A DNA stretch of 58,391 bases, filler included, from Sphacelaria rigidula (taxonomy: Eukaryota): the NCBI GenBank assembly GCA_964200075.2. It is 7 parts of 7 records of this genome, joined end to end, with 100 filler letters (N's around TTAATTAATTAA, not from the genome) between each part and the next. Parts side by side here need not be neighbours in the genome. Positions count along the whole stretch, not along the records: positions 25,069 to 33,324 come from CAXNAA020011760.1; 6 more parts are not named here. One strand, given 5' to 3'. This document shows positions 1 through 58,391 of the stretch, piece by piece. Made by a program: the position numbers and the translations under genes. Numbering within the stretch: the first letter of the stretch is position 1; the number at the start of each line of letters is the position of its first letter. A model generated the notes under the pieces. The model saw only the letters and a list, made by a program, of their open reading frames with translations. It was not told the DNA's origin and made no database searches.

Positions 1-154
1 CGAGCGATTGGTAATCGCCGAGCGAGGACACACAAAGAACACGGGCGAGGAGCTTCCTCTCTGTCATTGCTTCTCTCTCTGGTGATATCGCCATCGGCAC
101 GCGTGTGCACCGCAGAGTGATGCTGCGATAGGGTCAGCACTTTTACGGCCTGGG

Positions 155-990
155 ATAAGAATTGTTAGGAACCCTTTATCTCATCCAAAACACGACTTTT
201 GAAATAGGTGAGAGTGCGCCAGGGTTTTTCTTCCAATTTGCTAGGGATATCCCTAATAAACTTGCAAACGGGGATACCCTCACCCATATTCTTGTGTAGT
301 TCCTAATTTGAGGAACCCCTGAATCAGGCCGGTTTTGGCCCCAAAAGTGCAGACCCTATCGCAGCATCACTCCGCATTCGTTGGGCGCACCTAGCCCGAA
401 CTGCCCAACTCCTCCTGCGGAGTGTTGGGGGAAAACACCTTCCTTTCGTGTTACTGTTTGGTATTTTCCCAACGGGAGCGATTTGCGGGTTGAACCTCAT
501 TTGATAGTTCAACCCCAAAAATTAGGATCGGCTGTTAATTCGTAAACTCCCGTGTTTGTAACATGGGGCAACACAAAACTGTATGTCGGCTTCTTGTTTT
601 TCTGGCACCTCAGAACTGAGTACCTGCTGCTCATATTGTAGTCGAGTTCCTCTTTTCATTTGATTGTACGGAAGTTCTTCACTGCCAACTTTCCAAGTGG
701 TGGGCGCATCTCTGTAACACAGACCTGTGCAAGCATAGACCACGGCCGAATGGATTCTACCGTATACATTATTGTTGTTCTCTTCATATGAGTGATGCTA
801 CGATAGGGATGCACAAACATTTTCTGAGGTTATAATTGTTAGGAGCCCTTTATCTAATCCAAAACACAACTTATGAAACATGTTAGAGTACGTCAGGATT
901 ACTATTCCAATGTCCCAGGGATATGTCAAATTCATTTGCAAACGGGGATGCCCTGGCCCATATTTTTGTGCGTCTACAATCGTTAGGAGC
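155..990. repeat. Degenerate repeat with two ~150-bp direct copies (~155-300 and ~830-990); related copy at ~25378-25530
   Basis: Shared string 'ttgttagga(a/g)ccctttatct(c/a)atccaaaacac...agggatat...tgcaaacgggga'. A similar string lies in contig 4. Confidence 0.6.
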
Positions 991-1259
991 CCATGAACCA
1001 GACACAATTTTGCGCAAAAAGTGCACCCCTACCGTACCATTGCTAATATAAAACCCTTCCGATATCTGTACAGCACTACTAATATTTCCACGCACAGTCT
1101 TTACCTGCATTCATTACGCCGCGGCCCAGCACTGACTATGTCCGGAAATTTTCTCTTCTTTCAGCGGCACACTGTTTTTACAGAGTACAGACAGTAGGCT
1201 GCCCGCGTCTTTACTATACATTCATTATCGAAAAGTACAGCGTTGAAGCATATCATCTT

Positions 1260-4200
1260 TGTTATTACAGTAACTTCAATCCATCAGCTCGCCCCGTTTT
1301 GAGTACCGGATTTTATTTTACATTCAAGTGTTCCAGCCCTCAAAAACATTTTTGTTCGGCCGCCTCGTACTTCGTTATTCAACCGCGGCTCTTTTCCTGC
1401 CGACCGTCCTCTTTAGTCACTGGGGCATTGTTGTACTCTGGTGCCCTCAATTACTACATCACGGCACTGTTCCTCGATTTGGAGCATTCCTTCGGGAACA
1501 AGCGCCCTTTACTCTCTCTGGTGACACAATTTTGCCCTGCATTCTAATTCGGCACACCCGTGGCACCTACCACACCTATGTTCCTCTTCTTGTTTAGCTG
1601 CTTGCGCTTATGGATCGTGCGAAATAGCTCTGATAACTGTTCTGAATTTTCCAGAACCGTACATACAACGCCGCCGACACACCCTCTCATTTTGTCGCAA
1701 CTCATCAGCCTGGCTTCCTCCTCCGGTTCGGGAGACCCATGGCCCCGCCGTACACGAAGCCAAACTAATCACCGTTCTCGCCACATCGGGAAAGGCGGTA
1801 TTTCACCTTCGACTCTACGACAACAACCCAAGAGCGCTGATCTATCTATGGAACTTGAAGACCAGCGGCCTGCGAAGTCAAGACTGCCTCACAACGGAAC
1901 ATTTCGTGGCGGCTCGACATCAGGCGCTGCTCTATCATAGACCAGCGGCCTTCAAAGCCAAGACTGCCTCACGACGTAACATTTCGTGGCGGCTCGACAG
2001 CAATTGCGGCTGCAGCACCCATGTCCCACGATGAAACATCCCGTGACGATTCGATACCGGCTAGTGCCGAAGCACCTCCCTCACTGAAAAATGCTCCCCC
2101 GGATGCCGTTCGTTCTAGGATCCGCGGCTAGGGTGGCGCCCTCAGTTGAGCCTATAGCGGTGGCTTCTTCCATGGCGCCCAGTTCGAAGACTATCAACGT
2201 TTCGCCAATCCCGTTGAAGGGGTTCGATTCCGGTGTTCGAAATACTGCCACGGGTGTTGCTTCTGTTGGAAGTCCTCACTCTACGACCTCTGAAAGTTCA
2301 ACGCGCCTTACCCTGTCATCTGGTTCTGGAGCCATGCTTGAGGCCATGACTTTGGCTCTCCAGAACTCAGCCAATGCTTCACATGACTCCGCAGACGATC
2401 CTGGTTCAAATCTGATCGCGGCACTCAAGACTCTTTACGATACTACGCTACATCCTCAGGCACGCCCCTCTTACGCGCATATTGTCCGCGGTGCTCAAAG
2501 TGCAGAGACCGCTGCCGCACGTCATGACCCCCCAGTCACCACTGCGCGATCTATACAACCCCCGAGAGGAAGGCACGATAGAGATCATTCTCGCGTATCT
2601 TTCGCTCCCTACGGAAGCGGGGCCCGTACCCCCCGCCATCATAAACCGACGCCGCGTAGTAGGCATGGCAACAACAGTCATCCCCGCGGGGATAGCCCAG
2701 GGCACAGCCGTCAACCCTCACGCGGTTCTCGATGACCGTCCAGTAATAGCGACACAAGTGGTTGCGTTCCGTCCATTAGTCACTCGCAACGCCGACAAAA
2801 CTTACGTAATGATCACACTGTGCATGTGGACGATGTCAGATGTATCCTTTCTGATCTATCATCGGATCCAGCTTCCTCGATAGAGGAAGTCAGCGGCGAC
2901 TCTTCTCACGAGCCCCGACGTCATCATAGTCGAACTCGATCTACCCGCGATATCCCATCCCGCTCCGCTGCCGCCGCTATCCGCTTGCTCCAACGGCAGA
3001 TTCATATTTGCGGCGCTCACTCAAGCACACCATGGAGCTTTCCAATACCTCGCCTATCGCCCCTTAGGCAACCACGGGGGCCACCACGGCGGCCACCACG
3101 GCAACGACTGCTCCTCCAGCCATGACCACTACCCCTCCGGTCGCTATCGCTGTCGCCCCGAACGTCACTGCGGCACCTTCGGTCGCTGCTACTGCCGCCA
3201 CTGCCGCCGTCGGCGGTACCCACACCGATGAGAGGTCTCCGGCCGGGTCCCCAACAACCCCCGTCGTCCTACCAACACAACCATAGCCGCAGCTGACTGG
3301 GGAGTGTCGCCCAGCGGGTTACCTTGTGTGCCTGTTAATGTAACACGATCGCGACGCCCAAAACCGCATCATCGCCTGCTACCGAGCCACCACCCCGGCG
3401 CCGATACCTGCGGTCACCACCCCGGCGCCGGCAGGTGCGGCGCCAGCATCTCGCGACGTGCGAGATGACCGCGCCGCCAACGAGAACGCAATCCTTCTCC
3501 TCCGCGAGGAATACAACACCCAGCAGTTCAATCCCCAGCGAAACGTGGACACCGTCATCGCCGCACACTCCGCTGCCCTTCGGGCTCACACCGAACACCA
3601 ATCGGTCATTGAAGCCAGCCGACGCAAGGCTACGGAGCTTGCTACGCACATCACCCGGACCGCTGATCACGCAAAATCCGCGGCGACCCTGCTTAGCGAT
3701 CATCAGGCCGCTCGGGTTCGCGCCACGTCGCTCCAAGATCCGCAGCACCCTCGGCGAACCTCCGCGTCTTTTCCGCCATCGGGCCCGGCCTCTTCTTCCT
3801 CTTCGGGGTACCGTATTCCCGTAAGTAGGAAAACAAGGCATGCGTTGTTGCCACTGACACTAAGGCCGATGACCGGCCTGGTCTCGCCCTTTCCTCCCAC
3901 GAGGTCACTTGGCTTGTCCATGCTGTCCGCGACTTCTCCGCAGACGTTTCTGTCGACAACTCCCTACAGAGCTCCAAGGACACTTGGACCACCGTACACC
4001 ATCGAGTTCTCGTTGCCTAAGGCTTGTACCTTGACCAAGGCGCATGCGTCCCGGACTCCGATCTGCATTCCCTGACGCTCGCCCAGTTCGTGGCGCACGC
4101 GCAGACTGGCCCCAATGATGGCGCCGGTGCCCACAACAAGACAGTACGTGGCCTTTTACAGGCCTTACGAGATGCATTCCAGTCGGGCACCTCTGCTGAC

Positions 4201-7200
4201 GACGATCACAACAATGACGAGGACACCTGGACTCCCGTCACCGCGAGCTTCCGGCCGCGCAAACGCGCCCCCAACAATGATGACCATCAGGGCGGCGGAC
4301 CCGGTCGTCACCGCGACGGTTCCGGATCCTACGGCGGAGGACGAAGAGGATCCGGTTCACGCCGAACGGACCGGTCCCGACAATTTCCGAGCCGCAAGCG
4401 TACGGGCTCCGGCTCTTCGGGTCTTTTGGCAAGCCCCGCAATAGGACTCGGTCAACAATGGACCCGCCACCGGTCAATTCTATCAACATCAGGCAAGAAA
4501 CACCTCGTTTGGCTGATGTTTCCCGCGACATATTAGGTTTGTCTGATACTGAAAACAAAGATCGACCTTTGTGTTTTACCTCGGCCCGCACTTGAGCTGC
4601 CGCCGCGGCTAGCCAAGAACAACTGCACCTCGTGAGGCTGCAGCAGCTGCTAAGGCTGAGGCTGCTCGAGTAGCAGCTATTCAGAGAGAGTGCATTCAGA
4701 TGGGTGTCAAGAAATTTTGGCATGTTGAAACCATGCCTGCAGCGGACAATGAGGACGCGGGACAGTTTACCTCTGGTCTAATTCACTCCGTCCGTCGTAC
4801 CGTACGAAAGTTTCTGCAATCAGCGGATTGCACGGGTGCTCGGCGCTTTGAAGATCCCGTTTGGGAAGATGGTTGGCAGACGCCGCGACACAACGCCTCA
4901 CACCGCGCCATATATCATCGCTCGCCTGACATTGCTGCTTCATTGACGCAGATCTTCGACGGATTCATCTCAGCGATGGGTCAGGACCATGCCCCGGGGC
5001 GAGCTGCGCCGGCTCTACTCAGTAGTCTGGAGCGACTTTCAACTGCTTATTTCGATCGGAGTACCCAAGGCAATTCCATTCAGCGTCTAAGCTTGTTCGG
5101 TATAGCCACGGACGTCCCCTTTCCCGACTACCTTCGTCAGTTCAAGTTGTTGTTGATTTCCAGCACTTTGGGAACCGGACGCCAGAGCGGCCCTTCTGAT
5201 TCTATGTGTCAGCCGGGTGTCCGTGCGCGTTTTTCTGAGCAGTTTCCGGCACTGATGCCGTCGTTGTTTCCGGGTGCCTTGCACACCGCTAGGTGCCTTA
5301 TGCCTCTGTAGACGCAATGTGGACAGCTTTTGTTCATCAAGGAAGTAAACTCACTCCCGCCCTTGGGCGTGATAAGTATTTGTCTTCGCGTTTACAGCCT
5401 GCCGCTGTCTCCTCCGCGAATACCTACGCGTGTCGCGGACGGAACTCGAGCTCATCTCGTGCTACATGGACCCTGACTGTGTCGTTGGCTCAGTAATGAG
5501 TGTGAGGAGTAACAAAGACTCGTTCTGCGCGAGTTTTGACGGATGGCCGTACTTTGAAGAGACATGGGACGATGTTTATTTGACTTCCACAACAGCTTCT
5601 ATCACGAATGATCCCCATTTGTGGAACCCGCTTCTGTATTCTTCGGCTAGACGCGACCCTTCCAGCCGCCACGTCAATAGCTGCATCAACTGCATGGTAC
5701 AAGGCCACAGAATGCGTGACTGTGACAACTCATGCATCCACGCATTCGATCTCATAAACCCTGACCTGCAGAACAATGAGCTCGCGTGGCGCCGATGGCT
5801 AAAACGAATGCGCGACGATCATATCCCAGATCGAAATCATCGTAACCATTCAAACACTCGAGGCAACAATCGCTCTAATCGCCGACAAAACATCAACCAT
5901 AATTTTGGCTCTCCCTAAAGAGATAACACCTGTCGCGCCAACCGTGGTTCCGCTGATAGACACCAGCGGACAGGACCGACACATAGCTCGAGCTCCAACA
6001 CCAGAAGTCCTGATATCTTCACTTCGGATCGCACAGACCCATGATGTGCCAACGGAGGCGTTCTAAATTCTTCGGCGCCACGGACAGCACTTTCGAAAAC
6101 GTTTTTAACGCAGCCCACGGAGCACGAGGCTAAGATTGCTCGCCGGACTCCCCCGGCATTATGCAGGAGCGCAACTGACGGCCGTTCATATCGACCCCGG
6201 TCTCCACCCCTCCACACACCGCGTAACAGTTGTGTTGCCCTGCGATTCAAACCTACACTCGGCCCTGGAAATGGTCATTCAGTACCGAGTATAAGTCTGA
6301 GGTCTGGGAGCACACCCGCGTCAGTCCCTGAGGCAAAGGCTTCCCTCAGCAACCGCACGCACAGGTAGTAGCATGCCTTTTTCAGCTGACCCAAGTGTTG
6401 CTGATTTGAACTTGACCACTTCGGATCATGTAATACCCAGCCAGTTAGATCGAGCTCCTTCCCCGCGATTTTCAACACCCGCGGAGCTACGCTTGGTCGG
6501 TTCTGACAGCACCCGCCCCCAAATTACCTTTGACTATGATTCTCCAGCCAAGCTTGCTTACGGAAAGCCCACAAGTTTCGCCTAATCATGCCCCGATGCT
6601 GACCCTATCCACCCGACTGGACGCAGTTGTGGCATCCCAACAAATTTTGGAAGTTCCCTGACCTCCGTCAGGGCGAAGGAGGAAGCCCCGTAGGGATGCC
6701 CCCAAGGAAGCACGCGCATCATCAAGGACATCTCTCTATAGCGGAAAACCTCGATCTCAATCTCTCCACAGTGCGACGACTTTGAGTTTGACGGCTTTAT
6801 CAAGCATCACGGAAGAAACTACATCAAATATTTCTGACGCCACTGCTTTTTCAATCGACGACCACAACAACGCACAATCTGGATCCCCCTTGGATGTTGA
6901 TGCCTGCCTACCCAAGACCGTTATTCACGGAATCGCAAACGGTCAGTCTAACCGTGCCGCACCTGGAAAGAATATACCGCCCACCACCAAGAATACTCAA
7001 GCAACCGTAGCTGCTTCCCACCTACGATACAACGGGAGTGTTGGTATTACACTCTCCGACGATCCTCAACTTTTAGAAGTCGCACTAGTTCACCGGAATA
7101 GCATGCCTGCACTTACGGGTCACTATCTTGCCGAAATCTTACCCCGTATTGACGCACCGGCCGACGCAGAACATTTTGTCTCGGCGGGAAAACTACTCCT

Positions 7201-8186
7201 CCCTCTCACGTGCCATGCTAAGTTGGAACCTGGCAATATTTTAGGGATCGCCACTGCTTCTCTGATGCACATCCCACTCGAGACGTGCCTATCAGAGCCT
7301 GCCGTGCCAAATGCAACACCCCCGGCGGAATCTTCTGCCCACTGTGTCGATGAACCCTATTTTGATCTCGCCTCTGCGACTCCATCCCAGGTCTACACCG
7401 TGAATCTTGCCCAGTCAACTTCCGATCCTCCTGCTGAAGTGCTTCATCGCTCATCACTAGGCTCTCGGGATAGTATCTTGCAAATGTGGGACCAACTGCC
7501 GCCAGATTTGTGTGACACCCATTTTGACCTTCATGGGCCCGACTGGGAACCAGCAGTCATCCAAGAACTCGGCGATGTCGTGCTACAGAACAAAGACCGA
7601 TTTTCTTGATCCAAGTCGGATCTTGGGCATTGTGAAACGCTGTCCTTTGAGGTTACACTTCAACCCGGCGTCTCGCAAATCTCTTCTCGATCATACCGGA
7701 CGAACCCAGTCCTTACCAAAAAGTAATTGCCAACTTAGATGCATGTTTGGGAGCGGGTTTAATACAATATTCCTCTTCTCGTTGGACCTCGCCACTTGTG
7801 GTCGTCCCCAAAAAAGATGGAAACATAAGCATAACCGTGAACTACCAACGATTGAACCGCGTCACTGTTGTTGGTGAAAATTTCCAACCCCCCGCCTTGA
7901 TGAAGTCTTCGACTCCTTAGGCGAAGGAAAAATATTACAGCACCTTCGACGTCGCTTCTGGATTCTTCCAGAATACTATCCACCAGGATACAGCCCCACG
8001 TACGGTAGTTGTACCTCGTCCGGACTCTACGAATGGCTTCGAATGCCACAAGGCGCTGCTACTGCTCCAACATGCTTTCGACGCTAAGTGCAACGCGTCA
8101 CAGAGGGCCTCAAGCACATTATCATGTACCTAGATGATACTATTGCTTTCGATGCCTCACCCATTGCACATATCCACACTTTACGA
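1260..8186 (+). mobile_element. Decayed Ty3/gypsy LTR retrotransposon, 3' part missing; 5' boundary approximate
   Basis: Gag zinc knuckle CINCMVQGHRMRDC (~5682-5723, CX2CX4HX4C) followed by a frameshifted RT (WTSPLVVVPKKDG, VNYQRLN, FDVASGFFQ, GLYEWLRMPQG, MYLDD). Many stops and frameshifts. Possible LTR start TGTTA at 1260. Confidence 0.88.
1860..1999 (+). repeat. ~60-bp direct repeat, 80-bp period, inside the LTR element
   Basis: 'gaccagcggcct...aagactgcctcac...aacatttcgtggcggctcgaca' at 1860 and 1940. Confidence 0.85.
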
Positions 8187-8190
8187 GAAT
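7560..8190 (+). pseudogene. Ty3/gypsy reverse transcriptase, frameshifted and truncated
   Basis: RT motifs spread over several frames, ending 'MQRVTEGLKHIIMYLDDTIAF'. Homology stops at 'gaatttcatacg', probably the end of another insertion. Confidence 0.9.
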
Positions 8191-8256
8191 TTCATACGTC
8201 GGACGAGCACGAGTGTCACTCGTGGCACTCGTGCTCGTTGGGCTGCTCGTTGGCCG

Positions 8257-8356
8257 NNNNNNNNNNNNNNNNNNNNNNNNNNNNNNNNNNNNNNNNNNNN
8301 TTAATTAATTAANNNNNNNNNNNNNNNNNNNNNNNNNNNNNNNNNNNNNNNNNNNN
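8257..8356. other. Artificial assembly linker N44-TTAATTAATTAA-N44
   Basis: 100-bp spacer with a six-frame stop core. Identical linkers recur every 8356 bp. Confidence 0.98.
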
Positions 8357-8445
8357 CCTTCCTCCTGTGTGACCCCGGCTGGTGCGCCCACATATACCGA
8401 AAGGTGTAGACCGGCGTCAAGAATAGATGGGACAACACACACAAC
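8357..8445 (+). mobile_element. 3' end of tRNA-headed SINE family B
   Basis: Matches 45300-45390 and 50840-50935 ('cctcctgtgtgaccccggctggtgcgcccacatataccgaaaggtgtagaccggcgtc...aatagatg'), ending in a CA-rich tail. Confidence 0.8.
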
Positions 8446-9716
8446 TCACGATCATGGTCTTCCCTGTTGCCGGAGGCTCCCACCACCACATGCACCGGCG
8501 CTCCAAATAACGGCTCGTGATTTAATACCGGGAAGGATCGCTCGTAAGCTGGAAACGTCAAGGGAACATCAAGGAGGACGACCGAAATGGACGGGGGGGA
8601 GGGGGGGGTGGAGGCATCATATAAATTGCACATGAATTTCATGATCTTGTGTTTCCCCCCATGCTTTCTTGCGGCAATCAACACATAGAGGGATCTCAAC
8701 GGGCGTAACAAATGGGCGGTGACTTTCCTCTCGGGGTATTCTCCCTTCGACCCTTTTCACCGCAAAGTAGTCGCTTTGAGTCCATGCACGCCAATAATGC
8801 GAAAACGATTATTTCTCTGCTCAGAATTTTCTTTGTCTAATAGCCGTTTTGACCGCAGGGTAGTCGCCGTGAGTCCATGTGCGCCAAATTTTCGAACGCT
8901 TGCGATTGATCTTCATATATTGACGCTCATGCAGTGAATCTCCCAAAATCTTCGCAATCGGTCAGTCTAGTTTTTTTTTCCAATAAATGTTCCGAGAACA
9001 ATGGACATCTAGAAGGCCCCAACACATTGTCGTGTTGATCAGGGCGAATATAGTCCCTACCGCTCACCACTTTTTACCATGAAGCTACGGAACAAACAAC
9101 GCCGTCGAAGCTTCACGCACCAATGATCATAAAAAAAAAAAACAGGTCGAGAAGTGGGAAAATGACTATGCGCACAAAATATATAAATGCCTCATCATGA
9201 ACCTCCCGTAAGGGTGAGCAAGCAGCACGGGCAGCCCCTCCTCGCGATCTGATCCATACGCCTACCTCGACATACTCCATACTTCTCAGGAGCCCAACAC
9301 TGGATTGAGAGTGGCGAAAGCTCTCTCTCTGTTCAGGGTTTGCAATTGCTAGTTCAACGAGCGTGGCACACAGATGTATGGCAAAAACGAAGGGAGCAAA
9401 GTGCCCCCCCTCCACCCGTACATTAGCTCAGAAAAGCTTGCATCGGCGACAAATATGTGCGAGACAAATGAACGGCACCGGCATCGCTCATCACAGACGT
9501 TAATGGTTGATTTGATTTGATTTGATTCGATTGGCGCACTTTAACTGACACCCCAGAGATCCAGCCGCGGTCGCATGATAGATGATATGATAGATGTACC
9601 CAAGACACAACAACACTGAAATAGCTTCATCATCACCGATGTCAATGATGGAGCAGTGGTACAAGAAAACGACCGGAATCGGAGTTTAGCGAAAGTGTTC
9701 CCGACTGTGTTCTCAC

Positions 9717-9894
9717 CATGTACGTGTCCCGTGATAACTAAGGCGATCCTGTGCTCAAACAGCAGAGGCTCAATCGTGCGCATGGCCGTGTCCGCCTGCC
9801 TCTCTCCTTGGTGTTCCGAATTGGAATTATGCCATGGGCAATGGAACATGGCCAATATCCACGGCGTTGAAGTCCGGTCTACGTTCGCCAGGTC
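9717..9894 (-). pseudogene. Purple acid phosphatase (metallophosphoesterase) exon or remnant; decayed PAP-like sequence may extend ~9600-10750
   Basis: Translation DLANVDRTSTPWILAMFHCPWHNSNSEHQGE...EPLLFEHRIALVITGHVH has the PAP VDRxxTPW, xxHxPW and GHVH motifs. Flanked by cag and gtgaga. Flanks show only broken motif traces. Confidence 0.75.
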
Positions 9895-12800
9895 CTGCAC
9901 GAGAAGTGAAGCCACATCCATGTGGAATCGAGCACGGCAAGCGAGGGCAAGGAGCAATGCCCAGCAAATTACCAACATCGGGTCATGAGGAAGCAGCAAT
10001 GCACGCTATTCTCGGTCACTCCCGCCGAGGACGGCGGATGGGTAACGTTCGGGAGCTACGTGACTGATTTCGGAGCAATAGCGATGTGGGGTGCATGGCT
10101 CGGAGTTTTGATTGTTCCACCAAGAAGCTGCCAAGGATATTCACAGGCTGTCTTCGCGGCTAAACTACTGCAGCGGCGACTAGTTGTAAAAAAATCGGTA
10201 AGATAATTAGTCGACAGATTCCTGCGGCGCGAACCCAGCGCACCAGTGATTACTTGCTCGTCGCCCGTCAAGCCAACAGCGTGAGATCTGACACCAGCAT
10301 CTGCCTACTGCATAGGCGCCTTTTGTGCCCATTACCATCGTGTAGCGGTGGGTGCTGACAGACCATCGAGAGCAAGATACGTCCGCATCGAGCTCAGTAC
10401 AAGCAGAATAACGCGATCAGGTCAGTATCAAGGTTTGGTCGCATGGCACCTACTGTGCGAAAATTCGAGAGGGGTACTGGGTTCTCACTGTCCGCAGTCC
10501 CCAGGACCCAACCTTTGTTCGTCGTGTTTGTCACATGGTGATCAATCCGAAGTGTGTGCGAAGCAATCTACACCAGTGTTGCGCTTGATCGGTCCACACA
10601 CCACATACACGTCTGAGGGTATCAGTTACGCGGGAATTCGGAGGTCCCCTCTGCATTGGTTCTCGACGGGGTATTTTTCTGTGGTGAATGACGCCGAACC
10701 CCCATGGCCACTAAGCTGTCGTGATGGTGAGTGTGACGCCATGAGTACATGCGCACGCGGATCCAGAGATGCACGTCCTCGTTGAGCTCCTGTCTATAGC
10801 GCACCTTGATAGGAAGGGATGAGTGCGTTGTGGCGACAGCATGTTTTACCGTGGAGGCAGCTACAGCACGATAAGAGAGGCTCGAGAAGTTATTTGCAGC
10901 CGGGTCTTGAAGTTCGGACTGGTTTTGGAAGCATGACATTGTGGTGGAGATATTTGTAGCTGGAAGGACTCGGAGGGAATATGGGGGGGAGAAGAGGTGA
11001 TAAGATCCTAGTGTTGAGCAGTGAAAGTTATCCGCGGAATTCTGATGAAGTACTCGGAGCAGATAAGTGGTCTGTCATCTAGGTCCTGCGCATGAGTCTG
11101 GAGAGATGTGAGGTACGGGCGGCTCGTGGCGATCTTGCCCTGACGGCACTGGACCTACTACAAGGTCATCAGGCCAGACCGTTCCGTGTCTAGGAACGCA
11201 ATGTTGCTGTCTCTCATGACGGAGTAGGATGGTGCTGGTTGCTTCATAGGCTTCGATTCGGTGTAGAAACATGCTCTCCGCGACATGTGTGGAGAAAAAG
11301 GCAACCCGTGACTGCTGAAAACTATACATGTGATGTAAATATCCATGACGTGTCACAGGCACCGTGTACGGCTGTATCAGATGAGCAGAGTGCGCACATG
11401 ACAGATTTCATTAAAAAAAAACGGAATCGGATGTAGCCATGCGCTCCATAAATCCATACCCTTAAAAGTTGCAGCTCTTCGGGACGACCTACGGTTTTCA
11501 AAATTGATTTCTTCGTACATAATTTTTTGGAACAATTTACACTCCGAAACTTAATTTCAGAGCATTGTGCCAGCTACGATGTTCTGCAAGGATTCCAAAA
11601 AGAAGGAGCACAAGAATGGGACACCTTGTTCGTGTCATTGAGTGCTATTGTGGCGGGATGGAGCTGCACACGCCCCTGTCTCAACTCCAGCCGTACCACT
11701 CTCGAAGAAACCTCCGCATCGACAAGGGAGATCAGATATTGTCTGGTGGCATACAGCGCCCGTACAACCCACACCGAACCCCCACGGTGAGCACCAGCAG
11801 TCTGACGTTCTCGCCAAAAAGCGCACTGCCTCGGGCAAAGAAACGCGAGCTGACCGGGGCAAGTCGAACCGCACTTGCGATGCCCTGCCCTGCGCATCGA
11901 CCCGTTCTCCGGATCTCAAGAGGTTCCCGAGAGGTGTGGAACCTAAGTTGGCGGGAGACTTTGGAATGGGAGAAGGACGACATATATTCTTTTGGGCGCG
12001 CGTCACAGAACTGTCAAATAGTGGGAAGGTCGCCTCACGCAAGGCGGAGATCGCGGCTGTAATTTTTGGGAAGCAACATGCGTCCTTGCCTTCTCTTCAT
12101 TTTTCATTCGTACTTTGCTTTCCATCTTCACTTTCGCCATTTCCTTTCTAATTTTTTTCCCATTTTCTTTTCTCTGTTCTTTTATTTTCCTTTGTAGCCA
12201 CGGTGTTCCCTTTCCCGCCCTCGTTCTACTTTTCCTCCCTTCGTTTCTTCCCTCCAAGTCATAAACGTGTTCGTGGTGTTCGTGTCTACTTCCTGCGAAG
12301 CTAACGTTTGAGAGTTCCTGCCCTAGTGCGGTCTCCGGGCAGCTGGCGCACACCCTACTCCCACGGCCTTGCTTCCTGTGGGGCCTCCTCACCGAAAGGT
12401 CCCGCTGGAGCCGTTGAGGTTTTTCAAAAACAGTACTGTACTACTTCTTAGACTGGAGTGGCTGCTTTGTTTTTCTGGTCGATTTTCTTTACGCTTCTTC
12501 ATTTCCCCCTTCTCTCGAGTTGCCTCTATTTCCGTGCATGCCTCTTGGATACGTCTGTTTTTTCACCACGGCTGGATTTGTGGAGCATAACATTGCGCGG
12601 TACAATCAATCAACCAATCAATTGATCAGCCCGTGAGGGTATGTGGTCGAGCAGGCTTTGACGGAACATCGAGCTTTTAGTCTATGATCGTGCTGGCCGA
12701 GCTGGACCGACCGGGTAAAGGCTCAGTGGCGTTGGTGTGTGGGGTGTGAGCTCCGGCTGCGCTGCCCGAATCGATGCGAGGAGGCATGATGGTGTGAACC

Positions 12801-13259
12801 AAGGGCTTGACTTCGTGGTGCAGTCAAACCCTACAGACAGACCTCAGCATGATGCAGTTCAGGGTTGAGTGAACACAGAAAAAAAGGGTGTACATTACAG
12901 GCTGGCCGCTCGCGCACGGTTTTTTTGCAGGGCCAACGATGTGGTTGGTAAATACTAGGCTCAACGACGGACACATGGTGTGTTTCGTGCAGCTAGCCCG
13001 ACGACACAGCCGGAAAACGTATCATGGTTTCGGTCCGTGAAGCACTGTAGGGTGTACATCATGTTCGAGCCACAAGTAAGAACTACTTCATTGCACAGGC
13101 ACCGAGAGCACTACTGCTGACACGGAAACAACAAATGAAACAGGGAATCTTACCCTCGCGAGCACAAAGCACTTGAGTTGGTATCCTGAACCGCTCGTGC
13201 CTGAACAAGAGCGAACCCCAGCACCACCTGACTCCGTTTAGTAGTGCTGCATATTAATT

Positions 13260-13579
13260 TATTGCTTTTTGTTTGTCACGCTTTGAACCCCTCCCCTTCC
13301 TCGGGATGCGTCGGTGGCCTCAAGGGATCAACCCATCTCTCCCCCGGTACACGCCTTGCATTTCGGTCTCGAGGATTGGGTCATGACTATCACCACTCCC
13401 GCACCGCGTTAACCCACGTCAAACAAACTCAGTCGACTACTTTGTTTACTCGCGTTCTCAAACTTTCCACAGGGGAAATCAGATATTGCGAGGAAAAAAA
13501 CAAACGCATCCGGAATCGAACCCTCGTTCTCTCCACCCTCATGGCGACAGCCGGACCATTCATTACACCACCGCGGCGC
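13260..13579 (-). mobile_element. tRNA-headed SINE (family C)
   Basis: Minus strand has an A-box-like TGGTGTAATGAATGG and B box GGTTCGATTCC, a ~250-bp body and an A-rich tail. No closing acceptor stem, so not a tRNA gene. Confidence 0.65.
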
Positions 13580-13639
13580 GGCGGCTCAAGTATAATTGCA
13601 AGGATTTGAATCAGTCATGAACTGGCATCACACTGCTCA

Positions 13640-14290
13640 CATTTGGGATGCAGCACCAGGCGTGTATCCCCTAGATAACCGCATTAGGAAGAATTTCGAT
13701 GATAGAAAATGCTCACGATTACCAAAGGAGGCACTGGAAGGTACGCTTCGCCGACCATGAGTGGGAACAGCTCTCTCCAAGAGAACCCGAGAGGTTTTTC
13801 CGTGCCTTAAGGTGGGCGTGAGATAAGCGTACAGGATGGGGTTCAAGGTGCCGGTAGGTTGTGCTGTAGTCTCACACAAAACATCCGATCAAGATGCGAG
13901 AATCAAGCACGTAGTTTTGGCCAGCTTGGGTGCTATTGCAGCGTGGGCAGGCATGTGCGGTTGAGAAGTAAGGCAGTTTTCGCACGGTTCCCATCCCATT
14001 ATCTCGACTGGACAACACAGTGTTTCCCAATCCTGTGCTTGTTTGACATATGTTCCATTCTGCTCGTGACCTGGAACGGGAAGTGCAGATCTTCTCTGTG
14101 CTACTCTTGCGGTGTCTGATCCAGCCTGTACCCTTCGGTGCACTTTTGGTCGGTTCACAGATCGCACATCTTTGGCTCTTAACGAGCTGGAGGGGATATG
14201 AAGCAGTCGACAACGGCCATTTAAAATGCGGTTTAAAGTCAATTTCGTGTCGGGGGATAACACACTCCCATACAGTTTGACGGTGCTAGT
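13640..14290 (+). pseudogene. Highly decayed Ty3/gypsy RNase H region
   Basis: Broken translations 'PVGCAVVSHKTSDQDARI', 'EVRQFSHGSHPIISTGQH' and 'FKVNFVSGDNTLPYSLT' resemble gypsy RNase H and linker motifs in the expected order. Confidence 0.4.
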
Positions 14291-14457
14291 GGAGGATGAA
14301 AAAATGATTCGACTCCTGCGGCGGGAACCCTGCGTACCGATGATCAATTGCGCACATCGGGCGTCAAGTCAACAGGCCAACAGTGTGAAATCTGGCACCA
14401 GTACCTACCTTCATTGTCGAGGTTCTGCGTGCGCCTGCAGCATTGTTAGTAGTGCAA

Positions 14458-16290
14458 GGGTATGTTGGGTATGTTGGGTATGATGGGGTATTTATTCTCA
14501 AGTATCTCAGGTACACCAGCCGAGTATTTACTGTACCCAAGGTTTGGGTAAATTTTGTACGGCCTCAAGTACTTGACCTAACATTTGGGTAGATAGGGGT
14601 CGACTTCAAATACTCCACCCAATTTTCGGGCAAGTACTCTCAGCAATACCCGGGTGTAGAGTATCCCTCGGATATGACCTCAATACTCTATACCCAATGC
14701 ATGGGGGGATTTGGTACGACCTCAAAAACTCTTCTCAATTTGTGGGTAAGTACTCTCAGCAATACCCGGGTGTAGAGTATCCCCCGGGTATGACCTCAAT
14801 ACTCTATAGCCAATGCCTGGGTAGATGGAATACGAACTCAAATACTTTACCCGAATATCGGGTGAGTAATGTCAGCAATCCTGATCGTTGGTGACTTCGT
14901 GACGTCACTTACAAACCACCTTGGCTGTGAGGGCGAATGTTGACCAACAAAAAAGGGTGTAGTTTCATCGCCCCGAACATGATAACTCCGTATTATGGTC
15001 ATGTTTCCGTTTCAGCACAAAACCCGTCACGTTCTTGCCTGAATATGACTAGACGAGTAGAGGGAGAAACAAATGAGTGACAACGCGGACTACACTATCG
15101 ACACGACGGCAAACGGCACAGGACAATGCAGTACTGTCTGTACAAAAATACAGCAGTTCGACGCAGCAGCAAGATCAATGTCGCGTGTTTGTTACACTGG
15201 TTGCATTTCTGCATTGTCGTGTACTCTTTATGCAGTATAGTTCATTGCACCCAGTCTACAGGAGTAGTCACGGTAGCGTGTGATGTCGAACACGTACTCT
15301 TGTGGACTGAAGAAAAACGGCGACAGCGAGAGATGCCCTTGATGTTGATTGACTGATTGATTATCTCACATTAGCTGATTGCAACAATCCAGCCCGTGGT
15401 CAGGAGCAGCAAAAACAGAACAGAATAACAAAAAAGAGAAAAGAAAAAAAGGAACGGAAAAAGACAGAAGCAACGGCCTCAGAAAGGAAAGAAAAGGGGC
15501 AGCGACGACATCACCAACAACAACAACAACAACAAGGAGAACAAATGTTATCAACGGTCAATCTATTGCGCCATGTACAAACTGGTGCGACGTATATTCC
15601 TACATCCAACTGCTCGCGCTTCTGTCCTGCCCGATCGTGTCCTATAGTATACTATCTGCATTGTTCGGTAGTTATTTCGGTAGTATGCGCTGTCCAAAAT
15701 GCATACTAGCTTGTGAGAACAAATGAAAACAATGTAACATAGATTAATAGATAAAATTTATGCTTTTGTGCAGAATCAATACACCCGCGAATACGGGATT
15801 TTGAAGACCTTGGATACAAACGTAAGTTATGACCGGACATGCCTGGTAAGGTATATACTTGTAGATACGGGTATTCACTGTACCCAAAGTTTGAGTAGAT
15901 TAGGTATGACCTCAAATACTCTACCCAACTTTTCGGTAGATCGGGCACAACCTCAAATACTCTACCCAATGTGTGGACAAGTCCTCTGAGCAATACCCGA
16001 GAATAGAGTATCACTTGGGTACGACCTTAATATTCCTACGCAAATCTAGGTGGGTCAGGTACGGCCTCAAACACTCTACCCAAATTTTGGGTTAGTACTT
16101 TCAACAATTTCCGGGTGCGGAGTATCAACTGGATATGGCTCATCATTCTACTCAAATATTGGGTCATTTGGGTACAATATCTAATACTCTACCCGAATTT
16201 GGGTAGATTGGGTACGATTTCAACACCCTGCCCAAAGCGTACGACTTGTTAAAATACCCGGGTATCGGGTATACCGTACCCGACACGCCC
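14458..16290. mobile_element. Non-autonomous TIR element with subterminal 41-bp palindromic tandem arrays (C/G variant)
   Basis: Imperfect TIR gggtatgttgggta / tacccgacacgccc. Arrays at ~14500-14870 and ~15860-16270. Shares 'cctga.cgt.gg.gacttcgtgacgtca' and 'agacgagtag' with 43355-44648. Confidence 0.7.
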
Positions 16291-16521
16291 TCGTTGTAGC
16301 GTGCGTCGACAGGCCATCGAGTGCAAGACACGTCTGTACCGAGCTCGCTACAAGCAAAACAAGGTCGACGGATCCATATCAAAGTGTGATCGCATGCGAC
16401 GTGTAGTGTGCGGCAGTGCGAGAGCAACTGTCTGCTTGATACACGATCGAGCGTTGTCCGCAGACCCCAGTCTTTGGCATTTCCTCGTTCTGTTTGCAAG
16501 AGCTCATCTCGCCCCCCCCCC

Positions 16522-16593
16522 TCCGTCTCGAAAGGGATGCGAGGTCAATGGTCAAACGACTAAGGCAAGCAACAAATGAGTACGCCCCCCCCC
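16522..16593 (+). repeat. Short poly(C)-flanked repeat, family A 3'-tail subfamily
   Basis: 'tccgtctcgaaagggatgcgaggtcaatggtcaaacgactaaggcaagcaacaaatgagtacg' between C-runs. Related copies at 37664-37742, 41830-41863 and 54838-54909. Confidence 0.85.
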
Positions 16594-16612
16594 GGTCGAT
16601 AGTTACAGAAGG

Positions 16613-16712
16613 NNNNNNNNNNNNNNNNNNNNNNNNNNNNNNNNNNNNNNNNNNNNTTAATTAATTAANNNNNNNNNNNNNNNNNNNNNNNNNNNNNNNN
16701 NNNNNNNNNNNN
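16613..16712. other. Artificial assembly linker
   Basis: Same N44-TTAATTAATTAA-N44 structure. Confidence 0.98.
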
Positions 16713-16759
16713 CTTGGGAAATAAAAACAAAAATGTCCTTCACCGACCAAACCTCCTAC

Positions 16760-18490
16760 AATGTCCCATAGCTCGACTCTGTATACGAGTCACCCTACCC
16801 ATCCGGGCGTCGGTCCTCAGGACTCTTTGATGACGTCCACACCGTAGACCCACCATTTTCTTCGTTCTCCCTTACGTGAAACAGCCCCTCGGACACGCAG
16901 GTTCACTGCCCAGTGTGTCTGTCGGGGACCTGCCAAGCTCCTTGGACCCCTGTGCAGCCAGCCATCCGAACACGATGCGCTTCTGGAGACCAGCGACGTG
17001 TTTCGTCCTGCCTGCCGGACAGGGATCGTCACGAACGAGAGTTGACGCTTGCAAATGGTTCTCTCGATACGTCCGCACTGGATCAGCTCGACCACACCTC
17101 TTCTCAAGCACACCCCTGCATGGAAATACGCTTATGTCCACTGCGATCCTTCGTACGGGACCCAAACTGCTCGCAACTCGAAGGTTTTGTTTGGCAGTGC
17201 GAAGGCGCTCGAAACTACTCAGATGCAGCGTTGACGTTGCGCATCCGTATAGCATAGCCTTCACCACCTCCGCTCTAAGCACCCGGATCCCGAGTGAAAG
17301 CTGAGCCCGAGCCTTGAGCAGATTGGAGATTTGGGAGGCACATTTTCGGAGGCGCGCTCACGCAACGCTGATACGGCCCGCGACTTGAATGGAAATAGTC
17401 GTGTCGATAGCATCGTCAACGTAGACGAGCTCGGCTGTCACCTCGTTTCGATGGACCGGTGCCTCCGTGTTCAATGCGGTCGCATGGAAGCTGAACACTG
17501 ACCATAGATGGATGCATGACCTCTGTGTCGTCCTTCAAATGCTATTTCAGTAGTCCGAACTCCCGATACACTACCACTATCAGAGCCGCCATCCCAGCAA
17601 GCTCGCCTGGGGACCTCGAGACGACGTGTGCGTCATCCGCGCACGGCATTCCCCAAACCGCGCCTTGCACACTCTCTGGCGGCATCTCTTCTTGGGGGTT
17701 ACCCTCCTCCTTCCCCGTTGTATCATATACAAAAGATATTTACGAAGTCTGCGGCGATGGCCGGGGATGCCGCGGGACGCTGCAAAACGACGTCGACCAA
17801 AGCTGCGCCGAACATATTGAACAATAGCTCGGACGAAAAGTACCATTGCCTGAGTTTTCCTGGCAGACGTGCAACCACTCTGATGACTCGCCATCATCCA
17901 GCTGTATCCGAGGTTGCATGTCGCCGTGGAGCGTACAAATGACGTTGATCATCCGCCTCGGGACTTCGAAATGGGCAAGCAATCCCTGCAAAGACGTGCG
18001 GCCGGTGGAGTCGTATGCCCTCTGTAGTTCGATGACGCACGTGTTTGGTGAAATATTTCACGGCTGGCCCAGCTGCTGCGGTCGCAGGGCATATTGCGAA
18101 AATCACATCAGCGGTGAATATTTGGCGCCGGAATCCTCGCTGTTTCCCCGGGAGAATCCCGGCTCCCCCCTAAAAATTGCTGAGCCTGTGGGCTACGATT
18201 TTGAGGAGCAATTTACCGGTTTGCAGCACGAGGGCAATGAACCTTTTGCTACGACGCACCGTACTTCCTATTTGTGTAGCACTTTGATACTGCCGCGTTT
18301 CCACTCGCCGCGGCACCTGGCCAGGCCTTGGAACATGAGCGATAATGCCGTGGAAATTGCTTAGGATTTCTGAATGTAACAGCTTCCCAATAACTCCAAG
18401 ATTCAAGAGTTTAGCTGGTAGCCCATCCGGTCCCAAACTTCTCCGTCAGCCGCATCTCCCAGTGCCTCTTTTGTTTCATGTAGGATGAGT
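16760..18490 (-). mobile_element. Decayed non-LTR retrotransposon (LINE, RTE-like), RT to C-terminal region
   Basis: Broken minus-strand translations GPDGLPAKLL, GKLLLKIVAHRLS, FEVPRRMINVICTLHGDMQPRIQLDDGESSEWL and LRAEVVKAMLYGCAT are typical of LINE ORF2. Many frameshifts. Confidence 0.85.
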
Positions 18491-18972
18491 GGGTCTCCAA
18501 GCGACGTAGCTTTTCGGCTGTAGTGTGGTGCTCTAGTAAATACAATACGTACCACAATGCTATGCCACATCTTTCTATTGGCAAAAATGCCGCCGCACTC
18601 CGCATCCTGTAGGTTTGATGTTCCGACAGTATATAAACATGCTGTATACACATTTTCGTGCTTCGTTCTTCTTCTGGCTTCCGTCGTCGGCGGCAGCGAA
18701 GTTCGACAAATTGAGTAGGAAATGATGACGAGCTGCGGGAGTTTGGATTCACTGCTTGATGATGATAGTAGTCAAAGCAGGTGCTGGAGACAAGATAGAG
18801 ATGGCTTAATCCGTCGACACTACAGGCTCGTTCCGAGGAAGCGAGGAATTTAGAGTCTGGCTGCCAATGAAATGTGAAGCATGTGCAAGCGCCACGCACA
18901 ATAGCGCTGTGAGACATTGTTCAACGATAATGATGATAATGATGAGATCAGGTCTCTCACGCACGGTTCGCT

Positions 18973-19070
18973 CAGCAGCACCAGCAGCACTAACACTAGC
19001 AGCACTAGCACTAGCACTTGCACTAGCACTTGCACTTGCACTTGCACTTGCACTAGCACTAGCATTAGCA
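18973..19070. repeat. Hexanucleotide microsatellite (GCACTA/GCACTT)n
   Basis: Directly visible; produces spurious (LA)n/(VQ)n ORFs. Confidence 0.9.
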
Positions 19071-19581
19071 CACGCGAAGGCCACGTGGGCTTGAACGTCA
19101 CACGTGGCCGCATATTCCCAGCTTCTGCTCGTTAGTGCAGGCAAAACCCCTGCAGTATGTGAAGACTTGACAGATTGATTGCCCGGCATCAAGGTGTGTA
19201 CACTACGGGGCATACGTTTCTCGTCCCTGTGTGAAAAAGGACACCACGGGAATTCTGGTCACAACATGAATCATCATTATATACTCAGTTAATGCCGATG
19301 AGGAGATCGTGTATGTTGTATCACCACTGTTGGAAGAACCTTCGCAGTAGACCTCAGCATGCGCACTGTACACAACACCGTCGCAGAATCTGTTCACCCA
19401 GAAGTACCTCCACAACACCGTCATGGCTACCGTGAGTGGCGGAAAGAGAATGCGTGCAAATGTTTTGCCCTATGCCTGCTGATGAGACACGACGCTACGT
19501 GGATGCATTTGCAGACGCTGTAGTGTAGCACCTCGTTTTGTGGCGCGTTTTTTTTTGTCGCTCAATTGCTGCTGCTCTTGC

Positions 19582-19626
19582 CGTCGTCGTCGTCGTCGTC
19601 GTCGTCGTTGTTGTTGTTGTTGTTGG
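19582..19626. repeat. Compound microsatellite (GTC)n(GTT)n
   Basis: Directly visible. Confidence 0.9.
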
Positions 19627-19825
19627 GAATACTAATATTTTCCGAGTCTTGGGGTATTGATATTGTTTTCGTTTCGTACACATTATTTATCGTCTTCCGT
19701 TTGTTGCCACTGCCGATATATTGTACTTTTTTGTTGTTTTGTTTCATTTTCGGTGGCACAAACAATCTCACGTGAAATGTACACTACACCCGGTGTATGC
19801 TTGTGTACTTCTTGTATTTCCCCAG

Positions 19826-19958
19826 GAGCTAAGTGTCAGAGCAAGCGGGGCGGCCGAGTCACGAAGCAGGTCATCGTCATCGTCCGTCGACCTCCTGAAG
19901 GCTTTCCGAAAGATTGGCCAAAAAGGCGGCGGGCTGAGCGCCGCTATGACGTCACTCG
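19826..19958 (+). CDS. METTL17: RSM22/METTL17 exon, low-complexity linker
   Basis: tttccccag acceptor, gtaagg donor, 133 nt. Phase-1 end joins the next exon in frame (SL-G-SDG). Confidence 0.65.
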
Positions 19959-22900
19959 GTAAGGTTTGGAAATTCACCTGGAGCGTTAACAACAGCGTTG
20001 GAAGCGGGGGAGACTATATACCCTGGTACTTGAGCTGTTCGTACGGCGATGTTTGGAGACACTCGATCGGTACACTGGGTTCCTCTGCCGCGAAATTTGC
20101 AGAAGAATACCGTCTTGCGCATAAGCTGAGGTGCAGTACTCTCATGTACAACGATACAACGCTTCTTCTAGCAACATTCAACTTCAATTCTTGAAAGCAT
20201 CGATCGTCGAAGTAAGGTTCTTTTTGACAATTTCATAAGTAACACGCTACAAGTAGCGGCGTCGCTAGTTTTGATCTAGGCCAAGATCTAATTTCGGTGC
20301 CGAGAGAAAACCCTCGACAGATTCCTGCCGCATGCTTGCACGTAGGGAGGCCTTACGACTATAAAGTGAGGGGCACGTAGCGAGAGATGGGTAGATTTAT
20401 GCCGAAAAAGTACCTAACCCTAGTTTTTTTCGAAAAATATACGTGCTACTCAAGCTGTCTAGAAATCTGTGCAATCGAGTCGTAGCTCCTCCGACGTCGT
20501 AACGGACTGCTGCATGCCATCCCTTGTAGCAGTTTTCACTTTGTAAGCCACACCGCAAAGCGTTCCACAAAGACATCTGCTCTAAGAGAGCCCCGAAGCA
20601 TGGATGCACAGAATGGGGCATGTTCTCCTCATTTTAGGATGGCCTTGCTGCATCCTAGAGCCGCACACATCTTCCGCACAACCCCGCCGGTACCACTCTC
20701 CAACAACCCTCCGCGTCGACGGCAAATATAAGATAGAGCCTGGTCTCTCACATACAGCACGCTGACGATCCCCAACCCTCATAGCGAACCCCACCAGCTC
20801 GGCGTCCTCATCTTAAAGCGCACCGCCGCGGCATGGGCCTGTGAGCTGGCCGAAAAACGTCGGGCGGCACCTGCGCCGCGTGACGGATTGGCTTTCCCTC
20901 TGGATCATAACAGGCTCCCGAGAGCTGTGGGGCCTACATGTGAGGAAGGGTCTCGGGTAGGAGAGATATCCTACCCAGATTTGTGTGGGCGTGCGTAGAT
21001 GAACAGCTAGGCAGCGGGAATGTCGAGTCACCTCTGGCGGACGGTGGTCGGAGATGGTGCTTGTGATTTGAGGGAGATGGCATTTCCACTGCCTAGCTGT
21101 TCATCGACGCACGACCGCAAGAGTCTAGGTAGGGTATCTATCCCACTCTAGACTCTTCTGCCAATGTAGGCCCCACACCTCTCGGGAGCCTCTCGCGACT
21201 CGGAGGAAAGTCGAATGCGTAGCGCGGCGCAAGTGCTGGCTGGCCCTCCTCAGTCAGCTCCAACTCAGAACTCTATTTTGACGTGAAACGTGATGTCGCG
21301 GAGCTACAACCCAACGACACAGAATTCCGTGATGATTAGTGTACATACATACATATATATGCTATTTGCAACTGATCCGTTATTTTTTGTGGTCCTGTTA
21401 TTGTTGTCGCTGCTGGTGCTGGTGCTGCTGGTGCTGCTGTTTGTATTGCTTTTTTCTCGTGCACCTGTGATTAACTCGAATACTTGGCGTTGTGTAAACG
21501 TAATATGTAGGTTCCGACGGCATCCACGACGAGTTCTTGAAACGGGAAGACTGGGCTAGACTCATCCGCAAGCCCCTCAAGGCCCAAGGGCACGCCATAC
21601 TAGACGTGTGCACCCCGGATGGCGACATTCAGCGGAAGGCAAGTTACCCGGCAGAACGTAATTTCCGAGCGAAAGCAAAACTATCGTAATCTTTCTGCAC
21701 ATGGTACAACAAACAGTATTCGCATGTCTCATGTTTGGTTGCACAGGCAACGAAATGCGGAAAGTCGAGAATAGTAAGAAATCATCAAACGTTCCTTCCT
21801 AATGCTTTGTTGTAGCTACTGAATAACGAGTGTGCTTGCATTCACACGTACTCGTTTTTTTCTTCCTTCTCTTCCTTTTTTCACGTTGATGGCATGAACT
21901 GCATCGTCGTTCAAGATTTCCCCCACCCCCTTCTTCTACCTTCTCCCACTCGTGCGGCGTGGAGAATCTCAACTCCACACAAAGGGATGATGGTACTGCG
22001 TAGTGTTTACATGGTGAGACGCCCATGAGGCAGTGCGTAAGTCGTGGCTGTTTCTGGAAGTGGCGATACCAGAAAATGAAGCAACTCCTTGTACGCTGTC
22101 ATCCAAATGCAAGATAATCGATAGGCTTCGGGCCGAACAATCTCAGCAGGATTCAGCTCACCCATCATGCGACTCGCCGAACACACCACGGTGCTTCGCG
22201 CTCGGTGATTGATTGCGAGCCTGGTCCGGCGAAAACCCGGCGTGCTCCGTCCCGGCTTTGTAAGGATGCAAGGTGAATGGTCAGATGGCTATGGCATGCA
22301 TGATCATGAGTACACCCCTCTCCCACTCCTTCTGACGCTCTGTACAGTATCCACCTGCATGCCTGTCTGCCTACCTGTATTCCTGTGTATGTGTCCGCGC
22401 CTGTATTTACGTGTTCCCCGTTTTCCGTCTCTCGACCTATGTACGAATCTATTCTCCTCGGCCTATCTCTCCAAGTTGCCCGTCTGTGTTTCTTTTTGTA
22501 TGCCTCGCCGCTTTTGTGTCTCTCTTGTAACTGACTTTTATCTCCTGGCCTATGTCTCTCTATGGCTTTCTCTCTGTGCCCTTCTCTCTGTGGCTTTCTC
22601 TCTCTCCCCCCCTCCCTCTCCCCTCCCCTATGGTGAGGCACCCATGAGGCAGTGTATAAGCCGTGGCTGTCTCTGGAAGTCAATACCAGATAATATAGCA
22701 ACTCATCGTAAGCTGTCATCCAAATGCAAGATAATCAGTAGGCCTCGGGGCGAATAATCTTGGCCGGATGCAGCTCACCCTTCATGCGACTCGCCGAACA
22801 CATCACGGCGCTTCGCGCTNNNNNNNNNNCTTTGTAGGGATGCGAGGTCTATGGTCTTATGACTATGGCATGCATGATCATGAGTACATCCTCCCTCTCC

Positions 22901-23359
22901 CCCCACCATCTGTCTGTCTGTCTGTCTATCTGTCTCTGGCACGATCAGATCGAATCCAAAAATAAATGGAAAGGCGCCACGGGGGTATACGTCGCAGCGA
23001 GAAAGTCGCAACTAGGCGGACTCTGGCCGTACCTCGACAACACCAACTTGAAGTCACCCGTAGCTCCAAAACCATCAAACCATGAAGGCGGGTGGGATGA
23101 CTTGGAAGAGTACGATGAAGACGACGACGATGATGACGATGACGAATCGGAAACGGCTGGCAAGGGTGGTCAACAGAGACGAAAGAATCGGCAATTTGCT
23201 TCCGCTTTCGACCAAACTGCAGGTAGCGGCTTTGGAGGAGGTACGGGGGGGCTTCGGCGGAGCGGGGCTGCCAAGGGGGAGGCGGAGAGAAGACGAGATA
23301 ACATTGCGAACGCTGAAGCTGCTAGATATCGCGATTTACGGGTTGTAGATGCAGAATGA
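19826..23359 (+). CDS. METTL17: RSM22/METTL17 mitochondrial small ribosomal subunit assembly factor, 3' part; exons 19826-19958, 21511-21638, 22949-23359
   Basis: Spliced translation ...REDWARLIRKPLKAQGHAILDVCTPDGDIQRK|IESKNKWKGATGVYVAARKSQLGGLWP... matches the Rsm22 C-terminal pattern (WxRxxxxPxKxxGHxxxDxCTPxG...YxxARKSxWGxLWP). Phases are consistent (1, 0). No upstream exons found in this contig. Confidence 0.88.
20445..20800 (-). pseudogene. Possible decayed MULE-type transposase C-terminal fragment (intronic)
   Basis: 'EQMSLWNALRCGLQSENCYKGWHAAVRYDVGGATTRLHRFLDSL' resembles the MULE pattern 'LWN...RTNNxxEGWH...FxxxL'. Weak match. Confidence 0.3.
20843..21260. repeat. Long imperfect inverted repeat (~190-bp arms, ~45-bp loop) in a METTL17 intron
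   Basis: aggctcccgagagctgtggggcctacat pairs with atgtaggccccacacctctcgggagcct (27/28). gtgcgtagatgaacagctaggcag pairs with ctgcctagctgttcatcgacgcac (23/24). Confidence 0.85.
21511..21638 (+). CDS. METTL17: RSM22/METTL17 exon (WARLIRKPLKAQGHAILDVCTPDG)
   Basis: tag acceptor, conserved motif, ends at AAG|gcaagt (GC donor). Confidence 0.88.
21950..22320 (+). mobile_element. Family A poly(C)-associated element, 5'-truncated
   Basis: Shared body 'gaggcagtg..taag.cgtggctgt.tctggaagtggcgataccag...ctgtcatccaaatgcaagataat' and 3' end 'catgcatgatcatgagtacacccc'. Confidence 0.9.
22630..22895 (+). mobile_element. Family A element, 5'-truncated
   Basis: Same body and 3' end, preceded by a C-rich tract; contains a 10-N gap. 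Confidence 0.9.
22949..23359 (+). CDS. METTL17: RSM22/METTL17 terminal exon with acidic C-terminal extension
   Basis: Pyrimidine tract plus cag acceptor, YVAARKSQLGGLWP motif, open frame to TGA at 23357-23359. Confidence 0.85.
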   Translation: MESKNKWKGATGVYVAARKSQLGGLWPYLDNTNLKSPVAPKPSNHEGGWDDLEEYDEDDDDDDDDESETAGKGGQQRRKNRQFASAFDQTAGSGFGGGTGGLRRSGAAKGEAERRRDNIANAEAARYRDLRVVDAE

Positions 23360-23919
23360 AAAATCTGGTAATTAGAAGAGCCATCTACGCTGTTGACGGA
23401 TTTGATGAAAGCAGTTAGGTTAACCTGCGAGTAGTTGTGAGCCCATCGCGCTTCGAAAGAGTTTTTGTACGGTGTGTTACACGATCGTTCGTTTTGAAAG
23501 CTGTGACGGGGTCATGTGGTGTTTTCGATGACCGGAAGAAATGTCCGAAAAGTGTCTCGTGTATCGGGCGTGATTTATTTGGTTGTTGGTGAGATGTGTT
23601 TTGTTCGACCTGGGCACCGGTTCGCGTGGACTCGTGGTTTGTGGGTGTCCTTCCTTGTCTTTGCTTTCATGTGTTTTGCCCCTGAACCATGCATATTTTC
23701 CCGGTGGAGTTTACAGTAATTCGTCCCATGAAGGATGCTTCAACTTGTTACAGGGTATATACATTTCGTTGTGTGGATCGCGTTTCTTGTGGATCGCGTC
23801 GCTTGTATTGGTTTGTTGAAGTCGGAGGGTTTGGGATCCCAGCGCTCAAGCTGAGAAGCGGCGAAGTCAATTGGGATCGACGTGAGCTTGTTTCCGCCCC
23901 AAAACAAGTGTTCGTAGGC

Positions 23920-24921
23920 CTACGGAGTGTTACGTTTGGTGATGGAGGTATAATCGCAAGGATCGTGTAAAGGAATGCCGCGATGACCAATGCTACTGGA
24001 ACTTATCTGTTCTTCACCCCGTTGTGCTAAAGGCGAACTTTCGCTACTCGATCCTTCCTGAACGAACGCTCGAGTAGTACAAGGCACTACAGATACCCCA
24101 TCGCTTGTTGGGGTACACGCGTATATCGGAAACGTTGGAATACCCCGCCCCCCCACTCTTGCTCCGGCGACAACCCGGCGCGCTTTGTCCGGGCTTTGTA
24201 GGGACGGACCCCCCTCTGGGGTTTGCGTCGGTTGGCGACGACGCTGTAAAACATGCCACTCACTGCGTAAGCTAGGCAACCAGGTCACCCTTTTTTTTGC
24301 GCGCTTGCATTTTTTTTTGCGATAACCGTGATGGTGGTCGAGCTAGATCATTTTTTGTGGGGTGGGAGAACCTCAACTCCGCGCGAAGGGGATGATGGTA
24401 CTACGGAGTGTTCACATGGTGAGACACCCATTAGGCAGTGTGTAAGCCGTGGGTATCTCTGAAAGTGGCGATACCGGGAAATGAAGCATATCATTTCAGG
24501 CTGTCATCCAATCGCAAGATAATGAGTACGCTTCGAGCGGAACAATCTTAGCAGGATTCAGCTCACCCTGCATGCGACTCGCCGAGCACACCACGGCGCT
24601 TCGCGCTTGGTGATTGATTGCGAGCCTGGTCCGACGAAAACCCGGGCTTACCCTCTGAGCAGATGACTCCTCGACATTTGCGTGCGTCGACTTTTGCATC
24701 CATTTAAATCGCCTCTACTAAGCACAGCCTTCGAAATGCGCTCATTTTCACGTCGATCCCATACCTGTCCCTCCCGTCGTTCCAGGCTTCTCCAGTGCAC
24801 TTGCAGTTTGGCCTTTGACTCTGAGGCAGTGGACATTAAGTCGGGTACCCGTTCACTGCAAAAATCCTGCTCACCGCGGTCCCTGCGTATCCAGTCATTG
24901 CACGGGTGGCCACTGGGGTGC
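23920..24921 (-). CDS. Putative last two exons (24652-24921, 23920-24103) of an unidentified gene convergent with METTL17
   Basis: GG|gtaagc donor and aag|C acceptor join in phase 2 to an open frame ending ...ITKRNTP*. The intron is almost entirely a family A copy. No recognisable domain; the upstream acceptor is uncertain. Confidence 0.35.
24163..24646 (+). mobile_element. Family A element, near full-length 5' part, lacking the 3' tail
   Basis: Colinear with the reverse complement of 31931-32495; preceded by a C-run. Confidence 0.9.
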
Positions 24922-24968
24922 CTGTAACCTCAAATTTGGACGTTATAGACCTTGTGCAACGTCTGTAA

Positions 24969-25068
24969 NNNNNNNNNNNNNNNNNNNNNNNNNNNNNNNN
25001 NNNNNNNNNNNNTTAATTAATTAANNNNNNNNNNNNNNNNNNNNNNNNNNNNNNNNNNNNNNNNNNNN
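24969..25068. other. Artificial assembly linker
   Basis: Same N44-TTAATTAATTAA-N44 structure. Confidence 0.98.
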
Positions 25069-27156
25069 CTATGGCATGCATGATCATGAGTACACCCCCC
25101 CCCCTATCGGAGCATCACTACGAGCACGGAGTATGGTGAGCCGCAGCACACGCAAGTGCAGACAGTCATTCTTGGAGGTTCATAAAAACACGCATTCTCA
25201 AAACGCCGGAGAAGCTCCACGGGGTACCGTATCGAGTGATAGCTGCCGGAATCCTGACAAAACCACAGGTGGCGACTGCATGGATGGTGTGCATCCAGCA
25301 GCCTCTACCTCATATATTTCTCCCCCCCGGAGAGTGGTGGTCCGGCATGGGTGCAGAAATATCTTCTGAAGTTCGAACTGTTGGAAGCCCTTCATCTCAT
25401 CCAAAAAAACGCTCATGAACTACGTGAGAATAAGTCACGATTAGTATTCAAATGGGCTAGGGATATCCCGAATGAAGGTGAAAACGGGAATGTCCTGATC
25501 CGTATTTTTTTTGGAGGTCCTAACTTCAGGAGCTCTACAAGGAGAAAGATCTGGGTCTGAATGCGCAAGCCTATTACCGTAGCATTAATGCGGAAAACAA
25601 GCGAGTGTATCTTGTGTGAGGAAAAGATGTAGGATTTTGCACAATTTTGAAAATTGAAAAAAAAAGTTTGAAACATTTTCACATCACACTATCATTCGTG
25701 GAGAACTCTGCAAACAAAACGAAAGAAAAAGAGGTGGGGGAAAAAAAAAGAGAAATAAAGTGTGGTGATCGTCGAATTGTGCATTTCATTCATAGTATCT
25801 GTGCGCAATCAATCGTCTTCCACTATGTTTCCTGCGGAATACTGGAGTGCCGCCACAAATTCAAACGCCCAAGAACATTGCTGCAGGTATTCACTGACGC
25901 TACAGTATGCGTTACGGATTATCGTAATCTGCGTGAGACCTGGGCCAGCCTAGAGACAGATTTAACTAAACTCTCAAGGCAATATCTCATCGACACAGAC
26001 GAGTTGGGCCGTGATCCGCATATCGCATTCATCGTGCAATCAAGGGGGAGGCGCCCACCTGCTCAAAAGTCTGGGCCAATATTCTCTCGTTGATCAAACC
26101 CCATGTCTAGTGATTCCTACACCGTACAGAGATAGCGTCCATACTAAAATCCATATGAAACCCCGAACGATACATTCAGCGAATGACGAAGACTTTAGGT
26201 ACATAAATTATCTGGAGGACGGGGAGACGATAGATACCCTTACCTTCACCTACTTCGTTATTCATCTTGAGAGATGGCGCACATAAGTTTTCATAATAAA
26301 ATCAACATATTACGAGCAGAGCCACTAAATGCCCTAAATCTGGATATCGCGTCTCAGTTACTGAGAGTTGTGCTATGAAATTTCGTACGGAGAACCGCTA
26401 GTGCACAACATTATAAAAAAAACAGTTTTCATTTTTCATTTTTTATTTTTCATTTTTTCATTTCCTTTTTCAGTTCCTTTTTCATTTTTTTTTCGTTTTT
26501 TCAGGAGAGTTCTGAGGAGAAATGAACATTGCTCTTGGGCCTGATCTCAAGGTTGAAACTCAATTTTTAGAATGGTGATTTGAAACTGAGCATGGAGAAC
26601 CACAGAGGTATGCAGAATAAAAAACAAAAATGGGCCTTCATTTTTTCTTTCCGAGAGTTTAGTGCGTTCTTGTGAGAAATTGGTGTTTACCATACTAAAA
26701 CGCCCTTAAGGCTACTTCTCATGTATGAAAAAACACGTTATCAGAAAAGCCCTTTATCAACAGCACGTTTTTTAACAGAATTTTTTCAAGTAGCCCTTCT
26801 TACGTGATCGACGCACTATCAACATTGAAAACGCAGTGTTCATCGTTTTCTATGACGTGTGCAGGCATTATTTCAAATTCTGGGGCGCGCGAGAGAGACG
26901 CAGCACTCTGCTGTCCTGCCGTGGTGTACGGTCCGTGCTGACTGTCTGTACTACTGTGATACATCGCCTGAGCAATACAAGTTGGGCTGCGTGACGCAAG
27001 TCCATCACTAACAACACCGCCTTGCTGTACCAACTGACTGTAGAAGTGACGGTTGTGCTTTTTCACTGAGCGGTAGTACTTGACTGAAAGGACAGCACGG
27101 ACAACAGTAGTACACACAACAGTGCTGTATTGCATGCATTGGCTGTAGTACTTCAA

Positions 27157-27540
27157 CAGTGGCACTATTTATAGTCTCGTGTGTACTGTCAGTATGGTCC
27201 TGTATCTACAAGGCTTGGGTGCGTAGGCAGCCTGTACTGCAGAGCGACGTCTGTTTGCAACACGCTGCATGCACAGACCTCACGACTGAGCTTCAAGTTC
27301 GCTGCACTGTAGCACTCGGTTGTACGGGCAGCACAGACAACTGTACAGACACCACTGTTGTGTTGTATGCGTTGGATGTGCTACAGTAGTAGCACTACTT
27401 ATCTCATAGTCTTGTGTGTGCTGTCAGTCCGGTCCTGTCTCGGCAAGGCTTGGGTGCGTGGGCAGTCTGTTCAGCATTGCGACGGCTTTTCGCCACAAGC
27501 TGCGTGCACAGACATGAACTGAGCTACAAACTTGTACGGA
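27157..27540. repeat. Degenerate tandem duplication (~230-bp period)
   Basis: 'atagtct.gtgtgt.ctgtcagt..ggtcctgt....caaggcttgggtgcgt.ggcag' occurs at ~27170 and ~27406. Confidence 0.75.
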
Positions 27541-28069
27541 CAACATATAGTTAGACTGTCCCGTCTGTACAGCAGTCGTCATCGACCCTGCCCCCTGCTG
27601 TTCTCATGGGGTAAAGGGCCACGACGCTACTGGCGAGCGAAGGACAATGATGCAACACGCTGAATGCCCGCGAGCACAAGCGAGAGAATTAGTGGTGATG
27701 GCAGCCAAGCCATCACAGGTGCTGTCGTGGGCTGTAATGTGTGTTCAAACGTGTTCAAACGAGGTTCAAACGCTTTTTCGATAATATTTTTCGATAGTCC
27801 GAGGTTATCGGAAAATCGTGATTTTCCGATAACTTTGGGCTATCGAAAAATGTTATAAGAAAAAGTTCTATCAGAAAACGCGTTTTTTTATACATAAGAA
27901 GTAGCTTGAACCAGTGAATAAATAAATAAAAACCAACCTGACCCACTTTTTTTGGTTCAAAATGCCCCAGCGAGGTCCCACACAAAATTCCAATATTCAA
28001 ACACCAAACGTGGGCCGGGAAGTGGCCTGCAAAATAATGTTCCGAATTTCTATCGCCCCGGTTTCTTAA

Positions 28070-28351
28070 CAGCCTATTCGCCGGCCAATATTTAGAGTTG
28101 AACCCTGAAATTTAGTATGAACAATGAATAGGGCATAATGAAGTTAATTACGCGTGTACGCAAATACTTTTTTCCCTCATGAATTGAAGGCAATAATCGA
28201 TTTTCAGGTACCAGTAAAATGCCCTTGACTCAAGAAAAAAAAACTTTAGGTGCACGCGTGATTGTTTTTATCATTCAGTGTACCAAATTTCAGGATCCAA
28301 CTCCAAATATTGCAGGGTCCAACTCTAAATATTGGCTGGCGAATGAGACTG
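28070..28351. mobile_element. MITE with ~38-bp TIRs
   Basis: attcgccggccaatatttagagttgaaccctg versus cagggtccaactctaaatattggctggcgaat; probable CAG...CTG ends. Confidence 0.7.
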
Positions 28352-30513
28352 CAAACTACAAATGCGCCTCTAGGCTGGCCCAGGTCGTAGCTCCTTCGAG
28401 TATCTCAACTTTCGCATGCCCATGTCCCACACAACGTCACCACATTGTGGGACGAAAAAAATGGTATAAGTACTAGGTAGGAACGGTACAACAGTCTTCA
28501 TCATGTGATGAGACGAAAAAAGGTACTGCCCATCCCAGACTTTCCTTTTCCATCATCCCCCCAAAAGGTACAGTGCTGTGCGTGAGGGACGGAAAAAGGT
28601 AAAATCAACCTCCGTTTTTTCTCCCCGCTGACCCAGTAAAGGTACGGTGCTGTGCTTATCACGCGATGAGACAAAAAAAGCTACTGATCATCCCAGTTTG
28701 CCCCAGGAAAGGTGGAAACAGTGCTGATTTCATCACACCAGGAGAAAAAAACATGGGTACTTTTCATATTCCCTAGGAAATCAGTTAATGTACAAATAAT
28801 CAAGCTATGAATCAAGCACCAATCGACCAATCATGATGAAATTACTAAAATCGTATTCCCACGAACGATTGGCCAGCTGCCGTGGGTACCAACAGCCGAA
28901 CATCGAAATTGAGGACGAGATCCCGGAGGATTAAAATCTTCGCATAACCAAATCTTCGAAATATGGTATCATTGCTCCCCCTTCTGATGGCTATTGACGA
29001 CCGCTACCCGCCCTGCAAATTTGGATTTCGATAACCGAAATGTTGGGGTCCTAGATGAAGAAAAGTTTTTGAGGAATTTAGGCGATCCGATGGTGTGTCG
29101 ATACTCTACAGCCTTAGGCTATAGGCTCATACATCTAGCGTGAAGTGCACACAGGTTGATACCTCCAGGAAGAGCAAGAGAGGCAGTGTCTCTCCTGGGA
29201 GACTAGACCAGGCAGCTAGCTAGCAAGCTCTTCGTCGTGAGAAATGATCCTCGCGCACTATGATTGATGAATTGATTGATGGTCATTATCCACCGTTACT
29301 GACCCCCTAGGAGTCATGATGCAACTGTGGTCATGATTCATATGATTCACGTACCCGAGGAAAAAAAACGGCACACTTGCTGAAGAAAGGTGAAAGAAAC
29401 AGAACGGTGAGAAGAACAATCAAAAACAGAGTAGACTAAGAGAAAGGTCAAGAGAGAGAGAGAAAAGAAATGATAACACAAGATAAAACGAGGACAAGAT
29501 ATATATTTTTTGGTCGGCCTCTGCAACATGGGTTCGGTGGGAAAAGGTCTTGCGCGAAAAGCACACAGCCATACCCAATCGCAAAAAACAAAAAGCCGCG
29601 GAAACAGCTTCCGGCACATCTATCTATTTCGACCTCACTACTTGGGGTGTGAAGCTCTCTCCCGTGAACTCTACGGAAGGGAGGCACCAAACCGCGACTT
29701 GCGTACACCGGGATGAAAGAACACACACAGAGATGGAGAAAGAAAGAGAGAGCAGAGAAGAAGGAGACTGCAGAAGTGATGGAAGTCAAGGGACACGGCA
29801 CGGTAGCGCAGGGTCAAACCACAGCAGAGAGGACCGCAAAAACACCCGCCAAGGACAAAGTCAACTACCAAAAGAAATATACAGGGGTATATCAGTTTCC
29901 GTGTTCGCCCGATTTCTCGCGGTCACCCCTAGTCGGGTACAAAGCGGTTCAGGGGACAGGAAACACGGCACCCCCAGAACGTCAAGAACGTGCTGTCCAC
30001 AACAAGAACCCTCACCGATCACGCTTATTTCCTTGGGTGCCGAAAAGCCTCCGTTGAGCAGTATCGAACGAGAAAGGTGTTCGATGGACACTGATCCCAG
30101 TGCCCTGGTCTCATACAGCATCACAGTCAGGCGTCCTCTCGACCCTACATCAGGCAGGCAAGCAGTGCAAAATCAACGTGTTGGCAGTTGACAATGAATT
30201 CAACGCTTTGATCGCGGCTCGGAGGTGTTCTACATCTGTCGAATCGGCATCCACTATTTTTTCTTGTTGGAAAATGACCGTCGGACCACAAACAAATATC
30301 CATCTATCTATGGGTGCTGAGAAGGATAACATTTATAAAAAAGAAAAACGATAAAAATAAAAATAAGTGGAGAATGAAAAAGAAAAAAAGAAAAACAGAA
30401 AAAAAAAAGATGCAACGAACATCGAAACACATCTGACCGACCCACCACACGTGGAAAAGATGTGCACCTCAAGTGGACAAGCCATGAAAACTTTACAAGG
30501 CTTACTCAAGGCA

Positions 30514-30554
30514 AACACACACATACACGCACACGCACACGCATGCACACGCAT

Positions 30555-30620
<66 letters not shown>

Positions 30621-30621
30621 C
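30514..30621. repeat. (CA)n microsatellite
   Basis: Directly visible; explains the (HT)n and (CV)n ORFs. Confidence 0.95.
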
Positions 30622-31930
30622 CGCGCCAGAGTACTACAACACCAAAACCCCCGGCTCCAGAAAAAAAAAGCCTCTGCACGTTCGACACAGGACATGAGCG
30701 TAGCGGACTCAGTCTTACTTTCGAGAAAAACCTAGCTGTTGTCGTTGAAAGTGTCAGAATGATAGGTGCAGATTTCATTGGACAAGAGTCGACGCGTTGC
30801 GGGAGTGGTCATCATCCAATCCTCGACACCGCAATGCCAGGCATGTATATACCAGGGGACAGGGTTGGGCTAAAAGTTTGACGAAGAACAAAAAAATAGC
30901 TATTCTGAAATATAGGAACGACCTTTTTTTTTCTCCATAGTAACGAAATTTTTTCCAAGGTAGTCGGGATTGCGGGAAATGATACACCCCACGAAGGCAC
31001 TTTCCAGGGATATCATTCACAGAATTTTTTCCCGTGGTATTCGTATTTGTGGGTCATGGCGTAACCATTTGGAGGCCTCCAGTTCCCTCGCAGGTGTCTT
31101 CGAGTGAGTACCGTTCGAACATCATCGAAACACTTGACACCAACATTTTGTTCCAAGGTGCCTTCGCAGGGGGTACCGTTTGTCACAATTCCGAACTACC
31201 ATCGAAAAAAATCCGTCATCATTTTTCAGAATCCCCTGCTTTTTGCACAAATCAAAGTTTCAAATATTTTCAAAAACTTAGAATTTAGACCTCGCGATGT
31301 CTCGTACACTAGGAATACAAATGCGATTTGTTTCACGTCAGCTGTCATCGGTACATAGGCGCCCATGATGACGAGCTCATCGGCGAGATCTCGGATATTT
31401 TTCAGCTCAAAAACTGATCTGTAGTGGCTGGTGGTACCCGTATATTGGGGTCCGGAGCGATGATCTCACTACATTAGATTCAGACCTGTAGTAGATGATC
31501 GACAAACGCATGGACATTTGCGTCATCACTCGAGTAATCGCAGCCTAGTCACCAGATAATTCTCTTCATGTCGTATGCAATCTCAGGGCAGTGAATGGTA
31601 TATAAACAATTTTCTCTTGTCATCTCAGGGCGGTGAATGGAAAATACATAATGTTGTATTACAGTTCTAAAACATTTTCAGCATTTATCGGGATACTCAA
31701 GGACGACGACCTTAAACGTACCTTTCATAGCCCAGCACTTGCCAACGGAAGAGGGCGGGGATATGGCGGCTATAGGGCCGTTTATCGATTGCCCTCCTGC
31801 GTTCCGCGCGATGTTCTTGAATTGCTCTACAACGGAAATCTTGTCCTGAAAAAAAATAAGAACAAGGGGAAAAAGAGAAAAAAAAAAATGACATGTGCAA
31901 TTTAGGGTGGCGTTAGGGGTGCAGCGGGGG

Positions 31931-32495
31931 TGTACTCATAATCTTGCATGCCGTAGTCATATGTTCATTGACCTCGCGTCCCTACAAAGCCGAGACCGAG
32001 CGCACCGGGTGTTCGCCGGACCAGGCTTTTAATCATTCACCAAGCGCGAAGCGCGAAGCGCCGTAGTGTGTTCGGCGAGCCGCATGAAGGGTGAGCTGCA
32101 TCCTGCCAAGATTGCTTGGCCAGAAGCCTACTAGGCATCTTGCATTTGGATGACAGCCTCCAATGAATTGCTTCATTTTCTGGTACGTTCACTTCCAGAT
32201 ACAGCCACGGATTCCGCACTGCCTCATGTGTCTCATCCTTGAAACACTACGTAGTATGATCATCCCCTTTGCGCGGAATTGAGATTCTCCCACCCCACAC
32301 AAAATAGTGTGGCTGGACCACCATCATGTCACCGCAAAAAAAAGCAAGCGCGCAAGAACAAATCGGTAACCTGGTTGTCTAGCTTACCCAGTGAGCAGCG
32401 TGTTCTACAGCGTCATCGCCAAACGACGCCAACCCCACGGGGGGGTCCGTCCCTACAAAGTCGGGACGGAGCACGCCGGGTTTCCGCCGGACCAG
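31931..32495 (-). mobile_element. Family A element, longest copy (~565 bp)
   Basis: Flanked by G-runs on both sides (C-runs on the element strand). A ~45-bp sequence 'ctggtccggcg.a.acccgg..gctc.gtc..g.ctttgtaggga' occurs at the 5' end and again ~50 bp from the 3' end. Confidence 0.9.
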
Positions 32496-33324
32496 GGTAG
32501 GGTGGGGGGGGGGGGGGGGGGGGGGGTGCAGGGGGAGGTGTTTCCAGTTTTCCATAATGCTAGGTGGTGGTGACACGTGGCCACAGCAATAGTTAACGAT
32601 ACATTGCTCACTAAAAGTAGAACAGACACAATGCAGGGTCAGGTACCTCACGCATCGGGTACCACCCCACGGGTAACCCCTCCTCTCAGATACCCCCCCT
32701 TCCCGCAGCCACTAATGAGCTCACCTTTGGTTTATAGGTATCGGAAGTCATCGCTTTCACTACGTTCCCGCCAGCGAGTGCCGTGGCGTAGTCTGGCTGC
32801 CCCGTGCTATCAGCGCCGTATCTGGAACAAAAAATGACAAAAAGTGCCAAGGTAACAAGAAAAAAAAATAAATGTGCAGGGGGTGCTATACGATATACAT
32901 AAATTTTGCATGCTACGTGAAGAACTGCCTCATGCATTTTTTTTTATTTCACTCGACTCTTCGACCGCCGGCCAGGGTACTTGCGTTTTCTGGGTCGTGC
33001 AATATATATTTTTTGGCGAAAATGATGCCAGTTCCAAAGGCCCGGCTGAAGAGAAGCAGAATAGAAAAGAGAAGAAAAAGCAGCCTGTCGTCTCCTGGGC
33101 GCTGAATGGGTCAACATAACATATGTACCCTAAAAAGCCTCCTTATTCAAGTCAACTTTGTATTCCCAAAGCCATCACTCATAATTAGATATTGCTCCCC
33201 TCATCTCAACGCATATCGATTATTTTACTTCAAACAGACGCCTGCCCCCCCCCCCCCCCCCCCCCTGGCCCCCCCCCCGGCGGTCCGGTGGCGCGTGGCC
33301 CACACACACAGCAACACAAAAAAA

Positions 33325-33424
33325 NNNNNNNNNNNNNNNNNNNNNNNNNNNNNNNNNNNNNNNNNNNNTTAATTAATTAANNNNNNNNNNNNNNNNNNNN
33401 NNNNNNNNNNNNNNNNNNNNNNNN
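33325..33424. other. Artificial assembly linker
   Basis: Same N44-TTAATTAATTAA-N44 structure. Confidence 0.98.
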
Positions 33425-33493
33425 ATTTGGATGACAGCCTACAATGAGTTGCTTTAGTTTCTGGTATCGCCACTTCCAGAGACAGGGGGGGGG
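33425..33493 (-). mobile_element. Family A fragment; 5' truncation abuts a G9 run
   Basis: Reverse complement of the family A body. Confidence 0.85.
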
Positions 33494-33857
33494 CAGAATT
33501 ATCTAGAAGTCAGAGTCGAAAAAAAACGAACCCCGCGCAACTTTCTCGCCACGTGTATAGTGTTCGCCGTTGTCAACCACCGACTTCGTGAAAACTCAAA
33601 ACTTCCCCGATAATGAAAAACGACAAAACCACAGCCATTCAATCATACATTGTAAGTATCGTAGCACACTAAACGGAGGAGAGGGCCCATTTGAATGGCA
33701 ATGCATTGAGAGCCGGCTGCGTGTGTGAGCGGAAAAGAGCGAGATAAATAGAAGAAAAGAAACCTCACACATATGCATGGCCATTCTGTATAACGGTCAA
33801 TGTCGGTCATGTGCGCGTGCGCTCTTCTCCATTCTCGGCGTTGCCATTCTATCGTAC

Positions 33858-33943
33858 CTTCTCGTCACGTCGACTATCCTTCGGTTGCCATCCAGAGCTA
33901 CCACGTACGGCATCAACCTCTTCCTGAACCTCATAGCTTGAAC
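33858..33943 (-). CDS. XPC: XPC exon (VQAMRFRKRLMPYVVALDGNRRIVDVTR)
   Basis: ttttcag acceptor, gtacga donor, Rad4 YVVA..DVTxRY motif. Confidence 0.9.
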
Positions 33944-36900
33944 CTGAAAAGGAAGGGAAAAACGGAGGGGGGGGGAGGTGTGTTTACGCGGTGAATCAAA
34001 AGATGGTGCAACGCACACCAGACGTGTTCCCCATGAAACATTGGATTAATCGAATGGTTGATTGTCTCACATTGGCAATGCGACCGGGCAAATCACACGG
34101 AGAAAAAACACCCGGGCACGCACACACACTAAACACATAAACGGTTTCTGCAGTCTGGAACGTCATGCTCCGCCGGCCGCCTGTTTCAACTCTCTCTCCG
34201 GCTCGCGAGTACACATGTGCTCAAGGGACAACATGTATACAGACCCACCCGGTGACGTCGTGGTTCGTACCCGCCCAACGACGCATTTTCCCATGCAAAC
34301 GTACTGCAACTCAGGTGTGATGACTCTCGATACTCTACTACTCCAGGCAGCACGCTGCTGCGTCTTCGACCTAGACATGAAACGCCAAAAACGTCCGGTG
34401 GGTCAACGAAAAAACAAACACACTTACACACATAAACTTACTACACATGGCCCTCTGCAAAAAATATCAAGAAGTGGGGCTTCCTGTAACAAAATCGGAC
34501 GTGCGTGACCCAAGTACCAAACTCGGCTCGTTCACTCCCGTTTGGTTTGTTGTACAACCTGGAGCCAGCGGCGCATTCCATGCAGATGCGCGCAACTACA
34601 TTTTGAAGGCCCTTGAAAGAGGGTTGAAAGACAAAATACTCTATTTTGTTAGAGACGAAATCCTCATCTTCCAACTCCAGAAACCACCAAAAAGTCAATA
34701 TATGTGGAACCTTGACTGTTTTTGCTTGTACCATCGATCCTGTAAAAGGTCATTCGATGTTGCTGAGCGTAGTTTCCCTCGAGATTCCAGACTCCAAGGC
34801 CAAAAACACGATAGTGCAGTAAGCGACACGGTCGATGTTTCTCTCTCTCTTGATCCCTTTCGGTCATCTTTCTTATTTTGGTCCGTCTTGCTCGGCTCAG
34901 CCTCTACAAAATCGATTCCACACATGTTGCAAGACTTTAGGGACAGAGCAAGATCACTCCGTGCCAAAGTCCACGTGCACGCACGCGCACCCGGCCATCC
35001 ACTTTCTCGCAAGCACGAAGCATAGTCGTATTCCTCTCCGACTCTACCTTCATCTCTGCCTCGCACCCACCTTATGCGCCTGATCCACGGCTCCCTGCAC
35101 GGGATCAACGTGGACCCACCTCTCCCCTCCCCCGGCGCCGCCATCACTGCCCCTCCGGCCGTCACCGGGAGCAGCAGCGCTAGTCACCGCACTAACACCG
35201 GCAGCCCCTCCGCCCTCCACCTTGACTCCTTGCCTTGGCTTCAGCACTACCCCCTCCCCTGAAACAGCGCCGCAGCCGCTGCTGACTGCTCCAGCAGCTT
35301 TCCCTCGTCCGGGCGCGGTGGGGGCTTTAAGGTTCGCCGTCATTGACGTCGTACAGGGGTTACTTGTCTCGGGGTCCTTCGTCGGCGATGCCGTCGGACG
35401 CTCATGGGTAGTGACGGTGGTTGAAATCGTCGACGATGCCGGTAGACGAGTGGGTTTCACTTGGTCTCCCGCTGCTGCATGCCGCCGGCTACTACGCGTG
35501 TTCCGATTGCTTGTGGCATGCGCGTTCGCTGTTTCCCTCTGTTTCAGTTCACCCCCGCTTCCGACGCCGTCGCTGCTGCCGCCACGACCGCGTTCATCCA
35601 CGATCGTTTTACCTCTCCCGCTGCTTGCTAACCTACTGCTGGTCCTGCGGCTGTCCTGCCCAGCTTCCATCCGGTTCTTGTCCAACGTGGCCGCCGCCAC
35701 CGCCGCCACGGTGGCTTTTCCGTTCATCTTCTCTATCTCCCCAGCATCTGTTGACGGCTGCTGTGCTATTTCGGCCGCCTTCTTGTGCGGACGCCGTTTC
35801 TTGTTACCACCGGTGTTCTCCGCCGATGCGGTCGCTTGCATCGCCGTTTCGGTGGACCGCGATTCTGAAGAAGCCGTGGATAGCCTTTTCCGTCGCATTC
35901 CTGCTGTAGTACGCCCACCCGACTTCTCTCCCGTGTCCGTGCCGTCCCGCGCGCGCGTTGTCCTTGCCTCCGCTGCCGCCACAGTCGCCCTTGTTCGATT
36001 TACCATACTGCTATGTCCTCGCCCCCCGTCGCTGCCTTCCATCAAGGCGGCGGCGGTCGCGGCAGTCGTGTTTTGACCGCGGACAATGACTTTCTCTTTT
36101 TTTTTGCGGGGGGGTGGCCTGCTGGCGATCTCTTTATCGCTGCCGCTGCTACTGCCGTTGAGTAAAAGAGGCGTAGCCCTACTTCCTTCACCTCCCGCGT
36201 CCACCCTGTCTTCATCAGCAGCATGGGGGTTTGCACCAACACCCGCTCGCTGTCGCTTCAGGCTGCGAGGCAGTGTTTTGCGCACCCTCGTAGACTGAGC
36301 ATCATCGGCTGTGGTGGTTGTCGTCGTGTCGGTGGATTTTGTGACGACGTGCTTTCGTCATGGGGCAGGTCCGGGTACAGCAGCGGCAAAAGGGGATGCG
36401 CGTCGTCAGGTGAGGGTGTAGCTTACGATACATAACAAGCCCCCGCCACTGTCGATATACGTGTGATAAATCCGGCGTGATTGTGGGTGTCTGGGGTGCA
36501 GTGCGAATCGGCAGGGTTATTTTATCCCGGCAATTTGCATCCCAGCTTTCACCCTAGAACTGCATGCCTCTCCTGCTGGATAATCTCTGTGGGTGTATGT
36601 CTTTGGTCATTGAGACGGAGAAGTTTGAAGTTTGTCACGGATAAACGGTTGGGGGTGGGAAAAAAAAAAAAAAATACGATGCTTATTCCATCATTCCACC
36701 ATGCTCGACCAGCGGACGGCCTCTCAGGCGTTGCCGAAGAAAATAATATTTACCCCGCGGAAAAGTCCTCATCTCCCAAAGATAAGCCCAGTCGGCCATA
36801 TCGCCATCACTCCCCCCGACAAAAGCAAGTGGTATACAGTACATCGAGACGGTAGGCAGTGTCAAATAGGACACTTTTCATCCGGCCCTACATAATTCAC

Positions 36901-39900
36901 GAGTACGAAATTCAGGGCAGTTCTGTACAGCAGAGTACAGAACCGAAGAGTCGAGGGTGAAACAAAAGCACTGGCATTAAATAGGCACCACATCGATCCT
37001 TCCCGACGCCTCTACGCCAACAGCAAATATACACTCCCTCTGTCGCCTAAGTAAAGGTACCTACATCTGTATGGGCCCTTAACGATGTCCGATCGTTTTT
37101 TTTTTTCAATGAACTCTACGGTGTTTTTTGGTGAAGAAAATGTGTTTGAAATTTGCAGATCATGCTTGAACCATGCCGCCGAACGACTGCAAAAAAAGTA
37201 GTCGGTCCAAAAATGGCTGTTTTTTTGCCCCTTTCCGAGGGGAAAAAAATGTCGACTTTTTCCTTGATTTTTTTAATCGCCCCCACCTTCACTGGGGCTT
37301 GCTGCCAGGATGTCCCACGCGATTATAAAAAAAATTGACACTTTTTTTCCCCTCGGAAAGGGGCAAAAAACGGCCATTTTCGGGTAGACTACTTTTTTTG
37401 CAGTCGTTCGGCGGCATGGTTCAAAGCACGAGCTGCAAATTTCGAACACATTTTCTTAACCCAAAAAACATCGTAGAATTCATTACAAAAAAAAAACGAT
37501 CGGGCATCGTTAAGGGATCGTACTAATGTAGGTACCTTTACTTATGGGACAGAGGAAGTATATATACGTACATAGAAAAACAAACAACCCCCTCCACTCC
37601 CTATTTTGGAGGCGGAAAGAGCGCCCGAATATTGGAGGTCTCTATTAGTAGTAGGAACGGTGCTCCGTCTCGAGAGGAATGCGTGGTCAATGGTCAAACG
37701 GCTAAGGAAAGTAACAAACGGGTACGCCCCCCTCCCCCCCCCACTCTCCATGCCTCCATGACACTAACCAAATTCTCCCCTTTCCAACACAGAACCTCCG
37801 CCCATGCGCGCGAGGAAGAGAACCGTACTGGCAACGCACTCCTTCCAATACCCGTAGCTCCCCATCCTCCTTGCTCTCGGGCTCCTGGGTGTGGCCACCG
37901 CCGCTGCCGCCGCTGTCTTCCGCTCTCTGTCGTGGCGAGATCAACAGTATTCGCCCGGGTTTGCTTCGCAGGTCCCGGAGGTCGGGGGTGTGGTGGCAGG
38001 GGGTCTAAGCAAGCGACGTACCTCGCGTGTAATCCTAGACCGCGGCAGAGCGCAACAAACTGTGGTCCACGAACATGCACCAGCGCATTGGGGACATGCG
38101 AGGAGCGGGGGAGGGAGAAGTGGGGAGGGGAAGGGGCAGTGGTTATCCCTCTGGTTGATGGACAACACCTGCATGTGGAACATGACAAGGGGGAAAGTTG
38201 GTGTTTGGTGCTATGATGTGCGCGTCGTAACACCGCATCGAAAACTCAAACCGTGAATTACAGGAACAAACATGAGCACAAAACGCCTTCTTTCTTGTTG
38301 AGAAAATTACACCCAGTCGTTAGCAGAAAAGTCTACGTTGCTATTCGACAGCACATCCACTCAGCAGCAAACCATTCAAAGGCGAAGGGAGGCAGGGGGG
38401 GGGGGAGGCGAGCTTCGCTGTCTGTGCCGCGCATGTGTCAAGGTTCACAAAAATAGGACACGAGACATGAGAAGATGTAGACCATGCAAGATGGCGAACG
38501 GTCAGGGGTGGTGCAAGCACGGGGTAATCATTCAAAGCAGACAACCGAGACGTCCCGTATATAGTATTTACATACATGCGTGGGTACACCGGGAACGTTC
38601 GCTGAAAGCGTCACAGGGCCGACAAGCCCATTACCGCGCGTAGCCACGCCTCGCGGTGCACCGCAGGCGATTTGCTTCACCCCGCGCCAGACCCCTTTCC
38701 TCCCCCTACAGGATAAGATACAACAGATACGAGAGCAAGATGCCTCGCCGCCGTGTACTTACTCACCAGCTGCACGGCTTCTTGGGCGCACCCTACCCGC
38801 TGGTCGATAACCTTCAACAGCCTGGCCGGACGAGATCCCCAAGAGCTCCCGCCCCCGCCGCTGCTGCCGACCGCACCGTCATCTACGACAGAGATGAAGT
38901 CGCGGAACCAGATTACGAGAGCTGCAAGCGAGAGCGGCAACCGCGGATAGTGCTGGTGCTCGTGGTTGGGGGAGTTGGCACCCTGCTGTTGCCCCATCTC
39001 CATCGCCGCTTCTGCCGCCGCCCCTTCCCCTGCTTCGGAGGCGTTACTATTAGTAGCGGTACTGGTACCGGATGAGTTTATGCGAAGCTTCTGGACGGCG
39101 GGCCTCTGGTTCAGGTTTTGCGGGGGGGAGAAGGCGGGGGGGGAGGGGGCGGGGGTGGCGGACCAAGAGGGATACCGTACGAATACATATACATGATATG
39201 TTGAGATCCACGGCGTTCGAAAAATTATGGCGGGTCATCGCATTGGGTAAAATTCTCAGCCTCATCCTGTTCCAAGGTCGTGTTACGTTTTTGTTCACAC
39301 TCTTTTCTCCACGTGCATCGAGTGAAAGATCGGTTGAGGAACGGAGGAGTGGGGGTTCGCACGTATCTCGGTATCGTACACCACCCCGAACGACACTGTG
39401 ATTTACAGTGTCAGTAGCAACGCAACACGGCCTCGCCATCACACCTGCCAAAACACAACGGCACACACGCGCGCCCGCCCGCATGGGTCCACCCATTCTA
39501 TTCAGCGGACACCCTCGATAAACATGCGCTCAGCCACACCTCAGGGACAAGCTCGGCAGGAAGACACGACATCATGGCTGCTTGTACGGTAGGATCCCCC
39601 GCCCACCGACTGACGAGGGAGCACCGCGACACGAGGCACGCCAGATGCACTGTGTGGATATTCAATGCCTGCCGAATTTCTTCCTGGTCCGTTTCAAAGG
39701 TAAACGACATTTCCGCCAAAGGCATTGTTAACGCAGCGGCACGTGCAGGGTAGGAGGCGCAAATTACACCCTGGCAAGCAGGTACAACGGTTGAAACGCG
39801 AGGAGAGCTAAGTACTCAGGAGCATGACCCGCAAATCTATTCGTCCATCGATGTGCTTTTCTTCGTCAGAGTTCGTCACATGCTGTGACTTTGCTACGGG

Positions 39901-41512
39901 ATAGGTATCACCACGACCCTGGCACATTCGTGAACTCAAGAGAAAACAGAAAACAAAGGGTGTGGGCGTGGCGTGTGTCAGTCAGTCAATCAGTCAGTCA
40001 GTCAGTCGGTCGGTCTAAGCAACTGTCATGAACTAAGAAAAACGCAAGAGCGGCAACTGCCTCCCGCGAACGAACAATCCACGAAACAATCAACAATTAA
40101 CATGACAATAAAAAAGAAATGAATATGTATATATATATATTATATATACGGACTGAAATGCGCTTTCTCTGCGAGATCAGCCATTGTTGTTCTGTGCGAC
40201 CGGCCTACAAACTTCATTGATCTTGACACCCGTGCTCGGATTTTGTGGTACACAACTCACTGGATCGATCAGACTGAATATTCTTGGGGACAATATCTCA
40301 CCGCGGTGAACCGGTGCGGTTTTGATTTCTCCTTGCCCTTTCCTTTTCTCCGGGCGGCGTCTGCCGAGGCCTCCCCGTCTGCTCCGTCGACACCGTCGGC
40401 AATGTCTTCGCCTTCTTCTCCCGGCAACTCAACTACGATCTCGCCATTTTCCCCCAGCCACTTGGAACCGGGGTGAATTTACGGTTTCGGGAAGTCGTTA
40501 GGGCTGCGTCAGATTGCGTTAGATTTTTTACCACCAAAAACGCGCGTGAGGGCTTGTTTTCCTTGATTTCCCCAATGCAACGACGTTGACACGGCAACAA
40601 ATATCGTGATAGTGTCTCGTTCTTGTTGGAGAAAAAAATATATATACATATATACACACACATGGCAGCAACGGTCGTTCCAGGGAAAACTGAGAGGCGA
40701 GACTGTGCCTAACTACGTGCATACGTAGCTCGTAAATGAAAAGAAGGGGAACGTAGCGCGCGTGTCGAAGGGATGTGATTCCGCGTATGTATGCTTCTTG
40801 TCGTTATCGAGACCGGCACTACAGGATATACCTTTTGGCGTTGTTTAGTTATTATCACTAATATTATTTTTCTCCTTTTCCTTCCTTCCCCTTTTTCTTT
40901 TTCCTTGTCTTTCTTGTTTAATTTTCGCCGTTCGTTTTTGTATCTTGCTGTGTGTTCTTCTCGTCTTTCATTATACCCTGTTTCTCTCTATCCTTCTCTT
41001 GCCCCCCCCCCCCTCCCCTCATTTGTCTCCCCTCCAGCTGCCTCTACCACGTGTTTCGGTTTTTGTTGACCTAGGTTACGTCTATCTAGTGGATAATGAC
41101 CACCACTGCATCCCTCCGGGATTAATTAATGTGCGACAATCAACCGATCAAACCAATCAACCAGCCGATGCTACTGGAAAAAATAAGCAAACATTCGAGC
41201 TCGAGAGACGGAGCTGACATGGTACCACAGACCGAAGCGCCGGCCAAACAAAAAACATCAATCAGCACCTACATGCAATACAGCGCAAATGAAAAGGGTA
41301 ATGGGGACCTACCCGCCGCTCCTCGGGCTCTTCTTCACCGTCCTCAATTTCCCAATCCTGCCCCTCTCCTTCCAGCCGCTCTGCCAACACCCCCTCGTCG
41401 CCGCCCTCTTCCCAATCGACGTGATCTTCGTCGTCGTCGTCGTCGTCGTCTTGTTGAAGCTCTCGGGTACCCGCCATGTCGGGATCGTGGTCATCACCTT
41501 CGGCGTTGCCAT
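33858..41512 (-). CDS. XPC: XPC/RAD4 DNA damage recognition protein, partial; exons 41313-41512, 40302-40460, 39540-39683, 38767-39105, 37769-38059, 35071-36351, 33858-33943
   Basis: All six junctions are GT-AG and in frame. The translation has XPC/Rad4 hallmarks in order: acidic DWEEG, KPHRFTA|EEIRQALNIHTVHLACL, AVQL|FVALCRGLGLHARYVACLDP, WAEVLC, RWVHVDPV, PYVVALDG..IVDVTRR. BHD1-3 exons lie beyond the contig end. Start uncertain (in-frame ATG at 41475-41477 or an upstream exon). Confidence 0.92.
35071..36351 (-). CDS. XPC: XPC large exon (427 codons; low-complexity insert then RWVHVD)
   Basis: Open frame bounded by an upstream stop at 36358-36360, aag acceptor after a pyrimidine tract, and AAG|gtgggt donor. 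The exact acceptor is less certain. Confidence 0.8.
37034..37558. mobile_element. Stowaway-like (Tc1/mariner-derived) foldback MITE in an XPC intron
   Basis: Ends CTCCCTCTGTC...GACAGAGGAAG followed by TA on the right (CA on the left); ~225-bp inverted arms. Confidence 0.85.
37769..38059 (-). CDS. XPC: XPC exon (FVALCRGLG...WAEVLCWKGENL)
   Basis: cag acceptor, gttagt donor, 291 nt, phase 0/0. Confidence 0.9.
38767..39105 (-). CDS. XPC: XPC exon (...LAALVIWFRD...GCAQEAVQL)
   Basis: gtgagt donor; cag acceptor after a C-rich tract (alternative in-frame cag 15 nt downstream). Confidence 0.8.
39540..39683 (-). CDS. XPC: XPC exon (EEIRQALNIHTVHLACL...LPAELVPE)
   Basis: cag/gtgtgg boundaries, Rad4 HxxHLxCL motif. 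Confidence 0.88.
40302..40460 (-). CDS. XPC: XPC exon (WLGENGEIVVEL...KPHRFTA)
   Basis: aag acceptor, gtgaga donor, 159 nt, in frame. Confidence 0.85.
41313..41512 (-). CDS. XPC: XPC acidic N-terminal exon
   Basis: DDDDDDDEDHVDWEEGG, cag acceptor, gtaggt donor. Confidence 0.8.
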
Positions 41513-41589
41513 CTGGTTGGGGTGGGAGTAAAAAAGCAGATGTGAGGCTGCTCCAATGTTGCGCCCGTGGGCATTCCCGCTCCCCGATG

Positions 41590-41680
41590 GTGAGGCACTC
41601 ATGAGGCAGTGTATAAGCTGTGACTGTCTCAGGAAGTGGCGATACCAGAAAGTTAAGCAACTCATTGTAGGCTGTCATCC
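41590..41680 (+). mobile_element. Family A fragment cut by the contig end
   Basis: Family A body after 'cccgctcccc'. Confidence 0.85.
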
Positions 41681-41780
41681 NNNNNNNNNNNNNNNNNNNN
41701 NNNNNNNNNNNNNNNNNNNNNNNNTTAATTAATTAANNNNNNNNNNNNNNNNNNNNNNNNNNNNNNNNNNNNNNNNNNNN
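41681..41780. other. Artificial assembly linker
   Basis: Same N44-TTAATTAATTAA-N44 structure. Confidence 0.98.
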
Positions 41781-43354
41781 AGCAAAACGAAGAGCACTGT
41801 ACCGTACTTTCTCTTCTAACCCCCCCCCCAAGGCAAGCAACAAATGAGTACGCCCCCCCCCCCGAACAATGCTACAATCATGCGTGTGGACCATCCACTT
41901 CTCGCACAAGCCATGTAGTGCGACGACTTCTCTTACCCCGCGCCCGCATATTACCGCGTGGCAGCGATTTAGACCTTCCTTCGTTCCACCACTCTCGTAC
42001 CTGCCCCCTCATCCTCCGAGCCTCTGAGGGGGGCAATCTTTTCATCTGCCAATGAAGTACACGACATGGCTCCAAACACCAGCTGCCCAAGAGTAAATAT
42101 CATAACCAGTTTTGAGGTGACGACTGCGGTACGCTCAGGGATGTAACATAAATCGATTTCTGCGTGAGATGGAAGATAAATCACGCTTTTCGGCCGGCCC
42201 ATCGTATACGAAACTACGGCACAAAGCCCACAGATGGGGATAGATTTTTGTAGCGAAATGTGAAATTCAACCAATCAGAGGCCCTCCTGTGAGGAATCGG
42301 CGGAATCTAGCGCCAATGAAATGCGGTCTTCGTAGTGAATTATGTGGTGAAGAATGTTTGTGATTGGCTCGCAGACTCGAGTCACAGCTGTAGTGTACGG
42401 ACTATAGTGCAGGAGTGAACAGTAGCGCCGGGACGAATAGAACAGCAGCGAAGAAATGAAGCTGCAAGCAGACAAGCATACAGCGAGTGGTACATTGCCG
42501 CCGTGGGGGGTCGTTGCGATGCTCGTGTATTGGTATATATATCCCCATCTTAGGATGGCTGGTTGTGCCTTTCCATGAACGTGAGCGCTAGCGCCGCTGC
42601 CAGCGGCAGCAGCCGCCATGCTGATAGATGCAAACAGTACCCTGTCGGTGCAGTATATCCCGCACTTTGCTGTGGGTTGCTCCTTTCATCGGAGCAGTGG
42701 GTCTGGCCCAGCCGGTCGAGTGGTTTACACCGGTGCTAGTTTTGTGTCTTTATCCAGCCATGTTCGGTATCGCGCAAGTGATGGGTCGGGGTGACATGAT
42801 TTTTTCAACAGACAGTTAAGTGTGTAGGCCGCACTGCGTCCCGGGTGATAACTATATTTTACAGAGAGACGAACACAACAATACAGCAGTTCAGGCCATC
42901 TCAGCGGAGATCAGACCATCTTCGCAAGGTCTAAACACATCACAGAACAGTGATCGATACAGCACATGAGAGCGGACGTGAGTGTGTTTGTGCTGCATTA
43001 CAGTGAAACAGGACATATTCCATGTTTTAGTTCATCGGCTGATTGTGAGCGGGTCCTCAGTGTTCGCCGGGCGCCGATCTTCAATGCTCGGCTATAATCG
43101 CGCTTCGTGCAAATTATTTAATTCACTTCAAAATCATTCAGATGTACGGGTCCGGTGCCGAAACTACAGGGAAATACACGTATTTGTGTGGACTCTTCAC
43201 GAGTGAACAGACAGATGACTTCGGGCTCAAACGGCCTTGACTGATGTGATTCTTCAATCTCCTGGAAATTCGAAAAAAATATGATCTTGGAACGATTTGG
43301 GATGTTCGCACACAATGGTAAGCGGCGATCGAATCCGGCAAGAGATCGATCCAA

Positions 43355-44648
43355 GGGTAGGTCGAGTAGAGTAAGTACTTTTGAGTACTCACGTAAAATA
43401 CTCGAGTATTTACTCTACTCGACGTTTGAGTAGGTCGAGTACGGCCTCAAATACTCTACTCAAATTTTGAGTACGTCGAGTACGGCCTCCAATACTCCAC
43501 TCAAATTTCGAGTACGTCGAGTACGACCTCAAATACTCTACTCAAATTTTGAGTAAGCAATCTCAGCAATACTCGAGTATAGAGTATCACTTGAGTATGA
43601 CCTCAATACTCTACTCAAAATTTGAGTACGTTGAGTTCGGCCTCAAATACTCTACTCACATTTTGAGTACGTTGAGTATGATCTCAAATACTCTACTCAA
43701 ATATTGAGTGACCACTCCCAGCAATACTTGAGTATAGAGTACCCCTTGGGTATGGTAAGTACCCCTGACCGTCGGCGACTTCGTGACGTCATTTTACAGA
43801 CTATGTTGAATGCATGGGCAAACGATGGCCATAAAAAAATAAAAAATAAAGCGTGCAGGTGAATGAACATACCTGCCCCAGCGCCCCATCTCACCAGCCC
43901 CCACCCACGGCAGTTCATACTCGATACCTTGCAACGCCTTCGATATTACTCTCAGTACAAAGCGCTACTCATCATGATGGAGTAATCAAATAGACGAGTA
44001 GTCGACTAGGTATTATCAAAATGAGCGACTCTACTGGTCACATATGTGACTCCTCCATGGGAGAGTCAGCGGTCGAAATAGTGCAAGACGGGAAAACATC
44101 GCAACAGTCGCCAGAGGAAGAAAGATGTTCAAGTTACAGATTTTGGTACATCGGACCCGGCCTCCGATACTCTACTAAAGTTTTGAGTAGATCGAGTTCG
44201 GCCTCAAATACCCTACTCAATTTTTGAGTACGAAGAGTACGGCCTCAAATACTCTACTCAATTTTTGAGTAGATCGAGTACGACCTCAAATACTCTACTC
44301 AAATTTTGAGTAGGTCCAGTACGGTCTCAAATACTCTACTCAAATATTGAGTACGTCGAGTACGGCCTCCAATTGTCTACTCGAATTTTGAGTAGATCGA
44401 GTACGACCTCAAATACTCTACTCAAATTTTGAGTAAGCACTCTCAGTAATACTTGAGTATAGAGTATCGCTTGAGTATGACCTCAATACTCTACTCAAAG
44501 TTTGAGTACGTTGAGTATGATCTCGAATACTTTACTCAAATTTTGAGTACGTTGAGTATGATCTCACATACTCTACTCAAACTTCGAGTACTGAAAGTAT
44601 GACTCTTCAAAAATACCGAGTATTGATTATACTCTACTCGACCTACCC
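43355..44648. mobile_element. Non-autonomous TIR element with 41-bp palindromic tandem arrays (T/A variant)
   Basis: 19-bp TIR gggtaggtcgagtagagta / tactctactcgacctaccc. Arrays of gagtacgacctcaaatactctactcaaattttgagtagatc at ~43400-43750 and ~44160-44600. Confidence 0.85.
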
Positions 44649-44650
44649 GT

Positions 44651-45100
44651 GGAGCCGTTCAACATTCCTGTCGAGCACCGCTGTTTGGGCCCTTCTCCGT
44701 CGATTTACGCCCGAAAAGAGGGCTAGGTGGATGTTGACGCATTGGAATGACTTGCTCTGCTCGTTGAGACCGTTCTACTCGTAGGGCAACTTTGCATTTC
44801 CCGCTGGCCACACTTCGGTTTCTGGCCAAATCAGGCCGAAAACGGATTTTCAGTAAAAAATGGTCGGATGATCAATATTTCCCCCTGTCTTTTTCTCGCT
44901 TGACCGTTTTTCATTGAAAATCCGTGTTTGGCCAACAATAAAAGTGCGGCCAGCGGGAAATGCAAAGTTGGCCTGGATCGGTCTCAAGGAGTAGAGCAAG
45001 TCGTTCCAAGGCGTCAACATCCGACTAGCCCTCTTTTCAGGCGTGAAACGACGGAGAAGGGCCAAAAAGGCAATTTTGAACAGAAGTTTTGAACGGCTCC
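44651..45100. mobile_element. MITE with long (~165-bp) imperfect TIRs
   Basis: GGAGCCGTTCAA...TTGAACGGCTCC. The arms give near-identical ORFs on opposite strands (ALLRRFTPEKRA). Confidence 0.85.
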
Positions 45101-45139
45101 CATTAGTGTAGGTCTAACACGCGCAGAACAAGTATATCC

Positions 45140-45405
45140 ACCCACATGGGGGGATATAAGAATCCACCCACAATTCGACTTAATGGTCGACGAGGGAAAG
45201 AGACTGCTGAACTCCTCTCGCGATTAAAAAAAGGCAAGCACCGCAGAAGGGAGGTGGAGTGCTAAAAATAAACAAAAAAGAAAAAACTCCTGTGTTGACC
45301 TTCCTCCTGCTGTGTGACCCCGGCTGATGCAACCACATATACCGAAAGGTGTAGACTGGCATCCAGAATAGATGGGACGACAGCACACAAAACATACATC
45401 CACAC
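45140..45405 (+). mobile_element. SINE family B, 5'-truncated
   Basis: Colinear with 50700-50939. Confidence 0.8.
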
Positions 45406-45414
45406 ATTTTACTC

Positions 45415-45954
45415 GAGGTATCTCAAACTCGGATTCCCATATCCTGGTTTATTCGCTGGCTCTGAGTTGTGTACTCTTTTTTTAAGTGAAAGTGATCGCG
45501 ATTCATAGGAGAACCTGACCTGGCGATCAAAGGGTCCACACGCGGCCATTTGGCTACCCCCCAAAATGCTTCCACAGGGATGCGCGGCCCTCCAGAGGCA
45601 GAACAAGCCTCTGGAGGCCTTCAATCCCTCTGGAGGAAACCAAACACTACCGACCCGGAGGGCCGCGCACCCCTCCGGAGGAAGTTGAGGGTATGCGCGG
45701 CCCTCCAGAGGCAAAAACAAGCCACCGGAGGTGTTTAATTCCTCTGGAGGAAACAAAAAATCTCCTCTGGAGGGTCGTGCACCCCTCCGGAGGCGTTTAA
45801 TTCCTTTGGAGGCTCGAAAAGTTTACCCACCTGGAGGAATTTTGGGGTAGCCAAATGGCCGCGTGTGTCTCATCATCTGATGAATCGTCATCACTTTCAC
45901 TTGAAAAAATAGAACGAAACAAATCAGGATACCGGGAGCGAGTTGAGATACCTC
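45415..45954. mobile_element. MITE (TIR gaggtatctcaa) hosting a nested element
   Basis: gaggtatctcaa...ttgagatacctc, plus inner inverted aagtgaaagtgat / atcactttcactt. Confidence 0.75.
45537..45867. mobile_element. Nested CMC/CACTA-like MITE
   Basis: Perfect 24-bp TIR cacacgcggccatttggctacccc, apparent 2-bp TSD (tc), internal ccctc(c/t)ggagg repeats. Confidence 0.8.
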
Positions 45955-45964
45955 TATTATGACC

Positions 45965-48900
45965 TGTAGCCTCTACCAGACAATCTGGACAAGACCTCCA
46001 GCAGTATCTGGCCTCGCAGCTCGATGAGCCTTCTCAGAGCTTTGTGTCATTCATGGAGTAAGCAGCAAGGGTAATCATCCACAGGATGCCCTTGTCCCCT
46101 GGTCATCATCCAGGATCCTACATGCAACATCTACTACGCCTTGGTATCATTTGGCTACAGCACCCCCAAAGCGAGTTCAAGACGAACGAACGAGCTTGAC
46201 GACCAACAAAAAACCAAGGCGAACTCGCATGCTCCAAATCACAAAGAAATGCCACACTCCGACGCTAGTTCACTTGTCAGCGCCCGAGTCAACCTCAGTT
46301 TACGCGATTCCTGCGCAAAAAATTCAGGCGCAGGAAAAAATATCTTCCGAAGAGACTTTTACGTACTTCCTTCAGCACCGAACTCATCTCAATCGACCAA
46401 AACAATAACATGACCATTGCTTCAAGACCATTCGACCAATGGGTATTCGCAACATCAAATGAGTGTTGCACCTCCAGCGCGTCGCTCTGCTGCCCGATTC
46501 TTGTACTTGGTTCTTGAAGTGCGTGGCGGTATCACTAACCCAGACACGCCGCACCCCCAAAGTCTTGCACCATTGGAACAAATACTTAGCAGTAACCTCG
46601 GCAGTGGAAGCCACTGTTGGTTTCAACCAAACGGAATTCGACAAATCATCCGGGATAACAAACGTACAGCAAACCATCAGGCAGTTAGTACCGTCAAGTT
46701 TGCTACGTCCGACATACAAAAATCAAATTGAACAACCTCACCTGGCGCAATACCTTGAACAGTATCGCAAAAACGTGCCACGGGCAAGGATCAGTTTTTC
46801 GTACGTGCATAATTTCTTTGATCCTCAAACACACGAAAACTCGTGTGATCTTTGCTCACAGACAGCGAGCCTACGCATTTCGTAGTTTCAGCTCATTTTC
46901 ACGTCATCAGCAGCAGTCACCGTCTCCTACAGTCAGTACGAGCTTCATTTCATTCATCACTCACCAGTATTTTGTTAATTGCCTCACCCTGACGGTTATC
47001 ATACACCATGCACATCAGTAGCATTCGAGCGAAAATTCCACACATGCATGCCAATATCCCACTCAGCATACGAAAATTCGTACATGCATGCCAATATTTG
47101 ACTCAGGACCTGCAATGCAACCCGTGTTGCACAAACCATGCATCGTGCATGCTATTCAGAGCAGCACAACACACGCATACCAAATTCCACGCGTACACCG
47201 GCATTTTCCAGCGAACGCAACACGAGCACACCCGCTGTACTGTCATGCTTCATGCGCGAACAGCAACACAAACATGACCCCAAAAGAACACCATAACAAC
47301 CTGTAATCGTCAGAAAACGATTCGGAAATACCAGTCATCATGTGTGTCCTCATGCTCAACAAGCACCCTCACAAGTACTTGCTCCTCAACAATATTCAAT
47401 CCGGCGCTCACCACTATATCACTAATCTCAGGTAATCCCCGCTTTGTAGGCTTCCAGTCTGCTCCTGCGGAGTAGCAGCACTGGAACCACTACCTTCTGC
47501 ACACCATAGAGCAACAATTTTTCTTGTACGGTAGCTCCTAGCAGCCACACCTAGCACCCCCATGGTGCATGTCAGCATGCCACCAAACAGCATATCCTTA
47601 CTGCCGAACCAATGCGACAAATACTCTGCCTCCACAGAAGCTTGCGCATGACGATTTCTCCTGGTTCAGTCGCTTGTTTTAGGCGAAGAGAGGTGGAACG
47701 GGAACAACCATGCAGTCCCGCATAGCAACAGCTCTCGGGAGCACCACACCATCCTCATTAAGCACCGGACCTGACATTATATGAGCAATATCACGCATCA
47801 AATAATTCGCTTACATTTACGATGGGACAACGGCGAATCGACCATCCGAAATCCATGATCCATCAGCGCCTTATGAAACGCTCTCACCGCACAATTCTTC
47901 ACGTGCCATCCCGTATCACCGACCCATACCTCCGGCGACCCCATCGCTTTTGCTTTGAACCATGTCAGAAAATGCTCCACCTTCTTCACCCCTACACTAA
48001 ACTCCGCGGGCTCCAACCACACGAAGTTGCTCACATCGTTGTTGATCAACAAATTATTTTGGATCGGATCTCCGTCGTCCAACCCACCATTTTCCAGCTG
48101 ACCACTTGTTCTATCGCTGAGGAAATTGAATTTCATCACCCCCTCCGGGCGAGTACCATGCACCTTATCCCCACCATGCACCATATCCTCGTGGGGAGGG
48201 GGAATGTGCGCCCCCCCACGTTGGCTTCGCTCACCCGTCGGGAGCAGAAATTTTCCGGCATTTCCATCGCCGCTCTCTCCAAGCTTGACTGCAAACTGCA
48301 GTATAGTAACCCAAACGCCACCAAAACTGCAATGCACGAAGCTAGCCACCCGGCCTTCACCGGATCGTTGCGATGGGATTGGGCCTTCGCAGCCGTCGCC
48401 TTTGACTGGGGCTGCACCCTCATAGGCTATACGGCTTCACTCTCAGGAGCTTCCTCTTCCTTTTCACCTGTATCCTTCTTGCTGTCACTTTGAGACGACC
48501 ACACAGGGATGGTCACCCGCCTAGCCGAAAGATAGCTGAGGTTGTTCACGCTGGTCTGCACCGGCACAGCACGCGGGCGTAACTTTTCCAAAGCCAGCGG
48601 ATACAAATCTACCCCAAGTTCCTTCATAGTCGCCATGCCAAACAACACCAAGTCATCGTTGCCAGGCATGACCGCGAAAGTGATTGGCGGCATCTCCACA
48701 GCCCCCCACGGCGTTCGCACGCTCACCGCAATAGGCACCGTTTTATGAGAAACAGTCACGGGCGCACCCGTGGCATTCTGTGCCACTTGCGGTCCATTTT
48801 CAAATGGTAGCTGCAGCTGGGCGCATCCGAACTGTGAAGACATCTGTTGTAGCAACCCTACACTTATTGATGTGAGTACTGATCCAGAGTCGAGAAAAAC

Positions 48901-49974
48901 ACGAGCCATAAATGAACCAACAGAGCCGGGTAAAGATCGATCGGCGCGCAAGCATTCTGCGCTACGGTCGACAGGCACCACATCTGCCGAAGAAAAACTC
49001 TGGTTAGTACCTAGAGTCACTTTACGCCAAGGCAGCGCTCCAGCACTTGACATCGGTGTTTTTACATTCGTCGCAACAGTGGAAGATACACGAGACACGA
49101 ATCCTGCCGGGCCTGTAGGTTGCGAGCCTTCCGCTCCAGCACTCCCCACCGAAGTATTACCTTCTCCCACATATGTTAGCTGCCCCGACACAGACAAACC
49201 TAGAGATCTAGAGTCATCACGTGAGAACGCACTTGAGGATACAGTAGCGGCGGAATGACAATGCTCCGTCGCTTGATTTCGTTTTTGGCCCCTGCCTCTG
49301 CACCCGTATCTCTGGTTGCTCCGACCTTGTCCGCCATGACAACCGCCTCGAGATCCTGACAAATCTCGCGCATTTCCTTGCGCAGCGCCTTTAGCGCGAG
49401 GCTTGGGATAACGTCTTAACATATGCCCATGGTCTCCACAATTGTAACATAGGTGAGTGAACAACGCTCGCGAAGTCGGCAGCTGTTCCTGTTGCTTGCG
49501 CTCGCCATACTTTGACGTTTCTAACGGTTCATCCCAAACCAGCGGCGTCGTTGCCGCTTGAGCCATGCTCTCTATGTTTACAAAAATCACGGATAGACTC
49601 TTGCCTTACTTGAGCGTCCCTCCAGCGGAGTGTGTCCCTCCAAACGCTGTGCGTTGTAAGCTGCCTTCCGTCTAAGAACCAGCTGCTTTCCGCAGCTTCA
49701 ACCAGGATCCGAAAAACCGTACAGCTTCAATCCTCTCTCCAGTTTCTCCAGGCCTTCCAACAGAGTGCCGAGGAATATCTAGATATTATTGCCTCTGCCA
49801 GACGATCTGGACAAGACGACTTCCAGCGAGGGTCTCCTCCAGCAGTATCTGGCCTCGCAGCTCGATGAGCCTTCTCAGAGCTTTGTATCATTCATGAAGT
49901 AAACAGCTGCAGCCCGTACCGTCAGGCATGGGCTATACAGCAAGCGTCATCATCCACAGGATGCCCTTGTAACA
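45965..49974 (-). mobile_element. Decayed, internally deleted Ty3/gypsy LTR retrotransposon
   Basis: LTR-like direct repeats ~45971-46096 and ~49793-49970. ORF 48427-49590 has a zinc knuckle CYNCGDHGH and protease motif VFLDSGS...LFGM. Integrase-core remnants at ~47820-48250 and ~46430-46720. No RT or RNase H seen. Confidence 0.85.
48427..49590 (-). pseudogene. Retrotransposon gag zinc knuckle plus aspartic protease fragment
   Basis: CX2CX4H with the last Cys replaced by Tyr; DSG catalytic motif. Confidence 0.85.
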
Positions 49975-50036
49975 GCGGATCATCTATGTTGAGGATGGAG
50001 ATTTTCATTGAGGATGAGAACCCGGAGGATTAAAAT

Positions 50037-50136
50037 NNNNNNNNNNNNNNNNNNNNNNNNNNNNNNNNNNNNNNNNNNNNTTAATTAATTAANNNNNNNN
50101 NNNNNNNNNNNNNNNNNNNNNNNNNNNNNNNNNNNN
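50037..50136. other. Artificial assembly linker
   Basis: Same N44-TTAATTAATTAA-N44 structure. Confidence 0.98.
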
Positions 50137-50253
50137 CAATATACAATAGATTCCATACTGTACGCAGTACATTTTTTTACAATATAATCTTTTGTCCAGG
50201 GTGTGGAAATTGCTGCGCTGGGGGTAAGAAATGACCAACATAAGAAAAGTTTG

Positions 50254-50512
50254 CAGACGTCGGAAAGATCATGATCTGTCTGAAACAACTGATCAAAGAA
50301 GACTCTCGAGTCCGTTGGTCCAAAAACACAAAATATGTGACCGCGGAGTCAGAAAAGCCAAGGCGCAACCTTTGCACTACTCGGTGGTGTCAGGGTCCGG
50401 CGCTGTAAGGAGCAAACATGGAAAAGGGGGGCCAAATGATCCGGATCATGATCCCGATCAGTATACTGAAAATACGTTATTTCCAGACGGGTCATGATCT
50501 GTCCGACGTCTG
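50254..50512. repeat. Inverted repeat pair (~32 bp), probable old MITE
   Basis: cagacgtcggaaagatcatgatctgtctgaaa versus ttccagacgggtcatgatctgtccgacgtctg. Confidence 0.6.
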
Positions 50513-50579
50513 AAAGTTTGCAATTTGCCAGACATGATGAATGGTGAAATAACAAATGACGCTCACATCGACACCGGTC

Positions 50580-50939
50580 GCCCCGGTGGCTAAATTGGTC
50601 ACCTCGGAACCTCCTGACGGTTGGGTTGTGGGTTCAAAACTCGGAGCAATCTGGGACTTTTTCTCACACTATGCCCAAGAGTGGAGAGCGACTATGTCAT
50701 GGGTACACGAAATTCGACGTAACGATCGACGAGGGAAAGGGAATGCTGAATACCTCTCGCAATAAAAAAGAAAGGAAAGGACCGCAGAAGGAAGGTGGGG
50801 TACTAAAAATAAACAAAAGAGCAAAAACTCCCGTGTTGACTTCCTCCTGTGTGAACCCGGCTGGTGCGCCCACATATACCGAGAGGTGTACACCGGCGTC
50901 CAGAATAGATTGTATGACAAAAAAAAACACACCACACAT
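50580..50939 (+). mobile_element. Full-length tRNA-headed SINE (family B)
   Basis: A box TGGCTAAATTGG (50587-50598), B-box-like GGTTCAAAAC (50631-50640), body shared with 45140-45405 and 8357-8445, A/CA-rich tail. Confidence 0.75.
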
Positions 50940-53171
50940 CGACTGCCAAAGTAAGGTTTTGAGCCTCGTTCAACATATATGTTTTTTATGAGCAGGCCAG
51001 TACTGTATGTTTTGCCAGCTGTTGGGAAATATCGGTCGGTGCGCGGCGATGGAACAGGTAGCCACGGACATGGCCTACACAACATGCTCATCGGGTCTAC
51101 TGGCCCAACCATGTACTGTCTGTATTCTGGGGGGATGGTAGGGGTGGTGAGATACGTGACACTTAACCAGGCGCAATAATACTGGTACAATCGGGTTCAT
51201 GGTTCTAGCATGGAGAATGACCATTGCGTTCGTACAATAGTTGTACCTTGCGCACCAGCCGTTGGGAAAATATCCATCGTCAGTCACTCTTGCGCCAAAA
51301 AAAAAGTGCAACTCAAATGCCAAGATGCCCGCATACAAGAATCATACGCACCTTATGTATCTTTTGACGGTTTAGTATTGTATTTTTAGTACAAGTCAAG
51401 CGTTACTTTGCTCATGGATTTCTCCGCCGTGTCTGAACGAACCGGCCTGAAACTTGGCACAGAGGTAAACCAGAACACAGACGGCATATTCCCGGATCGG
51501 CGGCACGTTTTACATGGTGCGCCAGACGCTCGAAGCGAATACAGATTTAGGGCAATGCCATCGATACGCCCTCAAAACGGAGTCCCCTCGGCCCAGAAAG
51601 CGTGAGACGTCAGTGGATGCATATGTTGACACGCAAATGCGCTCACTTCCACATGATGGCCTGCTGGGTGGCTCCTGCCCCGGCAAACAAACATCGATCC
51701 GTATTGGGCACACCCTGGATGATGTCATTCTACGCGGTACCCACCTTGGTATCGCCTGTAGAGGTGCTCACTTCAGGAGACACGGCCGTGCAAGAGCTGT
51801 CAGTGCTTTCCTTCGACCACATGTCATGTAGACAATAGACAACAACCTCATCTTGCTGAATCTAGGGTTGCGCAGTGTGTGCGCGCGTATTGGGGCGAAA
51901 ATATATCGGATTTTTCCTCTTTTTGGCGTAAAGCTGCAGTTGGTGCGCTGCGGAGAGTAGAACTGAGCCGAAGTTCTTGGACAAGGCAAGTAACGGTGAT
52001 GATCTGTTGTCCAAAGCCAGTATGATTTATGGTTTCATGCTTCATCGAGTCTGTTGACTTCTGTCTTGTTTCCTGTAGTGCAAAAAACGTGGACCGCAGA
52101 CGCTACAGTGAAAGGGCCAACCCTTTGACTGCAAGGGTAGATCATCGGTTGAATCAAAATGACTCGCGCTTGACAAAATATTGCATGTCCGAGATCAACC
52201 TTACCGGCGGTCATGGGGTTACAAAAGGGTCTTCATAATGGTACTATTGACAGCAATAACTAAGCAGACGGTGCACAGCAGTACAATAACCGGACAATAA
52301 TCGGGAGAAAACACCCCCCAACGCACCTCAAGGTTAGAGACTTATCCGCCGCCAGTTCGATGTGGACAGGAGATTGCAAATCGAGCAGCTAGAGTTGTAC
52401 AGTGAAACTGCTGTACTATTGCGTGGTTGGCTCAGTCAGCACAGATAGCAAGGCAGAATAGGAAGTACATCGGGGCAATAAAATAACGCAGGAGTTGTTG
52501 GGATTGCTCATGTAACGTGCCATGTAGAACCAGATATCGAATGCTCACCGCTCTTTTAATGACTTCCAGTGATCCACTGTACTCTGAGACAGCACACCAA
52601 GATGGAAGCTCAGCTCGGCAACAAGATGCAGGGTAAATAGCTGTGCTGGACTGGGCCGGGCGAGCAGATAGCCACAATACGACGCTGTACTGCAGCTGCT
52701 GACTGCGCTGACCGTGCTGCTAACAGGCGTTACAAGTTAAAGTCCAAATTGTCATCATCCACACGTCTAACCGGCTGTGAAGCACACCAGCTTGACACCA
52801 CACGACACCCTTCTGAGCGTCAGAGGGCCACCCTTGCGCCCAATAAGAGGGCGAGAGAGAAAATAAAGCAGAAGGCGAGACGGGAAGAAAGCAAGATGCA
52901 CGTCTCATGATATCGCGTGCATGCGACTTTGTGTGTACGAAAGAAGAATGATGAGCACGAAGGAGAAATATCTTTCCGTAGATCGCATCAGAGGATACCA
53001 CAAGGTACAACGTGATGACATTGCATCTTGTATGGTGTCATGTATCATGTGGATCGCATCTGGATTCAGGGCAGCTCTACGGTAATCCAGGCCTCCCTTT
53101 TGAGATTCTCGAGTTCAGCATACCAGGGAACTCGTCACACGTCGGGCAACTCAACTCATATGACTCATTCC

Positions 53172-54118
53172 ACTGGCTGAGCTATAGAGTATATAGTAGT
53201 CAGCATCAGAAGTTTTCAGAAGTCGTAGTTGTCCTTTTTCCGAGTTTTTCTGGAGTACTATTCTTCACTACTACTTGAAAGTGTGAGCGCCGAGAGATTT
53301 AGGGAGAAATCGTAGGCCGCGCTCGAACTGCAGTGCTCACGTTGGTGTTTTGGGGACGATACGGACTTGACACCCCGTTTATCAGGAGGGTGTCATCGAC
53401 CGTTTTTGTTCCAATATAAGCAGTTTTCCCGCTCTTCAGCGACGAAACGGTAAACATTCAGGTAATTTCATACGTATGAAATTCTTCACAATAACGATCG
53501 AGATCGTGTTTCCCTCCTATACTGCACAGACCTCAGTCTAGCGTTTTCTGCGGATGGCCTACTTTCGGTTTTTTTTCGCATGACATTTTCCATGAGCACT
53601 CGCAGTGCTAGCGTCGATACTTTTGGCAAAGCAAGCAAACCGTGCTCAAATCAAAATCGCCCAAGTTGGCGTTGTGGGGGCGATACCGGGTAAAGACCCT
53701 CTTCATCAGGAGGGTGTTATTGACCGTGAATGTTCCAAGAAACATAGTTCTCCTGTTTTAGCGCAGCGACTAGGTGAAATTGAAAAAAAAAATCGTTTTT
53801 GAGTCTTCACTTGTATAATCCGGATCGAGTCGATCCACCGAAAACACCGAAAAGAGCCTGGGGTCGTATTTTCGCGGGACCCCCGAAGATCGGTCAAGCC
53901 CGTAAGTTACTCATGATTGATCGCAGATGATTTTTCTTTCAATGTTTGTCGAGGGGATTCAACAATCTCCGGATGTCCACTTTTTGGCATCCAACAGTCA
54001 CTGTGATGNNNNNNNNNNTGATGAGCGGTGGCAAGCAAAACAAAGTTGGATAATCTTTGAGAACTAAGAAATAACGGATTCTGCATACTTCAGATGCTGA
54101 CTACTGTAGCTCAGCCAG
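53172..54118. repeat. Possible TIR element (~950 bp) with an internal direct repeat and a 20-bp palindrome
   Basis: ctggctgagcta...agtagtcagcatcagaag is inverted at 54088-54118. 'atcaggagggtgt' occurs at ~53381 and ~53705. Perfect palindrome aatttcatacgtatgaaatt at 53464-53483. Confidence 0.5.
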
Positions 54119-54679
54119 GCATCCAGTATTGCAATCACTACTCGTAGCGATCGGTAGTATGTGGGGGTGAGCATATCAGCAGACCCTAAAAAAAAACCAC
54201 GAACAAGCAAGGCCCATTAACAGACACTTCTATAAAATGAGGTTCGAGCCCAAAACAGCGATTTCCCACACTTTCAGAGATGGTGCCCCATGACTTTTTT
54301 GTCGGCCTAAAGCTCCTCAATCGCGTGGATACTTCTTCAGCGCATTTCACCGACTCTGTTAGCGTACACCGACACTAAAAGCGTGTTTTGGGATAACACT
54401 ACGGAAACCGAGTCACCAGAGTCCACCGTCGCTGTGTGCCACGAAGAAAACCTCGCCGCCACTGTACCTCAAGGTGGCCGAAAGCGGTGAAGAATACATT
54501 TTCCTGACAAGTGCCCGGATTGAAAGATGCTCTCATGAACCATCATTTGCCTACGCGAGGATAAACTAAAACGTCGTGTGTCGTATCGCATCACACGTGA
54601 TCCTTCAATCTGCTTCTTCATTATTTCATCAGCAATTTGTGAGATATTCCCACTACACATGCGACACACCAATCGTGAT

Positions 54680-55750
54680 GAAATTCAACAAAACAGCCGA
54701 CAAAACCAACGATAAAAAGAACATAGCAAGAACACGCACATATCGTTCAATTTTTTCTTTCTCGCTCACATTCACCAACTCCCTGAAGAACCCCCCCCTC
54801 CCCATGCATGATCATCAGTACATCCCCCCCCTCCCCCTCCGTCTCGAAAGGGATGCGTGGTCAATGGTCACACGACTAAGGCAGGCAACATATGTGTACG
54901 CCCCCCCCCATCCCCCCTCATCAACATAATGTTATTGCGCAGCGCATACCACTACTCCATGCCACATATGTATAACAAGAACTGATGAGTCATAATTGAC
55001 ACCGACCCCCCTACCCGCAATTTTTATTTGTACAGGCGCTGGTGGCTGTCCGAGTACAAACGCGAACGACGATACGAACACCCTGAAAATTCAGTGCGCT
55101 ATTTATCACACCATTTGTGAGATATTCCCAGTATACATGCGGCACATCGATCGCAAAAAAATATCAAGGGTCGGACGAATCATTACTTGATTTTAGTGTG
55201 ATTCGCACGGTACGAATCACTCCTAACGCTTTGTTTTCAGCATTGCAACCCAGGCACGTGGAATGGTGCAAAAGTTGCGTGGAGACCTGTTTGACCAGCG
55301 GTTAACATCCTTCTCTATTTCGATCAATCAGGCCCTAAGAAATCGTGGATTTGGTGGTTTGAACCGGCGATGATTCGTCCTAACCGTGTAAAATCCAACA
55401 AAACAGCCGAGAAAACCAACAAAAAACACAACACAGCAAGAACACGCGCATATAGTTCACTTTTTTTTCGCTTACATTCATGAAGTCCCTGAAGAAATCC
55501 CCCCTTCTCCCGTCAACATATTGTTATTATACGCGCGCATATCGTTTACTTTTTCTACGCTCACATTCATCAAGTCCCTGAAGAAATACCCCCTTCCCAC
55601 GTCAACATATTTTTATATGCGCAGCGCATAGCTCTACTTCATGCCACATATGTCATAATTGACACCGACCCCCCCTACCCGCAGAAAAGAAATGTATAAA
55701 CGCTGGTGACTGTCCGGGTACAAACGAGAATGACGATACGAACACCCCAA
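54680..55750. repeat. Local duplication (~54680-55090 and ~55390-55750); the first copy carries family A tail insertions at ~54803-54909
   Basis: Shared 'caacaaaacagccga.aaaaccaac...agcaagaacacgc.catat...ccctgaagaa...tcaacata...gcagcgcata...catgccacatatg...cataattgacaccgacccccc'. Confidence 0.85.
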
Positions 55751-57419
55751 AAACAACGCTTTCGACTCGTCTCGCGTCGAGGGGAAAGCGGGGGGTTCTA
55801 CGAAATGGATCCTGGTTCATTTCATAACCTTGGTCACCCTGACAAGGGGAGGGTACCCGACCTAGTGTCCTGAAGTTGCTCTCCGAGACAGACGCTGCTC
55901 GAGGCGGTATCGAGTACCAGTACTTCGAAAGACCTTCGTGTCGATCTTCAGCGAAATGTTCATGGGCTGACGACGCTTCATACCCCGACAAAATGCACGC
56001 TCACACGTGAGCCGTCGTACATCACACACCGTAAACCCTCTTGTTTCGGGCAAACATTCACCTCCGCCCTGCCGTGAGATGACTCTGTCGCCGACATACC
56101 TAACACACGGAAACAACAGAGAAGTCCGTCGGCGGTGAGCATCATACAGTGCAGTACCCAAGGGCTCAGCTGCACCTTCTTTTTCAGCGTACATGCACGG
56201 CTATACCCACATCTTGACCTTCAGTGCAACACACTAACAGCCACTATGAAAATGATTCCTTGCCCTTCCCTGCCTCTCTAATGTGACTCGTCTATTCGAA
56301 TTTACTTTCAGCGAACCATTCCACGTCTCAAAGGGTCACAATTTCTCACTTTGGCTTTAAGTTTGCGAATAACAAAATTGCCTTGTCACACGAAGCAAAA
56401 ATAGACAACGTACGTATTCTTCGTGAACAATCCCAACCATTATGCAAAAATAGCGGTACATGGGAAACGGGGGGAGAGGAGGGACAAGGCTGACGAAAAA
56501 AAAAAACGAAAATGGGGGACCTGGACAACAGTTTTCCGTCAACATAACTCCCGCCCTCCACACACACGAAAACACACCCGAAGAAGTCTTTAGATATCGA
56601 AAGACCCGAAGAGACCCAGCTTTCAATACTCTTTTTGGCGCAAAGGCTCGACATTATCTCGAGCTACAAAGAGGCACACCACGCCTACTTTGGTCGGCGA
56701 GAATCCGAACAGTACAGTGCAACAATGCAACAGAAGCGATAGACAGAATAGGTGGGAAGGGTCAGACCTCACACAGTCAGCCATGTAGCACCGTCCCAAA
56801 TAAAACGCACGCAGGCAACAAAAACACACCAAGACACAGCCAACTAGGATGAATTCTCTCCGTTCTCCACTTTATACACGCAGGCAAACAGATAGCACAT
56901 ACGGGAAAATAACCATGAATAAAGCAAAAAAATAAAATAACCGTAAATTAAACAATTGGCGCGGTGTATGTACCTGATGAGATTGCTGGCTGTGGTAACA
57001 GCGCGTCTCTCCTCGGTGGGAACACACCCCAACACAAACCGAACAGAACCAACCCTTAAACCATGAAATCGAAAGCTGTACGCACCGAACGCACACACAA
57101 GCTTTTGAAAGCTGAATATCAGTCCGTTCGTTGGTTGAACAGGAAGTTGCAGACAAAACTCCATGCACCACCTGATACTACCCACCACATTCGAGCAAGA
57201 TTGCCACGGGTCACCTACAAGCACAATGCCCCCATCTTTGTATTCTAGCAAGATGGGCTACGATGGAAAAATGACCCTACTCTCCACACTACGAAACACG
57301 CACACAATTGTTCGCAGTCGTCGAAGCAACACGAGAAAAACAGCGATAATTTGGACACGCACAGGTATGTATAAACGGACCCCACAGACCTTCATAGTCG
57401 CCGACACGGCACAAACCAC

Positions 57420-57720
57420 ACAAACACGCACAAAGTTGGGCAGATGTACCTAGATACATAAGACTTCCACGGATGTCTATCGTCGCCAAAAGAGCAACAA
57501 AAACGCAAAGCGTTGGTCATACACATCTAGATACATCAACACTCCCACACACGTCTGTGGTCGCAAAGGCACCAAAAGAAACAAGCACAACACACACAAC
57601 AAAGTCGGGCACATGTACCTAAATACATAGGACTTCCACGATCGTTCACCGTCGCCAAAACGACAACAAGAACGCAAAACGTTGGCCATACACATCTAGA
57701 TACATCAGCACTCCTACACA
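57420..57720. repeat. Two-copy tandem repeat (~170-bp period)
   Basis: 'caaagt.gggca.atgtaccta.atacata.gacttccacg...cgtcgccaaaa...catacacatctagatacatca' occurs twice. Confidence 0.8.
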
Positions 57721-58274
57721 TCAGTAGCCGTAGTAAAGACGCCAAAATAGACACAGATAATACAAAGATGTTTACATGTACACAGAGGCATGGATATCCC
57801 ACATACGGTTTATAGCTGCCAAAACAACGAAACACGTCAAGACGCCAAACTCCAAGATTCCAAACTCTGTTGTGTACATGTGTATGAATGTGTATAAAAC
57901 CATCACAAATCATGTGCGTGCGCTTCTCCCTGCCCTTTCTGTCCCTCGATAGTGTCTGCTGTCGCTGGCATTCCTCCTCTGAAAAATTCCATCACCGTGG
58001 TGCACATACGTGAAGAAGACAATACTGGTCTCCGCCCTTTACACATCATGCACCCTGCCAAGTATGCCATAAAAGGCAAATTACCACCTGTGAGCTGGCG
58101 GTGTCACGACCCTTGAGGTGTGCCGTGGTTGCGGTCTGCAAGGTCTGCAAACTACGACGTGTGTGTCATCTCCTCCCCCTTCCCTTCAAGGACCCGCAAA
58201 GAAAGATTAGACACCACTACTGTACATGCAAACAAACAAGAGCAATAAAATATGTCTACCGCCCCGCCCCCGCC

Positions 58275-58391
58275 GGTAAGACATCCATGAGGCAGTGTAC
58301 AAGCCATGGCTGTCTCTGGAAGTGGCGATACCACAGCATAAAGGAACTCATTGTTGGCTGTCATCCAAATGCAAGATAATCAGTAGGCTTC
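58275..58391 (+). mobile_element. Family A fragment at the window end
   Basis: Family A body after 'gccccgcccccgcc'. Confidence 0.85.

What the first reader, a model, noticed from the sequence alone, without database searches (positions are those of the whole stretch)
31931..32495. High-copy non-coding element with fixed 3' end, variable 5' truncation and poly(C) targeting (family A)
Seen: at least 13 pieces in six unrelated contigs (16522, 21950, 22630, 24163, 25069, 31931, 33425, 37664, 41590, 41830, 54803, 54838, 58275). Copies that retain their 3' end finish in '...(g/c)(a/g/t)gtac(a/g)' plus a C-run. 5' ends start at different internal points, nearly always just after a C-rich tract. The longest copy repeats a ~45-bp sequence at its 5' end and near its 3' end. 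I found no TIR, Pol III boxes, poly(A) tail or ORF. Established: a fixed 3' end with 5' truncation is the signature of target-primed retrotransposition, and (C)n targeting with terminal direct repeats is reported for Naiad/Chlamys Penelope-like elements. Inference: a non-autonomous, homopolymer-targeting retroposon, possibly PLE-mobilised. It could be an already catalogued unclassified brown-algal repeat (e.g. Ectocarpus Sower); I cannot verify this.
Basis: partly seen in the sequence, partly recalled or inferred. Interest (0 to 1): 0.72.

Follow-up and report, generated by a model that had tools for sequence, protein, structure and literature searches.

The report
Non-coding hitchhiker of a seaweed LINE
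This is a common 560-base non-coding jumping element in a brown seaweed that borrows the enzymes of a LINE retrotransposon and inserts at runs of C; a very similar element is already described in Ectocarpus, and the main addition is that its copies start at a few preferred points.

Summary
The repeat is real, but it is not Penelope-like. Family A (about 563 bp, about 1.3% of a 400-kb sample) is the non-autonomous partner of an APE+RT LINE. Its last 72 nt are homologous to the last codons of the LINE's single ORF, and positions 63-103 match the LINE's 5' end (79-88%). It is therefore bipartite, with a 47-bp copy of its own 3' region added in front. Insertions sit at C-runs, and the best-preserved ones have target-site duplications that begin with the C-run; this explains the C tract at both ends. 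3' ends are fixed. 5' ends are not random: they cluster at 1-5, about 260 and about 465, with no subfamily-diagnostic mutations. The anatomy matches Ectocarpus RTEX-1/2 and RTEX-N1 (Dinatale 2025), and an 80% homologue of the repeat-plus-tail unit lies beside an Ectocarpus-type LINE. I could not compare the published consensus directly. No Pol III head, Rfam family or ribozyme was found. Verdict: new member of a known kind; the cause of the discrete 5' ends is open.

The parts
31931..32496 (-). Full-length family A copy (consensus positions 3-563; 87.5% to consensus)
32450..32496 (-). 5' copy of the 47-bp repeat R; marks the fixed 5' end of full-length copies
32395..32435 (-). 41-nt segment homologous to about nt 15-55 of the partner LINE's 5' end
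   Evidence: local score 57 against a maximum of 25 in 1000 shuffles
32336..32362 (-). Two T8 runs on the sense strand (consensus 136-143 and 155-162; the first is degenerate in this copy); expected to stop Pol III
   Evidence: the Pol III effect is established knowledge, not tested
32230..32242 (-). Preferred 5' start of about 305-nt copies (consensus about 257-269)
31977..32027 (-). 3' copy of R; its 5' edge is the preferred start of about 100-nt copies (consensus 460-472)
31932..32003 (-). LINE-derived 3' tail (consensus 491-562), homologous to the last codons of the LINE ORF; holds two predicted hairpins
31926..31930 (-). 3' C-run (target or priming site)
32504..32526 (-). Upstream C-run, probably part of a decayed target-site duplication
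   Evidence: the TSD reading for this copy is by eye and did not score
21952..22314 (+). Family A copy 199-563 with a TSD of about 10-14 bp
22630..22888 (+). Family A copy 260-563, interrupted by an N gap
24160..24645 (+). Family A copy 5-489; tail lost
25069..25094 (+). Family A tail at a contig start
33425..33485 (-). Family A piece 297-357 at a contig edge
41587..41680 (+). Family A piece starting at 260, cut by the contig end
54804..54823 (+). Very short family A tail, head-to-tail with a LINE tail
58275..58391 (+). Family A piece starting at 262, cut by the window end
16521..16584 (+). 3' end of the autonomous LINE (96.9% to an intact copy)
37613..37726 (+). 3' end of the autonomous LINE; translates to the ORF's C-terminus
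41830..41852 (+). 23-nt LINE tail between C-runs
54837..54900 (+). 3' end of the autonomous LINE (92.2%)

Best explanation
Family A is a non-coding, non-autonomous partner of a brown-algal RTE-X-type LINE (single APE+RT ORF of about 1360 aa), the counterpart of Ectocarpus RTEX-N1. Shown: it carries the LINE's 5'-end motif and 3' end; copies have a fixed 3' end, land at C-runs and can carry TSDs of about 8-25 bp that begin with the C-run. Inferred: the RNA is made by Pol II or read-through; the LINE protein binds the conserved 3' hairpins; the endonuclease nicks the G-rich strand; the G-run 3'-OH pairs with C's at the RNA's end and primes reverse transcription; the cDNA joins by 1-4 nt of microhomology. 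Each insertion duplicates the C-run and so makes a new target, which explains head-to-tail piles. Short forms (about 305 and 100 nt) arise again and again from the same masters at preferred stop points, most likely where RT falls off. The 5' repeat was probably gained once, by a template jump onto a second RNA's 3' region that ended at the about-465 stop point, and is now inherited.
For: The tail-bearing element extends into APE and RT frames. All 21 of 30 RT loci that reach the 3' end carry this tail type. Intact relatives have one APE+RT ORF ending in the peptide the tail encodes. The A tail aligns over 72 nt (86.5% over the last 52) and translates to a matching peptide. The LINE 5' motif is found in A in 9 of 18 loci at 79-88%. 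TSD score exceeds the 99th percentile of 600 mismatched flank pairs in 16 of 124 copies, about 1 expected. Starts: 14 at 1-5, 14 at 256-272 and 12 at 460-472 of 74, against at most 11 in any 17-nt window in 5000 uniform simulations; replicated with 10 of 19 at 257-269. No diagnostic mutation survives correction over 301 and 97 positions. The Ectocarpus table lists RTEX-1 (single EN-RT ORF, (C)n 3', C-rich TSD) and RTEX-N1 (607 bp, 60-bp 3' end 83% to RTEX-1/2, weak 5' homology to RTEX-2, tandem copies). A homologue of R plus tail (80% over 76 nt) lies beside an Ectocarpus-type LINE (72-76% aa to an Ectocarpus protein).
Against: The RTE-X label rests on matching anatomy and homology to unnamed Ectocarpus proteins, not on a tree with named references. 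The published consensus FASTA could not be read. Most copies (108 of 124) show no significant TSD; they are about 10% diverged and C-only TSDs cannot be scored. The A tail differs from the LINE tail by about 15% plus two indels, so another LINE subfamily could be the true partner; none with an A-type tail was seen in 30 loci, but these were the best hits to one query. About 350 bp of the body and the first 25 bp of R have no traced origin. In one search, short copies differed from a query-biased full-length set at positions 532 and 550 (p about 0.001); against unselected copies only 532 remained, at p=0.011. RT fall-off and the template jump are inferences.
Confidence: 0.88

Rival explanations
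1. Non-autonomous Penelope-like element (Chlamys/Naiad type), with R as pseudo-LTR and the last 48 nt as the 'tail' extension.
For: The layout R-body-R-tail and the (C)n bias resemble the description in PMC8557442. Chlamys elements exist in Ectocarpus.
Against: The tail is the coding end of an APE LINE. R is fixed in length and inherited, not remade. A 5' segment comes from the same LINE. One weak GIY-YIG match in the genome (a poor test for Chlamys endonucleases). Ectocarpus Chlamys-1 ends in (A)n.
Confidence: 0.03
2. True SINE: R is a Pol III promoter head, and the 100-nt form is a Pol III transcript from the second R.
For: Both R copies mark 5' ends. The 305-nt and 100-nt forms hold no T4 run. 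The 100-nt form appears in runs of four other labelled organisms.
Against: No box A or B match and two T8 runs in the full-length sense strand. No tRNA, 5S or 7SL match in Rfam. 7 of the 12 short copies begin 1-6 nt upstream of R's edge.
Confidence: 0.06
3. Same LINE partner, but the discrete 5' ends are RNA ends made by a self-cleaving ribozyme or internal promoter in R and at about 260, not RT stops.
For: Full-length copies start at R in unrelated flanks. All 20 copies that keep the first AG have a pyrimidine before it. 5' ribozymes are reported for RTE, Ingi and R2 LINEs (PMC5786205 passages).
Against: No Rfam ribozyme and no hammerhead core on either strand. No HDV-like fold found by eye. 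Starts are ragged over about 12 nt. No covariation above shuffles for the hairpin/pseudoknot tested in the shared 5' motif. The 260 site shares no sequence with R.
Confidence: 0.15
4. The short forms are separate master subfamilies that amplified on their own.
For: Sharp clustering; weak allele skews at 286, 321 and 532; Ectocarpus has a separate 188-bp RTEX-N2.
Against: No diagnostic position survives correction (25 mid-length and 16 short copies); starts are ragged.
Confidence: 0.2

Closest known systems
RTEX-N1_Ec32 (and RTEX-N2_Ec32) of Ectocarpus, PMC12477816
   Same: About 600 bp, non-coding, thousands of copies, about 1.2% of the genome, 60-bp 3' end about 83% like the autonomous LINE, weak 5' homology to the LINE, C-rich TSD, tandem copies.
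   Different: 563 bp; another brown-algal lineage (partner protein type 55% identical to the Ectocarpus one); older copies (about 10% from consensus). The 47-bp repeat and the discrete 5' start sites are not mentioned in the passages and table rows I read. No direct sequence comparison was possible.
RTEX-1_Ec32 / RTEX-2_Ec32 (autonomous RTE-X LINEs, 5.5-5.9 kb)
   Same: Single EN-RT ORF, (C)n 3' end, C-rich TSD. The partner LINE here is about 6 kb by my estimate, with one APE+RT ORF.
   Different: These correspond to the partner, not to family A. All copies inspected in this genome's RT search had stops or frameshifts somewhere or were partial.
Bipartite non-autonomous LINEs (RIME/Ingi, NARTc/L1Tc, Bov-A and RTESINE/RTE), PMC5786205
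   Same: They keep only the 5' and 3' parts of the LINE and are probably Pol II transcribed.
   Different: That paper lists only RTE, Ingi, Vingi and R2 as sources. Here the LINE 5' motif is internal, behind a duplicated piece of the 3' region, and most of the body is of unknown origin.
Non-autonomous Chlamys PLEs such as MRC1, PMC8557442
   Same: Direct repeat near both ends, (C)n bias, head-to-tail copies.
   Different: The partner is an APE LINE, not GIY-YIG+RT; the repeat is inherited rather than formed at insertion.
Ectocarpus 'Sower' repeat
   Same: Most abundant repeat, 1.2% or about 2.5 Mb, the same total as RTEX-N1 (2.48 Mb).
   Different: That Sower equals RTEX-N1 is my inference; the word does not occur in the 2025 paper's text or annotation table. 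No Sower sequence was available.

Membership tests
RTE-X-dependent non-autonomous element (RTEX-N1 type) | 3' end homologous to a single-ORF APE+RT LINE | tested here: met
RTE-X-dependent non-autonomous element (RTEX-N1 type) | (C)n 3' end and C-rich TSD | tested here: met
RTE-X-dependent non-autonomous element (RTEX-N1 type) | Non-coding, about 600 bp, fixed 3' end with 5' truncation | tested here: met
   563 bp
RTE-X-dependent non-autonomous element (RTEX-N1 type) | Homology to the LINE's 5' end | tested here: met
   9 of 18 loci; shuffle control
RTE-X-dependent non-autonomous element (RTEX-N1 type) | Partner RT falls in the RTE-X clade on a tree with named references | not testable with these tools
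   No Repbase/Dfam references. Indirect: homology to unnamed Ectocarpus proteins and anatomy equal to RTEX-1.
RTE-X-dependent non-autonomous element (RTEX-N1 type) | Sequence match to the published RTEX-N1/N2 consensus | not testable with these tools
   FASTA supplement unreadable. Indirect: 80% over 76 nt beside an Ectocarpus-type LINE.
Penelope-like element (Chlamys/Naiad) | Autonomous partner with GIY-YIG and PLE RT sharing the 3' end | tested here: not met
   Tail-sharing partner is APE+RT
Penelope-like element (Chlamys/Naiad) | Pseudo-LTR formed by a partial tandem at insertion | tested here: not met
   R fixed in length; within-copy 0.145 against between-copy 0.143; discordant allele in 12 of 14
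Penelope-like element (Chlamys/Naiad) | Insertion bias for (C)n | tested here: met
   shared with RTE-X, so not diagnostic
SINE in the strict sense | Small-RNA-derived head with Pol III boxes, no internal T-run terminator | tested here: not met
SINE in the strict sense | Transcription by Pol III | not testable with these tools
   needs ChIP or inhibitor data
Retrozyme or ribozyme-headed retroelement | Known self-cleaving ribozyme motif | tested here: not met
   an undescribed motif is not excluded
TRIM / LTR element | Direct repeats at both termini, regenerated at each insertion | tested here: not met
   48 nt lie beyond the 3' repeat; frequent 5' truncation

The most novel reading that the evidence does not exclude
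The 47-bp repeat R, conserved in several brown-algal lineages, is an undescribed RNA element (self-cleaving motif or programmed RT stop) that sets the 5' end wherever it occurs. One master would then yield both the 563-nt and the 100-nt retroposon, and the family would show how a LINE-derived element gains a new head by recycling its own 3' region.
Probability: 0.1. Interest if true: 0.65.

Novelty: new member of a known kind. Interest (0 to 1): 0.3.

Why it matters
As a class it is known: Ectocarpus RTEX-N1 has the same build. The additions are modest. The 5' homology that the Ectocarpus table calls weak is pinned here to a 41-nt motif at the LINE's very 5' end, which puts an RTE-X-type LINE among those with bipartite derivatives (a 2018 survey listed only RTE, Ingi, Vingi and R2). 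The TSD geometry shows C:G priming, the counterpart of the A:T priming of L1. Thousands of copies with 5' ends at a few fixed points give a natural test of what stops reverse transcription in a LINE. In practice, copies often lie at contig ends in this assembly, and annotators should separate family A from LINE tails.

Tried and rejected
Rfam: nothing at gathering score in the window; three chance-level hits in 7 loci at E up to 5, none in the head. Folding the window copy: z = -1.37, not unusual. Hairpin plus pseudoknot proposed for the shared 5' motif: 90.7% of cells paired, but covariation no higher than shuffles (442 of 500 at least as high), so unsupported. ARAGORN at a relaxed threshold gave three calls, none at the head, two wrapping the ends; treated as noise. 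HDV, twister, pistol and hairpin ribozyme patterns were tried by eye from recalled consensus features; none fitted. Splice-site origin of the 260 start (a GTGAG lies at 263): rejected, since many copies include 1-6 nt upstream. A supposed third C-tailed family was reread as another repeat with an internal C-run that serves as a target. Pattern scan of metagenomes for the 5' motif: 0 hits. LINE relatives in viral contigs: none of 257 candidates. Sequencing runs: no RNA holder listed on record; all four runs laid were contigs, so nothing follows on expression, strand or RNA ends. Earlier scan findings: none in three look-ups. Literature searches on truncation hot spots and poly-C RTE-X targeting gave 0, 0 and 1 papers, the last irrelevant; the library is incomplete, so this does not show absence from print. 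Only 20 of the 40 hits were examined for start sites.

Full report
Setting. The window is seven contigs of about 8.2 kb joined by N spacers, from a 244-Mb assembly in 27,214 contigs. The host is inferred to be a brown alga: the named homologues of its LINE protein are all from Ectocarpus (8 of 13 hits; the other 5 are unnamed).

The observation. All 13 positions hold repeat pieces, but of two kinds. Nine are family A; four (16521, 37613-37726, 41830, 54837) match the 3' end of an intact LINE at 86-100%. A genome search with the window copy gave 6,432 first-look candidates, and the best hits are near full length with both ends fixed. Thirty of them define a 563-bp unit, with copies about 10% from consensus. 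In 40 arbitrarily chosen 10-kb stretches there were 24 pieces covering 5,150 bp, or 1.3%. Extrapolated, that is about 3 Mb and over 10,000 pieces; this is rough, since only long contigs were sampled. Contigs from four runs labelled as four other organisms cover nearly the whole element (26-27 of 30 bins), so the family is not confined to this genome.

The partner. Extending the second tail type upstream led into RT and APE-endonuclease frames. An RT search gave 3,778 candidates; 21 of the 30 loci fetched reach the 3' end, and all 21 carry this tail. Intact relatives have a single ORF of about 1360 aa with Exo_endo_phos and RVT_1 domains. The ORF runs to within about 5 nt of the C-run. Family A's last 72 nt align with this coding end, 86.5% over the last 52 nt, with two indels, and translate to a matching peptide. 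Two hairpins are predicted at equivalent places in the A tail, in the LINE tail and in a distant homologue, with different loops. That they are the RT recognition signal is inferred from what is known of stringent LINEs (recalled).

Bipartite build. The LINE's 5' end was located: it is fixed, follows a C-run and precedes an array of about 63-bp repeats. Family A positions 63-103 match about nt 15-55 of the LINE in 9 of 18 loci at 79-88%; 11 LINE 5' ends are listed; the score is 57 against at most 25 in 1000 shuffles. So A = R (47 bp) + short C-rich linker + LINE 5' motif + about 350 bp of untraced body + R + tail. The 3' half of R overlaps the LINE-derived tail, so the 5' R is the derived copy (inference).

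Insertion sites. Over 124 copies with both flanks (61 A, 63 LINE), C makes up 77% of the first 10 nt downstream and 54% of -6 to -20 upstream, against 26% background. TSD scores, weighted towards non-C matches, passed the 99th percentile of 600 mismatched flank pairs in 7 of 61 A and 9 of 63 LINE copies. Clear cases are 8-25 bp and begin with the C-run (L031, L033, L034, L052). The C tract before 5' ends is thus the left TSD copy. Several junctions show 1-4 nt shared between target and element (L031, L051, L084; by eye). The geometry fits a nick on the G-rich strand with C:G priming (inference). Insertions into the C-run of earlier copies are common (window 54804-54900; L004, L071, L093).

Discrete 5' ends. 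Excluding the 30 query-selected full-length copies, 74 starts with real flanks fall at 1-5 (14), 256-272 (14) and 460-472 (12), with 4 more at 52-63. Uniform simulation of the 59 non-full starts never put more than 11 in a 17-nt window in 5000 trials. An independent set, 20 of the 40 hits, gave 10 of 19 at 257-269 and 3 at position 1; one locus had no flank. That query was itself a 260-type copy. Many contigs in the four other runs match exactly the 100-nt R-plus-tail stretch. Short LINE tails also cluster, at 61-71 nt from the end (25 pieces; the exact edge depends on the reference copy). No position separates short from long copies after correction, although one search showed skews at 532 and 550 against a query-biased set. 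Seven of the 12 short copies start 1-6 nt upstream of R's edge, which fits a fall-off zone better than a cleavage site. Full-length copies, however, all start at R in unrelated flanks, so their RNA must begin there; what sets that start is unknown. All 20 copies that keep the first AG have a pyrimidine before it; this is unexplained.

Not a Penelope-like element. I read the abstract, introduction, section 10 and keyword passages of PMC8557442: pLTRs arise from partial tandems, a 30-40-bp tail is common, and Chlamys favour (CA)n and (C)n. The resemblance is real but superficial. In 34 full-length copies the two R's differ by 0.145 within and 0.143 between elements; this test has little power alone. 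More telling, a G at position 16 of the 5' R goes with A in the 3' R in 12 of 14 copies. A GIY-YIG search gave one weak match, a weak test.

Not a strict SINE or known ribozyme element. No box A/B match, two T8 runs, no hammerhead core; no Rfam family; no covariation support for the structure tried.

What is known. PMC12477816 (abstract, part 1 of section 5, keyword passages, and the matching rows of the annotation table) describes RTEX-1/2 (single EN-RT ORF, (C)n 3' end, C-rich TSD) and RTEX-N1 (604-607 bp, over 6000 copies, 2.48 Mb, 60-bp 3' end 83% like RTEX-1/2, weak homology to the 5' of RTEX-2, tandem copies, head origin unresolved). The FASTA supplements could not be read; they would settle orthology and may already show the repeat. 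An indirect link exists: metagenome locus L218 holds a LINE 72-76% identical to an Ectocarpus protein and 51-57% to the type found here, followed by a piece 80% like family A's R plus tail over 76 nt. PMC5786205 (keyword passages) describes bipartite non-autonomous LINEs and lists RTE, Ingi, Vingi and R2 as sources. PMC3145265 (passages) gives Sower as 1.2% or about 2.5 Mb; its identity with RTEX-N1 is my inference. PMC11203168 and PMC3167599 (passages) added nothing.

Verdict. Works like, and very probably is, an RTEX-N1-type non-autonomous LINE partner (0.88). New member of a known kind; interest 0.3. The open point worth a follow-up is why 5' ends fall on a few fixed sites.

Noticed in passing
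L034 974-1297, L051, L061 about 6570-6720, L228: Another repeat with an internal C-run (after GGCCC(A/G)AAATA, before ATCGTAG) is hit repeatedly by LINE tails and family A: a recurrent landing pad.
   Followed up: partly
L170 1640-3701, L175, L219 1-1067: The partner LINE has a 5' UTR of about 2 kb with an array of about 63-bp tandem repeats, and an ORF that ends about 5 nt before the C-run, so its 3' recognition signal lies in coding sequence.
   Followed up: partly
L219 (genome contigs record titled as an uncultured bacterium MAG): An intact algal-type LINE (1359 aa, APE+RT) sits in a record labelled bacterial; probably binning contamination.
   Followed up: no
window 14501-16236 and 43403-44602: A family of 100-120-bp tandem repeats in two contigs; by recall these may be Cys-rich EsV-1-7-like repeats, as in L081 1-880.
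   Followed up: no
window 16872-17357 (-): Frame that looks by eye like the C-terminal part of another LINE's RT protein.
   Followed up: no
window 48427-49605 (-) and 2088-7609 (+): Gag/protease-like frames, by eye, suggesting decayed LTR retrotransposon pieces.
   Followed up: no
window 8358-8444, 45172-45407, 50711-50939: A further dispersed repeat, 82-94% alike, in three contigs.
   Followed up: no
window 25069, 33425, 41680, 58391: Four contig ends in the window lie inside family A, as do many genome hits: the family helps fragment this assembly.
   Followed up: partly
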